A DNA stretch of 63,942 nucleotides, counting the filler, from Asterionella formosa (taxonomy: Eukaryota), in NCBI GenBank assembly GCA_002256025.1. It is 8 parts of 8 records of this genome, joined end to end, with 100 filler letters (N's around TTAATTAATTAA, not from the genome) between each part and the next. Parts side by side here need not be neighbours in the genome. Positions count along the whole stretch, not along the records: positions 8,445 to 16,765 come from NKIB01012278.1; 7 more parts are not named here. One strand, 5' to 3'. Positions 1 through 63,942 of this stretch are shown one piece after another. Position numbers and translations under genes: made by a program. Position 1 is the first letter of the stretch, and each line of letters begins with the position of its first letter. The notes below the pieces were generated by a model. The model saw only the letters and a program-made list of their open reading frames with translations, was not told where the DNA came from and searched no databases.

Positions 1-1445
1 GCCCCTCCTCAAACCAGTGCTACTCCCCTGGCCACTAATTTTTGTTTCCATGGCACCGCTATCAACCCTGACAATGGCAAAATTGCTGGATATCGAGAAT
101 TATTGACTTGCAGCACTGCTCCCCTGTTGGCCAAGGCCAATGGCTTATAAATTGGCCGGTTATTTCAGGGCTTGGGACCCCATTCTGACATGCCCACGGG
201 TACTAATTGCTGTTTTTTCATTCATAAGCATGAAATGCCCTCACACAAACGCGCCACTTACATCCGCATTGTGTGTGCCGATCGCCCTGAAAAAACCATT
301 CCCCAACGAGTTCGTTGGACCGCTGGGGGGGATCGCGTCATTTACACTGGAAATGTCAGCACCAAGACTGCTGATCTCACTACTGCAAAATGTTTGTTCA
401 ACAGCACCATCAGTACCCCCAATGGCCGCTTCATGACTCTGGATTTATCTGATTTTTATCTGGAAAGTCATCTTGCACCTGCCGACTATGAATACGTGCG
501 CATCCCTATATGGATGATCCCCCCACACATTCAAACCCTCTACAACCTAGCTCCCAAAATCATTGATGGGCACATCTATGCCGAAATCCGTCGTGGCATG
601 TATGGGCTGCCTCAGGCTGGTAAACTTGCCAATGATCAACTTGCTCAGTTCTTGCTCCCGCATCATTACCTCCCCTGCCCAGTCACCCCTGGCCTATGGA
701 TGGATACCACCAGTGATCTCATGTTCACGCTTGTTGTTGATGATTTTGGTGTACGTTACACCAAACGTAGTGACGTGGACCGTCTCCTCACCGCTTTACG
801 TACCAAATACCAACTCACAACTGATTGGACTGGCTCTCGTTACATTGGCCTTACACTGACGTGGGACTACTAACATCGCACCGTTGACCTCACTATGCCT
901 GGTTACATTGTTCGTGCTCTACAACGATTCACACACACCACCCCAACACACCCACAACATGCCCCCCATGCCTGGACTGCACCTAGTTATGGCGCTTGCC
1001 AGCAATTTGTTGTTTCTGATGTCACACCTGTCCTTGACCTCCATGATAAAACACGTGTGCAAGAGATTCTTGGTACTTTATTGTATTATGCCCGTGCTAT
1101 TGACAGTACTATGTTGCCGGCCCTTGGTACATTGGCTACACAACAAGCAACCCCCACTGTGGCTACCTTGACTGCTATTACTCACCTTCTAAATTATTGT
1201 GCCACTCATCCTGAGGCCACACTTCGCTTTACTGCCAGTGACATGGTCCTCCATGTTGAAAGCGATGCTTCCTATCTCTCTGAAACACGTGGTCGCTCCC
1301 GTGCTGCCGGCATTCACTTTCTCAGCTGTAAACCCTTGTCTCCGCCTAGCCTCACTACGTCCATCCCTCCTCTTAACGGTGCTATTTACGTACACTGTCA
1401 AATTCTCAAGGAGGTTTTATCAAGTGCTGCTGAGGCCGAATTAGA
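1..1445 (+). pseudogene. Ty1/copia (CoDi-like) retrotransposon pol remnant: reverse transcriptase and partial RNase H
   Basis: ORFs 172-873 and 895-1491 contain the copia RT motifs 'GMYGLPQAG' and 'LVVDDFGV' and the RNase H start 'VESDASY...LSSAAEAEL'. There is an in-frame stop at 871-873, and RNase H is truncated at about 1445. Confidence 0.92.
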
Positions 1446-1583
1446 TGTTGATGCGCCCGCACTATCTCCATTGCCCTCCATCCCTCCCTAGTCCTCCTAA
1501 CTATTATGCGTGCTTGGCTTCCGATGCTGATCTCATCTCCACCCCAGCTCCTGCTCTTCTGCCTGAATCTGTTGGTGAGGGTG

Positions 1584-1750
1584 TGTTATTATCTGCATAT
1601 GATGCTCCATACATGCGCCGTACGAACCATACCGGCGCAGCCACCAGATTAGGTACATGCATGAGTGTTAACAACGATGTACTCGAAGCAGCAATAGAAT
1701 AGTCATAATATTGTAGTTTACCTTTATTCATGACAAGGTTCCCCTCAACA
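1584..1750 (+). mobile_element. Probable 3' LTR of the copia element
   Basis: A purine tract GGTGAGGG (1574-1581) is followed by TG and then TGTT...AACA termini. The second LTR is not visible. Confidence 0.6.
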
Positions 1751-1834
1751 AGAGTATCTCTTGTATTGTACAACGGTATTTCCTTTCTGCCCACCATGTA
1801 AAAAGCCTTTGAAAATGTGCATATTCAGTACCCG

Positions 1835-1965
1835 TACCGTTAAACCCCGAAGTAGTGTTTTGTAGACCTGAATCTACACAGCCAGCCACAACTGATTTTA
1901 GTTAGAGGGGAGTACAAGACATTGGCCCGTTTTTGATCATCCAACATCATGAAAAAATCAACTCA
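1835..1965 (+). mobile_element. Degenerate left end of the pogo-like family at 11048
   Basis: Shares 'tacacagcca..actgatttta.ttagaggggagtacaagacattgg' with 11080-11160. Confidence 0.7.
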
Positions 1966-1966
1966 A

Positions 1967-2100
1967 GGTTGCAGCCCTAGTTTGGAGAAAACGTCGCTAG
2001 GGTTGTAAAATCGGCATGGAACAGGGAGTTTGCTGCTATGAGTTCCCATGATTCAAGTGTCCATTTGAATATTTGAATTAAATAGGAGTCGGCGCCAGAT
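1967..2100 (+). mobile_element. Fragment of the Kolobok-like element terminus
   Basis: 'ggttgcagccctagtttggagaaaa...ctagggttgtaaaat...ttcccatgat.caagt...tttgaatattt...ggcgcca' matches the reverse complement of 49345-49489. Confidence 0.7.
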
Positions 2101-2635
2101 AAATAGAGTCCCATTTTAAACAAACAAAAATGATATTTAAACGTTCATACTATATCTACGTTGCTGCATGTAGACATAATTTTGTTCCACACCAAAACAC
2201 ATAAATGTAGCTGCCTCTCTCACATTGAAAAATCGCTTAAGTGATGGTGTACATGGTGGCAGAACAGCCGATGAATGAAAACAGAGCATACATAGTTAAT
2301 AATCACATAATTGCATGCACCATACCAAAGCATAATCATGATTATTATTTCGCGTGCTTTGACTCAAATGACTCAATTATAGTCCCGTTGTTATGGAAAT
2401 GGCAGATTCCTCAACCCATGAGGTCTCGTTTTGCAATCTCTCCATCGGAAGTACTCCACAACAAGCCCTGCTATCGATTGTGACAAACGCGCCGATTGGA
2501 ACTGGTCAGGACAATCAACAATTGAAAGTCGCGTACGGCTTTTTGAACAATAAGCGATTTTCTGTCTTGACTTTTTTAGTCGCGGAAAATGTCGAAAAAT
2601 TCCTCGATACACGGGGGTTGGGCAATCTAAATTAT

Positions 2636-2845
2636 GGTTTCTGCATTTGAAATGATCCTAGGGAAAAACTAAAATATTGCGCAGGGTTTTGCGGAAATTC
2701 CCTAGAACTGGGAATGTTCATCTGCTATTATGAATATCAATGATTATGATTGAAAGATTTAAATCAGCCAGCGGAACAAGTTTGCGCACATGTACATAGA
2801 TTCCTCATTGTATTCGCCAACTATATGTCTATACATTCTCCATCA

Positions 2846-2876
<31 letters not shown>

Positions 2877-3470
2877 GCACATTCTGCCATTTTTTCACGG
2901 AATAGTGCATTCTACTGGCAAGAAAATGTTCCATGTGTTTTCAATATGGCCGTCATGGGTTAACTTGCAAAACTTCGCAAACTGGGCCAACCAAATGAAG
3001 GTAAGTAATTCACTGCAACCAATCCTCAGAATCTAAATAATGCAGCAGGCACTTACAATCGAAGTTTGTGTACAGGAAATTCTACTGCTACTAATTTTTT
3101 TAGCACAATAATACTATTTCGATGATGACGTTTCGGCGCTTAGTGATTCTGATGCCGACATGTTGGAGACATTTGAAAAGGCCGATTTTGTCCAATTTTC
3201 GGACGATAATTACTTAATGTTGGCTGGGTTTAAAGGTCTATTAATTACATATGTGATCTTCATATAGCCACAGAAATAAACCTCTGGCAAGAAAGTGAAG
3301 AAAAGAACCTCCCGATACTATTTATACAAGCACCACCATATGCCAAATAAACCGGCCGCTAGGCCCTGCTGTAAAGTCTATTCTTTTCATCATTGTAAGA
3401 AGGCAATGTTTCTTCCTGCACTTTCTTGCCAGATCCTATCCCCTGACGATATCTAGAGTTGTCCTACTAT
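2636..3470 (+). mobile_element. Non-autonomous Kolobok-like element, copy A (degenerate, right end lost)
   Basis: Collinear similarity to 32638-33583 and 8684-9740. Begins GGTTTCTGCATTTGAA after TTAT and contains the internal hairpin at about 3283-3432. Confidence 0.75.
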
Positions 3471-4329
3471 ACACATGCAGCCTGCGCTGTAGTCAATGTT
3501 TGTAAAAGCCTGGTTGTTTTAGCCTGTTTTCTAGAGGTAACTTCGTTTTTGAGTTTCTCCGAAAATATAGATTAGCTTTCCAACAAATGTCTATAGCACT
3601 TTATGTTAATCCTTGCATATTATGGAAGAATTTGCTATTGAGATACCCCTTTAGCACTATGAGGCACTAGAAAACCACTAGCAATGTTAAATCAATCAGC
3701 TGATTGACAATGGTGGTGCTTTTGGTGTTGTCAGTGAGCTAATAAAGAGGTTTAATGATAACAATCAATAGGAATTACTGATTAGATCAACACTATGTTT
3801 AAGGGCACCTTGACAAAACTGAGGGATCTATAGGCCATTTGCTAGGCGATTTGCATGCCCTAGAATTTCAAATATTGATCTCCAAACAAACAAAAACTAA
3901 GAACCACCAATAGAAATTTCCCATTTGTTGCTTCCCTCGAACCTTCTGATTTATGCATTGCTTGAAACGCTCACCCTTACCAACCGATTCCTTGTCTTGT
4001 CGATGTCTGACTTAAAAGAGACTTGTTGACTTTATTTATACCGGTTTTCTTTCAAGTCAACCCATTTCCCATATCTTCGTTTTTGCTGCTTCCACAAGAA
4101 AGAGGAGGAATGAAAATGGACAACTGAATGAGATTCTGGTGGTGGACAAAGATGAGCTACAATATCCGGTCTGCTGCTTGTCACTTATCGTTAGACGATG
4201 TCTCTGTTTGCTTGCCTCATCAGGGAAAACGTGTACACTTCCCTCAGCTCCAAGCGGCTACTACCTAAACATTCGTCTGTAAATAAAATTATCATGAATA
4301 TAGGATCAAGGGTATTGTACGCTAAGTGT

Positions 4330-6560
4330 CACAGGATTTTTACTTAAATGACAGTTTTTCGATCAAAAATATGATCAATGTATCATATAATTATGATCAT
4401 GCAGTAAACTTTTACCAAGCTTGAAGTATGATGATACTATCATATTTATAATACCAGTGCATCATATAAATAGTTAAACATGGTCATATGATGTGTATAC
4501 TTTTGTCATACATCTATCTTAGCATGATCGTAATTCTCATCGATATCACTGCCTAAAATAGGATGAAATTGATCGAAATTTAGAACTATATTTAGCTAAG
4601 AATGGTTTTATGTTTCTATATCTTGAGTGGCTACAGAATTTTCTACAATTCTCTCATCGCAATGATTGGTGCTTTCACTTCTATCCTCTCCCCGATCCAA
4701 TTCTGAAGGTTGTTGTACTGGTTGCCTTGCCGTTGTTCCCCTGCCTGCTTTGTTCCATTTACTCCTGACGGTTCTGAGTTTGCATTCACGCATTTTCCTA
4801 TTACTATTGAATCCGTTTCTTTGTTCCAATCAGCCGTACTAACAAAGAGAAGCAATTCATTGTTAGCTGTTCATGTTTTGCTTACACAACAACATTAGTT
4901 TCGTTTCTATCTTGCTTTAGTAACTGATGCATATTTCTGTAGAAGAATGTGTCAGTCGAAGATTGAATGAGAAGCAAAGTATCGATCAATAAATGGGCTC
5001 CAACACTGCTGTTTGTAAATTACAATTACTTTTTGTCTGCCATTATCCTGAAAGAAGCAACACTAATGTGTCAGTTTTTCTAACAGTTGTGGATTGATCC
5101 AAAGATGGCTGATAGCACTTACCGATTTCTTTTGTCCACATTGATGGTTGGCCAGCCACCAAATCGAAAAGGAGCTATTGAATCACTGAAAGGGGACGAG
5201 TAATTCCGTATTTCTAATCCAAGCAATTGATCATCTTGGAATTTTCTCTTGACAAACCGTGATGCTATGCACAGCTTGTTGATTCCGCCCTTCTCCATCA
5301 TATTCACTCATTCTTAGCTGCCTGGTGTATCATTGTGCTGTATTGTCACTTCAGTTTTTCGCATCATGTGTTGCTTGGGATCCTTCATTTCAGGAAGTGG
5401 ATGCATGAAAGGAACATGAAAGGCATTGTCTCTTGACTTACCATCAATTGATTCCGCCCTTCTCTTCTAAGCTGCAAGTATCATTGTGCTTTATTATCAC
5501 TTTCGTTTTCCGCGCCATCATGTGTGATGATCCTTCATTTCAGGAGCAAAGTGTATGCATGATGCCATGAATACATATATATATAAAGATTTGTAAAAAG
5601 TTTAAATTTATATATGGTTGAACATTTGCATAGTTTTAAACACACTAATCATACGGTCCATCCTGTGTCTACTAACATCAATTTTGATTATACAAAATTC
5701 AAATATATACTACAATGCATGATGAGTTCCCAGTTTTCCACGACCTGTTGAATTTTTTCAATTTGTTTTGTGACAATTCTTGTACTCTAACTACAAGTCA
5801 GTGGCTGATTTAATTAAGCCCCCTATTAAACGGTAGTCATCACCAATTTTTCAAATGGTCGAAATCATACATTTATGCATATAGACGTATTGACCAAAAT
5901 TCACATGGCCTACCGATAGTACTGTATACTTGCTGGGAATTATTTCTATCATTGAAATGCCACAATAGTGCAGCGGAAAACTGAATATGCTTATGTGTTT
6001 AGTAGGATCATTTGATAATATTTTTAAGATCAATTGATCCTGATTCTTGAAAAGAAATTTTGATCTTTCATTTTCTTATCAATCAATTCTCCAGTGACAG
6101 ACCGGAAAAATTTGTCTTGTGTGATGAGGCATTTTGTTTTCATTGGATTTCTTTTCAAGCTCTTAACGGATTGCATACGAACATAATGTGCAATGTAGAT
6201 GATGATTCATCGAAGACATATGATGACTTGAACGACAAATGAAGATTTCATCACAAACACTTGTTCCTCTCCACATGGCTGCTTTGTTGTTGTTGCAAGA
6301 ATCAGAGTGAGGACTGGCGAGGATGATGAGCCAAACCACATTACTTTAACTGGTACATTATCCTACCAAGAAATTTAAATAAAGGAAACTAAAAGAAACA
6401 ATACATATAAAAATTAAATTTCCATAGTCAAAAGGGTTACTATTTAAATTACGAGGGCATTTATCACAATTATTAGATGATATAATGAAAAATTATGATC
6501 AGATGATCATAATCTTATGATGCATCGTAGGAATATGATGGTTTTTATTTGCAGACATTA
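4330..6560. repeat. Unclassified dispersed repeat with ATGAT/ATCAT-rich blocks at both ends
   Basis: About 6240-6530 aligns in reverse with about 27180-27480 (e.g. 'tagtcaaaagggttactatttaaattac'). 4350-4550 resembles the reverse of 28400-28590. Boundaries are approximate. Confidence 0.55.
5280..5562. repeat. Diverged tandem duplication with a unit of about 170 bp
   Basis: 'gattccgcccttctc...gtatcattgtgct...gatccttcatttcagga...atgcatga' occurs at about 5281 and about 5450. Confidence 0.8.
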
Positions 6561-6900
6561 CAATCATCTTGTGTGATGTTACAAGACAAGACAACAACTG
6601 ATCAAGAAGAAAAGCGAGAGGACAAGGATGACAATGCCCAAAATGTGAGCTGTATGTTATAATGTAATATTTGTATTGTCAATTGTACTAACTTCATCAT
6701 ATCTATGAAGGTTGCTAAATAAAAATTATCAATCAATTCTTAGAGTACGTTAAAGCTATCCAATAATCGCACTCATGCCCAAATAAATGAATACATGGAC
6801 ACAATTAGTACCAGCTTTATTCGTCCGTACGGTACAATGGGACCTGTCTTTTCTTCAGCCGCAGCCCCTGGAATCCTAGGGACTACATGAAAAAGGCAGG

Positions 6901-6968
6901 TGGGGAATGCAGGAATCAAACCTGCCACCGCATCACCAGGAGTGCTAACCACTAAGCCATTCTTCCCC
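6901..6968 (-). ncRNA. tRNA-like Pol III unit (tRNA pseudogene or SINE-like head) without a canonical anticodon arm
   Basis: The minus strand reads GGGGAA..TGGCTTAGTGG (A box)..GCAGG-TTTGATT-CCTGC (T arm and B box, one mismatch)..TTCCCCA (acceptor stem). TTTTT follows at 6894-6890. Confidence 0.6.
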
Positions 6969-7023
6969 TACGAAGGGTTCTAAATACAATGAATCTCCTA
7001 CATTATGAAATCATGGCGATTTG

Positions 7024-7150
7024 CGATTTTCGACTTCTTCATCTCTTAGTGAATCTTGGCAGCATTCCAGACTTTAGCTTTCTCAAATGAAAAAAGCTGA
7101 AGTTTGGAATGCTGCCATAATTTGCTGAGAGATGAAGAAAATAAAAATCG
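7024..7150 (+). repeat. Long imperfect inverted repeat (47-bp core stem)
   Basis: 7035-7081 pairs with 7093-7139, with 7 non-Watson-Crick positions. Confidence 0.9.
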
Positions 7151-7584
7151 AAATGAGAGTAATTGACCCCTCATCCTCATTTTGCTTTGGTTGATTGGCA
7201 TCACGAGACAACATTATTTCATCTAAAAAATGTAAGACTGATAAGGATTCTTTTTGCAATGATTTTCAATTGCTCATTTTATCAACAAACATTCGAAGCC
7301 CAAAAGGTTGCATGTCCATGCTTTGACCAATGACTGTTTCTAAGCACATGGAAAGGATGTCCAATGATGAAAGCTCCTAGTAGCAATATATTATTTAGAC
7401 CTGAAAAGTAATTGTTTGATTTGTCTGAATTAATAGAATTGCCTTTAAGCCTAGTAAGAGCCAGGGGTTCAAAATTGCTGATATCAGGTAGTCCTACTCC
7501 GGAGTACTTACTTAGTTTGTATAAGTACCCTATAATAACCTATTACAGTTTACACTTGGTATAGAATATCCATTCGTCAGTCTG

Positions 7585-8344
7585 TTATGGGCAGCAGGTC
7601 AGCCATCAGTTCAGTTCAACAGGACAAAGTACCAGGATTTGACCCAAACCAAATGTCACTTTCAATGTGAATCAATTCCATGACCAAGCTGCTGACCATT
7701 GGCGCAGCCGTAATGATATCCTCCACAATGGTATTGGTCTCCTTGCTGAAGTCACCAAATATTATCGGGTTTCCCATTCCTACTCGATTATCAACCTTTT
7801 GACAGCATGGGATAATCTCTTCCAGAAGGATAAAGAGACACCCCTCCAACTTTCATTTCGTACCCGTGAACTTGTTTCAAAGGTAGCTGATGCTGGCCAA
7901 TTATTCACAGAACCATTCATTTGTTATCGTTTTCTATTGGCTCTTGGTCCTGCCTTTCATGCCTTTGTCCAACCTTACCTCTTACTCCAGAAGGACATCA
8001 CCACCATGACCCTGGTCACACTGACTGCTTCTGCCAAGACATACACTGACACCCCTGGGTTTGACTCCTCCAAGATGGCTCACACAGGTCACCGTTCTGC
8101 TGCTCCTTCCTCCTCTGATTCCTCCTCACCCTCCCCAACCGCATGGATTGGGTCTACTTCCTTCAATACCTCCCAGGCCAGGGCTATGCAGCAATTCAAA
8201 TGCCCCATTCATCGCTGCAATCATCATGACCTTGCTGCATGTAGTCTGGTTACCTCCCGCTTCTCCATTGTTCCCAAACCTCTCTCTTCCTCTGGTGGTG
8301 GTCCCCCCTCCACCACCCCATGCCCCATCCCATCCTCCTCTACC
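7585..8344 (+). mobile_element. Copia-type gag region (5' part of an LTR retrotransposon), cut by the contig end
   Basis: PBS-like GTTATGGGC at about 7584. ORF 7667-8344 has a gag-like 'QKDKETPLQLSFRTRELVSKV...RFLLALGPAF' stretch and a CxxHx4Hx4C knuckle 'CPIHRCNHHDLAAC'. Confidence 0.6.
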
Positions 8345-8444
8345 NNNNNNNNNNNNNNNNNNNNNNNNNNNNNNNNNNNNNNNNNNNNTTAATTAATTAA
8401 NNNNNNNNNNNNNNNNNNNNNNNNNNNNNNNNNNNNNNNNNNNN
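8345..8444. other. Artificial contig-joining linker (N44-TTAATTAATTAA-N44). Also at 16766-16865, 25179-25278, 33584-33683, 41982-42081, 50373-50472 and 58765-58864
   Basis: The same 100-nt construct, with stops in all six frames, recurs every ~8.4 kb. Confidence 0.98.
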
Positions 8445-8683
8445 GTTCCTTCACAACATGCTGGACTTCTCCATGTGAAGAGTCAGAGTCCCGTGCTCGT
8501 TCTTCCTCCTTTGCTTCATCTGCAAAAGGCAAGCTGGCATCAATACCCTTCTTTTGGGCAGTGGGAGAAGGTTTGTGTGCACTTACGTGATCACTTTGGC
8601 TGCCTTTCTTGATATCCTTGCTATCGTCGTTCATAATTCTGATTGAATATTGTGCTTAACGTACAGAATAAGCAATTTTAATA

Positions 8684-9740
8684 AGTTGGAAATTTGCGAT
8701 TACGTACATAGATTCCTTGTCGAAATCGCTAAATATATATATAAACACCCTTTGTCGCTGTATGTATATATACCCTAAAAATACGATTGACATATATGCA
8801 TAGACACTCTGTACTCCGATTAACGATTTTATATGCTATGCATTGAATCCGTTCCTATACATATTTAGATTTTAGATCGCTGTATTCTACAATCGGTTCT
8901 CCGATCGACGACCAAGTATCATGTATACGACCTGGCGGTTCGGCAAATATTTGAAAGTGCACCCAAGGAGCGGTACGCGTACCGGTATGTCCAATGATGA
9001 TCATCTACTGGTACCCGTAGTGAATATAGCACCGGACTGTCAGTACACCCAAAAATATGTTACATGTTAATCCAATGTGGCCAGCGTGGGTTTGCACGAC
9101 CTCGCAAACCAAGCCAATCAAACAGAGGAATGTACTTCATGCTCACCAATCATATTATATATGTGGAAGCGGGTACTTACAATGGAATTTTTTGGACAGG
9201 AGATTTTAGGACTAAAAATTCAGGCACACGACTTCCATTCCAATGATGACGTTTCGGCACTTAATAACTCTGATTCCGATATTTTGGCGACCGTAGAAAA
9301 GACCGATTTTGTCGAGTTTTTGGACGACGATAGCTAAACGTTGGCTGGGTCTGAAGGCGATTTAGATACATAGGTAACTTTCAAATAGCATCAGTATATA
9401 ACTTCTGGCGAGAAACTGTAGAAAGGAACTTGGTTTTTTTACTATGCCAAATAAACAGATTTCCCCCAAAATTTCGAGTCTTTTTAGCCTAGTTAAAAAA
9501 CCGAAGTTCCTTTCTGCAGTTTCTGACCAGATCCTATATACTGACGATATATAGAGTGAACCTACACCCCTACTTTGTCCGAAGACTGTATGTAAGCATA
9601 TGGAAAGGGTGTGTATTGGTGAAAGCTCCGTTGAGCGTTATACATATTTAATTTGAATGTGAAAAGTATGTGTTTGATTAGTCTGACTCAATATTATTTT
9701 ATTAACCCTACCTCGAGCTAGGGGTTCAAATGCAGCAACC
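8684..9740 (+). mobile_element. Non-autonomous Kolobok-like element, copy B (left end missing)
   Basis: Ends ...GGGTTCAAATGCAGCAACC followed by TTAA (9741-9744). Collinear with 32638-33583. Internal hairpin at 9404-9531. Confidence 0.8.
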
Positions 9741-9744
9741 TTAA

Positions 9745-10425
9745 GTAGTCTCGTCTATCCATCCCAATTCTATCCAAACATTCTGTAAAGACTGAATCGT
9801 ATGCAGGATTACCAGATCTAAGTAGAGCAGGATGACCCTTGTGGGTACTGCATCCCAAATACCACTCATCAAAGGGCATATCACGACAATCCTGACAAGC
9901 CTGTATGTAGTTACCAGTTTGATTGTGAGCTTTGTGAATGCGCCATACTGCAGTACGAAATCCCTTACGCTTTTCAGGGGCATTCCAATCCCCACGACAT
10001 TTTATAGGATGCCCAGTGACATCAAGCACTTCCTTTCCACCAAGATCCAATAATGTCATACTTGATGCATTGTATTTCCACCATACATACATTACAAGGG
10101 ATTCTACCTTCATCGATGGACAGTTTGCAGGACATTTGTCCCTAAGCATCAACAGTGACTCATAATCACCAATCAACTTGAAGAATTTTGTAAGACCACA
10201 AAAGTGAACCTCATAGCTTATCTCTGTACGATACCGGAGTGCACTTATAAAAGTCAATTTTGCCAAACGTCGGTCAACAGATGTCTTTTTCAATTTGTCC
10301 AAAGCATTCAGAATTCCTTGGGCTACTTTATCTTCAATATCTGCTGGTATATCTTTGGCATATATGACATCCCGAGGTAGATTGGCAAGCTTTTTAGTCT
10401 AACCGCGTGTATTCTTCTTACTCAT
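9745..10425 (-). pseudogene. N-terminal part of a putative tyrosine-recombinase (Crypton-like) transposon ORF
   Basis: ATG at 10425 (MSKKN..), then an early stop and frameshift, then 'IGDYESLLML..CPSM..C.G.W..P..F.TAV..IH..CQDC..GC..H..R.GNP'. I recall this pattern from stramenopile YR-element proteins. The catalytic domain is not present. A second copy of the 5' region lies at 31125-31475. Confidence 0.5.
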
Positions 10426-10605
10426 TCTGACAATTCAAGTATATGGATGTGAAATCGGCAACTTATGTGAACAAATTATTCAACAAATATTAGCAGACAG
10501 TTATTTTGAGGATCACATGTATTCCTATACAGTTATGTATATTAATATAGTTGCACAGATTTGATATACCGGTAGTCTGGTGCAATTCAGGTTACTCTAA
10601 GTAAA

Positions 10606-10650
10606 GTGGTGCAATTGGTGGTGCAATTGTGGTGCAATGGTGGTGCAAAT
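10606..10650. repeat. GTGGTGCAA(T) short tandem array upstream of the putative YR ORF
   Basis: Four copies here, and three in reverse at 31208-31238. Confidence 0.8.
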
Positions 10651-11392
10651 GCCGATGGGCAGTTGAATTTACTACCGTAATAGTTTTCCCTGTTTCATCC
10701 TGTTTTGGGAAAAGTCCCGGTAGTCTACCAGCAAGTTGCGGTCATTTTGCTTAGTAAGGTTCCTGCATTTCAACCCTTAATTAGAGGTAGGGTTAAAGAT
10801 ATAATATTGAGTCAGAGTATTCAAACATGACACACACTTCTTATGACTAAAACATAAACGTGTATCGCTAAACGGAGCTTTCACCAATATACACCCTTAC
10901 CATATGCTTAGATACCTGGTACCTGGTACCCGGTACAGTCATTGACAAAAGTACGTACAGGTCAATGTACGGGCAAATTTCCACTGATTTGAATATTTCA
11001 AAAGCAGGGAAACATGTCATTCAAAAATAGCTCCTATAAATTCTTACCCGTAAAACCTGGTGTCTCGTACCCCTCAATGTACACAGCCACGACTGATTTT
11101 ACTTAGAGGGGAGTACAAGACATTGGAACTTTTTTGATTGTCAAACTTTATGAAAAAACCCCAACTTCGCCACCGTTTTCTCCATAGTCTAAAACATAAA
11201 TAGCAACATTAAAAGATATATTGTTTTAGGTTCAATCGGCTTCTAGAATCAATTGAATTTCTATTTTTGGAGCACTGGCGCGCCCGAATTTCGTCATGAC
11301 TTCAACAGAAATTTCTAGAGTGTATACAATTTGTACCTGATTCTACGATGTAATAAATTGTGTAGGTTCTACAAACCTAATCGTGATAGAAA

Positions 11393-12115
11393 TTGAGGTT
11401 AGCCAACCAAATCATTTTGTACGGAATCATCAGCATGACAACGAAAAAATATCTCTGCATCAGGCAAAAGAAAAATATTGTTGCGGAAGCATACAGCAAG
11501 CCCAACAATATCAAGGCAACCACCAGAGCATATTTGGTTCAGCCAAAGCAGACCCGGAGCTGGAAGTCCATGCTGGATGGTGCAATGGTTGTGGTTCCGG
11601 TGGAGGTGATGGAGATTACTCTTCAGGAAGGAAGTGTGATTCAGATGCAGGTGTTGATGAAAAAAATCGCTCACTTGTGCCGCTCTCCAAAAAGTGCTGC
11701 TGATTTTGAAGGATTGAAGACTCTTTTCGACCAGTTGCGGCTTCAAGATAGGGTCTGCACCACCAGTATGCTCAGTGTTGAGCTTAAGAGGCAACCTGGG
11801 AACGAAAATGTGTCACTGAAGGCACTTGAAAAACGGATCAAGCGCTGGCTTCCCCGTATGGACAGTGTAATTAGGCGTGTGACTCGTGTCGCCCAAAATA
11901 CAAGGCTGGATCAGGAGACAATTCAAGATTTTGTTTCCTATGTCAACAATCAAACTGCTGCGTTCGAATTTCCTGCTGGAAACATTGTCAATATTGATGA
12001 GATGAACATCAATTTTGACATGTTTGGATCAAAGACTTTGGCAACCCGAGGCGAAAGGACCATTGGGCTTCGAACAACAGGAATTTGGATTGAATTATTT
12101 GATAATATATTTTAA
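11393..12115 (+). pseudogene. pogo-like transposase (HTH/CENP-B region and start of DDE domain), 3'-deleted
   Basis: 'RIKRWL...IRRVTRVAQ' and 'IVNIDEMNINFDM..KTLA.RGERTI..RTTG' are typical of DDE_1 pogo transposases. The ORF stops before the remaining catalytic residues. Confidence 0.85.
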
Positions 12116-12318
12116 CATTTAGTTTTAGTGAAACAATTATTATCGTCAATTAGATTCAGGATGGCAAACCCTAATAGGCAAATAAATTAAGCTGATGACT
12201 ACAAAAAACCCAAAACGGAGTGATTCTAATGCTGAAAATGCTAATTTCTAATACTTTTATTAATATTCTAGTGTAGATTGGTTGAAGTATTCAAAGGCTT
12301 GTCCAGTTTTCGTAACAT

Positions 12319-12717
12319 CTATTCCTGAATCTGGATGTCCTCAAGAAGCCGGAATGAACAAACTCCAAGGTTATTGTGGCTTTTTGCCCTTTTGGCAGCA
12401 CTTTCACTAGAGTCATAGAGTTCAATAACTTGAGCGAACTTGTCACTTGTTTTCTTCAAAGCTGCAATATTCTCGCCAAGGAAACCAACCATGCACAATT
12501 CCGTCCCATCAAGGATCAGAACAGCCTTGATACCTGCCTGATCAACTCCATCAATCGGTACCACTGCTGCCTTGAACCAAACACAATCATTCGGCCTTAC
12601 AATTGCCCCACAGCAGGCATGCTGCTCACAGCTTCTTCCATTGGCGGTACCTCTGAGGCCAAGGATTTCGCCATCACGAATGTCATCCGCAATTATCATG
12701 TTGCCTAAATGTGACAA
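12319..12717 (-). CDS. Transposon-borne hypothetical protein (~125-132 aa), possibly HIRAN-like
   Basis: Open ORF inside the pogo TIRs, convergent with the transposase. Motifs 'EILGL....GRSCEQHACCG', 'C.VGFL' and 'AQVIELY'. The likely ATG is at about 12699. Confidence 0.65.
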   Translation of the reverse strand: MSHLGNMIIADDIRDGEILGLRGTANGRSCEQHACCGAIVRPNDCVWFKAAVVPIDGVDQAGIKAVLILDGTELCMVGFLGENIAALKKTSDKFAQVIELYDSSESAAKRAKSHNNLGVCSFRLLEDIQIQE

Positions 12718-13298
12718 TATTTTACAGGTGATGATACTTTACAGGGAACAGTAGGGTACCGGTAATATACGAAAATACATACCAATAAATAGAATACGTT
12801 TATGTTGTGTTATTTTTTCTGTACATAGGAAATATTTGGGAGTGTTGCGCCAGATGTACAAAGGGGGGTACAGGTATCTGGGGGGATACGAGACACCAGG
12901 TTTTACGGTAGCTAGTTCCAGGGAATTTCGGCAACCCTAAGCAATACTTTATTTTTTTTACTTAGGGTTGAAATACAGGAACCTTAAATATTAAACAAAA
13001 AAATTTAACTGATAATCTGCTGAGAAAATAGGAGCTAAATAACTCTTTGGTTTAGCAAGATTTCGTCAACCACGCACTTGCAGTTATAAACTGGTACTTG
13101 TACAGGTACCTGGTGGTACCAGCACCACCAGCTAGGGAGGGTACAAAGAGACACCTGCTACAAGTTCTATGTGGGTGTTCTTTGATTTTCCTATCCTATA
13201 TCGTTCTATATACTGTATAGTAGAACACCACGTACGCACGCACGCAAGCACACACTGAACTCCTCCTACCTAGTACAGTAAGTACCAGGTACCAAGTA

Positions 13299-15793
13299 CG
13301 ACTTAAAAACTGTAAGCCACCGCTATTTTAGTCTATCTTTCGACTAAAAATATTTATATAATTCAACGATCAAAACTTGACGCAAGTACAAAGCTTATGT
13401 TAGACAATGCTCTCTGCTATACTATTAAGGAATCAGTTTTGATTCAGTGTATCTAGCCATGAAGAAATAAATTTTAAGTCACTAAGATTATTGCATAGCA
13501 GTGGCTTACAGTGCATATTTTTCTATCTGTACATGAATATATTTCCCCCCCAAACCGTGTTTATTTTTACTCCGTTAATACTACAAAAATTATTTTCTTA
13601 TTACTTTACGTTTTACACTTTTGCAGGGCAGCATCATCGTTGGAGAATTCTTCTGATGCATTACATTAATCTCGAGCTTCTTTGCATCCAACTACTTGCT
13701 TGCAGAGTCTCAAACTTCATCACGGAATGGTGGATCGGCAGTAGCAGTTGTAGAAGGAGAGGGAACAGCAACAGGAGGAGGTGCAGTAACATTAACCACA
13801 GCAATAGGAGGTGTATGGAGAGGGAATGGCGGCTGCTGGTCACCACGGTGATTGGTGTCGTCGAATCTTGTAATCAGAGCTTGCCTTGTTTGTGGAACCA
13901 GCAAATCACCTGATTGTTTTTACCAACGCACCATTAATTTCAATTCTGGCACAGACATCTGTTCTTTTGTTTTGTTCTGTTCTGATCCTTCAATGTAAGA
14001 ACTTTTCCGCAAAGTGTATTGAATTCTTGTTGCCTTTTTGTTTCTTTTGTACTAATGACAATGTCTGAAATTCGCTTCCGTTCCAGTGTAGCAGCAAGAA
14101 TATTTGGCCCAAGGGCTAAGGTTTGTGCAGAGGCCAGTAGTCCTGCTGTTATCCTCTTCTTGTGTCACTCAATGTGTAAATCCGCTGTCTCCCTTCTCTT
14201 TCTAGCTTGGGCCTCCCGGTCGATTCCATTTCGCACATCTTCGCATTTGCAAAACTCGTTAATTCTTCCAACAATTGTTCCAGCAAAGCCAGTTTGGAGG
14301 TTTAACTCATCAGGAGGGAGAATGGCAGTCTCTGTGGGCGCATTGATGTTCTGTTGTGTCGTGGTTGGGTTAGTTGAATCTCAGGGTGAAGCAAGACATT
14401 ATAGTTCAGGGGATACCATCCTTGTTCATAAATTGCTTTCTTGTTTGTGACAGAATTTGCAGGTATTCCATTCCTTTCCTTGGCAGCATCAATGATCAAA
14501 GAAACTGTTCCTTTGGAGGTATGTTTGTTCTTATTTTTGCTGTCTAGCATTTTATTCATGTACTCATCTGTTGCTTCACTTAATGCATTTTGCATCTGGG
14601 ATTTGTTGCTAATGGTGGCAGCAATGGTGGCACCTTTGGGCCGTCCACCAACAGTTGTACAGTTGTACTACTCATGTCCTCCTTGTTTGTTTTTGTTGTG
14701 TTTGTATTTGCCTCCAAACTTCCCCAGGTAAGCACACCATTGTTTCCAGTTTCATATGCCAAAGTGCCCATTGTATACTGACTATCATAATGCTCACTCA
14801 CACCTTCATTGTTGTCATCTTCTTCCTCCTCGACAATTTCATATGAATTATGAATGAGATTGCTGGGAAATAACAAGGCAAAGCTGCCATCAATATTCAA
14901 GAATTGGGGTTTAGTAGGGCCACAATGGTCAGGTGTCAATGTAGACACCATGGTTGCAGTTGATGGTTGAAAGAGGGACAAACCAGAAGTAGTATACATA
15001 CTAGTAGTACTAGACTTAACTTCTAGTTTAGCACTTTGTTATAGTTCATTCTTTACTTGGTTAACAGATATCCAAGGGAAAATGCATTGCTTAGCTGATA
15101 TTGTCCTAGAAATAGCACCATAAGGCATTTTTCCACCATGGTTAGCCTTCTTAGCTTCTAGCTCCCTAATCACATTGTTAAGACAAATCTGAACACTGAC
15201 CAACTCTTCAGGAGACAATTTCTTTCGAGGCAAGGCCTTGCCTTTGTCGAGGTGTTTTCGAGGTCATGATGTTGGTATTGTGATGGGTGATGGGTGATTG
15301 TTGTGTTTGCATTTAATTTTTGTACTCATAATTTGGGCGCGCCAGGAATTCCTATTTGACGTTTTCCATTAGTGAATTTATCTCTTTATTATGGCGCACG
15401 AGCGAAAGCGCAATGACGTCGTAGCCATATTAAATAAATTTTAGAGGATACTATATTTTAGAGGATACTATATTAGTTTTCTAGCGGAGGAATATTCGAA
15501 TAACTGTATATGTATATAAAAGGCGATGCTTGCTCAATCGAGTAACGTCAAAATATCCAATTTTCGCAATTTCACGTCAACAGCAACCTTTGGGCGATAA
15601 TACCTAATTAACAATGTACACAATGCAACAATACAAGTACAGAATTATTTACTTGCTATATAAATCTGAACAACTCGTTCGTGACAATAAATAGGGTATC
15701 TTGTAAACTATGTTCAAACCGTGCGTTTACTCCGTTTAGCGGTGACTTACAGTTCAGAAGTTGCCATAGCGGTGGCTTACAGTTTTTAAGTGG
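13299..15793 (-). mobile_element. Second TA-flanked pogo-like transposon, internally deleted
   Basis: TIR C(C/G)ACTTAAAAACTGTAAGCCACCGCTA at both ends with TA on both sides. Fragmented minus-strand ORFs run 15233-13710 ('GRPKG', 'GWYPLNYNVLLHPEI', SAP-like C-terminus). No DDE core is visible. Confidence 0.85.
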
Positions 15794-15794
15794 T

Positions 15795-15883
15795 ACCAGG
15801 GACCAGGGACCAGGGACCAGGGACCAGGGACCAGGGACCAGGGACCAGGGACCAGGGACCAGGGACCAGGGACCAGGGACCAG
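15795..15883. repeat. (ACCAGGG)n heptamer tandem repeat, about 12-13 units
   Basis: Directly visible. It abuts the TA target duplication of the transposon. Confidence 0.95.
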
Positions 15884-16698
15884 TAATTAATCAACAGCCA
15901 AGGAGATCATGGTACCAGGTACCGGTACCTGGTACATGAAAAGAAACTAAGCTATCAGCTACCAGGTACCAGGTACTGATACCGCCCGGTATCCTAAACT
16001 AACTGGTAGCTGGTACCAGTAAAGTACCTGGTACCGGAATACCGGTTGCGTACCTGTAGGTAAAACCGTCCTTCCCCGGTCAGCCAACCCAGCAGCTGCA
16101 GTACCAGGTACCAGTAGCAGACAATGGTGGACTCGGAGTAAGTTGTTGGTCGTCAAGGGAAGAATTCCCCTGAATTCGCTCTTTACTCGTTTTTGCACAA
16201 CATTCGCACTTGAAATTGCGCATAAAATCCACAGCCACAGGACGCTTTTGATGGTGGCGGGGTGTGACAAAATGAACCAGCAAAAGATGCTCGATGCTCG
16301 ATGCTCGATGCACGATACAATGGCAAGTCTGAATTTCTCGTTTGAATCCTTCCATGAATTCTTCCATTCACTCAAATTGCTGCGCTAACTCCTCCTCCTT
16401 GTCCTGTCGACTTGACAGAAGCTGCTCTGATGCTACCGGTACCTGGTAGTATACCAAAGTCGAATACGCGAGCGTGCGGTAACATCAGCTCTGCAAAAAA
16501 GCTTCCATGAGAGTTCTCGATATTTTGTGTCCACACAATCCACTGTCCATTGTCTGTATCAAAATGGTTCCATTATATTTCCATCATCGGGTAGCGAAGT
16601 GTCCAATGCCTGTGCCTCCTATCAACAACTGTTCAACAAATATGTAATTCAAAGTTGGAACATTGGATGATTTTTATTACGAGATGATTATTTCGTGA

Positions 16699-16765
16699 GA
16701 TCAGATCTGATCTCATTTCATCTGATCTGATCTGATCTCATTTCATCTGATCTGATCTCATTTCA
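16699..16765. repeat. (GATCT)/(CATTT) pentamer-based microsatellite at the contig end
   Basis: Directly visible. Confidence 0.85.
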
Positions 16766-16865
16766 NNNNNNNNNNNNNNNNNNNNNNNNNNNNNNNNNNN
16801 NNNNNNNNNTTAATTAATTAANNNNNNNNNNNNNNNNNNNNNNNNNNNNNNNNNNNNNNNNNNNN

Positions 16866-17170
16866 TCCTCCTATAATGAGCCGGACGATATAAGCTATTT
16901 TGGAAGACCGATAGTTTGAAAATGAATGATCATGGTTAAAAACCTGTGATCAGTAAGTGTGAGATAGACATGGGTCTATCTATGATTGCATGTTTCTAGA
17001 AATGCAAACAGCATTTAGAGAATAGTTTGTTTGTTTGTTCAAACAGAACAACCTAAACTAGATTAGTAAAGTCACAATAAGAATATAGAAACGGAAAGAG
17101 AAACGAACATCTCTATCTAAAGTCTTCTTTGTCTAATGATATAGATCTATCTAAAAGGTAATACTTTCAC
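16866..17170. repeat. Dispersed repeat, near-identical to 46436-46750 (part of the Kolobok-like element's 3' region)
   Basis: 'cctataatgagcc...gaagaccgatagtttgaaaatgaatgatcatggttaaaaacct...ggtaatacttt' is shared. Confidence 0.9.
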
Positions 17171-17401
17171 AGTATCCGTGGTGCAACACAATGCATGAAC
17201 AGAACATTTTAACACTGGAGGGTACCAAGGTTGAGTTTTTTAAACTCAAGCTATGCATTATACCAGTAACAAGTTAGTAACTCATGTTGTCCTCCACTAT
17301 ATTGAACCCCATTTATCAAGTAACACTCCCCTCTTCAAAATGAATGTTGCTGTGTTCTACCCTAAATGTTTATACTTACTATGTTTAATAGTGGTCTCCT
17401 C

Positions 17402-18568
17402 TCATGAATCTAAATACTCCAACACCAGTTTCCTCCATTTGAATGGACATTCAAATGGGACAGCATGTCCCACATTCTCCAAAATGATTGGATCATTCCA
17501 TCCCAATTGCCGTGACAATTGCAATGCATGTTCAGGTGGTGCCATGCAATCAGCTCCTCCAACTACCAATTGACCACCATGACCAGCTCGACATGACAAT
17601 GATGACAAAGATGATATATAATGATCATAATAGCCATCCACCTCATCATGCAACAATACACGAAGGAGTTCCGTGGCTTTATTTTCTTGTTCAACAAAGT
17701 TTACCCATTGAGATATGCGATCCTTGTTCTTATATAAAAAATCACTTGAATATGTTGTTTGCAACATGCTCCAACCATAACTTTTGTTGGATTGCAAACA
17801 GTCTATCCATCCCATCATAGCAACTTTGGATGCCACACTGCGTTCTGAGGCAATTCCTGTCAAGTGTATCTTGTGAATACTGCCACTACTACTGGTTGTA
17901 GCAGTTGTTGGATTTGAATCATTCTCTTGTAGCAGCATGCTGGCGTAGGCCAACAGTATCCTAGCTCCTAACGAGAATCCAACCAAATCGAATGAGGGTG
18001 GTACTTGAGAACTAGTAGTACCAGTAGTACCAGAATTAGTAGTACTATTCCAATGTTGCATAATTATTTGATGCAACGCTTGGGCTTGAGAAATGAGTGA
18101 ATAATAACAATGATCGGTTCCATCAAACTGGTCATTAACAACAGTAGTGGTTGAAAAAGACTTTCCTACTCCCAGTGGTTCCACGAGTAATACATTTCTT
18201 GTCGTGGATAGAGCTCGTGCAGTTGGTTCCCATGCAGCCAAGGGTTGAGCCATACCACCCATTAGAATAATAGTTGGACTGTTGGTATTTTGAATTGTTG
18301 TTGGAAACCATAACGAGCGCTGATGATTGTGATGATGATGATGATGATTATGTGATGCTAGTAGTGACAGTGACGATACGTTATCACTCAAGATGAAACA
18401 CTGCAAGAAGGTGAGGAGAATAGTAGCGACAGCAAAAGTCATGAAATGAAGAAATGATTGCTGTAACGAATTGATTAATGTCGTCGTATGCATTTTAAAT
18501 TTTAGGCGATGCTGCTGCTGATGATGATGATGGCACCAATTTGTTGTCACGTGATGAAAGCTGATCAA
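17402..18568 (-). CDS. Alpha/beta-hydrolase fold protein (true start uncertain, possibly 18490 or 18442)
   Basis: Nucleophile elbow 'VGFSLG', acid 'GGADCMAP' and catalytic His 'VGHAVPFE'. Hydrophobic N-terminal segment. Confidence 0.85.
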   Translation of the reverse strand: MISFHHVTTNWCHHHHQQQHRLKFKMHTTTLINSLQQSFLHFMTFAVATILLTFLQCFILSDNVSSLSLLASHNHHHHHHNHQRSLWFPTTIQNTNSPTIILMGGMAQPLAAWEPTARALSTTRNVLLVEPLGVGKSFSTTTVVNDQFDGTDHCYYSLISQAQALHQIIMQHWNSTTNSGTTGTTSSQVPPSFDLVGFSLGARILLAYASMLLQENDSNPTTATTSSSGSIHKIHLTGIASERSVASKVAMMGWIDCLQSNKSYGWSMLQTTYSSDFLYKNKDRISQWVNFVEQENKATELLRVLLHDEVDGYYDHYISSLSSLSCRAGHGGQLVVGGADCMAPPEHALQLSRQLGWNDPIILENVGHAVPFECPFKWRKLVLEYLDS

Positions 18569-19381
18569 TATTCAATACCGGTATATGTACCGGAATACTG
18601 TCAATTATTTACCGCATGCATATACCGGTAGCTATGATACGGTTTACCGGAGTAGTCTAGGATATTAGTTCTGTATACCGGTACTCGGTATCATGTCAAG
18701 ATGTGAAGTATGATGATACCGGTGCCGCACAGGGTCCCAAAATACAGGCATGTTGTGAGTTGGTGTTGGTGTTGGTGTGTTGGAGTGTACTGGTATTTGT
18801 TTGTGGTCGTTCCATCATTGAATCCAAAATCTCCCCTACCAGACCTCATGCAAATGATGGAGTGCTAATTAATAATGATTCAAGAAATAAAAGACTTTTA
18901 GTTATATAACTATGAAAGTGATTGCCACATAGTTCTTGTTCCCATCAAAGGCAGCTGAACAAGCCTCTTTTGCATTTCCCTTTCCAAATAGATGATACAT
19001 TTGCAAGCAGTTAAGCACTTTATGGACTATAAATTATAGTAACTGGCAATCTGGGCCAATACATCAACATCTTTAAAAAGGGGTGGGGCTGCTCCCATTA
19101 TTTTTTGTATCATTTTTCCATCTTACAACCAAGTAAAGCTGAATACTGCACTGAAGAATATATAATAAAATGAATTCACTTTCTTCATATTGCTAGACCT
19201 GCAGATTGAACATAATCCAAGCATGCTCTAGTGTACTTAGTTCGAAAAGACCGTCACATGATGGTACTGTTGTGACAACTTAAAAAGTAATAACTAACGG
19301 ACAATTGCAATCAAGGAAGATTTTGTATGGGTGACAATAGTACGACAAACAACAACACCTCAACGTAGTTCATTCTCAGTG

Positions 19382-19930
19382 TTATCTCCTTCGCCTTCTT
19401 GGCTGTTCCGCCCTTTCAATCTGAAGAGGCGCATCCATTGCTGGTGACTCATTTTCCTGACGAGCAATGGTCCGTGCTAGCTCCCACATTCCTCCCTTGT
19501 CTAACCCACCCTGCGACAAGGAGGCTGCTAATGCAACTTGGCGCCTTGTTTCGGCATTCATTTGGAATTTTAGATTTTGGCCAGTCTCGTGGAGAATCCA
19601 TATTCGCAGCGACTCATCACTCCACTTTTGTGGCTGCTCGATAACTTTGGTTTGACCATTGACTTGTTGAATCGACTCAAATGCTTGACGAATTCGAGTA
19701 AACTGATCTCCAGAGGACGGACACTTGGATGTCGAGGTGTCGGGATGATGCTCAAGGGCTAGTTTCACAAATGCAGCCTTCACTTCACTGTAAGGAGAAG
19801 CTCGGGGTATACCCAAGACATGAAATGGACAAGAGACCGAGGAAAGGAGGCGGATTCCTTGCCGTTGAATACCGGTAGTGCAGGGACCTTGAATCATACG
19901 TGACAGCAAAAGCGATACTAATGATGCCAT
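19382..19930 (-). CDS. DnaJ-domain protein, probably mitochondrion-targeted
   Basis: J domain 'PFHVLGI...EVKAAFVKLALEHHPD...FTRIRQAFE'. Arg/Ser/Leu-rich N-terminus. Confidence 0.9.
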   Translation of the reverse strand: MASLVSLLLSRMIQGPCTTGIQRQGIRLLSSVSCPFHVLGIPRASPYSEVKAAFVKLALEHHPDTSTSKCPSSGDQFTRIRQAFESIQQVNGQTKVIEQPQKWSDESLRIWILHETGQNLKFQMNAETRRQVALAASLSQGGLDKGGMWELARTIARQENESPAMDAPLQIERAEQPRRRRR

Positions 19931-20738
19931 GATTATTATTTTTTCTGGATTTTAATTCTTTGTTCCGTCACTTTGTTGCTCCAAAAAATCACTCGTTCGT
20001 ATCAACTACCATATGACTGACTCATACTGAAACCGACAATCATTCATGTCTCCTGCGTTGCTATAGTCCCCCACCCATCAAACGTTATGTCTGATCAAGC
20101 AAAGCAAATGGTTGGCATTTGTCGTGTCGTTCCTGTGGTGGGTTTTACCTGCCTTGAGCCAGAGAGTAGAATAATAGAAATATCATGTACTCTATACATG
20201 GCTGTATATACCGGCATACCATCTGCGACGACAGCGGGTGGGGCGACGTGCATGGAATGACAATACGGTACATCTACTACTGGTACTACCGGTATACTGC
20301 ATGGTATACCACGTAGGTTGTGTTATCATATGATTAATTATAACTATGCATCATGTCATATTTTTCATGATCAAATGGAGGTGTATATAGAGAATTGAGG
20401 AATGCCTCATATAGGGCATCGTTTCAAAAGGAGCACCAGCCCGACTGTCAATATATGTATTCCGGTATGAACAATGCATAAATGATCCATTACAGCCTTT
20501 TTTTTAAACTGTGGTACCAGGTACTGAATGTATTTTTACACGTGCCTACAATTTGACATACGAAACATCCTCGTGATGGATTACCGGTAGTCGAGGAGTC
20601 GTCACGGTTGAAAAAGATTTGGACTTTTTTTGAATATCGCTCCGCAAGATGCTGCCTCATTTTGTGTTCTCATAATAGAAGTTTCTGATTTCAAATGTCA
20701 CTAATATTCCATTTCTGCAAATCACTGGTTTTCAAACG

Positions 20739-22400
20739 ATGAGTCTCAAGGTACAAAAGCAGATTTACTGTGGCCTTAAAGTATTTGTGCTGACAGTGTT
20801 TATGATACTGTTGTTTCTTAGCAGTTGGCTCAGCAGCAGCAGTAGCAGTACCGGTAGTAACAGAACAACTTATGTGGTTTCTATGCATCAAGATGAAAGC
20901 CATGCACCGACACTCCCTGGTGCTTCTGGAAGCACAACATACAACGACGTTACCCACCTGAAAGTTATGACTGGAGAACTTCCAGGATACACTGGATGGG
21001 CTAGACCAGACCGTACATTGGCAGGATACTTTAAAGTGGTGGAACCTCCAAGCACCCATGACAGTTTTCAATTCGTTGTGCGCCTGAATTGCACGCACCC
21101 ACTTTGTCAACATGGCGGATCCAAGTTCTATGTAAGATCCTATGGGCCATCGGTCGTGGCGGGAAGGACAACAGACCACAGAAATGGAAGCTATGACATA
21201 TTCTGGCCAATAGGGACAGAACATGAACAATTCACTGTGGAGGTTGTTTTAACATTTTCATCAACGCCGGAATATAAGAACTTTCCCCTCCGTGATGCTG
21301 CTGCTGCGCCTGCATACGAAGGACATTTAATACCGGGATTCCCCTTGCTGATCACGTCGAACAAAACGATTATAGCAACACCAGACCGTATCTGTTCCTC
21401 CAAGGACTTATATGTTTCCTCTTCCCTTGGAGGGTACAGTAAAGGACGTTGGGTAGTGGTTGACAGAGTTTCAAATCCAACTTATTTTTCAAATGAAACC
21501 GACGAGTTTTCGGTTCAAGGATATCAACATGGTGGAAATGCGTTGGGTATCTTCATGAACTATCAGCCGTACCATTGCCGTTTTCCCCTTTTATTAGATC
21601 AAGCCAAGAATTGGTTCCAGTCCTGCGAATCGCCAAAGAAACCAACACGTTTGATATTCATTGGTGATTCTGTCATGAAGATGCAAGAACATGCCTTCGT
21701 CAAGGCTAAGATACACGGCATCCAGATAACCTTCATCAAGACCCATACAGGTCTTCACAATATCCTCCACAATGTTGAATCGGCGCTTTCGGACAAAGCT
21801 TTGAGAGAAGAATCGGAAGATCTTATCATTGTTTTCAACAGTGGACTTCATGACATTGCACAACTCTGCAGCCCAATTTCGAAGCGGAGGCGGGATAAGA
21901 TGAATTTGGATTTGCACAATGAAAGGTGGTATTCATGCGTGGATCACTACAAACGACTTTTCACCAAACTTGCGAAAATTATTTCGACTTTTCCCGCGAA
22001 ACTACGAGTCTTCCAAACGACCTCAGCAGGATGGATGAAGTATGGAAACTATGGCTTTGCCTGGTCCCCATACAAGCAGCAAATCCTACCGTTTGATACA
22101 AGCTTTGCTGAACACTTTAATGAGATCGCCTTTGATGTTCTCAAGCCATTCGATAACATACAGATCGTTGATGCATATTGGCTCATGTTAGCTCGTCCCG
22201 ACAATCGAGAAGTCGACGCTGATCAAAGTATCGGGAAACACTTGGTCCACCCAGGAAATGAAGTGCTCGGCGCCCTCACTTCTATCTGGATGACAGTATT
22301 TGCGGAAACCTTGGATGAAAAGTGTTTTGCAGAATATGAAAAACAATATTCTCGCCGTGGTAGTCGAGGAAAGCGTAGTTCTGAAAACAAGTACCGGTAG
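20739..22400 (+). CDS. Type II membrane SGNH/PC-esterase (NXPE/TBL-like) protein, putative polysaccharide O-acyl transferase or esterase
   Basis: 553-aa ORF with an N-terminal TM helix, Ig-like 'TDHRNGSY', 'FIGDS', 'NSGLHD' and C-terminal 'LVHP'. Confidence 0.7.
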   Translation: MSLKVQKQIYCGLKVFVLTVFMILLFLSSWLSSSSSSTGSNRTTYVVSMHQDESHAPTLPGASGSTTYNDVTHLKVMTGELPGYTGWARPDRTLAGYFKVVEPPSTHDSFQFVVRLNCTHPLCQHGGSKFYVRSYGPSVVAGRTTDHRNGSYDIFWPIGTEHEQFTVEVVLTFSSTPEYKNFPLRDAAAAPAYEGHLIPGFPLLITSNKTIIATPDRICSSKDLYVSSSLGGYSKGRWVVVDRVSNPTYFSNETDEFSVQGYQHGGNALGIFMNYQPYHCRFPLLLDQAKNWFQSCESPKKPTRLIFIGDSVMKMQEHAFVKAKIHGIQITFIKTHTGLHNILHNVESALSDKALREESEDLIIVFNSGLHDIAQLCSPISKRRRDKMNLDLHNERWYSCVDHYKRLFTKLAKIISTFPAKLRVFQTTSAGWMKYGNYGFAWSPYKQQILPFDTSFAEHFNEIAFDVLKPFDNIQIVDAYWLMLARPDNREVDADQSIGKHLVHPGNEVLGALTSIWMTVFAETLDEKCFAEYEKQYSRRGSRGKRSSENKYR

Positions 22401-22493
22401 CTGGGTTGCTACTTACGATGTTAGTTGCACTAACAAAATATCTCCCCACAACAAGAAATCAGAAAATTAACAGTTACAGCGATAAAAGGTATG

Positions 22494-24520
22494 CTAGACC
22501 TGCAAAGGTCCAACCTGAACGTATCCTTGTCGGCCTGCTCGGTCCAATGGATTACCAGTAAAAAAGACGCGGTTGACACCGTAAACCAAGAAAGAAACGA
22601 AGAGAAAGGGAATCAGAGCCATCCCACCCTTCTTGGCCACGTCGCCTGCATTATCGACATTCGAGTTAACTACTACGTTACTCAAAGCATCGTCTTCTGA
22701 AGTGCTGACATCGTCAGTCATCTGTTCCTCAGTCGATGGAATGGGTGCTGGGGTGGCTTTGGCACGTGCCTTAGCGTCGTCCGATTTTTCATCCGCGGTC
22801 TTGCCCTTGAGCAAGGAGTTTCCATGCGAAATCACCACGTCATCGTCGATTTTCACCCCTTGCCAATTGTTCTTATCTCCAGATGTGGGGTCAGGAAATT
22901 CGTGAACGATGTCCATGCTGTCATTGGTGCGAAAGATGATGTTTTCACATATTCCATACAAGTCAACCGAAGCCACACTGGGGTCCGGAATGCGGGGGAT
23001 CCATCCCTCTCTAATTCCCCGCATAAAGTTCCATTCGGCAAAGGCTCCACCTTCTGTTTTAAAGGTCCAATAGAACCACCCCCTCGATATTCCTAAATCT
23101 GCGGCTTCGTATGTGACCATTTGAGCTTGTACAAAGTTGGACAAGAATTCTTTTCGTCTGTTGGAAATGGTTCGATCTAGAAACGGAGCAGTACCATTGC
23201 GTGCTATCCCCTTCATGACGACATCCAACATACTAATGACTAATGTATCAAAGGATGCCGACCACTCTCCAAATACGCGTGAAATTCCTTTGGAAGGGAT
23301 AGTTTTGTTTTTTGGATCATTCCAACAGCAAGCATCGGCTTCTCTAGTATTCTTTTGGCAGACGTAGGCAATGTGCTGACGAGGGGATAGAGCACGAGGG
23401 CGTTCTGCAAAGACTGTGGGAGGGGGGGAGAGAGAAATGCTGGTGAGAAAAAGTTGACATTATATTGATTGTGATTGTAAAAGTAGTAGTAGTCGCATTG
23501 TGGTTGACGAATAATAATAAACCTACCATGATAGTAATGTGAATCCAAAAACGTATTTTCATACTTTTCGTCAGTCCACCATCCATCTGCAAATCTGGTC
23601 GAATTGAAGATATCTCCCACATACACACTGGTCGCTGGTCCCATATTTTTTCTCAGAATAGCCAGTGCCCTTTCATTATAGTCTCTCACAATAACATCAC
23701 TGCAATCCACAAATGGTTCATTCAATGTTCCAAAGCCCGTGACAACATCACTCAATCCATCATCGACAATGGCTTGACTAATATCTTGTACAGCTTTCAA
23801 TGTCCTGTTAACATTATTTGGATCATTTTGCCAATTTGTACATGTTGGATTCGGCAAAGCATGTCCACTATTGTCAAACCCGTTTTGACTTCCCGGCGCT
23901 GTATGAATGTCTGGCCAAACTTGAATATTAAATTCCCTGCACCAACTTACCAATCGGATAAAGTACAACCACCCCCCCTCTACCCATGGTTCGTCTCCTA
24001 TAGTAGCACTATCCTCCAGTATCCAATGAGGCACAGGGACTCTCACATGTGTCACACCAGCTTCATGGAGCGTTCTAATATCATCCTTGGTAACAAAGTG
24101 CTCCCAATGAAACTCCAACCATCGTTTGGCAATGTGTTTGTCATGAAAGGCAGTTAATAATGTGTACATATCGATCGGGTAGTCCAACTCTCCTGTGTTA
24201 CTCATGAATTGCACTGGTTTGCAATGAAACAAATCACATACTTGATAGTCGGGTGAATCCAAAGGTGGGGCATCTACTTGGCCAGGATAAAAACAAAAGT
24301 CTCCACGCAAGTGACATGTCGTAATGGCAAAGAAGTAGGGAGTAATGAAACGTTCCATGACAAGCCAGCCACCAATGTTGACTCCGCGGACCCAAGGTTT
24401 AGTAGTCTTTGCAGTAGTCATGTTGGCAGAGGCAGAGTCCGACAGGAATACCACTACTGCTAGTGCAAGTGCAGCAGCTGCTGCTGCTGCTGCTGGTAGG
24501 CACGCGAGTTTCATCATCAT
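22494..24520 (-). CDS. Glycoside hydrolase family 5 (exo-1,3-beta-glucanase-like), signal peptide plus C-terminal TM; intron 23414-23526
   Basis: 'RGVNIGGWLVMERFITP', 'HTAPGSQNGFDNSG', 'NEP', 'GEWS' and 'GWFYWTFK'. The GTAGGT...ACAG intron restores the frame (HYYH-VFAERP). Confidence 0.93.
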
Positions 24521-25895
24521 TGCTGTGCTGTGCTGTGCTGTGCTGATAAATGTTCTGATCTGTTCTGCTTTGATCTGGTTCTGATCTGCCGCAACTAGCT
24601 GTGAATACCGGTAATAGCCAGAATTTTGTAGAGCACTTTACATATGTTTTATTTATTGTTGTGGTCTCAACCACAAGAAATGGTAAAGACTTTCACAGCA
24701 GAGGAGTACCGGTACCGGCATACGATTGTGGTAGGACAATACATACAAGTAAACGCTAGACTGTGGTACCAGGGTACCTGGTACATAGGAAGGATGATGG
24801 TGGTTGATGATAATGAGCCAATGACAGCCAGTATTTGAAATCTGCACATCTGTACGAACACAGGTGCCGGGTTACCTTGTACCAGCAGAAGATGTCGAAC
24901 CCCTATACAATATGTTGTGGTACTCCCTGATAAATATGAATGTGGAATAATCACGATGCCGGTAACGGTTTGACAACACTGTATACATACATTGTCACGA
25001 TGAATGCTCTATGTATAACATACCGGTGTGTGCATAAAACGAAATATTATTATCAATCTGTGGACCCTGTTACCAGTACCTCGGAATACCCCAGTAACAG
25101 GTTATCGATGACATTGGTACCAGGATAGGTGGAGACCGTTAATCGAGAAATTTAGGCTTAGCCTTATTAAGTAAACATNNNNNNNNNNNNNNNNNNNNNN
25201 NNNNNNNNNNNNNNNNNNNNNNTTAATTAATTAANNNNNNNNNNNNNNNNNNNNNNNNNNNNNNNNNNNNNNNNNNNNGTTGTTATTCTTGCTTGACATG
25301 GTCTTGTTGTGAATTGTCTCGATACAGGACAGAATTAATGAAGGACAAATATATTTTAATTACGCAAAAAATAAATAATTTCCCGGTATTGTAAGCGTAA
25401 AAAGCATTTATGCGCGAAAGAATACGCTCGCAATGGCATCGTCAATCCGGGTACGAATGTGTGGTAAGACGGAGTCAATACATAGGATAGTACGGGTAGC
25501 AGTTACTGCACGACCCCCAGTAAAACACTTCTGTGACGCACGAAGAAGATTTGGAACCAGCACTTCGATGACCTGAAAAACACGTTTCTCACCCCATCTA
25601 CCGGCACCAATCTGTCAATTTTGACAGTTTGCTTTGTTGCTTACCCATTCTTGAGCAGGCAATGTCGCTACATTCTAACATGTCAGGTAACGTAGCGTTT
25701 GATTTAAGTTACCGGTAATATATGTAGGATTCATTGATATGTGTCATAAATGCCGCTGTAAATAGATACCTGGTACTCGGAACACCAGGTGACTCAAATA
25801 AATGCTGAAGGCAATACACGCCCGAGGTGGTCTCTTGCATGCGAGTATACCGGTACATGTGTTCGAGGCTGGGATGGCACTCGTAGGGTGACCTT

Positions 25896-26066
25896 TGTTG
25901 AAATATATGGCGCTACTCTAGCGCGCTCCAGTACTGCCCTGGAATGACCGGTCAAGATCTTTCTCACGCCGCTCGTCTGCAGATTCTTCTGCTATATAAA
26001 TCCTGTCTATTTCCGTTTAGACATTCCTCAGACTACCTAGTCTTCGGACACCTGTCGACATCAACA
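25896..26066 (+). mobile_element. Possible solo LTR
   Basis: TGTTGA...TCAACA termini with an internal TATATAAA. The flanks ACCTT and GCCTA match at only 3 of 5 positions. Confidence 0.4.
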
Positions 26067-26106
26067 GCCTAACAGACACACTCTGACAGACCTTCTCGCA
26101 CAGTAA

Positions 26107-26383
26107 TTAGCTGGGTTTGAAGGACAATTGAATACATACTAGGGCAACTCTACATAGCATCAGATGATACCTTCTGGCAGCAAGAGAGTACAGAAAGGAA
26201 CTTCAGTTTTTACTATGCAGCCAAATAAACCGATTTCCCCAAAATTTTCTAGTCTTGTTTTAGCATAGTAAAAATACAGAAGTTCCTGTCTGCACTCTCT
26301 TGCCAGATCCTATTTCCTGACGTTACATTGCGTTGACCTATCCTACTTTGACCAATGACTGTATCTAAACATATGGAAAGGGT
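26107..26383 (+). mobile_element. Non-autonomous Kolobok-like element, fragment D (hairpin region)
   Basis: Collinear with 9340-9610. Confidence 0.8.
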
Positions 26384-26754
26384 CGTGTCCAATCGGATTC
26401 GAACAATATGGTGTCATATTCATGTCATATGCCTATTGCTGTCACTTATTATTGCCCAAGTAACAGGAGCATTCTTTGTAAAGTGGTGCAACAAGGTGGA
26501 ATCATTTGCTTAATAACTCCTACCATTATGGCGTGTCAATTTCATCTCGCAAAGTGACCAACAGGAAGGACAACAGCAAGTAAATAGGGACAGAGTGCCT
26601 CACAGAGTTCCACTTCAGAGTGTATGCATTCTAGAAGCATTTTTAGTTCAGCAAGAGCAATGAATAAGCCTTTCATCAATATTAAAATCATTGTTGAGGT
26701 CGAAATATAGAATAATTGGTTTGTTGACCTAAATAATTATTTTGTTGGTTAGTT

Positions 26755-27100
26755 CTAGTCAATTTTTAATTTCTTTGAGCTTTGAAAGATGAGAGTTGAA
26801 TCCTTCGCCTTCTTTCCCTTGCATTGAGTGAGCAGCCCAGCAAGACAATAATTGCAAAATAAATGAACACAATCAATAGATCCAATGCAACCAGGAAATC
26901 TAGGATTGCGATAGTGGATGGAATCAGGAGATTCGGGGATAATAATATATTTGTTCTGTTTCAACTTCATCCTTTCTACAAATCTAAGAAAGAAAATCCC
27001 TGTTTTTCTCTGCTGATTAAAGTGAGTTCCTCAAGTGAATCAATGGTACATACCTTGCCAAAACTGGCATTATATCTAAGAAAGATGCGAAAATCACATT
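26755..27100 (-). pseudogene. PIF/Harbinger transposase fragment
   Basis: 'RFPGCIGSIDCVH...C...L.TQCKGK' matches the Harbinger consensus GFPGxxGSIDCxHWxWxNCP...QYKGK. Confidence 0.75.
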
Positions 27101-27174
27101 CTTGTCAAAATATTGTCACTTAAGCCTGGTATCAGCTTCGATGGAATAGTCTCCGTCTGCAAATAAAAACTATC

Positions 27175-28600
27175 ATATATCCATGATGCATCATAGGATT
27201 GTGATCATCTGATCATAATTTTTCGTTATATCATCTAATAATTTTGATAAATGCCTTTGTAATTTAAATAGTAACCCTTTTGACTACATATATTTAATTA
27301 TTATATCAATTGTTTCTATTTGATTCCTGTATTCGAATTTCCTGTTCAAGTAATGTAATTTGGCTCGTCATTTCCATCCGTCATCATTCCGATTTTTGCA
27401 ACAACAACGAAATACTAGCGATGACAAGCGGAATTAATGTTTGCGATAACGTCTTCAATTTGTTGGTCAAGTGATCTTTATATCTTCGAGTAATCGTCAT
27501 GTGCAGTGAACCTTTGTTCATAATCATTCAATTAAGAGTTTACAGGAGAGAAGAAACCATTCGAACTCGTAATGTTTCCGCACACAGCGCACAAAGTATA
27601 TCCGTTTCGTCCACTTCAGCATGACAATTTCGCCAATCAACCCGTAAACAAACACATTCTACTTGTTCTCGTTGACATTTTCAATTCTCACATGATACTA
27701 CATCTACTATTGAGATTCAGCATAGAAGGAGATAAGAAAATGTGCGTAACAGACTACTGTCCACATAGCTACTATAGTTATAGAATGATTCTGATTAGAA
27801 TGCATTTCATTTTCATATCGCTCGCTTGTTTCTGCATTTGGTATACTGTACTTGAATTAACTATTGAACTTGTCCGCATCTTTGATACCATCAAGCAAGA
27901 GAGCGAAAGCAAGTGGCTCTTTTCATTGTTGTTTGCTCGTTGGAAGAATTTGATATCTGTCTCGTCATTTGCTTGTTGGAATGGTCCGTTGCCTCAAACT
28001 TGCTTGCCGTGTGCGTGCACACACTGTCGACTGGTTTTCAATGGTATTTTATTCTTGTATTCACTGTTGAACTTGTCTGCATCTTTGTTACCATCAATAG
28101 AGCGACAAGTGGGTCTCTTCATTGTTCTTTGTTGTTTGCTCCTGGAAAAGTCGGTGTCCGTGTCATCCTCATCAATAGAGAGACAAGTTCTTTCGTTGGA
28201 AAAATTGGTACCGTATCATCATTCGCTCGTTCGAACCACTGTCTGTTGCCTCAAACCTGATTAGCGTGTGAGTACCGGTATGTGCACTGTCGACTTTAGT
28301 AAATTACAGGTGGAGTGACTTTGCTACTAAATTGCGTGATATTATAATATACCCTGTACCGGTAGCACGATGCAGAATACAGTTGCTTCCCAATCATCTC
28401 ATCATGATTGATAAGATGATACTGTGATATCATGATAAGGTTACATCGATACATACATCACCAAAGTATGATACGTAATATTGAATAAAGTACATCACAT
28501 AGCTATGATACATTGATCATAAAATTATGATGATTTTATGAAATGTATACGATATAATTTTGATCAAAATATGATCATGTAAAAATAGTACAATGACAAT
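27175..28600. repeat. Second, inverted copy of the ATGAT/ATCAT-bounded repeat, with an internal ~200-260 bp tandem duplication (27860-28295)
   Basis: Reverse-complement similarity to parts of 4330-6560. 'ttgaacttgtc.gcatctttg.taccatcaa' and 'gttgcctcaaac...cactgtcgact' each occur twice. Confidence 0.6.
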
Positions 28601-28889
28601 AAAATATAATAAAATATGTACGCAAGTGTTACCAAGACATCATAGAATATAAATAAAGCAATCATAAAGTATGTTAATTAATATATATGTTTGTCGTTTA
28701 ATATATACAGTTAAAGTCAACAGTTAATATGATAGTATTATACAGTGGATAGGATCTAAGTATACGGATGCGTTGATATGTACATCACTATAATATGATT
28801 TGTGATATGGATTGATGCATATCACATACCGGTATCCTCAACAACCGGCCATCACGTTAATTGTCATGTCGTCTTTCCTTGTCTTAGCT

Positions 28890-30736
28890 ATATATATGCC
28901 GGCATGTGTATTGTGTAAACACTATGCTGGCGGAACATTGATATTACGCTGTGCTCTGTTCAACAATTACTACACTCGGTTACCATCACACCAGTTCCAT
29001 CTCCACAAGCACTGCAATAAGCTCCATGAAAAGCTCCGCGTTTCCCTTCCACTGTTTTACATCATTGTCTTCTGGCCCTTTGACAACTTTCCAAATGGCA
29101 TTTCACGGATTTCATGGAAAGGATCAGTCAAACAAGAAAAGAGACTTACTTCCATTGTTTACACTACACGACTTCATGTTTTCGGAAAAGAAGATGAAGA
29201 AAATTATGAAATCAATCGAAGATTCCTTTGAATACACTGAAAGATCAAACAAATTTGAACAGATTCATAATACTCCAGAAAAAATAATGAAGTATGTCAA
29301 CCGATACAATAGTGGCTGAGATTGAAAAGAAGGAAAGATTGCTTTTGAAGAGGAAACCCAAACAGTTGGTCTTCGTGGATGAAGACTCTATTTGTACAGA
29401 GTCACAGTTCCACCATCCATTGTCGTATTTTGATCATTCTCCTGAAATCGCTGATAATGATGAAGAACTCAGTGATTCTCATTCATTTGATGAACAAAGT
29501 CATGCGATGAATGAAATATCGGCGGTAATATGGGAGACATCACTTCAGAAGTAGAAATGGTTGAAAAGTTGCAAAACCAAGAAATATATCTCACTATCCG
29601 TCCAGAACATCAAGATGAACATCATGAAAGCAGAGAAACTATTGCATTTCTAAAAGAACAGATATTAAAGAAAAAGTCTGAGCTAGATCAAGACCTCGAA
29701 TTCAAGAAGATCAATGCAGACAGAGATTTGATGCTGGCTAAGGCACTTGATGCTCTGAATAGGGAACAAAGTCAGAAACAAAAAATTGAATCTTTTTCCA
29801 AATCATACACGGAAGAAAAAGAATTTCTTTGTAAAATCATCGAGGACAATCCCGAAGGCAGCTAGCTACTTTTGTGAAGAGTCGGCATGTGAAATGTGTA
29901 GAGTTATTATGCCAAGATAGCAAACAGCATTTTCCTTGAGTTTGCCGAAATCGCATGGACAACTAAAATTGTGAAAAGAGTTGTACACTCGTACCCCGCA
30001 AGATATATGCAATTACGTCTCTGTATTTTATGGAGTCAAAGGTATCAAAACATCATCCTGAGATTTTAAAGATCTTGCATATTGGGACCTTGAAACAATA
30101 ACCTCTATGATCCAATATATATTTCATGAACTTCATCCAAGTGATGTAAAGGTTACAATTGACCTGGATGAGAACCCAGAAAAGGGTAATAACCATCCAT
30201 ATATATACCAAGGTGATTGTCATCTACTTCATCACGAAAGTAACTATGTGCTAATTGTGTATTGCAAAAGGTCAGATGAGGAGGAAAACAATCATTTTGT
30301 GCATTATCTTTTTGCTATAAATGATGGATTATGTCAAGTCCGTGATCCAGGAAAAGATGCAAGTTTGGATGAACATTATGATCAAGTATTTCACCTTGGC
30401 TGTAAGTACTGCATCATCCCCAGATGCAGAAAAGAATTCGAATTGTTATGCACCGATACAGGATATCTTCCACAAGAATTCCATATACCTGAAGAAATTG
30501 GGTTCTCGGAATCTTTCTATACTGGCACCAAAGCACCATTGCAGATCAGTATGGCCACTGAACATGATTCCATGTTATTTCAACCAGAAGATGACAGTGG
30601 ATGGTCATGTGGACCTTTTACAATTGTGAAAGTGTTGGAAACTCTATTGCAATTAGAAAGGAAAAGAATGGCAAAACCAAATTTCTTGGCAAATGGGCAC
30701 ATTTCCGTTTGGAGACAGAGTCCTGGAAAGCTTTAA
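28890..30736 (+). pseudogene. Frameshifted ORF ending in a Ulp1/C48-like cysteine protease domain (likely TE-associated)
   Basis: A chain of overlapping ORFs: Cys/His-rich, then acidic, then coiled-coil-like. The last ORF has 'NHFVHY' (His), 'VRDP' (Asp) and 'QPEDDSGWSCGPF' (Gln, Cys). Confidence 0.55.
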
Positions 30737-31124
30737 AAGGTCAGGTGGCAGCAACAGATCGAACAGACGATTTCTTATCCATATTGCCTATTTTTTCAAT
30801 TTTGACATCAGCAATTCGATTGCTCAGAGAATTTACGAACTTTCTCTATCTAAAGACTTGTACCCTGAAGTGCATTTTTCTTACATGATCACCAACAAGT
30901 GCACAAATTACAGAACCACCAGCCTTCGCCTGTAACGCATCGGAGGAGTGATAGAGGATTTGTATACAAATTTTTAGTCTGGAGGTCAAAATATGTTGTT
31001 AAGTCACGGCATCCGAATTCTATTTGTGGTACATGTCAAGTGCTCCAGGGGGTGCACATGGTGTGTGGTATGATTAGATTCCGAAACACCAAGGTACTGG
31101 TACGAGGGTACCATGAACATTTGT

Positions 31125-31475
31125 TTCTTGTGCAGGACTTCCGGGACTTTTCCCACAACGGGATGAAATTGGAAAAACTATTCGTAAATTCAACTGCACA
31201 TTGGCATTTGCACCACCATTGCACCACAATTGCACCACTTTACTTAGAGTAAGAACCTGAATTGCACCAGACTATATCAAATCCGTGCAACTATATAAAT
31301 AAACATAACTGTATAGGAATACATGTGATCCTCAAAATTACAGCCCGCCAACATTTGATGAATAATTTGTTCACTCAACTTGCCAATTTCGCATCTGTAT
31401 ACTTGAATTGTCAGAATGAGTAAGAAGAATAAACGCAGTGAGACTAAAAAGCTTGCCAATCTACCTCGGGATGTC
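31125..31475 (+). mobile_element. Second copy of the 5' end of the putative YR element (MSKKNKRSETKKLANLPRDV), truncated
   Basis: Reverse-complement match to about 10367-10735. Confidence 0.8.
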
Positions 31476-31860
31476 TTACATCTAAGCCGTGAAATACGCC
31501 ACTTTTCGAAATTTGTTCTATGTAGGAGTGTTAATTATGTGGTACTTCACATGAATTAATGCCACTCTTCCCGGAGAAAAGGTTACTTTTAACGGTTTCA
31601 TGTGAAGTTTTAACGGTTTCGTGTGAAGATTGGTTGATGTTTCAAATAATTCATTTCAAAGTTCAACTAAGACCCTGCTCTCGTGACTAATTCATTTACG
31701 ACATGCATCTTCCTTTGTGAAATAGTAAGGATATTTGTGGTGTCTTAATTCATGCTACCAGGTACCACAGTTTATGGTTGTGCACTTCACGTAAATAATA
31801 TTATCTGTTTTGCTGAATAAGATTACTTATCGTGGTTTCATGTGATGGCTGGTTCACAAT
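31476..31860. repeat. Probable end of another DNA element with repeated GGTTTC(A/G)TGTGA motifs
   Basis: The motif occurs at about 31594, 31615 and 31834, with a partial reverse copy at about 31546. Begins exactly where the YR homology stops. Confidence 0.4.
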
Positions 31861-32499
31861 CATACAGTTATTTCCAAGGCAGGACTAGTTGATGTTACAA
31901 CTAAAAAATTTAAAAGTTCAAGATAAATTTTTTAGAGGATAAATCATTGCGAAAGACGACTTCACTACAAATTGTTTGATTGCAATCTGCCCTGAATTGA
32001 TTGAGAAAAACGGAACGAAGTGGATCTCGAGAAATATCGCGACATGATTTGTGAGGATGCAAGCAACAACCAACCCTAATGAGGACAAAACAGGTACGGA
32101 ACAAACATTAATTTTGAATTTGAAATGCTAAACTAAATATCTATTCGAATTAGTGTGTGTTATCGACTGCAAATCTTCGGAGTGCTATTGGGCATGAATT
32201 GATGGAGAAAATCGAAGCGATGTGGTTGTCGGCAAGTGGGTGCATGAAGCATATCAACAATCATCCTTACCATCGATATTGTCAGCATCCAAAATGAATT
32301 CTCTTATTCTTTTACATAAACTATATTTCGTATGAATTCTGAAGATACAAAATATATGGATAACATACCTGGTGTATTGTGAATACCGGTATGTCTGGAA
32401 TGGCATCGTGATGCTGAGTGTGTTGACCTCAGCTAATGAATAGTAGGTATGGTACCTGGGACCAGGTACCCTGGTAAACAATTCCATTTCACACATCCT

Positions 32500-32633
32500 C
32501 ACATTTGCAAAACTCGTTAAATCTTCTAAACAATTGTTCCAGCAAGAACAAAGCCAGTTTAAGAATTAAACAACAGAAGTAGTCTCTGTGGGCGTAGTAC
32601 TAGTACTAGTGATAATGTTCTGTTTTGGTTGGG
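32500..32633 (-). mobile_element. Internal fragment of the 13299-15793 pogo-like family
   Basis: 'catttgcaaaactcgttaa.tcttc.aacaattgttccagcaa..agccagttt...gtctctgtgggcg' matches 14243-14372. Confidence 0.75.
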
Positions 32634-32637
32634 TTAA

Positions 32638-33583
32638 GGTTCCTGCATTTGAACCCTAGGCAAAAATTAAAAAATTGCTTAGGGTTGCCGAAATTCCCTG
32701 GAACTAAGAACTTTTATGTGCTAATTTGAATATCAATGATTCCGTTTGAAAAATTCAAATGAGTGGAAATTTGCGCGTACGTATATAGATTCCATTTCAA
32801 ATGCATAAAATATGTAAAGATAGATTCCTCATCGCTGAATGTTTTATATTGCTACTCTACCGATAGTATACCTACTCGTATCATAAATATGTTTCACATG
32901 CACGACCCGGCGGCTGCAAAATATATTTGAATGTGCAAACTATCGGTACTAAGGTACTGGTTAGCGTGCACTACCATTTACTATGACGAATGATGATCAG
33001 TTACCTGGAACCGGTAGGTCTACCCGGTACTCGGTATTCCTACTCCGTACGGATTCCGGTATACGGGTAAACCTACCCGGTACTCGATATTCCCACTCCG
33101 TACGGATACCGGTATACGGGTAGGATCGGCCAACACCCAAGAAAATGCTTCATGTGTATCCAGTGTGGCCGGCGTGGGATTGCACGACCTCGCAAACCGT
33201 GCCAATCGAACGGATGTAAGGATAACCAATCAGAATATGATTATTACAGCGGGCAATTACATTGGAACTTTTTGTACACGAGATTTTACGACTACAAATT
33301 TTAGCACAAGACTACCATTCCGATGATGACGTTTCGGCGATTAGTGATTCTGATTCCGACGTTTGGGTGACCGTTGAAAAGGCCGATATTGTCGAATTTT
33401 TGGACGACGATAGCTCAACGTTGGCAGGGTTTGAAGAAGAGTTAAGTACATAGGTAATCTTCATATAGCCCCAGAAGTTAACTTTCGGCGAGAAACTGCA
33501 GAAAGGAACTTCGGTTTTTTTACTAGGCCAAATAAACGAGTTAGCCCGGTAAAATCCACTATTTTCAGCATAGTTAAAAAACC
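32638..33583 (+). mobile_element. Non-autonomous Kolobok-like element, copy E (left TIR intact, cut by the contig end)
   Basis: TTAA (32634-32637) followed by GGTTCCTGCATTTGAACCCTAG. Confidence 0.85.
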
Positions 33584-33929
33584 NNNNNNNNNNNNNNNNN
33601 NNNNNNNNNNNNNNNNNNNNNNNNNNNTTAATTAATTAANNNNNNNNNNNNNNNNNNNNNNNNNNNNNNNNNNNNNNNNNNNNTAGGAAAGGCACAATGA
33701 AACAAACAAAGACGACGAAATAATCCAGATTCTTGACCCACCTGCAAGATAATTGTTATTCATGGACCTGGCTATGAACAGTGATGGCAAAACTATTTAC
33801 AAGACTCCTGCACAAGGGAGTGACCACCCCAAACCTCACCACCGCCATCCACGTTTTTCAGGGCCATGGAGCGCAATGAATACAATCCTTTAGCTAGGCT
33901 AGTACTAATGCGCTATAAAAATTATTGAA

Positions 33930-34260
33930 TAATATATCGAAGGTGTTTGGGCAAAATTGTTTATTGAAGTGCAAGGACATAAAGTGACCACAAATGTTAA
34001 CTACTGTGACAACACTAGTGCAATGAAGCTGAAAGAGAATGGAAAAGCAAGTTAAGGAAAACGCACGCAAAATTTCAACATGAAGTATTTTTACATTGCT
34101 GATCTACTTGAAAGAAAGGAAGTGCAGATTGAGTACTGTCCAATGGATGCAATGATTGCAGACTACATGACAAAACCATCGGTTGGTTCGAAATTTATAT
34201 ATTTTTGAACACAAAATTATGAACTAAAAGTGAGCATCGTGTCCAGCAGGAGAGCATTGG
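33930..34260 (+). pseudogene. Copia RNase H remnant
   Basis: Translates to 'DNTSAMKLKENGKAS*GKRTQNFNMKYFYIADLLERKEVQIEYCPMDAMIADYMTKP'. Confidence 0.85.
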
Positions 34261-34806
34261 AGAAATTATTTTAGGAGACATCCCAGTATGAAATTACCTA
34301 GATGTATAGACATTGAATCAAATGAATCAAAAGGAATATCAAGATCAGAATTTGAAAACAATCTGCACCGCCAGTAAAACCTATAATTCTATTAAAACTT
34401 TTAGGTATGATTTCAATCGATATCTGTCACATTGTTGATCACATCTAAAGCCTAATTTTTCCTTACAAATTCTTAAGGGATACAAGAAAGTAATAGAAGG
34501 CTTCGTGATACAATTTCATCACATGGTATGATAGTTGTTGTCTAAATAATCATTTCATGAATTATTTTATGCTCGAGCACTGCAGAGCGAACATCTGTTT
34601 TTGTCAGCCTTCTATATAGATATTGAAAGATAATACTGGTATAGGCTTCTGTAACTATTCTTATTTTATGACGTATAATTTCTTTGTCCATCAAAGCAAT
34701 TCATTTTATATATTGATGCATCAATTGTGCCAACAAGCGTTCACCGAAATGAGTACCGGTATAGTTCTACTAACTTAATTCTATTGTCCATCATTGACAG
34801 CAGTAT

Positions 34807-35301
34807 TTATTTGTTTTCATCTTCAATATCGCAGAAAATCATTGGATCACTTCGAAGCATTTGTTCTTTATACATCTCCGCATGTTCCATGGGATATTTG
34901 CCACACATGGCCTTGCCCTTGGCTTGTGCTTGTTGAAAGACAGTAGACGCTTGATCTTCATCCATATCTTCCATAATAGCACACATGCGATCAATGACAT
35001 GTCCTCCATCATACCCATCATCGCCAATCAACATGACCTTGTACAAGGGCGCTTCCATAAAATCTTCTTTCTTTCGTTGCACTGGATCTGCAGATTTGAC
35101 TTGGTTGCGGATTTCGACCTTTTGTACTTGCTTGGTCACTAAGGCAGTCTTTTGTCCAATCTTAATATCAGGTTGGGACAATCCTGCCATTTGAATCCGA
35201 CTTGCAGTGAGTGTGTGTGAGTGAGGAGGAATGACCATGAAAGCGCTCGACGCTGTGAAGAGGAGCGCCATGGAAAGAATTAGAGTAGAGACAGTCATCA
35301 T
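34807..35301 (-). CDS. clpS: ATP-dependent Clp protease adaptor ClpS-like, plastid-targeted
   Basis: 'APLYKVMLIGDD', 'A..VFQQAQAKGKAMCGKYPMEHAEMYKEQM'. Signal peptide ending SSA-F, then a transit-like peptide. Confidence 0.85.
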   Translation of the reverse strand: MMTVSTLILSMALLFTASSAFMVIPPHSHTLTASRIQMAGLSQPDIKIGQKTALVTKQVQKVEIRNQVKSADPVQRKKEDFMEAPLYKVMLIGDDGYDGGHVIDRMCAIMEDMDEDQASTVFQQAQAKGKAMCGKYPMEHAEMYKEQMLRSDPMIFCDIEDENK

Positions 35302-36113
35302 GTTGTTATTCCTTGGAAGTATGATTGGTTGACTTATGTACTTAGATGAAAAGTAGTCGAGAGGAACAGTAACAAGTCGCGAGAGAGAATGGAATGGGAT
35401 TCGATGTTGTGTGTCAACACTATTAATTTAAGTTCAAAGAAGAAACAGAAACGACACCATCACATGCCTTTACATGAGGCGATGCGATTCTCGAGGAAAC
35501 TCGATGGTTGATGAGTTCCACGCGGAAAATCTCGATGCACTGACTGATGTGATCACTCCTCGGCAGCATTTACGTCTAGCCTCCACCACAACACGCCAAT
35601 ATGTACATACATACCAGGACACATATCGAGAACATCTTACATACCAAATGGACAAAGTACCTGGTACCAGTAGACCTATGTGCTGGTACGTTCCATGAGA
35701 ATAATTCAAATTGTCTTTTTTAATCTCATCTGTTCTTCCATCACTGTGGAACATTGCCTTATCTTACCAGATAGCTAAATGTGGCTTCACAGTATTCTTC
35801 CCAACACTCTCCATTGTACCAGAAACTGCAACACCCTGATTCCCTTGACATATCATTCTCCAATCTGGTATCAGACCAACCAACTCCATTCAGAACGAAG
35901 TAAACTCCAATATCTTTCTTGCAGGCAAGGCGTTGAACCACAATTCCAAAAGCAATCCAGATTGGTATTTTACAGCATGCTTTAACTCCATTTACATAAA
36001 AGTCCATTATCCTTTTGAAAACATGGTTTTTAAAATGAAATTTACTTTAGTCTTGCAAAAGTTGTATATCATAAATGTATGTGTGTGCAGTCAAGAAAAT
36101 GACATGGAATTTG

Positions 36114-37082
36114 TCACGTAATAGTGCTTCCCTCTTCACCTTGACGCCATACTTTGGACAAATACAATCCACGCGATGGTGCAGAAGCTGGTACTTTGTA
36201 CTCCATTCCTTGAAGGATGGAATGGACCATATCTGGATCCCAAGTACCTTCGCCAATAAGACGTAATATTGCCACCATACGACGAACTTGATGTTGAAGG
36301 AAACCATTGGCTTCGAATTCAATGACCAAAAATTCGTCCTTTGCAGTATCATTGCCGATATCAAGGTTGGCAAGGTTTTGAAACATTGGCAACTCCGTTT
36401 TGAAATCAATCACTTTATGAATCATGGATTTGGATATGGTTCGAATAGTATTGGTTCGTTTGGCTTCATTCGATACATATTGAAAATCATGTGTTCCATG
36501 AAAATAGCTTAGAGCAACACGAATGGCCTCCACGTTAAGTTTCTTTGGAACATACCAGGAATAGTGTCTCAAAAGTGGAATGCCATGTTCTTGTTTGTTG
36601 TTTGCACCGCTATTGCGAAGTGCGGTGGTGATGCAAGTGTTTGGCTGATGAATTAGGTAAACATATCTCTTTTTGACAAATATTTGACGCAAATTCGAAG
36701 GAACAGATACACAATCCAATACATGAATTTCCTTGGGTTGCAGAATTTGATTGAGGTTGGATAGAAATGCATCATTCAAGAACCTTTGATTGGGAAGTCG
36801 AAATGCACATTGTTGATCAAGAGCATGTGTTCCCTTGTCGGTACGTCCAGACACTTGAACACAAACAACTCCCTCGCTGCTACTACAGCACAGTTGCGAG
36901 AGGGCCCCTTCCAAGGTGGCTTGCACAGATGACAATCGAACAACATTGGCACCAATTTTGCCCTGCCGTTGCCACCCACCATAGTTCCTGCCGTTGTATT
37001 CAACCCGTAGTAGCGCGAAGAAGTAGTCATTGGTATTGGCGTCATCAATATATGATGATGAACTATGCATCGGCATTGTCAT
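36114..37082 (-). CDS. truA: tRNA pseudouridine synthase, TruA family (start uncertain; the frame is open to 37304)
   Basis: 'VEYNGRNYGGWQRQ', 'SGRTDKGTHALDQ', 'GTHDF', 'ANGFLQHQVRRMV' and 'APSRGLYL'. Confidence 0.92.
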   Translation of the reverse strand: MTMPMHSSSSYIDDANTNDYFFALLRVEYNGRNYGGWQRQGKIGANVVRLSSVQATLEGALSQLCCSSSEGVVCVQVSGRTDKGTHALDQQCAFRLPNQRFLNDAFLSNLNQILQPKEIHVLDCVSVPSNLRQIFVKKRYVYLIHQPNTCITTALRNSGANNKQEHGIPLLRHYSWYVPKKLNVEAIRVALSYFHGTHDFQYVSNEAKRTNTIRTISKSMIHKVIDFKTELPMFQNLANLDIGNDTAKDEFLVIEFEANGFLQHQVRRMVAILRLIGEGTWDPDMVHSILQGMEYKVPASAPSRGLYLSKVWRQGEEGSTIT

Positions 37083-37766
37083 TCTCGAGATTTCATCGGT
37101 ATCATGATCATGTTGGCGATTGAAAACAAATAATGTCCGGTAATGAGAACAAGACCAGAGTTCTTCACGACGAAATATTACGGCGCACGCGATCACAAGT
37201 GCAAATTTGATTATAATCAGAATTGAATACCGGTATATAGATTGAATAGATTTTTTTATGAGGATATGTATACATTGGTATGTTGTCCATTTTTTGCTTA
37301 CCACTACATATATGTAGCAGCTATTCCATTTGATATATAGGCAGCCAGATGCTTGGATGTGTATATGTACATACTAACTACTGGTACCGGTACCTGGTAC
37401 CTGGTACCATCATACTATAAGCAGTGTTCGCAACGTGTAAGCTGTATTTCCCGTGCGTATTAACTATAATACGGTGGTATGTATTTATGTCAATAAAGCA
37501 GGTACGGGTATGTGGAATGATGTGAGTAAGCTAGGTAAGAGCAATATACCAGCTATGTATCTTTTTGGTGAGGAATAGCTTCCTCGTTTTGTCAATGCAT
37601 ATAATATTAGACAGCACTCATCCCATCAGGGACTGTGTCTACCTTTAATTTCTTTGGCCTAGAATGGGAACGATGAATTTCAAATGTACCTAATAAATAG
37701 ATATTAAAACTGGTTAAATATATTGCCAAGAATATCTTGAAGCAATCAAACGTTGTCCTTCATATT

Positions 37767-39098
37767 TTAGACCACCTCCTTTAATGACTTTTCGAAAATC
37801 CCCAAGCACATGTCAATCTCTTCCTCACTGACAGTCAAGGGTGGAATGAATCGCAACGTTGGATACACACTAGCAGGAAGAAGCAGCATTCCATTTTTCA
37901 AGCAAGCCAGAGAGAGCTTCTTGTTTGTTCCTGGAGCCACATCCTCCTGCAGTTCCAATCCAACCATGCAACCTGGGCCTCGAACATCACGAATGATATC
38001 ATATTGATGCTCCAAATCCTTCAATCCACTCCAAAGACGAGCACCTTGCTTCTTACAATTTTCTAGCAACCCTTCCTCTCTGATGACTCGCAGGGTAGCA
38101 AGGGCAGCAGCACAGGAAATAGCGTTCCCTGCATACGTACCCCCCATGGTTCCTGGCTCTTGTAGGTCAGTCAAGGCCGACCGTGATGCAATAGCACTCA
38201 ATGGAAAGCCAGACGCAAGTCCCTTTGCCATGACAAGAATATCAGGTTCAATGCCTTCATAATAATTGGCGGAAAACATATTCCCCGTCCGGCCAAACCC
38301 AGTTTGAACTTCATCAACGATCAAAAGGATCCCATGCTGGTCACAAATATTGCGCAAGCCTTGCAAAAATTCAGTAGGAACTGGCACATATCCTCCTTCC
38401 CCCAACACCGGTTCAATAATCATGGCAGCCACTTCCTCTGGGAGTGTTTGTTGTTTAAACATCATGTTCAAATCTGCCAAGCACTTGGTCGATGCAGTGG
38501 GTCCATCATGAAGTTCGTACGGGAATGACGATACAAATATGTTATTGGTGGCTGCCATTTTTTGACGATAAATCACAGACGATGTGGTTAATCCCATGGT
38601 CAAGTAGGTACGACCATGGTAAGCACCTTGGAAGCAAATAACGTTTGGTCGGCCAGTGGCATATTTTGCCAATTTGATTGCATTCTCGACAGCTTCAGCT
38701 CCAGTGGTGGAATAAAAGATGCGATCCAATGTTGTAGATGGCATCCATGGAACCAACGCTTCAGTCAAATCCAACATGGGCTGGTGGTATCCCAAATTCA
38801 CTTGAGCATGAATTATCTTGTCACATTGTGCTTTGGCAGCCTCCACAACCTTGGGGTGACAGTGACCGGTGTTCGTCACTCCAATTCCAGAGGTAAAGTC
38901 TAATAATGACTGACCACAAGCTGTATTGATAAATGTGCCTTTGCCATCGGTAAAGACTAGATTAGACAAACGACCAATACCTCGAAAGAGATTGTTGTGA
39001 CTCATTATATGTATCTTCTGTTTTGGGTTCAATCGAGAGCAATTTGCTATTTGTAGCGTTTCGATCCTCTGCGATGTGTTTATGACGCCGTGTTTCAA
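37767..39098 (-). CDS. Class III PLP aminotransferase, 4-aminobutyrate aminotransferase-like (first ATG at 39005; true start uncertain)
   Basis: 'DFTSGIGVTNTGHCHP', 'GAEAVENAIK', 'EPVLGEGGY', 'DEVQTGFGRTG' and 'MAKGLASGFPL'. Confidence 0.92.
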   Translation of the reverse strand: MKHGVINTSQRIETLQIANCSRLNPKQKIHIMSHNNLFRGIGRLSNLVFTDGKGTFINTACGQSLLDFTSGIGVTNTGHCHPKVVEAAKAQCDKIIHAQVNLGYHQPMLDLTEALVPWMPSTTLDRIFYSTTGAEAVENAIKLAKYATGRPNVICFQGAYHGRTYLTMGLTTSSVIYRQKMAATNNIFVSSFPYELHDGPTASTKCLADLNMMFKQQTLPEEVAAMIIEPVLGEGGYVPVPTEFLQGLRNICDQHGILLIVDEVQTGFGRTGNMFSANYYEGIEPDILVMAKGLASGFPLSAIASRSALTDLQEPGTMGGTYAGNAISCAAALATLRVIREEGLLENCKKQGARLWSGLKDLEHQYDIIRDVRGPGCMVGLELQEDVAPGTNKKLSLACLKNGMLLLPASVYPTLRFIPPLTVSEEEIDMCLGIFEKSLKEVV

Positions 39099-40716
39099 TA
39101 GAAATTATAAAAAGCAGAGTCAAAATGCCAATATCTCTCGTTATTACACAAGAGAGAAAGCCACAGGTAGTCTTATACTGTGCCTCACTGATGTTTGGAG
39201 CACAATAATGGGGCGTGTGCGTTTTGCTGCTATAGATGTTGCAACGAATGAATTGCTTGTGACTTGCTGTGATGCTATGAATGACGAGCGATAACTATCG
39301 TGCAGCACGAGGAACAAGAAGCATTTCGATGGGTTATTTTTTTAGGGTTCTCATCATTGTGATGTTTTTGATCTTCCTGCTTCGCTCGTCCTCGTCGCAT
39401 CGTCGTCAATTAGCACGACTACCCTGGTAACGTAGTATCTCGGTATACACATGAACTATTGTTATTTACTGATGAGTAGATTTCTTGCTGCTTGCTGAAG
39501 GCAGTAACATACTTACTATACTACCGGTACTGTGGAACCAGACCGGTTTTTCATGAGAATAAGATACCGGTATTTTAACTACGATGTCATTTTTATTCTT
39601 GTGTGGCTACATAAAGTAGAAACACCCGGATGTAAACGTACCGCCCGTTAGTTTCATCGTGATGAAGCTATTATATATATATATATATATATTAAGAGTA
39701 TTGTCGCCACCATGATGAGCCTGATTCAAGCGACAGTAACTCTTCTGCTAACAGGGGTGTTTTGCTCCGCTTTTCCACAGTGCTTTTGACCTAGAAATCC
39801 ATCCACGTCGTGCCAAGAGTGAGACTATTTATTCTACAGAAGGAAATCAAAGAGTTGTCTATCAATCATTGAATGCAGCTACTATCGTATCGGAAAACAA
39901 CAAAAATCGCCAATCAACAGGTTGAAAGCGTCCACTTTGTCCAACAATCCAACCAGTGCATTCATGGAACTTTCACCCAATAAAGCATCCAACGCCATCA
40001 TGTTATAAGAGCCGCAACAGGCAATGATATCTATGAAATCAAGAAAAGACTGCTTTCACAAAGCGCCCACTACAAGCAACAACCAACAAGCTCACACATA
40101 AGGAGGACTGCAGTGGCTGCTTACCAGTGTCATCAAAAAACTTGGGGAAACTAACGAAAAAAGTGTTAGCTTTAACAACTAGCCTGGAAAACTGGAAAAT
40201 GCTGACTACGGGCATTGTTGCATATGGTATGAATCATGTCACTACTAGGTATCTTGCATGTATGAATTTGGAAAGCTGCCATCCACAAAGCTTGGGACAA
40301 CATGCAATAAACTCCCATGCACATGTGTGCATAACAAATGTATCCCTTTGGGGTCAGTATTGGTGTTGATAGGTACCACTCCAGCTAATGTCATCTTGTC
40401 AAGCAGCAGAAACAACAAGCAATCCTTATGTTATTGGGACTTTGTGATAATGAAAACTGATGATGAGAATGGCAGGTAACTGATGATCTATTATAACAAG
40501 GAGAACCAATATTAAACTAAGTGCATTAATAGAAAAGCATTGATAATGTTCTAGTATACCGCTGAAATGTAATGAAGTTTCCAAATGTCCAAGGTGGCCC
40601 ATTCTAGTGCAGGGGTCTATTGCAGTAATCTTTTATTGAGTGATCAGGTGTTCCTTTGCTCAAAATGCCAACCTTTTAAGGTGCAATCATATGTTATATT
40701 TTTTCTTTTTTGAAAC

Positions 40717-41967
40717 TTATGCCATTGTTGCTGCACCCTCCAAAAAATAGGGATTGCTAGACCCCAGATCAGATCCATTCCATCGTTGTACCATGCTCTT
40801 TATATTCATAAAACCTCGTGCAATCCAATAGTCACTCGGTTGCTGTTTGGGTACTTCTCCAGGTAAAAGAATAATTTTCTCATGAGCAATATCTGGAATC
40901 ACATGGCATCGTTCTGCCAACATTGCTGTTGCCACATCCATTTGATTCACAGGCCACAGAGTGGCAAGTTCCTGAACAGCACATGATAGAAACACCTTGC
41001 TCACCCAGAAGATACCTCCTTTGCAATATGGTGGAATGTTTTTAAAGGGGTAGTTTGGTATGGATAACTTGGATGATGGCGTTGTCTCTCTTGTACACCT
41101 GCCCCACAGGTGCATATTTTCATCCAAGTAATCAGCTTCCCCAGTATTTCGTTTGAATAAGTTCAATCCATTTTCAAATTTGGTAATGTTCACAAAGGTG
41201 TCATCAAAAATGGTAATGCCAACTCTAAATCCAGATATATGGTGGAGCAGGACGTAATAGGAAAATAGAAGCTTGATGGTAGTGTCGGATGCAGCATTCG
41301 GAGTATGGATCCAAACAATGTCATTGTATCGATCGTATTCGTCTCGAACGTCGGCAAAGCGACCAGACACTACAAAAATAACATGTTCTGACTTTAATTG
41401 CTTCCATGTTTGTCGGATCCCATCCCGACGTGCCTTGCTGGTACTGATGACAACATATATAATGGCAGGTTGCTTCCAGTCGTTGTCTGAAATTCTCCAG
41501 AGGGCGTTCACATGTAGTTTGTAGAAATAGGAATGACAGCTGATAACGATGGAATCGTCATATTGTTCCTCCGGCAGGGGGTCTTGTATTTGAGTTTTAG
41601 TGCAATTTACAAAAGATCCAGTAGTGGACGGAATAGGAGCGACTGTCGCCCTCTTCTTGAGACTCGGAGCGACTGTCGCCCTCTTCTTGAGCATCATCTT
41701 TCGGGGGGGAATGGTCGCAATGGATAGATTCGAACGCCGCCTCCATCGTGCTGAATGCAACATGGTCAAAACGACTAGAATGGCAACCATTGCAAGACCT
41801 TTGCAAAGTGCCCTTTTGGAGACAACGTGAGATGATGCCATCCGGCGTGCTTGGAATTTGACTGCGGCGCACTTGCTGGTCACGAACAAGACCACTGACT
41901 TGGACATGATGGAACTCTTAAACAAGGCAGATTGCCCTCCTTTTGTTTGGAACGTCGTAGCTGTCAT
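40717..41967 (-). CDS. GT31 (beta-1,3-galactosyltransferase-like) type II membrane protein, divergent
   Basis: TM helix, then 'RRDGIRQTW', 'EYDRYNDIV', 'DDTFVN', 'PPYCKG' and 'DVATAMLA'. A 27-bp tandem duplication (LKKRATVAP x2) lies at 41636-41692. Confidence 0.7.
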   Translation of the reverse strand: MTATTFQTKGGQSALFKSSIMSKSVVLFVTSKCAAVKFQARRMASSHVVSKRALCKGLAMVAILVVLTMLHSARWRRRSNLSIATIPPRKMMLKKRATVAPSLKKRATVAPIPSTTGSFVNCTKTQIQDPLPEEQYDDSIVISCHSYFYKLHVNALWRISDNDWKQPAIIYVVISTSKARRDGIRQTWKQLKSEHVIFVVSGRFADVRDEYDRYNDIVWIHTPNAASDTTIKLLFSYYVLLHHISGFRVGITIFDDTFVNITKFENGLNLFKRNTGEADYLDENMHLWGRCTRETTPSSKLSIPNYPFKNIPPYCKGGIFWVSKVFLSCAVQELATLWPVNQMDVATAMLAERCHVIPDIAHEKIILLPGEVPKQQPSDYWIARGFMNIKSMVQRWNGSDLGSSNPYFLEGAATMA

Positions 41968-42081
41968 GAATCATAAATATANNNNNNNNNNNNNNNNNNN
42001 NNNNNNNNNNNNNNNNNNNNNNNNNTTAATTAATTAANNNNNNNNNNNNNNNNNNNNNNNNNNNNNNNNNNNNNNNNNNNN

Positions 42082-45000
42082 TGGCGCGCGGAAAAGGCCA
42101 AAAGGAAAGGCACACATCATGTGCCACCGATGCCAAAAGAAGGGGCACTACGCTACGGAATGCGAGGAGCCTGCACCTGTCCCTAGGAATTTGACCACCA
42201 GTACTCCTCCCACAGCTGAAACAACATCAACCCAGTCCGCCACCACACTACTAATGGATGGTGTGCATGAGGGAGAATTCGAGGAAAATGTACACTTCCA
42301 ATTTCTAAATCAAGGAGGAGTGAGTCTGAAAATTGGGCCCGATGGAAGGCTACCACATACATGGATACTATTAGACAATCAGTCAACAGTTGATGTGTTC
42401 CATAACGCGGAACTCCTACGCAACATCCGTGTCCACACCAGTAAGATGGATATCCACTGCAACGTTGGTATAATCAGCACCCAACTCATAGGAGACCTTC
42501 ATGGATATGGAACAGTATGGTACAACCCAAAGGGAATCGCGAACATCCTGTCCCTCGCATGTGTCAAGGAGCATGGATACAGGGTAACATTTGATAGCAG
42601 CCAGGGCAATGCATTCCATGTTCACAAACCTGACGGAACCTATAGAGTGTTCAAAGAATCAATGAAAGGCCTATACTACATGGATACAAAGGATGGCTCT
42701 GGAGTCACACTTATCAATACGGTAGACGATAACCGTACTAGCTACTCCCAATGTGACTACTCACAAGCTGTGCTACTAGCCCAAAAGATACAGAAGATTA
42801 TTGGACGTCCTAGTACCCGCACATTCATCAAGATTGTCGAGAACAACCTGTTCCCAAACTGCCCAATCACACGCAATGACATTATAGCGGCAGAACGAAT
42901 CTTCGGACCCGATGTGGGCTCGCTAAAAGGGAAAACAGTGCACCGTAGTTCAGTGCCAGTGAGGACCAACTCTACCACCATACCCGCCGGGATTATCGAT
43001 AAGTACCGTGTTGTGAAACTTGCAGGTGACATCATGTTTGTCAACAGTATGCCCTTCCTTGTCACCATATCAAGACACATCAAATTTAGCACATATGAGC
43101 TCCTCGAAAACCAACGGCTACCAACAATAATCAAGGCCATTGACAATGTGCGCAAACTCTACATAAAAAGAGGTTTCCACATCGAAACAATCATCATGGA
43201 TGGACAATTTGACGGACTGCGGGCCAACTTAGCCGAAATGGGAATGACACTCAACAGTTCTGCAAATGATGAGCATGTCCCTGAGGTTGAACGTCACATT
43301 CGCACACTTAAAGAACGAGTGCGATGTGTCTACAACATGTTACCATTTGCCAAAATGCCAGCTCGTATGATTATCGAGCTTGTATATTATTGTGGGTTCT
43401 GGCTAAACAGTTTCCCAGCCCACGGTGGAATATCTCCCACTCTCAGTCCACGCACTATAATTGCAGGCATGACCATTGACTACAACCATCACTGTAAACT
43501 TGAGTTTGGAACATACGCACAAGTCCACGAGGAACACGATAACAGCATGACTGCACGCACAGTTGGGCCATTGCCCTACGCCCAACAGGGAACCACCAGG
43601 GAGGGCACTTCTTTTTCAGCCTAAGCACAGGTCGCGTCCTAAACCGCAGCCATTGGACTGTGCTGCCAATGCCCACTGATGTTATCGATCGCGTTCACAA
43701 AATGTCACGTCGGGATGAAACTGAAGTCACCCTATACTTTGCCACAAAACGCGGTCAGATTGAAGATGAGATGCATGACGATGACACCTTTGATTCAGCC
43801 AACAATGACAATACTGACGAAGATGATGACGACAACGCAATAGCGATGTAGAAGGTAGCGACGAATCCATTCCCGAAGATAGCGATGTAGAAGATGGAGA
43901 CGAATATGATCTCGAAGCCACGGAACCAGGCAACGAACTAAACGAAAACACTGCCGAACTCAACGATGAAGAAGAACAAGTCGACAAGGAACCCAACCCG
44001 CCTGATAATGATGAACCAAGAGCTGACAACAGCGATGTAGAGGCAACGGAATAAACGAAAACACTGCCGAACCCAACAATGAAGAAGAGGCCGACGAGGA
44101 ACCCAGTATCGAACAACGGATTCAACAAATGGACGCGGCACATGGCCAGAGACAACACCAATACGATCTACGGGCTTGCAAGCCTCGCGACTATAGTCAC
44201 CTACACGTCACACTAGAAGGCACCGTCATGACCCAACACAACATAGAGAAAGGGCTACAAGTATTTGGCGAAGCCGGTGTGGAGGCTGTGCTTAAGGAAT
44301 TGAACCAACTACATGAACGTGGAGTACTCAAACCTACAAAAAACTATCACATGAGCAGCGCACGGATGCACTACAATACCTCATGTTTTTGAATCAAAAA
44401 CGCAATGGAACAATCAAGGGCCGTGGTTGTGCTGATGGTCGGAAGCAACGTCAGTACACAACTAAGGAAGAAGCTAGCTCTCCAACTGTTGCAATTGAAT
44501 CAGTCATGCTATCATGCGTGCTTGATGCGCTAGAAGAGCGAGACGTAGCCGCGGTTGATATTCCTGGCGCATTTATGCAAGCTGACATGGATGATCTAGT
44601 TCAAATGAAGCTTGAAGGAAAAGTGGCTGAGCTCCTGGTGCGCATTGACCAAAAATTATATCGCGAACATATACAAATCGAACGAGGAAAACAAGTGCTA
44701 TACGTTGAACTAAAAAAGGCGCTGTATGGGACCCTCAAGGCGGCACTACTGTTCTGGAGACGACTCAGCTCGCAGCTTGGCAAATGGGAATTTGAGCTAA
44801 ACCCATATGACTCATGTGTGATGAACAAAGTCATTGATGGAAAGCAATGCACAATATTATGGCACGTCGATGATCTCAAAATATCGCATGTGGATGCTGC
44901 TGTTGTCACTAAGGTAATTGACCTACTCGAGACCGAATTTGGAGTCGCAGCACCACTCACAAAAACGCGTGGAAAGGTCCATGAATATCTTGGAATGACT

Positions 45001-46155
45001 ATCAACTTCAATGAAAAAGGTAAAGTTCAATTCACAATGATTGACTACATCAAAGAGATGATGAATGACTTGCCACCAGACATGGATGGAACTGCACCAA
45101 ATCCGGCTGGAAAGCACCTATTCGATGTTAATGACAAAACCACTAAACTGGATGTAAAAACGGCTGAGCCATACCATCACAACACTGCTAAGTTGCTGTT
45201 CCTATGCAAACGGGCACGTCCCGACATACAAACTGCGGTCGCATTCCTATGTACTAGGGTTAAAAGTCCAGACGAAGACGACTACAAGAAGTTGACTTGC
45301 ACCATAAGGTACCTACGTGGATCGATCAACATGCCCCTCACCCTTGAGGCAAACAACACGCGAGTTATCAAATGGTGGGTGGATGCATCATTTGCGGTTC
45401 ACCCAGACATGCGAAGTCATACAGGTGGTGCAATGTCAATGGGCAAAGGCATCATTTATGGCACATCCACACGACAAAAGCTAAACACAAAAAGCTCAAC
45501 TGAAGGGGAATTGGTCGGTATCAATGATGTCATGCCCCAGGTATTATGGACCAGGTATTTTCTGGAAGCACAGGGGTATGATGTACAGGAATCTATCATA
45601 TATCAAGATAACCAAAGCACTATGCTGCTGGCAATGAATGGAACAGCTTCAAGCAGCCGTCGAACACGTCATATTAATATTCGATATTTCTTTGTGGCAG
45701 ACCGGGTCGCATCAGGGGAAGTGAAAATAGAATACTGCCCAACTGCGCAAATGTTAGCCGACTATTTTACAAAGCCCTTGCAGGGGAATCTATTCCGGAC
45801 AATGCGGAACATGATCATGAATGTTAATTCTACATCAGACCACACTTATGCCATGCAGGATTATAGGAGTGTGTTGAATATGTGTAACGGACACGTCGGT
45901 AACAGTTACACCAATTACACCGATACTGACAGTGACCGCACCAACCATGCCAGCGCGCAAACTAACGAACAAGACTGGACTACAGTTGAATCAAGGCATT
46001 TCAGGATTAGAAATAGAGTGTCTGGTACCAGCGAAACTGGCTCACTTTAATTTAATTATTTGGTTTTATAAACGATACCATCCCGGTGTGCTTTTATCGT
46101 CGGATTCGTTGTTTTATGGACACGAAGACATATTGAGAACATTGTGGTTTCAACA
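42082..46155 (+). mobile_element. Ty1/copia (CoDi-like) LTR retrotransposon: Zn knuckle, protease, integrase, RT, RNase H and 3' LTR; frameshifted and 5'-truncated by the contig end
   Basis: 'CHRCQKKGHYATEC', 'LLDNQST', 'DIMFVN..DGQF..EHVPEVER', 'KALYG', 'WHVDD', 'WWVDAS' and 'ADYFTKPL', in PR-INT-RT-RH order. Frameshifts at about 43565 and 44345; stops in the acidic linker. Confidence 0.96.
45872..46155 (+). repeat. Probable 3' LTR
   Basis: AGGAG-TG precedes TGTTGAA...TTCAACA, a 7-bp terminal inverted repeat. Confidence 0.75.
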
Positions 46156-49100
46156 GGTATGATCTATATACAGATATGGTAAGGACCTCATTTTCTGGAG
46201 AGAAGTGGCAGTTATCCCTCTTGGAATCGTATCTATCCAAAAAATAGTCAAAAAAGGGGGCAATCAAGCTTTTAAAAAAATCTACGAGGGATAACTGCCA
46301 CTTCTCTGCAGAAGTTAACTCCTGACAATATGTTAAAGTGAGCTCATCTACGTAGTTAGGACTCGGAGTCAAAAAATTCGAATGAGTCAACTTTGATGTA
46401 CCAAGCTCTCATTAACCACACATTATACCTTGTTACTCCGCCTATAATGAGCCAGATGATATACTAAGCTATTTCGGAAGACCGATAGTTTGAAAATGAA
46501 TGATCATGGTTAAAAACCTATGATCAGTAAGTGTGAGATAGACATGGGTCTATCTACGATTGTATGTTTCTAGAAATGCAAACAGCATTTGGAGAATAGT
46601 TCGTTTGTTTGTTCAAACAGAACAAGAACCTAAACTAGATTAGTAAACTCACAATAAGAATATAGAAACGGAAAGAGAAACGAACGTCTCTATCTATACC
46701 GGTAGTCTTCTTTGTCTAACGATATAGATCTATCAAAAAGGTAATACTTTAACAACAATATAGGGTACACGACTATCTCTTTCAATCTTCATGAAACCCT
46801 GTAGATCTAGAGCAATCCTCCTCCAAAAAGTCGACCCGATCGGCTTTTTCAACAGTCGCCTAAATATTGGAATCAGAATTTGTACGAGTGAAGGGGTTCT
46901 TGTAGACATAGGAGTCCTGCGTAGGTATATTTGCCTCCATAATTCTCTGTACGAAAAGACTCCATGGTAAGTTCCCGTGTCACTACACATATTCTGCTTC
47001 GTTGAATTGAGTTCTCTCACCTACTCCAGACTGGCCGGAGTTTCCCAATCTTGTAAAATTACGCCAGGCATACTTAAACCACATGTATTAGATGCATCAG
47101 TAATATCAGTACCAGTACCAGTAGTTTCATGTTGGACCCCCTGAACAAGAGGAGGAGGTGCTCTTGTGTTGCTGTTGTTGAATGGACATCATGAATTCGT
47201 CCTTCTCAAATGATCGGTAAGTCCACAATGGTTGCATTTCTTGGTGGCAGGAGGTTGAACACTTCCTTCGGTATCATCTGTGACTGCTATACATGATTTG
47301 TAAGTTCTTCTTCTTTTCTTGTTGGCCTTTTCTTGTTTAATAATTTCAAATCTTGAACTATGGATTACTTCGCTTTGTTTGCGTTCCTTTTTGGGTTTTT
47401 CTTGTATTCCGCATCATTTCTTCGCTTTTTCTGCCATTGACTCCAAAAGGTTTGTTGTTGGGTTGGCATTGTCATTCCCAATCTTTCATATACATCTGAC
47501 ATGTATTTATTAGCGCTTTTTGTCTGTTGTCCTGCCACTGATGCTACTCGATAGACCAGGCTTTGGGAGCCAGCAAACATTTTGTTTTTTGGACAACGCC
47601 TTGCAACAGCATTGTTCATTGCCTCATTCATTTGTGTATCAAATGGGTGATGTAATGCTTTGAGTTTCTCACCTTCCATCCTTTTTCCAACATTTTGAAT
47701 TAACCAATCGAACATTTTCTTGTTGTCTTCAATGTTCCAATATTTTCCAGTACTGACATTTTTATTTGCTTTTGCGGGACACCATTCCGGATTACAGTGC
47801 TCGTGACTGTCAAATAAGTGTTGGATTGGCGCCACTGATGCTGATTGGAAATCTTCAAACAATGTTTTATGTCGATTTTTTAATGAAACAACCATAATAG
47901 ATTTTCAGTCACCGGCAGTCCTGTTTTGTCAATCTCACATCGGATTTTGGGCCTCGAGACAGCAAGAAGCAGGGGCGTAGTAATACGCGAGCTCGGTGAG
48001 AGGGATCTGATTAAAAAACCGGTTCTTTGACTTGTAATGGGAGGCATCCATGGTTTGCCTTTTTTGCGCCATTGTTCTTTTTTGGCCATTCATACAATGG
48101 ATTTTGAAGTTGTAAATCCTTATAAGATCATTTGCAGTTAGCTCTTTAGTGGAATCGTCATCACAGATCATTGTAGTGTAGAAGACTTGATAGTTATTCA
48201 CTGCCTTGATCACCATTTCAACCCCAGCATCAGGTTCCATTGACTTGGAACTACCCAATTGGTGATTCTTAGGGCGTTCATGAGGCTCGGCTGACGTAAA
48301 CCGCCGGGCAGCATAGTCACAAGTGTTGCATACCTTAGATTTTACGCAGTAGTCCAGTATCTTTTTTGAATAGCCTCCAATACGAAAAGCATGCCCGCTA
48401 TTCGAATTATATTTATTACCACTGGAGCGCTGCTGCCAGCCCATATCAAAACTTACAGTAAGTCTTGGCATGTTCTCCGGGATCACGCGTGCTTTTTCGC
48501 TAAGATTTTTCCACCAAGAATAGTCTTTCCCAATATCAGACCAACAAACATGATGTTCATGTACATCCAGAGTAAGTCGTACCTCCTCGTTCATTGCCTC
48601 TCTCGTTGAATGTTTTGTTACATCGATTTCAGCTTCGCCTATTAATTGCTCCAGTTGATTGAACCTTCCCTTCCTACTCCAGAAACCACTCTGCAAAGGT
48701 AAGGAAAGGGATGAGCATATTATATCAGCATCAACCGGACCCATTCCTGCTTTGTGACAACCAAGAACGAACATGTTGTTGATTGCAAAGTGTCCCATTT
48801 GATTGCTTTTCTCATGCATTCCTTCTTTGATTTTAATTGTTCATTGCCTATGATTGCAATGTTTAAATATTCGAAATATTCATTGATAAGATTGAACATG
48901 ATAGAATATTTTCAAAAATGTAGCATCTTCATCAAGTCGAAGCTGAACCAAGTCTGTTTCCATGTAATGCTCAACTAACTCCTCCATCTTGTCCCATCGA
49001 CATTGACACTCTGGGCATGCAAAGTCACAGCATTCGCAGAAGATGCGATTCTCACACCAGCCTGCTACTTCTGATTCGTCAATGACACGATCAACACAAG

Positions 49101-49489
49101 TAGGGCATGGAACATGATTATATGGAAGAGGATTGGCATTCACTGGTAGGGGCGATCCAACAGAACTCATGGTTGATTGTTGCGTTGTTCGACGTTATTT
49201 TGTTGCTCAAACATGCTCGAGGTATATAACTAGAGTCTATTCATGTGTTCTGGTGGGGAGTAAAATTATATCTAAATTGAGCAATGTAGATATAACAGAT
49301 ATAACATAAATGTCTTAAATTCTTTTTGAAAAGGAACTCTGTCAATGTGGCGCCATTTTCTACTCAGTTTAAATATTCAAACAGGTACTTGCATCATGGG
49401 AATACACAGAAACAAATTCTCTGTTCCTCGTCAATTTTACAACCCTAGAGATTTTTTCTTCAAACTAGGGTTATGCCGGGGCCGCAACC
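46156..49489 (-). mobile_element. Kolobok-like (Mutator-like DDE domain) DNA transposon with a decayed transposase (about 49170-47180)
   Basis: 'VSFDMGWQQRSSG..YNS.SGH...SKVCNTC..KNH..GSSKSME...ICDDDS', 'HLFDSHEHC.PEWC', 'TQMNEAMN...RCPK' and a C-terminal CNHC..DH knuckle. The terminus GGTTGCGGCCCC is flanked by TTAA (49490-49493). The other end is interrupted by the copia LTR. Confidence 0.75.
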
Positions 49490-49505
49490 TTAATAAAACC
49501 GGGTA

Positions 49506-50372
49506 CCACTTAAAAACTGTAAGCCACCGCTACGGCCACTTTTGAACTGTAAGCCACCGCTAAACGGAGTAAACGCACGGTTTGAACTTATTTTACAAGA
49601 TACGCTATTTATTGTGACGAACGAGTTGTTCAGATTTATATAGCGAGTAAATACTTCCGTACTTGTATTGTTGCATTGTGTACATTGTTAATTAGGTATT
49701 ATCGCCCAAAGGTTGCTGTCGACGTGAAATTGCGAAAATTGGATATTTTCACGTTTACTCGATTGAGCAAGCATCACCTTTTATATACGTATCCAGCTAT
49801 GACAATATTCCTCCGCTAGAAAACTAATTTAGTATCCTCTAAAATTTATTTAATATGGCTACGACGTCATTGCGCTTTCGCTCGTGCGCCATAATAAAGA
49901 GATAAATTCACTAATGGAAAACGTCAAATAGGAATTCCTGGCGCGCCCGAATTATGAGTACAAAAATTAAATGCAAACACACAACAGTCACCCATCAACA
50001 AGAATTCAATACACTTCGCGGAAAAGTACTTACATTGAAGGAATAGAACAGAACAAAACAAAAGAACAGATGTCTGTGCAAGAATTGAAATTAATGGTGC
50101 GTTGGTACAAACGATCAGGTGATTTGCCGGTTCCACAAACAAGGCAAGCTCTGATTACAAGATTCGACGACACCAATCACCATGGTGACCAGCAGCCGCC
50201 ATTCCCTCTCCATGCACCTCCTATTGCTGTGGTTGTTGTTACTGCGCCTCCTCCTGTTGCTATTCCCTCTCCTTCTACAACTGCTACTGCCGAGGATCCA
50301 CCATTCCGTGATGAAGTTTGAGACTCCGCAAGCAAGTAATTAGATGCAAAGAAGCTCGAGATTAATGTAATG
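49506..50372 (+). mobile_element. Short deletion derivative of the 13299-15793 pogo-like element
   Basis: TA + CCACTTAAAAACTGTAAGCCACCGCTA. Matches the reverse of 15793-15295 joined directly to about 14030-13660. Confidence 0.9.
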
Positions 50373-51881
50373 NNNNNNNNNNNNNNNNNNNNNNNNNNNN
50401 NNNNNNNNNNNNNNNNTTAATTAATTAANNNNNNNNNNNNNNNNNNNNNNNNNNNNNNNNNNNNNNNNNNNNTACCAAGCAAAGACTAAATAAAAGGCAG
50501 TGCAGTGATGCTTGAATGCTTTTCTGAACTATTTTGAATGAATTTGTGCGTTGCTTCTCATATATCATTGAAGCAGTCACATTTCCATGATTTGAATTGC
50601 AATCCTAAATGCTTCATCTGCTTTCCTTATAGCTAACTTGCCACCGACGCTTCGTTTCGGAAAAATTCAACTTGAAAGGTTACATAAATCCAAAACATAA
50701 GAAACATTTTCACCAATGCCATGCGTAATATGTCCCAAGGGAGTTGCGGTAAAAGACGGTCTTTGCTATAAGGAAAATATTGCTAAATTCCTCATTTACA
50801 GCAACTTTCGAAAACGGCAATTCTTAGAATTCTCTTTAGGGCCATTTTGCATCAAGTGATTTTTTCGGTTCAATTGCTCTAATGTGCGCCATCCGAAAAG
50901 CTATCAATCCATGTGTGCTATATATTTAGTAAATTTAAAATCGGCAACTACTCCGAATACATTTCAGAAAACGTCTTTTACATTTTCGCTTTTCGCTTTT
51001 GCCCATCTCAAGCAAAATGGAGTTGCATGAGCCTCCTTTCACTACGTCTCATTCTTGACAATGCATAGTAGTAGTCATTTTTGGTGTTAGAGCTTCAAAT
51101 GGTTTGCATGTAGGTTAGATGTGAAGAAAATACTGTAAATCATTTAAATTGCGCACTCGTCTCCTCTCATTTTCTTTGGAGGATACTGACATATTTGTCC
51201 TGCTGCACATAACCGGCCAGTGGCAGAAAAATAGTCATTAGGAGGTGATTTCCACTTGACAGAAAATTCCTTTTCACAAACAAACCACATATGACACACA
51301 TAGCACTAAATTTGCCAAAATCAACAGAATATTCAATCGCAGCCAAAAGAAAACTGACAGGGGATGTGATATGCGACCTCATACAAATGACATTGTTCCA
51401 AACAATTTTCAGAGGAATGCAAGACTAAACAGCTTTTATATTGTGCTATCCATGTATGATTTAATTACGCAGACCAAAGTCAAACTTGTTCTTAGCCTGA
51501 AGTGCATTTTGGCAAAGGTAAATTTGGGTTTTGTGATGCTGCCTTTTACAATCAAGTTCATGAGGAACAAAATAGTTTCACACACAAGCTGTTTAACATA
51601 TGTTTAATGTAACTGAGGGGGAGAGGGGACCCACAAGGATCATTTTGATAAGTAAATACAGTATTCCTATCAGCTGTTGCACATCCCAGATTGCCAGGAC
51701 ATTAACAAATTGAAAAATGCATCTTTTCATTTAAACATTCATGTTTACCGGTAGTTACATTCGTAAATGTATGCATACATTCATGGAACGGTACATACAT
51801 ACATGATCCCGGTATTTATATATTCCGCCTTCTCACGTTGTGATGATCATCCATCATGAAACAACAAAACTTCAGTCCACC

Positions 51882-53615
51882 ATGAAATTTTCTCGTGTCG
51901 CTGTCATTCTTTCGCTGTGGTTAGTAGACTCCATTTCCGCCACTTCCAAACCTCAAGATGGTACTACCACTTGCGAGGCTGCAGCTTCTACGCAACAGAG
52001 GGTACCTCCCATGGTAGTGGCCCCGCTGTTGAATAGCAACACCAAACAGAAAAACAAAACGTCAGCTACAGTTGCCAATGTCATGGGATGTTGTGCGTCT
52101 TTGGTAGATTCACCCAATGTCATTGGACAAATGCCTCAAATGACAACAGACGAGGCGTTGGAGGTATTGGATATAGCTAAGGATGCATGGAAGGGAGGGT
52201 CGGGCACATGGCCTCAAATGTCATTGCGAGATCGAGTGAAAGCCATTCAAACGTTCATGACGGTACTTCAAGAACAACGCACTGCTATTATTGAGGTCCT
52301 AATGTGGGAAATTGGAAAGAATCTACAAGATGCAACGTCAGAATTCGATCGTACGATGCAATTCATTCAAAAACTTATTGAGACAATTCATACTGATCCT
52401 GAATTCAACTCGGAATGGCAGTCGATGGGTGGTGACACAACTCGTGCCTTTGTCAGGCGAGCTGCAATTGGAATCATTCTATGTCTAGGACCATATAATT
52501 ATCCATTGAATGAGACCTATGCGACATTGATTCCAGCACTGTTAATGGGAAACATTGTTATTATGAAAATTCCAACTGTAGGTGGCCTTACTCACCTTTT
52601 GACTATGGACGCCTTTCGTCAAACTTTACCAGAGGGAACAATCAACTTTGTCTCTGGTTCTGGTAGAACTACTATGCCACCATTAATGGCATCTGGATTC
52701 ATCGATGGACTGGCGTTCATTGGTGGATCGAAAGCCGCTGACGAATTGATTCGACAACATCCATCACCCCATCGTCTTAAACTATTTTTGCAATTGGAAG
52801 CCAAAAATATGGGCATCTTCTTGTCAGATATCTTTCAGGACGAAGAATTGCTAGAAGCTGGTCTCAACGAAGCCATTTCTGGGACCACTAGTTACAATGG
52901 TCAACGATGCACTGCTCTCAAGCTACTATTTGTTCCTGCCAATAATGCCACAACCTTTGTGTCCAAATTTGTCGACAAGATTCATGACCTACGAATCGGG
53001 CTTCCATGGCAAGAATCGAAAAGTGGATTATTACCTCATATTACACCTCTTCCAAATCAAAAGCGCGTACAGTATATGAAGGAACTTATTGAGGATGCCA
53101 CATCCAAGGGAGCCAAGATTATGAACAACAATGGAGGTGATATCCTTGGGGGTCCAGACTCAACTCTCATGGTCCCTGCTGTACTATACCCCGTCACATC
53201 TGCTATGAAAGTATACTGGGAAGAACAATTTGGACCTGTCATTCCCATTGCACCATATGAAACTCTCGACACTGTGATTCAATATGGACGAGATGGAACC
53301 TATGGACAACAAGTTTCCATCTTTACTTCTGCTGCAGCTCACGTAGGTGCGACCAACAACAATGATGCATCCATTTTGCTGGATATCTTTTCACAAGTCT
53401 TTGGTAAAATCAATATCAATTCTCAATGTGGTAGATCTCCAGACAATTTACCCTTTTCTGGGCGACGAAGTTCTGCTCTGGGGGTCATGTCAATTTCCTA
53501 TGCTCTACAAGAATTTAGTATCCCCACAGCTGTGGTATACAAGAACGTGAATACCAATAGTGCTGTTATGGATACAATTCAAGCCTCTTCCAAATTTATG
53601 GAATCACTTTTCTGA
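51882..53615 (+). CDS. gapN: Aldehyde dehydrogenase, non-phosphorylating NADP-GAPDH (GAPN/ALDH11)-like, with an N-terminal signal peptide
   Basis: 'GPYNYPLNET', 'FIGGS', 'SYNGQRCTALK' (catalytic Cys), 'EEQFGPVIP' and 'INSQCGRSPDNLPFSGRRSS'. Confidence 0.85.
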   Translation: MKFSRVAVILSLWLVDSISATSKPQDGTTTCEAAASTQQRVPPMVVAPLLNSNTKQKNKTSATVANVMGCCASLVDSPNVIGQMPQMTTDEALEVLDIAKDAWKGGSGTWPQMSLRDRVKAIQTFMTVLQEQRTAIIEVLMWEIGKNLQDATSEFDRTMQFIQKLIETIHTDPEFNSEWQSMGGDTTRAFVRRAAIGIILCLGPYNYPLNETYATLIPALLMGNIVIMKIPTVGGLTHLLTMDAFRQTLPEGTINFVSGSGRTTMPPLMASGFIDGLAFIGGSKAADELIRQHPSPHRLKLFLQLEAKNMGIFLSDIFQDEELLEAGLNEAISGTTSYNGQRCTALKLLFVPANNATTFVSKFVDKIHDLRIGLPWQESKSGLLPHITPLPNQKRVQYMKELIEDATSKGAKIMNNNGGDILGGPDSTLMVPAVLYPVTSAMKVYWEEQFGPVIPIAPYETLDTVIQYGRDGTYGQQVSIFTSAAAHVGATNNNDASILLDIFSQVFGKININSQCGRSPDNLPFSGRRSSALGVMSISYALQEFSIPTAVVYKNVNTNSAVMDTIQASSKFMESLF

Positions 53616-53820
53616 GGAGAGACATTTTTGTTTTGGATGAAAAAATTTTAAAACTCAAGGCCGTTGTACCATATAATACATCGTAACCTGATGAAATAGT
53701 AGCAAGCTTTTGATATGTTATGGATGATCTATACTGAGATGAGCATCTAAACCTATAATGGTTTGGGAGGAAAGGTGAACCCTTAGTAATTCGGGACCAA
53801 TTAGGAGTCTTGGAAACCAT

Positions 53821-54500
53821 NNNNNNNNNNNNNNNNNNNNNNNNNNNNNNNNNNNNNNNNNNNNNNNNNNNNNNNNNNNNNNNNNNNNNNNNNNNNNNNN
53901 NNNNNNNNNNNNNNNNNNNNNNNNNNNNNNNNNNNNNNNNNNNNNNNNNNNNNNNNNNNNNNNNNNNNNNNNNNNNNNNNNNNNNNNNNNNNNNNNNNNN
54001 NNNNNNNNNNNNNNNNNNNNNNNNNNNNNNNNNNNNNNNNNNNNNNNNNNNNNNNNNNNNNNNNNNNNNNNNNNNNNNNNNNNNNNNNNNNNNNNNNNNN
54101 NNNNNNNNNNNNNNNNNNNNNNNNNNNNNNNNNNNNNNNNNNNNNNNNNNNNNNNNNNNNNNNNNNNNNNNNNNNNNNNNNNNNNNNNNNNNNNNNNNNN
54201 NNNNNNNNNNNNNNNNNNNNNNNNNNNNNNNNNNNNNNNNNNNNNNNNNNNNNNNNNNNNNNNNNNNNNNNNNNNNNNNNNNNNNNNNNNNNNNNNNNNN
54301 NNNNNNNNNNNNNNNNNNNNNNNNNNNNNNNNNNNNNNNNNNNNNNNNNNNNNNNNNNNNNNNNNNNNNNNNNNNNNNNNNNNNNNNNNNNNNNNNNNNN
54401 NNNNNNNNNNNNNNNNNNNNNNNNNNNNNNNNNNNNNNNNNNNNNNNNNNNNNNNNNNNNNNNNNNNNNNNNNNNNNNNNNNNNNNNNNNNNNNNNNNNN
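53821..54500. other. Scaffold gap (680 N)
   Basis: Run of N without the linker. Confidence 0.98.
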
Positions 54501-54904
54501 GTCAACTTTTCAGTCAAAATGATTTGCTTTTTCAATACATACTGTAAACCTCGAACCAACTGTTCTAATGGTAACTCGATCAATGATTCCAACAAATCAC
54601 CAACATCAATCAACTATTTAGCAGCAACACCCACCAACAAAGGACGACCATCAGACCCTAACATATTTTCATCCATCGTGATGGGAAACGACGATTGACA
54701 TAATCATCGAGTTAAATATATATTTCTTAAATAGCCTCAGCAGCAAAGTTCAGTTCCGTCCAAGTCAGTGGTAGGGCCAAGATAAATGACAATATCATCT
54801 GAAGAAGCTCGGGAGTAAAAAGATGGCTAGGAGCAACGTTACCGTAGTGCTAGAAGCAACATTCTCGTAGAGATGAGGCACATACTATAAACCGGCGACT
54901 CGCC

Positions 54905-56861
54905 TCATGCGGCAAACACACAGCCAATGGCAAGGAGAAAGAAACCAAAGCCTCGCACTCCCGATCCAGAAGGATTGCTTGTGTTCGACTCAGCTTGAGG
55001 AGCCTGTGTTGCAACGATCTCGCTCTTCAAAAACTCACAATGCTCGCTGTTGTCGAAAATCAAACCAGAATAAGCAAACAGTCAACAAATAAAAAGGGAC
55101 ATCAAGAGTTCTTACCCTTTCCATTCATCCTGGCAAATACAACCAGGGTGTTGATTGGTATCATTACTCTTGCACTTTCCATTATTGACACAGAAAGCAA
55201 AGCTGTTGCTTGACATATCCACCGTTCCATTCTTAGTACATATGCTGGTCGCCTTGTACTGGCAGAACTTTCCGGCCATCCGGTGGTTGCTTGAATTGAA
55301 ACCAGCTTCACAGTCACATGTACTGGATTTACCCTGTTCGTCAATGCACCGGGAGCCGAGGAAACATGCGGTTTGTTTGTCTTTGCACACTTTAACTTCA
55401 TATTCGCAAGTCAGTCCAATGTAGCCAGCTATATGTTTGCAATTATGATGAGGTTAGTAAAAACTACATAAAATAAGTTTCGCCTTGACATTCTTGCTCA
55501 CCTGGACAAACGCAATGCTCAAAATTTTCGTTGTATGACACGTTTAGATGAGCCAGGGAAGGACCCAACGTGTTCAAAAAGGATGTATCCTTGGCTCCAT
55601 TGCGACATTGACCACCGTTGGTGCATTTAAGGCTACAATCTTGGTATTTGTCGTTGCTATTTTCTGCGTCGTTGAATTCGCAAGTAGCTCCATGAAATCC
55701 TAGAGAGCAGCTACAGTTATTGTATGAATCTTCAGCAGGACACGTGCCATTGTTGTAGCAAAAGAGTTGACCGTTTTCAGTTACCTCCTTGTCGCACACC
55801 GCACTGCTCTCATATTGACAAAACCGACCGCCGTATTGTTTCTCTTGCTTTTTTGCCGTTCTGCAATCACAATTGGCAGTGGTGGTACCCATGGTACGAT
55901 TGATCACGCATGTGCCTCCATTGAAACAGTCAAAGCTTCCACACGTTTCGACTTTAGACGCGCATGTAACGCCGTAAAAAATGGGCGGACAGTCGCAATA
56001 TTGATAGGTAACGTTGTTGACAAAGACCTCTGCCATGTTGGCATCTTCATGAAACCAACAGGAACGAATTCCTAATCGGCATGCTCCCCCATTTTGGCAC
56101 TCCAATGTGCATTCGGGAACAGTGCCAATGGCATACTCACAATGCTGTCCTTTATAGTTGTAATCACAACTGCAATGACTGAACGAGGAATTATCGTAGT
56201 AATTATAATTGCAGGAGCCACCATTGACGCAAAATATGCTATTATTGGCATTGCAAGCGGTAGTGACGAGAGTGTGAATGTATTCATCGAAAGCATTTGG
56301 AATCTCGCAATACTTGCCGACATATGTAATCACAGTGCCATTATTTATTTGCTTGGCATTCGAGCAGTCGCAAAAGAGTTGTTCTTTATCATAAATGTCA
56401 GCCAGGCCAGAAAGACACTTGCCACCATTGCTGCAAATTTCTCATACGAGAAAAGGAAGGATTGGACAATGCAGGTAAGTCAAGTGTATGAATGTTATGC
56501 ACGAATCAAATACTGCTGAGAACACGGAAGAGAATCAAGTGACGGTCATGACTTACTAACACTTGAGGCCTGTATCCTCCGTCACGGAATCAACACAGCT
56601 TTCGTATTTCGTAGCACAGCGCAACCCTGTCCAACCCTCTTCGCAAGCACAATGTCTTCCATTTCGTTGGATTTCCTTGTGGATATCCAAAATACCTCCT
56701 TCAGTTGTAAGAAATTTAGTGAAATTTGCAGAAAGGTTCGCGCAAGTTGAATTGTTGAAACATTCAAAGGTAGGACAATTATTCTGTGTAAGATTCGTTC
56801 CTGCAACCATGACGGCCCTGACAAGAGGAGTCGTTAGGATGCTGAGGATGAGGCGACACAT
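54905..56861 (-). CDS. Multi-EGF-repeat cell-surface protein; introns 56431-56556, 55429-55501 and 55047-55115
   Basis: Signal peptide and many 'CxNGGxC...CxC...Y/FxGxxCE' repeats. Three GT-AG introns join the ORFs in frame. Hydrophobic C-terminus before TGA. Confidence 0.8.
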
Positions 56862-57241
56862 GAAGAAAATGTGACGACGGAATGAAAAGTACAAAATACT
56901 GTATTATGCACCGTAACATAGTTTAGCTGTTTCACATGAGGAAATCGTTCGTAAACATATGCAGTGTGTATTAAAACATTCAATCACTCTTGGGTCGTGT
57001 TTCGTTGCTTTAGATCTATGAACCGGAACGAAATGTAGTCCAACGATAGAATAATACCAGGAACAGAAGAAATAAAAATTATTAGATCCCTCAAATTGGG
57101 GTACGGTAAAAGTCGAAATTTATTACTCTGAATTATTGATTGCAAAATTTAATCTATACTATGGCCTACGGATTCTACATTATTGATCATCAGGTTGCAA
57201 CCAGCCATACATACACTGTATGGACAGAGCACGAGCGCAGA

Positions 57242-57249
57242 ACACGTGC
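57242..57249 (+). promoter_or_regulatory. ACACGTGC candidate low-iron-responsive element upstream of FTR1
   Basis: Exact octamer about 330 bp before the ATG. As I recall, this motif is reported in promoters of low-iron-induced diatom genes. Confidence 0.4.
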
Positions 57250-57576
57250 GAAGAAAGTACGCCTGACACGCAGATGACGCATGCACTTGTGGGTAGCTCC
57301 CCGTATAATATGTATGAGCAATCAGCCACTACTGCATGTTCTACCCTTGATTTAAAGGATATATCAAAATACCGGTATGGCACTTTTCGATGTGCGGGGT
57401 CGGGACAATTGGCTTCCGGAGTATGCAAGGCTAATATTTGCATCGGCATGAAGTGCGCTTGCCTCTTCTTTGTTGTCGGATGAGCCTATATAGATAACAT
57501 GAAATTGCTCATATTTTCTGTACAAGAGCTTTTTCTAGGTATTTATTATTAGGTGAGAAATAGCCATCTGCCAATC

Positions 57577-58647
57577 ATGAGTACAGACAGCAGTACGAAC
57601 AGCCTCTTCAACGTGGCTATTGCCACCATCTTTGCCCGTGAAGTTTTGGAAGCCTGCATCATTATCGGCAATTACAGAACTGTGATCAACAAATCCGAAC
57701 ACATGGATGAAGAAACGAAGAAGCGAAATCTACGGGCAGTGACAGTTGCGGCTTCCTGGGCCAGCTTTGTTGCCGTCCTTGTTGTCTTGGCCGTTGCCAT
57801 TCCTCTAGGTATTTTGTCAAAGACTCTTGATGATAAACCTGTTGCAATCATTGAAGGAATCTCCAAGGTAGTTGCTTCTGTTTGCATCCTTCAAATGTCT
57901 CTAAAGATCCCTGGTTGGCTTGGAATCTACCGAAAGGTCTCTCTTATCCCATGTAAGAAGCCCAAGCCTGTTTTAACCGACGAAGAAAGGGAGGCGGAAC
58001 TTGGCTTGACAGTGCAGGAAATTCGCTTCAATGTTTCTTGGAATATCTGGCGTGAAGTTGCCGAATGTGGTCTCTTCCTCATTCCTTTTTTCCTGGGAAC
58101 TGGCACGAAGGCAATTCCCGTTTCTGCCTTGGCGGGCGCTGCTATCGCTCTGTTCATCGGAATTGGTTTGTATATCGCCAACAGCAGAATGAAAAACAAA
58201 ACGGGGATTGCAGTTTTCTTGGGGGGTCTGACTCTTTTTCTCGCAGTCGGACTCTTTGTGGGTGGCATTCATGAATTCGAAGAGTACTGGCCAAATGGAG
58301 AATCAAACAAAGTGTACTATATTACGAACCCATTCTGGAGCACTAGTAGACTTCCCATGGTTTTGCTAAAGCCATTTGGATTCTCGTCCTCCCGAACAGT
58401 GATGCAGATGTGCACCTTTTGGTTGTTTCTTGCGTTTGGATGTACGCTGCACTACTTGAAGTGGCGGGCAACTAAGAAGCTCATGGAAGCAGAGACTGTC
58501 CTCGCTAGCGGTAATTACGTTTCAAAGAGTGGAAAGAGCTTGGATGAAACGTATGTGGAAGCGCAGACTCCTGATGGGCATTCCGTCAAAGATAAGGGCG
58601 ATTCGAACAAGTTTAAAGATGTTGAGGAGTTGCAGGAGTCATGTTAA
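57577..58647 (+). CDS. FTR1: High-affinity iron permease, FTR1 family
   Basis: Two RExxE motifs ('FAREVLEA', 'WREVAECG'), multiple TM segments and 'GIHEFEE'. Confidence 0.92.
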   Translation: MSTDSSTNSLFNVAIATIFAREVLEACIIIGNYRTVINKSEHMDEETKKRNLRAVTVAASWASFVAVLVVLAVAIPLGILSKTLDDKPVAIIEGISKVVASVCILQMSLKIPGWLGIYRKVSLIPCKKPKPVLTDEEREAELGLTVQEIRFNVSWNIWREVAECGLFLIPFFLGTGTKAIPVSALAGAAIALFIGIGLYIANSRMKNKTGIAVFLGGLTLFLAVGLFVGGIHEFEEYWPNGESNKVYYITNPFWSTSRLPMVLLKPFGFSSSRTVMQMCTFWLFLAFGCTLHYLKWRATKKLMEAETVLASGNYVSKSGKSLDETYVEAQTPDGHSVKDKGDSNKFKDVEELQESC

Positions 58648-59404
58648 CAACGCGAAAAATTGATCTTCGTCAAGAAACGCAATTTTCTTGTTCCCATCAG
58701 ATTGATTGCTCCTGCTGCCTTTTGTAGATTCAGGACGGGTTCAAATACCGATATATATATATATNNNNNNNNNNNNNNNNNNNNNNNNNNNNNNNNNNNN
58801 NNNNNNNNTTAATTAATTAANNNNNNNNNNNNNNNNNNNNNNNNNNNNNNNNNNNNNNNNNNNNAAAGGTTTGGAAACAACTTCTTTCACTAACTTATCA
58901 ATTTATTATTATTGAATTGTACATCATCGCAATGACAGTACTTTTCATGAAGATATTCCCTGAATTTACCAACCGGCAACCAAGCACCATTTATGGCAAG
59001 GTCTCACTGATGGCGGCCGTAACTGATATTGCTATAATTTTTTAAGCATCAGGTGAAAAGTGATTCCCCAAAAGCATTTCACTCATGACATAATAAACAG
59101 GTCTAAAAGCCTTTGATGAATCACTTTTGTGCAAGAAACGACACAGATCTTGAGTAACATGGTGAGCCAATCACAGCAAACAAAATCATGGCGTGATGTT
59201 TAGTACACCCATACTAGGGATAAAGATAGTATTTTGTACCAGATCTATGCAACCAGCCATATTATTCCTGATGATCACCATAGCTACGTAGTATGTATCA
59301 TAATAAATAGACTGGCTTCGTCTTGTCGTCTACCGGTGGTATTGAAGAATACCCAGTCTTCTGTTATGTTTTATCTTGGTTGTTTATAAATCACGTAGTC
59401 CACC

Positions 59405-61079
59405 ATGTCGTGGTGTTGGTCTCTCGTCCGTGCACGATGCCGTGGATCAAGGGTGCTTTTGAATAGATCCCCAATGATCCATAGTACTACAAGACGGCAG
59501 GGTTTGTCGACATCCGCCGCCGTAGGCACAGCAACAGCAGCAGCAACTACAAATGATAGTCAATCGCTGTACCTATGGGGCACCAATAGCAAGGGTACTA
59601 TTCCAGGAATCGATCGGCCTCTTCTGGATGTGCCAACTGAAATTGATTGGAAAAAGGCTTGTCAAGGTGAGGGTATTAAATGGTCTAAATGAAGAGGTCT
59701 AGGTCACACATAATCGAGGTCGTATGTATTTAATGTTGGCTGATGATCCTTGCTTTGATATTGTTATTCTTATTGTTATACCGACAGTGGACGAGGACGA
59801 GGGCGTTTCGATCCGAAAAATTGTATGTGGACCGACCGACACAGCCATGGTATTGTCAGATGGGCGATGCTTTTTATCTGGAATGAACAAGCAAGGTCAG
59901 CTGGGGTAAGTCTTCCCGTCACCACTCCTCCCAAATATCAGTTGTTGTTCTTGTTATCTCTCAACCCTTTCTCGACTATACTAGACTTGGACATAAGAAT
60001 CCTGTCGAAGTTCCTACTCTATTACCTGATATCAATGTCGAATCCATCTACTTGGGTCAAAACTTTTCGGCTCTTGTGAAATCCGATGGTGAGCTGTACA
60101 CCTTCGGCTATGGAGGATCGGTCCTGTCAGGACTTGGCACACTTGGACATGGAAATGGTGAGTCTTATCTGGAACCCAAACTAGTGGAATCATTAGTAGA
60201 GGATGGATGTTTTGCCAAGGATGTGCAGATTGGAGAGTCGCACATGACGGTGTTGACAACAGAAGGGGAAGTTTTGACATGCGGTGGTGGAAGTTATGGC
60301 CGTCTTGGGAGCTTTGATGCTGTGGATCAATTGTATTTGGCACCTGTGGAGCTGTTATCGTCCGATGTGGTTCAAATTGCTGGTGGTAAATCATTCACCT
60401 TGGCCTTGACATCTGATGGTGTAGTGCATGGCTGGGGACGAAATCACAAGGGGCAGGTAAGTAAATATAGAATCGTTTTGCTGGGGAACAGCAATGAGCA
60501 CCCTGCATGTATTATATTCTAACTCGATATTTATGTATTTAAAGCTTGGAACTGGATTGGGAATGGCGGTAGACATGTATGCCATGGAATCCATTCCAGC
60601 ACCAATTGAATCTGGTCAGCTAGAAGGTCTACAAGTGACGAAGATTGCTGCTGGCCATTCTCATGCGGCATGTATCGTGGACAGTGGAAGGCTCTTTTTT
60701 TGGGGTATGACACTTCATCTGGAACCTGAGTTAGTAACGTCACTACTGCATACCAAGGTATGTACCTGTACGCGCAATGGAAACAGGCGGCCATGGTTGA
60801 TTTGAATATATATATATATATATACACTTGTTGGAGTTCTAATACCTCACGTTGGTTCCTGTTCCTTTGTAGATTGTTGACGTTGCCTGTGGAGAAAACT
60901 ATACGATTGCATTAGGCGAGGATGGTAACTTATACAGTATGGGTCAAGGCAAGACAGGTGCGCTGGGACAGGCCAGTGTGAAGCAACTCAATCAGGCGCA
61001 GCTGATTGAATCACTGGTAGACAAGAGCGTTCTGAGTATGAGTGCAGGCTGGAAGCATGTGGCGTGTCTAGTTGAATAG
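59405..61079 (+). CDS. RCC1-repeat protein, probably mitochondrial; introns 59667-59787, 59906-59984, 60457-60544 and 60758-60872
   Basis: Repeats 'GxNxxGQLGLG', 'VxQIAGGKSFT', 'IAAGHSH' and 'MSAGWKH'. Four GT-AG introns maintain the frame. Arg/Ser-rich presequence. Confidence 0.9.
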
Positions 61080-61264
61080 AATGCGTTATGAATTAATGCT
61101 ACAAGCTGATGATTGAAATGGAATTATCTAATATAATATGAACATCATTACAACAATATTGAGACTTGCGAGCCGTCACGTGAATATTTATCGCATGTAG
61201 TTTAAACACAAGACTCATCGCAATTGGAAATATAGGATACAAGATTGTTGCAACAGTAAGAATT

Positions 61265-61798
61265 TTAGCCCTCGTACCCTTCCGTCACGGCGTAGAATCG
61301 GAGTGATGACAGTGAGCTATCTGTATCCCGCCTTGATCGAGTCCGGTCCATGATTGGAAAGGAAATTTCGTGCGGTTGCCGAGGCGGCGAGTGTTGCTCC
61401 CATGTTTCCATCTCAATTGGAGCCTTTTTGACACTCGTCGGAATCGTAGTACATGTGGAAGTTGTGACCGTCGTGGCCGTATCCAACGAACGACTAGGAC
61501 TGTGCGGAAACTTGGTTGAACAAGTCGAAGGCATGAGCGTTATGTGCCCCTTATGGCGTTGTTGGTTTGACTTTCTCTTCTTGGAAACGGAAACGACGGA
61601 AGCAGCGTCGTCCTCGCGCCAGACAGATCGGGCAGCGTCGTCCGATTCGTAGGAACTGGTGTCTCTGATTTCCACATTTTCTTGATAGAGTTGCTCTTTC
61701 GCATACGAGCCGCAGCAAATTAGGTCCACGAAACCTATGCTTCGAGCCAACCATTCTAGATTAGAACGAGGAGATGTGCAGCCGCTAGAGTAAGGCAT
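61265..61798 (-). CDS. Hypothetical Ser/Thr-rich disordered protein
   Basis: 177-aa ATG ORF with higher GC than its flanks. No recognised domain. Confidence 0.55.
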   Translation of the reverse strand: MPYSSGCTSPRSNLEWLARSIGFVDLICCGSYAKEQLYQENVEIRDTSSYESDDAARSVWREDDAASVVSVSKKRKSNQQRHKGHITLMPSTCSTKFPHSPSRSLDTATTVTTSTCTTIPTSVKKAPIEMETWEQHSPPRQPHEISFPIMDRTRSRRDTDSSLSSLRFYAVTEGYEG

Positions 61799-63667
61799 GC
61801 TTCTATTGTGCTCTGTTCCAATCGATACTAATCAGCTGAGTTTCCCTAAACAATACCGGTACTTCAATTTGATTCGATTCCCAAGAGTACGTTGTCGTGA
61901 GAAACTAGAGGTGCTGGGCGGTGTACCGGTAATTGCCGTCCACAGCCAAGAAAGTGAGTAATGAAGTGCTGCGTTCAAAACACGAACACAAAAATCGAAT
62001 TGAAGGAGATGATGTAACATGTAATTATGAGTTACTCATCTTGCCAGGATGATGACTGCTTGCATGTGTTCAGGTTTCATTCCACGAGACATGCTTTTGC
62101 GATGCGTCCCTTCCAGTATGGTGATGTCAATCACACCAAATGGCATACCGATTCACGTACAAGTGAACGAGTGGAGTTTTGAAAACTACGCACACGACTG
62201 GCTCGCCACAGTCCTTCCATAGCTCGTGCTGGCGCAAGAAAACAAGACTGCCGAAACAACCTCTGTAGGGTGCTCTCTCATTTCATGAACCAACATTCAT
62301 TTTGATAGTAAAAGTACCTGATACCATCACACGTAGGTCGCTCCATCATTCAACGCCTCACGGGATTGATGACAGTGAGTCTTACTAACGGTACAGTGGT
62401 AAAGGTACTGGCACGGTTTCCTACCGGTATATTATATACACCGGTACCTCGTGCGTAACAGTAGTCTACTGGTAGTTGCTTTGCTTATCTACAGCAAGTA
62501 GTAAAAGATAGATTGCATAATAAAATGATTCTTCACTATCCACTCTCGCTACACCGTACTTTACTTCCTTTTACAGTTCTGTCGACTTATTTGAGTTTGC
62601 CTCAATTACCTGTAATACATGCCGTGGTCAAAAATATCATCGAGCAGTAAACTACTAGCTAATTCTTCACCATGTGTTAAGTAGCATGTAGCAATGCGAA
62701 AACTATATGAGTAATGCCAGTCGTGATAGGATTCATACTACCAGGTAACTCCTGGTCTCCTTGCTTGTTGAGTTGGAGGCGCCATAGTGGCGAAAGGTTT
62801 CATCTTGTTAGCGATCTTGCAACTGACCATGTTATGAAAGAAATTGAAAAGCAGATACGATTACCACCCACATTTCCGTTGATTCAAACACCACCATAAT
62901 TTGTGTCGCAAGGTTGTTCAAATGCTTACCACGACATGACTATAAAAGAAAGGTCAAGTAAACAATGTAGGGAGTGTGGTCGAAGGATTTAAAAATCAAA
63001 ACCACTGACCTATGCATACCAGGATGCCCATGGTCACCATGCATCGCAGTTGGACTAAGCAGCATCGATTACCGGTATTGGTCTCAAATATACAAAACCT
63101 CAACGTACTATGTAGTCCTAAGTGAACCTACTAGCTACGACAGTGGACGCATTTGATCATTGCTACGATCGCTATACCGGCATGAATTTCGTTCCGGGTC
63201 ACTACCAGTAAATAATACTGTCCACATCAGGTAGTACTGCCGGCTGTAATTTCATCAACAGTGCGGTACTACATGGGATTTGCACTTGCATATTGGTGAC
63301 CTTTGGACAGCCCCCTACATGCAAGTTCAAAGGGGCTGGTGAAGCAATGAAGTTTTCTTTGAAAGCGATATGGAGTAAGGTATGACAAGACATTACTATC
63401 AGTTTTCCGAACAAAGATAACTAGATAACTAGACCCATGTTGCTGTGTATCTCCTTCCACAGTCACTATTAATGGCCTATATTGTTATTAGTGAGACAAT
63501 TTCATTTCAGTTTCACATTCATGTCCATGAACTCTCAATTATTTCACTTCAGACATCGACCCACTCAGCAACAATCGGGTTTCCACAATTTGTAGTTAAA
63601 TTCACAAATAAATGCATGTAAATCTTGACCTCCTTCATGGGCTTGCCGTCGTCACTGCATTACAAGA

Positions 63668-63880
63668 TTATTGCCCATTCACGGGAATTTTTACTCCATC
63701 GTCTTCCGTAGCTACCAGTCCATTGTTGTCGGATTTTTGCATAAGGGGATGTTCGGCTCTTGGAACGTACCCGTGCGGCATTTCTCCACGTTCCTTTTGC
63801 TTCTTCTTGTCATGTTTTATCATCACATGTACAGAGTCATCGACAGCATTGAGTCCGTCTTTACTAGCATTGCATCCCAT
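63668..63880 (-). CDS. Small (70 aa) protein with an N-myristoylation/palmitoylation motif
   Basis: Starts MGCNASK (G2, C3, S6, K7). Confidence 0.65.
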   Translation of the reverse strand: MGCNASKDGLNAVDDSVHVMIKHDKKKQKERGEMPHGYVPRAEHPLMQKSDNNGLVATEDDGVKIPVNGQ

Positions 63881-63942
63881 GATTTGTGTTTTCCTGCAGG
63901 AATGCTGGGTCAGAATAGACAAATGAGAAGTTAAGGAAATAA

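Follow-up and report, generated by a model that had tools for sequence, protein, structure and literature searches.

Palindromic insertions at TA sites in Asterionella formosa DNA as probable transposon excision footprints

A stretch of 63,942 nucleotides from the diatom Asterionella formosa, filler included, which joins 8 parts of 8 records of assembly GCA_002256025.1 and is referred to below as the window, is dotted with short palindromes in which CC and GG, directly adjacent or around one middle base, stand between two TA dinucleotides, and this raises the question of what kind of process has written them. The 34 copies of TACCGGTA compare with a mean of 0.31 and a maximum of 2 in 100 dinucleotide-preserving shuffles, and the 18 copies of TACCWGGTA with a mean of 0.28 and a maximum of 3; the expectations from Markov models of order 0-3 lie between 0.34 and 1.78. 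TACCGGTA is the joint second-commonest 8-mer of the window, tied with (TA)n, and besides (TA)n it is the sole outlier among the 136 TA-N4-TA classes (34 vs 0.59), just as TACCWGGTA is the sole strong outlier across the 512 TA-N5-TA classes. Both palindromes, TACCGGTA and TACC(A/T)GGTA, are about a hundredfold above chance in this diatom DNA, and the enrichment over a Markov background that an earlier note on this DNA had presumed is thus borne out within the window, by the shuffles as well as by the order 0-3 expectations.

Altogether there are 55 units at 47 separate loci, most of which hold a single unit, which amounts to about 0.9 per kb, or one for every 74 TA sites or so (the N blocks that recur regularly are masks and not biology). 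Since their flanks are unrelated, save for the tandem duplicates at 33021 and 33074, we regard the sites as independent. The middle base of the 5-nt units is A or T in 18 cases and G or C in 3. Variants with one mismatch form a halo around the motifs, foremost among them the CpG-transition product TACTGGTA/TACCAGTA, with 17 occurrences against 2.55. As a side observation, G is enriched at flank positions -1 and -2, a signal confounded by stacking.

Repeat families in the window allow the origin of individual motifs to be followed, Table 1. The earlier note had named three places, at 10913, 10567 and 46697, where a repeat copy would have gained the motif at a TA, and all three comparisons hold, each revealing a 6-bp or 3x7-bp insertion. 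The 21 bases at 10913 are an insertion because they are present in only one of four copies: all three paralogues (9540-9760, 26300-26420 and 7300-7380, each on the minus strand) lack them and read GCTTA(G/C)A-TA/AA-CAGTC, the empty site being TA in two of them and AA in the third. At about 31270 on the minus strand, the paralogue of the unit at 10567-10574 reads TGATA-TA-GTCTGG, and the paralogue of the unit at 46697 reads CTATCTAAAGTC, with AA at 17113, which requires one additional T>A change. For these last two cases, with two copies each, the polarity was assigned by parsimony. The tabulation of indels in repeat copies that the earlier note had proposed gave nine of at least 3 bp in four paralogue alignments (at least 84% identity), two of which are exactly CCGGTA/ACCGGT and one more CCGTA at a TA, so that 2-3 of the 9 are of the motif type. 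The inserted bases are enclosed by a duplicated TA where the empty site has one, which is the arrangement of a Tc1/mariner/pogo footprint.

The gain of motifs is still ongoing, as the motif is polymorphic between samples. We compared the contigs, as opposed to the reads, of four sequencing runs (X1, possibly the source sample, X2, X3 and X14) over the 8.3 kb from 8445 to 16765, and found that at 16139-16140 run X3, which comes from another study than the window, carries an insertion (1 contig, depth 410.1 of 410.1), while the contigs of X1, X2 and X14 are without it.

Table 1 Motif units, stacks and transposable elements in the window, in order of position
Feature	Position	Strand	Remark
Single TACCGGTA	10567..10574		6-bp insertion relative to its sole paralogue, 31110-31500 minus
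Triple stack TA-CCTGG-TA-CCTGG-TA-CCCGG-TA	10913..10935		Reads TACCTGGTACCTGGTACCCGGTA; 21-bp insertion (3x7 bp) at single TA of a repeat family
TE1, truncated pogo-like element	11047..12908	+	Inverted repeats, TA on both sides, ORF
Units TA-CCAGG-TA-CCAAG-TA	13283..13298		Directly adjoin the left end of TE2
TE2, 2.5-kb element	13299..15793		28-nt inverted repeat CCACTTAAAAACTGTAAGCCACCGCTA, ends CCA...TGG
Perfect heptamer array (ACCAGGG) x12.7	15795..15883		Begins at the right TA of TE2
Mixed stack TA-CCAGG-TA-CCGG-TA-CCTGG-TA	15913..15934		Same in X2 and X1 contigs
Stack TA-CCAGG-TA-CCAGG-TA	15960..15975		Window sequence
Plain TA in the window, TACCGGTA in run X3	16139..16140		GTACCG inserted behind 16137
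Stack TA-CCGG-TA-CCTGG-TA	16434..16448		Window sequence
TACCGGTA in N-terminal presequence region of host ORF	19870..19877	-	..GPC-TTG-IQ..
TACCGGTA in host coding sequence	20849..20856	+	SSSSS-TG-SNRT, behind signal-peptide-like start; frame kept
TACCGGTA as last two codons and TAG stop	22392..22399	+	Same gene as 20849; ..NK-YR-stop
Stack TA-CTGG-TA-CCGG-TA-CCTGG-TA-CCTGG-TA	37379..37406		Window sequence
Single TACCGGTA	46697..46704		6-bp insertion relative to paralogue 16866-17200, site about 17113-17121
TE2 deletion copy	49506..50372		Interrupted by N mask; left flank CCGGG-TA ahead of CCACTT end

Two TA-flanked elements with CC...GG ends reside in the window. The first, TE1, has terminal inverted repeats of 35 nt (11048-11082 and 12874-12908, 86% identical), ends in C-CCG...CGG and lies within a TA target duplication at 11045-46 and 12909-10. 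Compared with an empty paralogue its ends are irregular, with an extra C on the left and four extra bases on the right (GCTA, giving TA-GC-TA), and the latter fall outside the excision model set out below and are not explained by it. The ORF at 11390-12115 appears to cover a DNA-binding half and the first residues of a DDE_1 domain, at which point it is truncated and the rest of the catalytic domain is missing; the window holds no intact transposase gene. TE1's own ORF matched no Pfam family at threshold, and the ORF at 12319-12738 inside the element had no Pfam match below E=0.09. The atlas lead for the former is HTH_Tnp_Tc5/CENP-B_N (0.94), and an exhaustive HMMER search returned 319 relatives, aligned over residues 20-231, including longer ones of which a word-index search had found none. 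All 14 full-length relatives tested have HTH domains and continue into DDE_1, the pogo/Tigger-type catalytic domain, and judged by these relatives the predicted product of TE1 is a pogo-type DDE_1 transposase reduced to its front half. It resembles pogo/Tigger elements (DDE_1, PF03184; IS630-Tc1-mariner) in its inverted repeats and in the TA on both sides, and departs from them in its truncation and in the 1-base and 4-base irregularities of its ends.

The second element, TE2, lies within a TA duplication at 13297-98 and 15794-95, its left end is mutated to CGA and each end holds a doubled inner site. Its end sequence had no match in genome or viral contig collections. Since no transposase was recognised in its ORFs, which matched nothing in Pfam below E=0.09, it is probably non-autonomous. 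The proposal of two pogo-like families, ending in CCG...CGG and CCA...TGG, therefore holds as regards the ends and the TA flanks of both, but the pogo-like character is shown for the CCG...CGG element only, the other being without a recognisable transposase. A CCNGG-type unit adjoins the TA at all three visible TE2 ends (CCAAG-TA, TA-CCAGGG and CCGGG-TA), and ten units lie within 550 bp of the right end: the resident TE2 sits inside a stack of scar-type units.

We consider it likely that the motifs are canonical excision footprints of the Tc1/mariner/pogo type, of the form TA+CC+GG+TA with an optional middle base, scattered mostly over intergenic DNA. The source elements, with ends 5'-CC...GG-3', would insert at a TA and duplicate it, and on their exit each flank would retain the TA and a short 3' overhang of the element end. 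End-joining would then produce TA-CC-GG-TA, a net gain of 6 bp, or TA-CCWGG-TA, a net gain of 7 bp, if a further base, mostly A or T, enters in the middle. Being nearly neutral in intergenic DNA, such scars would accumulate and then decay by point mutation, and since a scar leaves two TAs beside the former element, re-insertion and re-excision could add units and build stacks, which replication slippage could expand into heptamer microsatellites. No site was seen both occupied and scarred among the copies in the window or in the contigs of the four runs over 8.3 kb, the nearest approach being TE2 with scar units on either side, so that excision as the maker of the scars is inferred. Inferred too are the stagger of 2 nt, the source of the middle base and the re-use of the same TA.

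The inserted bases match the ends of the resident TA-duplicating elements, although only a match of 2+2 bases is firm. TE2 has A and TE1 has G as third base, and the corresponding 3+3 products, TACCATGGTA and TACCGCGGTA, number 0 and 0 in the window, so the middle A/T need not be the third base of TE2; a 2-nt overhang with one added base explains it at least as well. Of the earlier proposal that the footprints keep bases from both element ends, we can thus retain that the motifs are enriched, derived at TA, polymorphic between samples and like both elements in their CC/GG, whereas the origin of the middle A/T in the third base of CCA...TGG is not established. There are also points that speak against the excision of TE1- or TE2-like elements as the source. 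Their CC or CCA overhangs are not self-complementary, and so uniform a product is not obviously expected from them, while the products resemble self-annealing CCGG and CC(A/T)GG overhangs, as would be left by an element that itself ends in CCGG or CCWGG. In addition, there are 55 units but no more than 3 resident copies of CC...GG elements, and when the window was searched for other inverted-repeat elements of the form TA-CC...GG-TA, the 23 pairs obtained were all matches of one motif to another and none a real element.

These points lead to the alternative that the footprints stem from a family outside the window, mariner-like, with self-complementary CCGG... or CCWGG... ends and a 4- or 5-nt stagger, to which TE1 and TE2 would be bystanders. 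According to PMC6943129, two TAs enclose 2-4 bases from the start or end of the element in Tc1/mariner footprints, that of Sleeping Beauty being TAC(A/T)GTA. By the same logic, uniform CCGG and a CCWGG centre dominated by W would be expected from annealed palindromic overhangs with a central mismatch, and the missing 3+3 products of TE1 and TE2 agree with this; the 5-nt stagger, however, exceeds the 2-4 nt quoted there for the superfamily. A scan for the stacked pattern in genome and viral contig collections yielded for the most part contigs of bacteria or phages, densely packed with ORFs (cover 0.8-0.98) and unrelated to the diatom, and a single eukaryotic-looking contig, L062, whose bin, G001, has small, low-coding contigs that look eukaryotic. 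No element of the proposed kind was found in the 62.6 kb of the window, nor any TA/CC...GG element in the 113 kb of this second organism, the sole family there being an unrelated element of about 105 bp with TTACGGGGG-type ends; the bin also gave no match to a pogo-like, DDE_1 or mariner transposase, an uninformative result as the controls were equally without match. TE2, moreover, is itself found within a stack. On balance we judge an outside family to be unlikely, if still worth bearing in mind.

Excision footprints are textbook knowledge, left by Tc1/Tc3 and Minos as well, and have usually been studied at single loci or found to be rare and heterogeneous. Those of hairpin-type (hAT/Transib-like) elements add flank-derived palindromes, and were rejected as a candidate here on account of the constant CCGG. 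Cryptons, tyrosine-recombinase elements known in a diatom and bearing direct-repeat termini such as TATGG (PMC3212892), were likewise rejected, as their recombination takes place at a core that is already present and brings in no new bases. With Sleeping Beauty and other Tc1/mariner elements (PMC6943129) the motifs share the duplicated TA around terminal bases, a palindrome with an A/T-ambiguous centre and, as proposed here, the joining of 3'-overhangs. Sleeping Beauty, however, has 3 bases between the TAs where we find 4 or 5 (CCGG, CCWGG), and its footprints come from assays, whereas the window holds a natural layer of scars with stacks of up to 4 units. A parallel on the genome scale is offered by rice Mariner/Stowaway elements, whose excision likewise gives rise to small indels throughout the genome, for the most part close to genes and seldom in coding sequence (PMC4423477, PMC4561436), with 94 putative excisions among 487 polymorphic loci (PMC4423477). 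Repair in rice is heterogeneous according to the same paper, with deletions of 18 bp and fillers of 13 bp on average and 8 'perfect' cases only, while the product in the diatom window is uniform enough to be its top non-microsatellite 8-mer. The mechanism is known, then; the density, uniformity and stacking are unusual.

One could also speculate that the motif is a selected regulatory palindrome, bound by a transcription factor or forming part of the core promoter, whose abundance reflects its function. Most units are indeed intergenic and lie 50-600 bp upstream of start codons, none falls in the retrotransposon-rich stretches 1-8979 and 39565-46697, the palindrome measures 8-9 bp, and TACCWGGTA is over-represented in the eukaryotic-looking bin as well (139 vs 35 for the reversed control), where it far outnumbers the CCGG type. 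The paralogous transposon-derived repeats, however, gain the motif by a 6-7-base insertion with TA duplication and not by substitutions, and binding sites would be expected neither in stacks of 6/7-bp period with a halo of decayed variants nor against transposon ends at three of three visible ends. The motif is also present in 3' regions, on a stop codon and within coding sequence. Host coding sequence holds 3 of the 55 units, against 8.9 expected from its TA sites (P=0.016), a scarcity which, together with the mutated halo, fits neutral insertions. All three are of the frame-keeping 6-bp type and lie at protein ends, although the chance of this type in 3 of 3, given 34 of 55, is about 0.24 and not significant. 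A close orthologue from another assembly (P0001, 99% identity) has both codon-level motifs of the gene at 20849, with no polymorphism at those two sites; a metagenome scan with the protein of the neighbouring gene returned only two distant relatives (40% and 35% identity), from which the motif is absent. Full-text literature searches found no paper that describes the motif as a scar or as an element of diatom promoters, and the matches listed for TACCGGTA alone were all primers or barcodes. Because the motif originates by insertion, a regulatory role is unlikely to be the primary cause, and we give this explanation a rather small chance, although scars may later be co-opted as binding sites.

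The stacks, which have a period of 6/7 bp and contain up to four units, bear on a further alternative, in which no transposon is involved and a chance palindrome has been spread by slippage or local duplication, as in a hexamer/heptamer microsatellite. In its favour are the perfect (ACCAGGG) x12.7 array, several further heptamer arrays of 2-4 copies and three pairs of identical neighbouring units. Identical head-to-tail units of a pre-existing unit are, however, seen only at 15795-15883 and not for the 47 loci overall, which have unrelated flanks and mostly single units; adjacent units within stacks are mostly unlike, many of them in length (CCGG beside CCWGG); and as the empty sites are a TA alone, the CCGG is new and not copied from a neighbour. 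Slippage as the only process is very improbable, and single-unit insertions at a plain TA have largely disproved it already. Under the excision reading, stacks of units of unequal length have likely been built by re-use of one TA, and this is the part of the earlier claim of repeated re-use that survives; the claim is only partly supported, because the perfect array demonstrates that slippage builds arrays too. Microsatellites are known to be born from transposon-derived sequence, a mobile element supplying the unit that slippage then expands. The array at the end of TE2 would resemble such a birth, with a unit supplied by the element process and then multiplied by slippage, although its seed would be a scar of excision in place of a poly-A tail or a repeat within the element, and a T>G change separates the array unit ACCAGGG from the scar unit CCAGGTA.

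An artefact of assembly, adapters or sequencing can practically be dismissed as the source of the motifs, as we found nothing in support of it and the stacks are reproduced with 0 differences over 15884-16065 by a 182-nt X2 contig from another study that covers two of them, similar arrays beside unrelated flanks are found at the ends of many further contigs (loose ends at 10913/10930), and the 99%-identical protein of another assembly retains both codon-level motifs.

If the excision reading is correct, transposon excision would be a major writer of small insertions in this genome, with one uniform scar as its leading non-microsatellite 8-mer, marking about 1 in 74 TA sites, and with indels of this one type as a substantial part of small-insertion mutation (in the closest paralogue pairs, 2-3 of the 9 indels measuring at least 3 bp). 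Sequence alone would suffice to count how often a transposon family has excised in the past, and diatom promoters, protein termini and microsatellites would have been shaped by excision scars, which would be useful as strain markers and would call for caution in motif discovery in diatom promoters. More tentatively, and with some doubt on our part, the scars might be the transposon's preferred landing pads, with re-insertion into either TA of a fresh scar, or of an older one, adding one 6-7-bp unit per cycle in the manner of a ratchet. A highly mobile pogo/Tc1-type element would in that case be confined to harmless promoter-proximal sites, and its by-products would be stacks, heptamer microsatellites, dipeptides at protein ends and an 8-9-bp palindrome spread through promoters. 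The scar layer would then amount to a readable history of cut-and-paste transposition in diatoms, and possibly in other algae.

The 8-mer TACCGGTA, a 6-bp gain at a TA, occurs 34 times in the window, against 0.31 in dinucleotide-preserving shuffles (largest 2), and the 7-bp gains TACCWGGTA and TACCSGGTA occur 18 and 3 times, the former against 0.28 in shuffles (largest 3). Markov models of orders 0-3 predict only 0.34-1.78 occurrences of TACCGGTA, bearing out the excess over a Markov background that an earlier note on this DNA had anticipated. Among all 8-mers it ranks second, level with (TA)n; these two are the only outliers among the 136 strand-collapsed TA-N4-TA words, and TACCWGGTA is the sole outlier among 512 TA-N5-TA words. 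Merging units less than 30 bp apart leaves 47 loci. The flanks of the units are unrelated, with a 53-bp tandem duplication as the one exception, and the motif sites are independent of each other. All except two of the one-mismatch neighbours of the motif also exceed expectation, led by TACTGGTA/TACCAGTA (17 against 2.55 expected), the CpG-transition product of TACCGGTA; this is the excess that decay of inserted neutral sequence would give.

The earlier note had read the motifs as stacked excision footprints of TA-targeting transposons, on the ground that paralogous repeat copies differ by short insertions at a TA, and at all three of its sites they do. At 10913-10935 the sequence TACCTGGTACCTGGTACCCGGTA, aligned with three paralogous copies, constitutes a 21-bp insertion at one TA that is present in only one of the four, and the TACCGGTA units at 10567 and 46697 are 6-bp insertions relative to a paralogue, the latter requiring one further substitution. 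Four paralogue alignments with at least 84% identity contain nine indels of at least 3 bp, a count that leaves out the 21-bp stack, which falls just beyond one of the alignments. Two of the nine match CCGGTA/ACCGGT precisely and lie at a TA, as do two others, CCGTA and TAC; TACCGTA is not enriched in the window (8 against 5.08 expected).

In the description of Tc1/mariner end joining given in PMC6943129, the footprint consists of 2-4 bases from the start or end of the element, enclosed by duplicated TAs; for Sleeping Beauty it is TACAGTA or TACTGTA. TA-CC-GG-TA is built in the same manner, here with two bases from each end: an element with CC...GG ends would be excised and leave two bases per end between the TAs. 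The CC(A/T)GG units could derive from 3+2 bases of the CCA...TGG family, from 2+2 bases with one base added, or from the annealing of CCWGG overhangs, 5 nt long, that belong to an element which the window does not show. Since the 3+3 products TACCATGGTA and TACCGCGGTA are wholly absent from the window (0 and 0), we infer 2-nt overhangs with an occasional extra base. We likewise infer that the insertions were made by excision and not by another process; no locus both occupied and scarred was seen. In a variant of the same reading, they may instead stem from a different element family that ends in CCGG or CCWGG.

Two TA-flanked inverted-repeat elements, TE1 and TE2, are present, and a search of the window for other TA-CC...GG-TA elements found none. 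The earlier note had considered both families pogo-like, which holds up for TE1 but is unproven for TE2, where no transposase is recognisable. The TE1 ORF (11390-12115) matches no Pfam family at threshold, but 319 relatives emerge from an exhaustive HMMER search. DDE_1 (PF03184) is present in all 14 full-length relatives scanned (14 of 150 listed), preceded in most by weak HTH_Tnp_1, CENP-B_N or Tc5-type matches, and a language-model lead on the ORF agrees with this domain content. Because DDE_1 begins in these relatives at the position where the TE1 ORF ends, TE1 appears to be a truncated pogo-type element. The small repeat that hosts it has a paralogue with the empty site TCT-TA-GTT at 32634-32780, and several run contigs join 11044 directly to 12913. 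To the right of TE1 (12909-12914) we find TA-GC-TA compared with a single TA in the empty paralogue, the four extra bases being perhaps a different kind of scar. The outer TA of a nearby inverted-pair structure, part of which has a paralogue at 31136-31475, is the exact place of the 10913 stack; the 226-aa minus-strand ORF that it encloses has no Pfam match.

The inner site ACTGTAAGCCACCGCTA is present twice in each end of TE2. The left end is preceded by TA-CCAGG-TA-CCAAG-TA, the right TA is followed by 12.7 copies of CCAGGGA, and in the second copy of the element CCGGG-TA precedes the visible end, so that a CCNGG-type unit adjoins three of three visible TE2 ends. The 550 bp to the right of TE2 hold ten further units. 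Both the units at the ends and this cluster fit re-insertion into scars and local hopping.

Table. Features of the window
Feature	Position	Description
Copia fragment (second)	151-1491	motif units: 0
Inverted pair	9591-10912	~156-nt arms (9588-9743 / 10755-10915); TA-flanked; encloses ORF 9718-10398 (-)
Insertion CCGTA	10675-10679	gives TA-CCG-TA; vs paralogue; may be non-canonical scar
TE1	11047-12908	35-nt inverted repeats, 86%; TA both sides; ends C-CCG...CGG
TE2	13299-15793	28-nt inverted repeat starting CCACTT; TA both sides
Mixed-length stack	15913	CCAGG/CCGG/CCTGG
Mixed-length stack	16434 and 37379	CCGG/CCTGG
Lineage-specific protein	20739-22397	300 relatives; named ones all diatom
53-bp tandem duplication	33020-33122	rich in CCGGTA, CGGTA and TACGGGTA pieces; three motif units
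Copia-type retrotransposon	42038-46050	RVT_2, zinc knuckle; motif units: 0
Insertion TAC	46462-46464	gives TA-C-TA; vs paralogue; may be non-canonical scar
Mutator-like transposase	47365-48840	PF20700, E=1.4e-36; motif units: 0
TE2 deletion copy	49506-50372	

The window (63.9 kb, eukaryotic, ~40% G+C) carries intron-poor host genes, including those for an aldehyde dehydrogenase, a class-III aminotransferase and an FTR1 permease, as well as Copia-type and Mutator-like elements. The named relatives of its lineage-specific protein include Cylindrotheca, Stephanocyclus, Seminavis, Nitzschia, Thalassiosira and Aulacoseira, and 0.81 of sampled window words recur in an 'algae metagenome' run, compared with about 0.3 in freshwater metagenome runs. 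The pairs of 44-N blocks with 12 bases between them, at seven regular places ~8.4 kb apart (8345-8444; 16766 to 58864), are masks, as is the 680-N block at 53821-54500, which is no sequence feature.

Host coding sequence holds 3 of 55 units, against 12.5 expected by length (P=0.0005) and 8.9 expected from TA sites (P=0.016), and transposon ORFs hold none of the 55 (P=0.0002). The three coding units are all of the frame-keeping 6-bp type, a bias that is not significant given that 34 of the 55 units are 6-bp, and all sit at protein ends, one providing the codons Y-R and the stop; a protein of 99% identity encoded in another assembly has the same motif-encoded residues. Most of the remaining units lie 50-600 bp 5' of start codons. 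Four of the five unit-free stretches (9.0, 7.1, 5.0, 5.6 and 4.5 kb, including 1-8979 and 39565-46697) contain retroelement or Mutator ORFs or long host genes, the exception being 57370-61854. While a promoter palindrome maintained by selection would account for where the units lie, it leaves unexplained their origin as insertions, the TA duplication, the stacks and the units at transposon ends.

There are 18 arrays of at least two TA-C..G units, 14 of which include one or more canonical units (CCGG, CCWGG or CCSGG). Neighbouring units are identical in three pairs (10913, 15960, 37379) and unlike in the remaining pairs, often by length. With 55 units and 4053 TA sites, two units on one TA would be expected by chance only ~0.4 times, so that stacking calls for an explanation. 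The single units at plain TA sites contradict slippage as the sole process, and adjacent units of unequal length are more readily accounted for by separate events than by slippage, but the perfect heptamer array beside TE2, the unit of which lacks a TA, shows that slippage too expands such units. Repeated re-use of the same TA, as originally proposed, is thus plausible from the mixed-length stacks and, as the strongest indication, the position of TE2 amid units, yet it is not the sole process.

Contigs of four public sequencing runs (X1, X2, X3 and X14) were aligned over 8445-16765. In X3, GTACCG is inserted behind 16137 (one contig, depth 410.1 of 410.1), converting GGAG-TA-AG to GGAG-TACCGGTA-AG, in a region where its contigs diverge from the window by ~3% (7 other letters in 211); the insertion is absent from the contigs of X1, X14 and X2, the last from the same study as X3. 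The motif is still arising. An X2 contig, from a study other than that of X1 (probably the source run of the window), spans two stacks with 0 differences over 15884-16065, and an artefact is ruled out by such independent runs. The X2 and X3 contigs often break off at 10913/10930 and continue into unrelated sequence (24-39 loose ends; agreement 0.36-0.41), which suggests similar arrays at many other loci, of which the contigs give no count.

A scan of prokaryote genome bins and viral contigs for TACCWGGTACCWGGTA returned mostly chance or bacterial matches with dense ORFs, several of them intergenic heptamer arrays in Bacteroidota, an isolate genome included. These arrays of TACCWGG / GGTACCW (loci L052, L028, L047, L072, L076 and L082) lie on dense-ORF bacterial contigs (ORF cover 0.68-0.98 in five of six, 0.54 in Litoribacter L052) and were set aside as a different matter; the three in the Litoribacter isolate share a 20-nt left flank.

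One low-coding contig, L062 (ORF cover 0.17), led to another genome bin, G001, in which TACCWGGTA occurs 139 times against 35 for the reversed control, mainly on small contigs, and TACCGGTA is not enriched over the whole bin (52 against 174 for a G+C-rich control word). In an ascertained sample of 21 small contigs (113 kb, 45-50% G+C), picked for holding the motif, TACCWGGTA was found 40 times against 1.06 expected and TACCGGTA 13 times against 1.83. Neither a source element nor a transposase turned up there. These counts hint that the phenomenon extends beyond one species, although they support a palindrome with a function equally.

The bin is labelled a Sulfitobacter MAG and contains many small, low-coding, eukaryotic-looking contigs of 45-50% G+C (L062, L127-L146). 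On its small contigs no non-homopolymer 9-mer is commoner than TACCWGGTA, and the Sleeping-Beauty-type scar word TACAGTA/TACTGTA occurs 50 times against 17.8 expected. Four of its loci (L129, L132, L139 and L141) carry members of an inverted-repeat family, ~105 bp in size, whose ends read TTACGGGGGTCCATAGTTA; it could be a Harbinger-type miniature element that duplicates TTA/TAA.

The full-text literature searched, mostly without subscription papers, reports neither this motif nor any footprints in diatoms, and our own evidence comprises one window and limited contig data. For rice, the results described in PMC4423477 include 94 putative excisions among 487 polymorphic loci, with heterogeneous repair that left the duplicated target alone in only 8. 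The footprint mechanism is established for the superfamily, and what differs here is the scale and uniformity: compared with the rice excisions as described there, a single product is so common that it dominates the k-mer spectrum across 63 kb.
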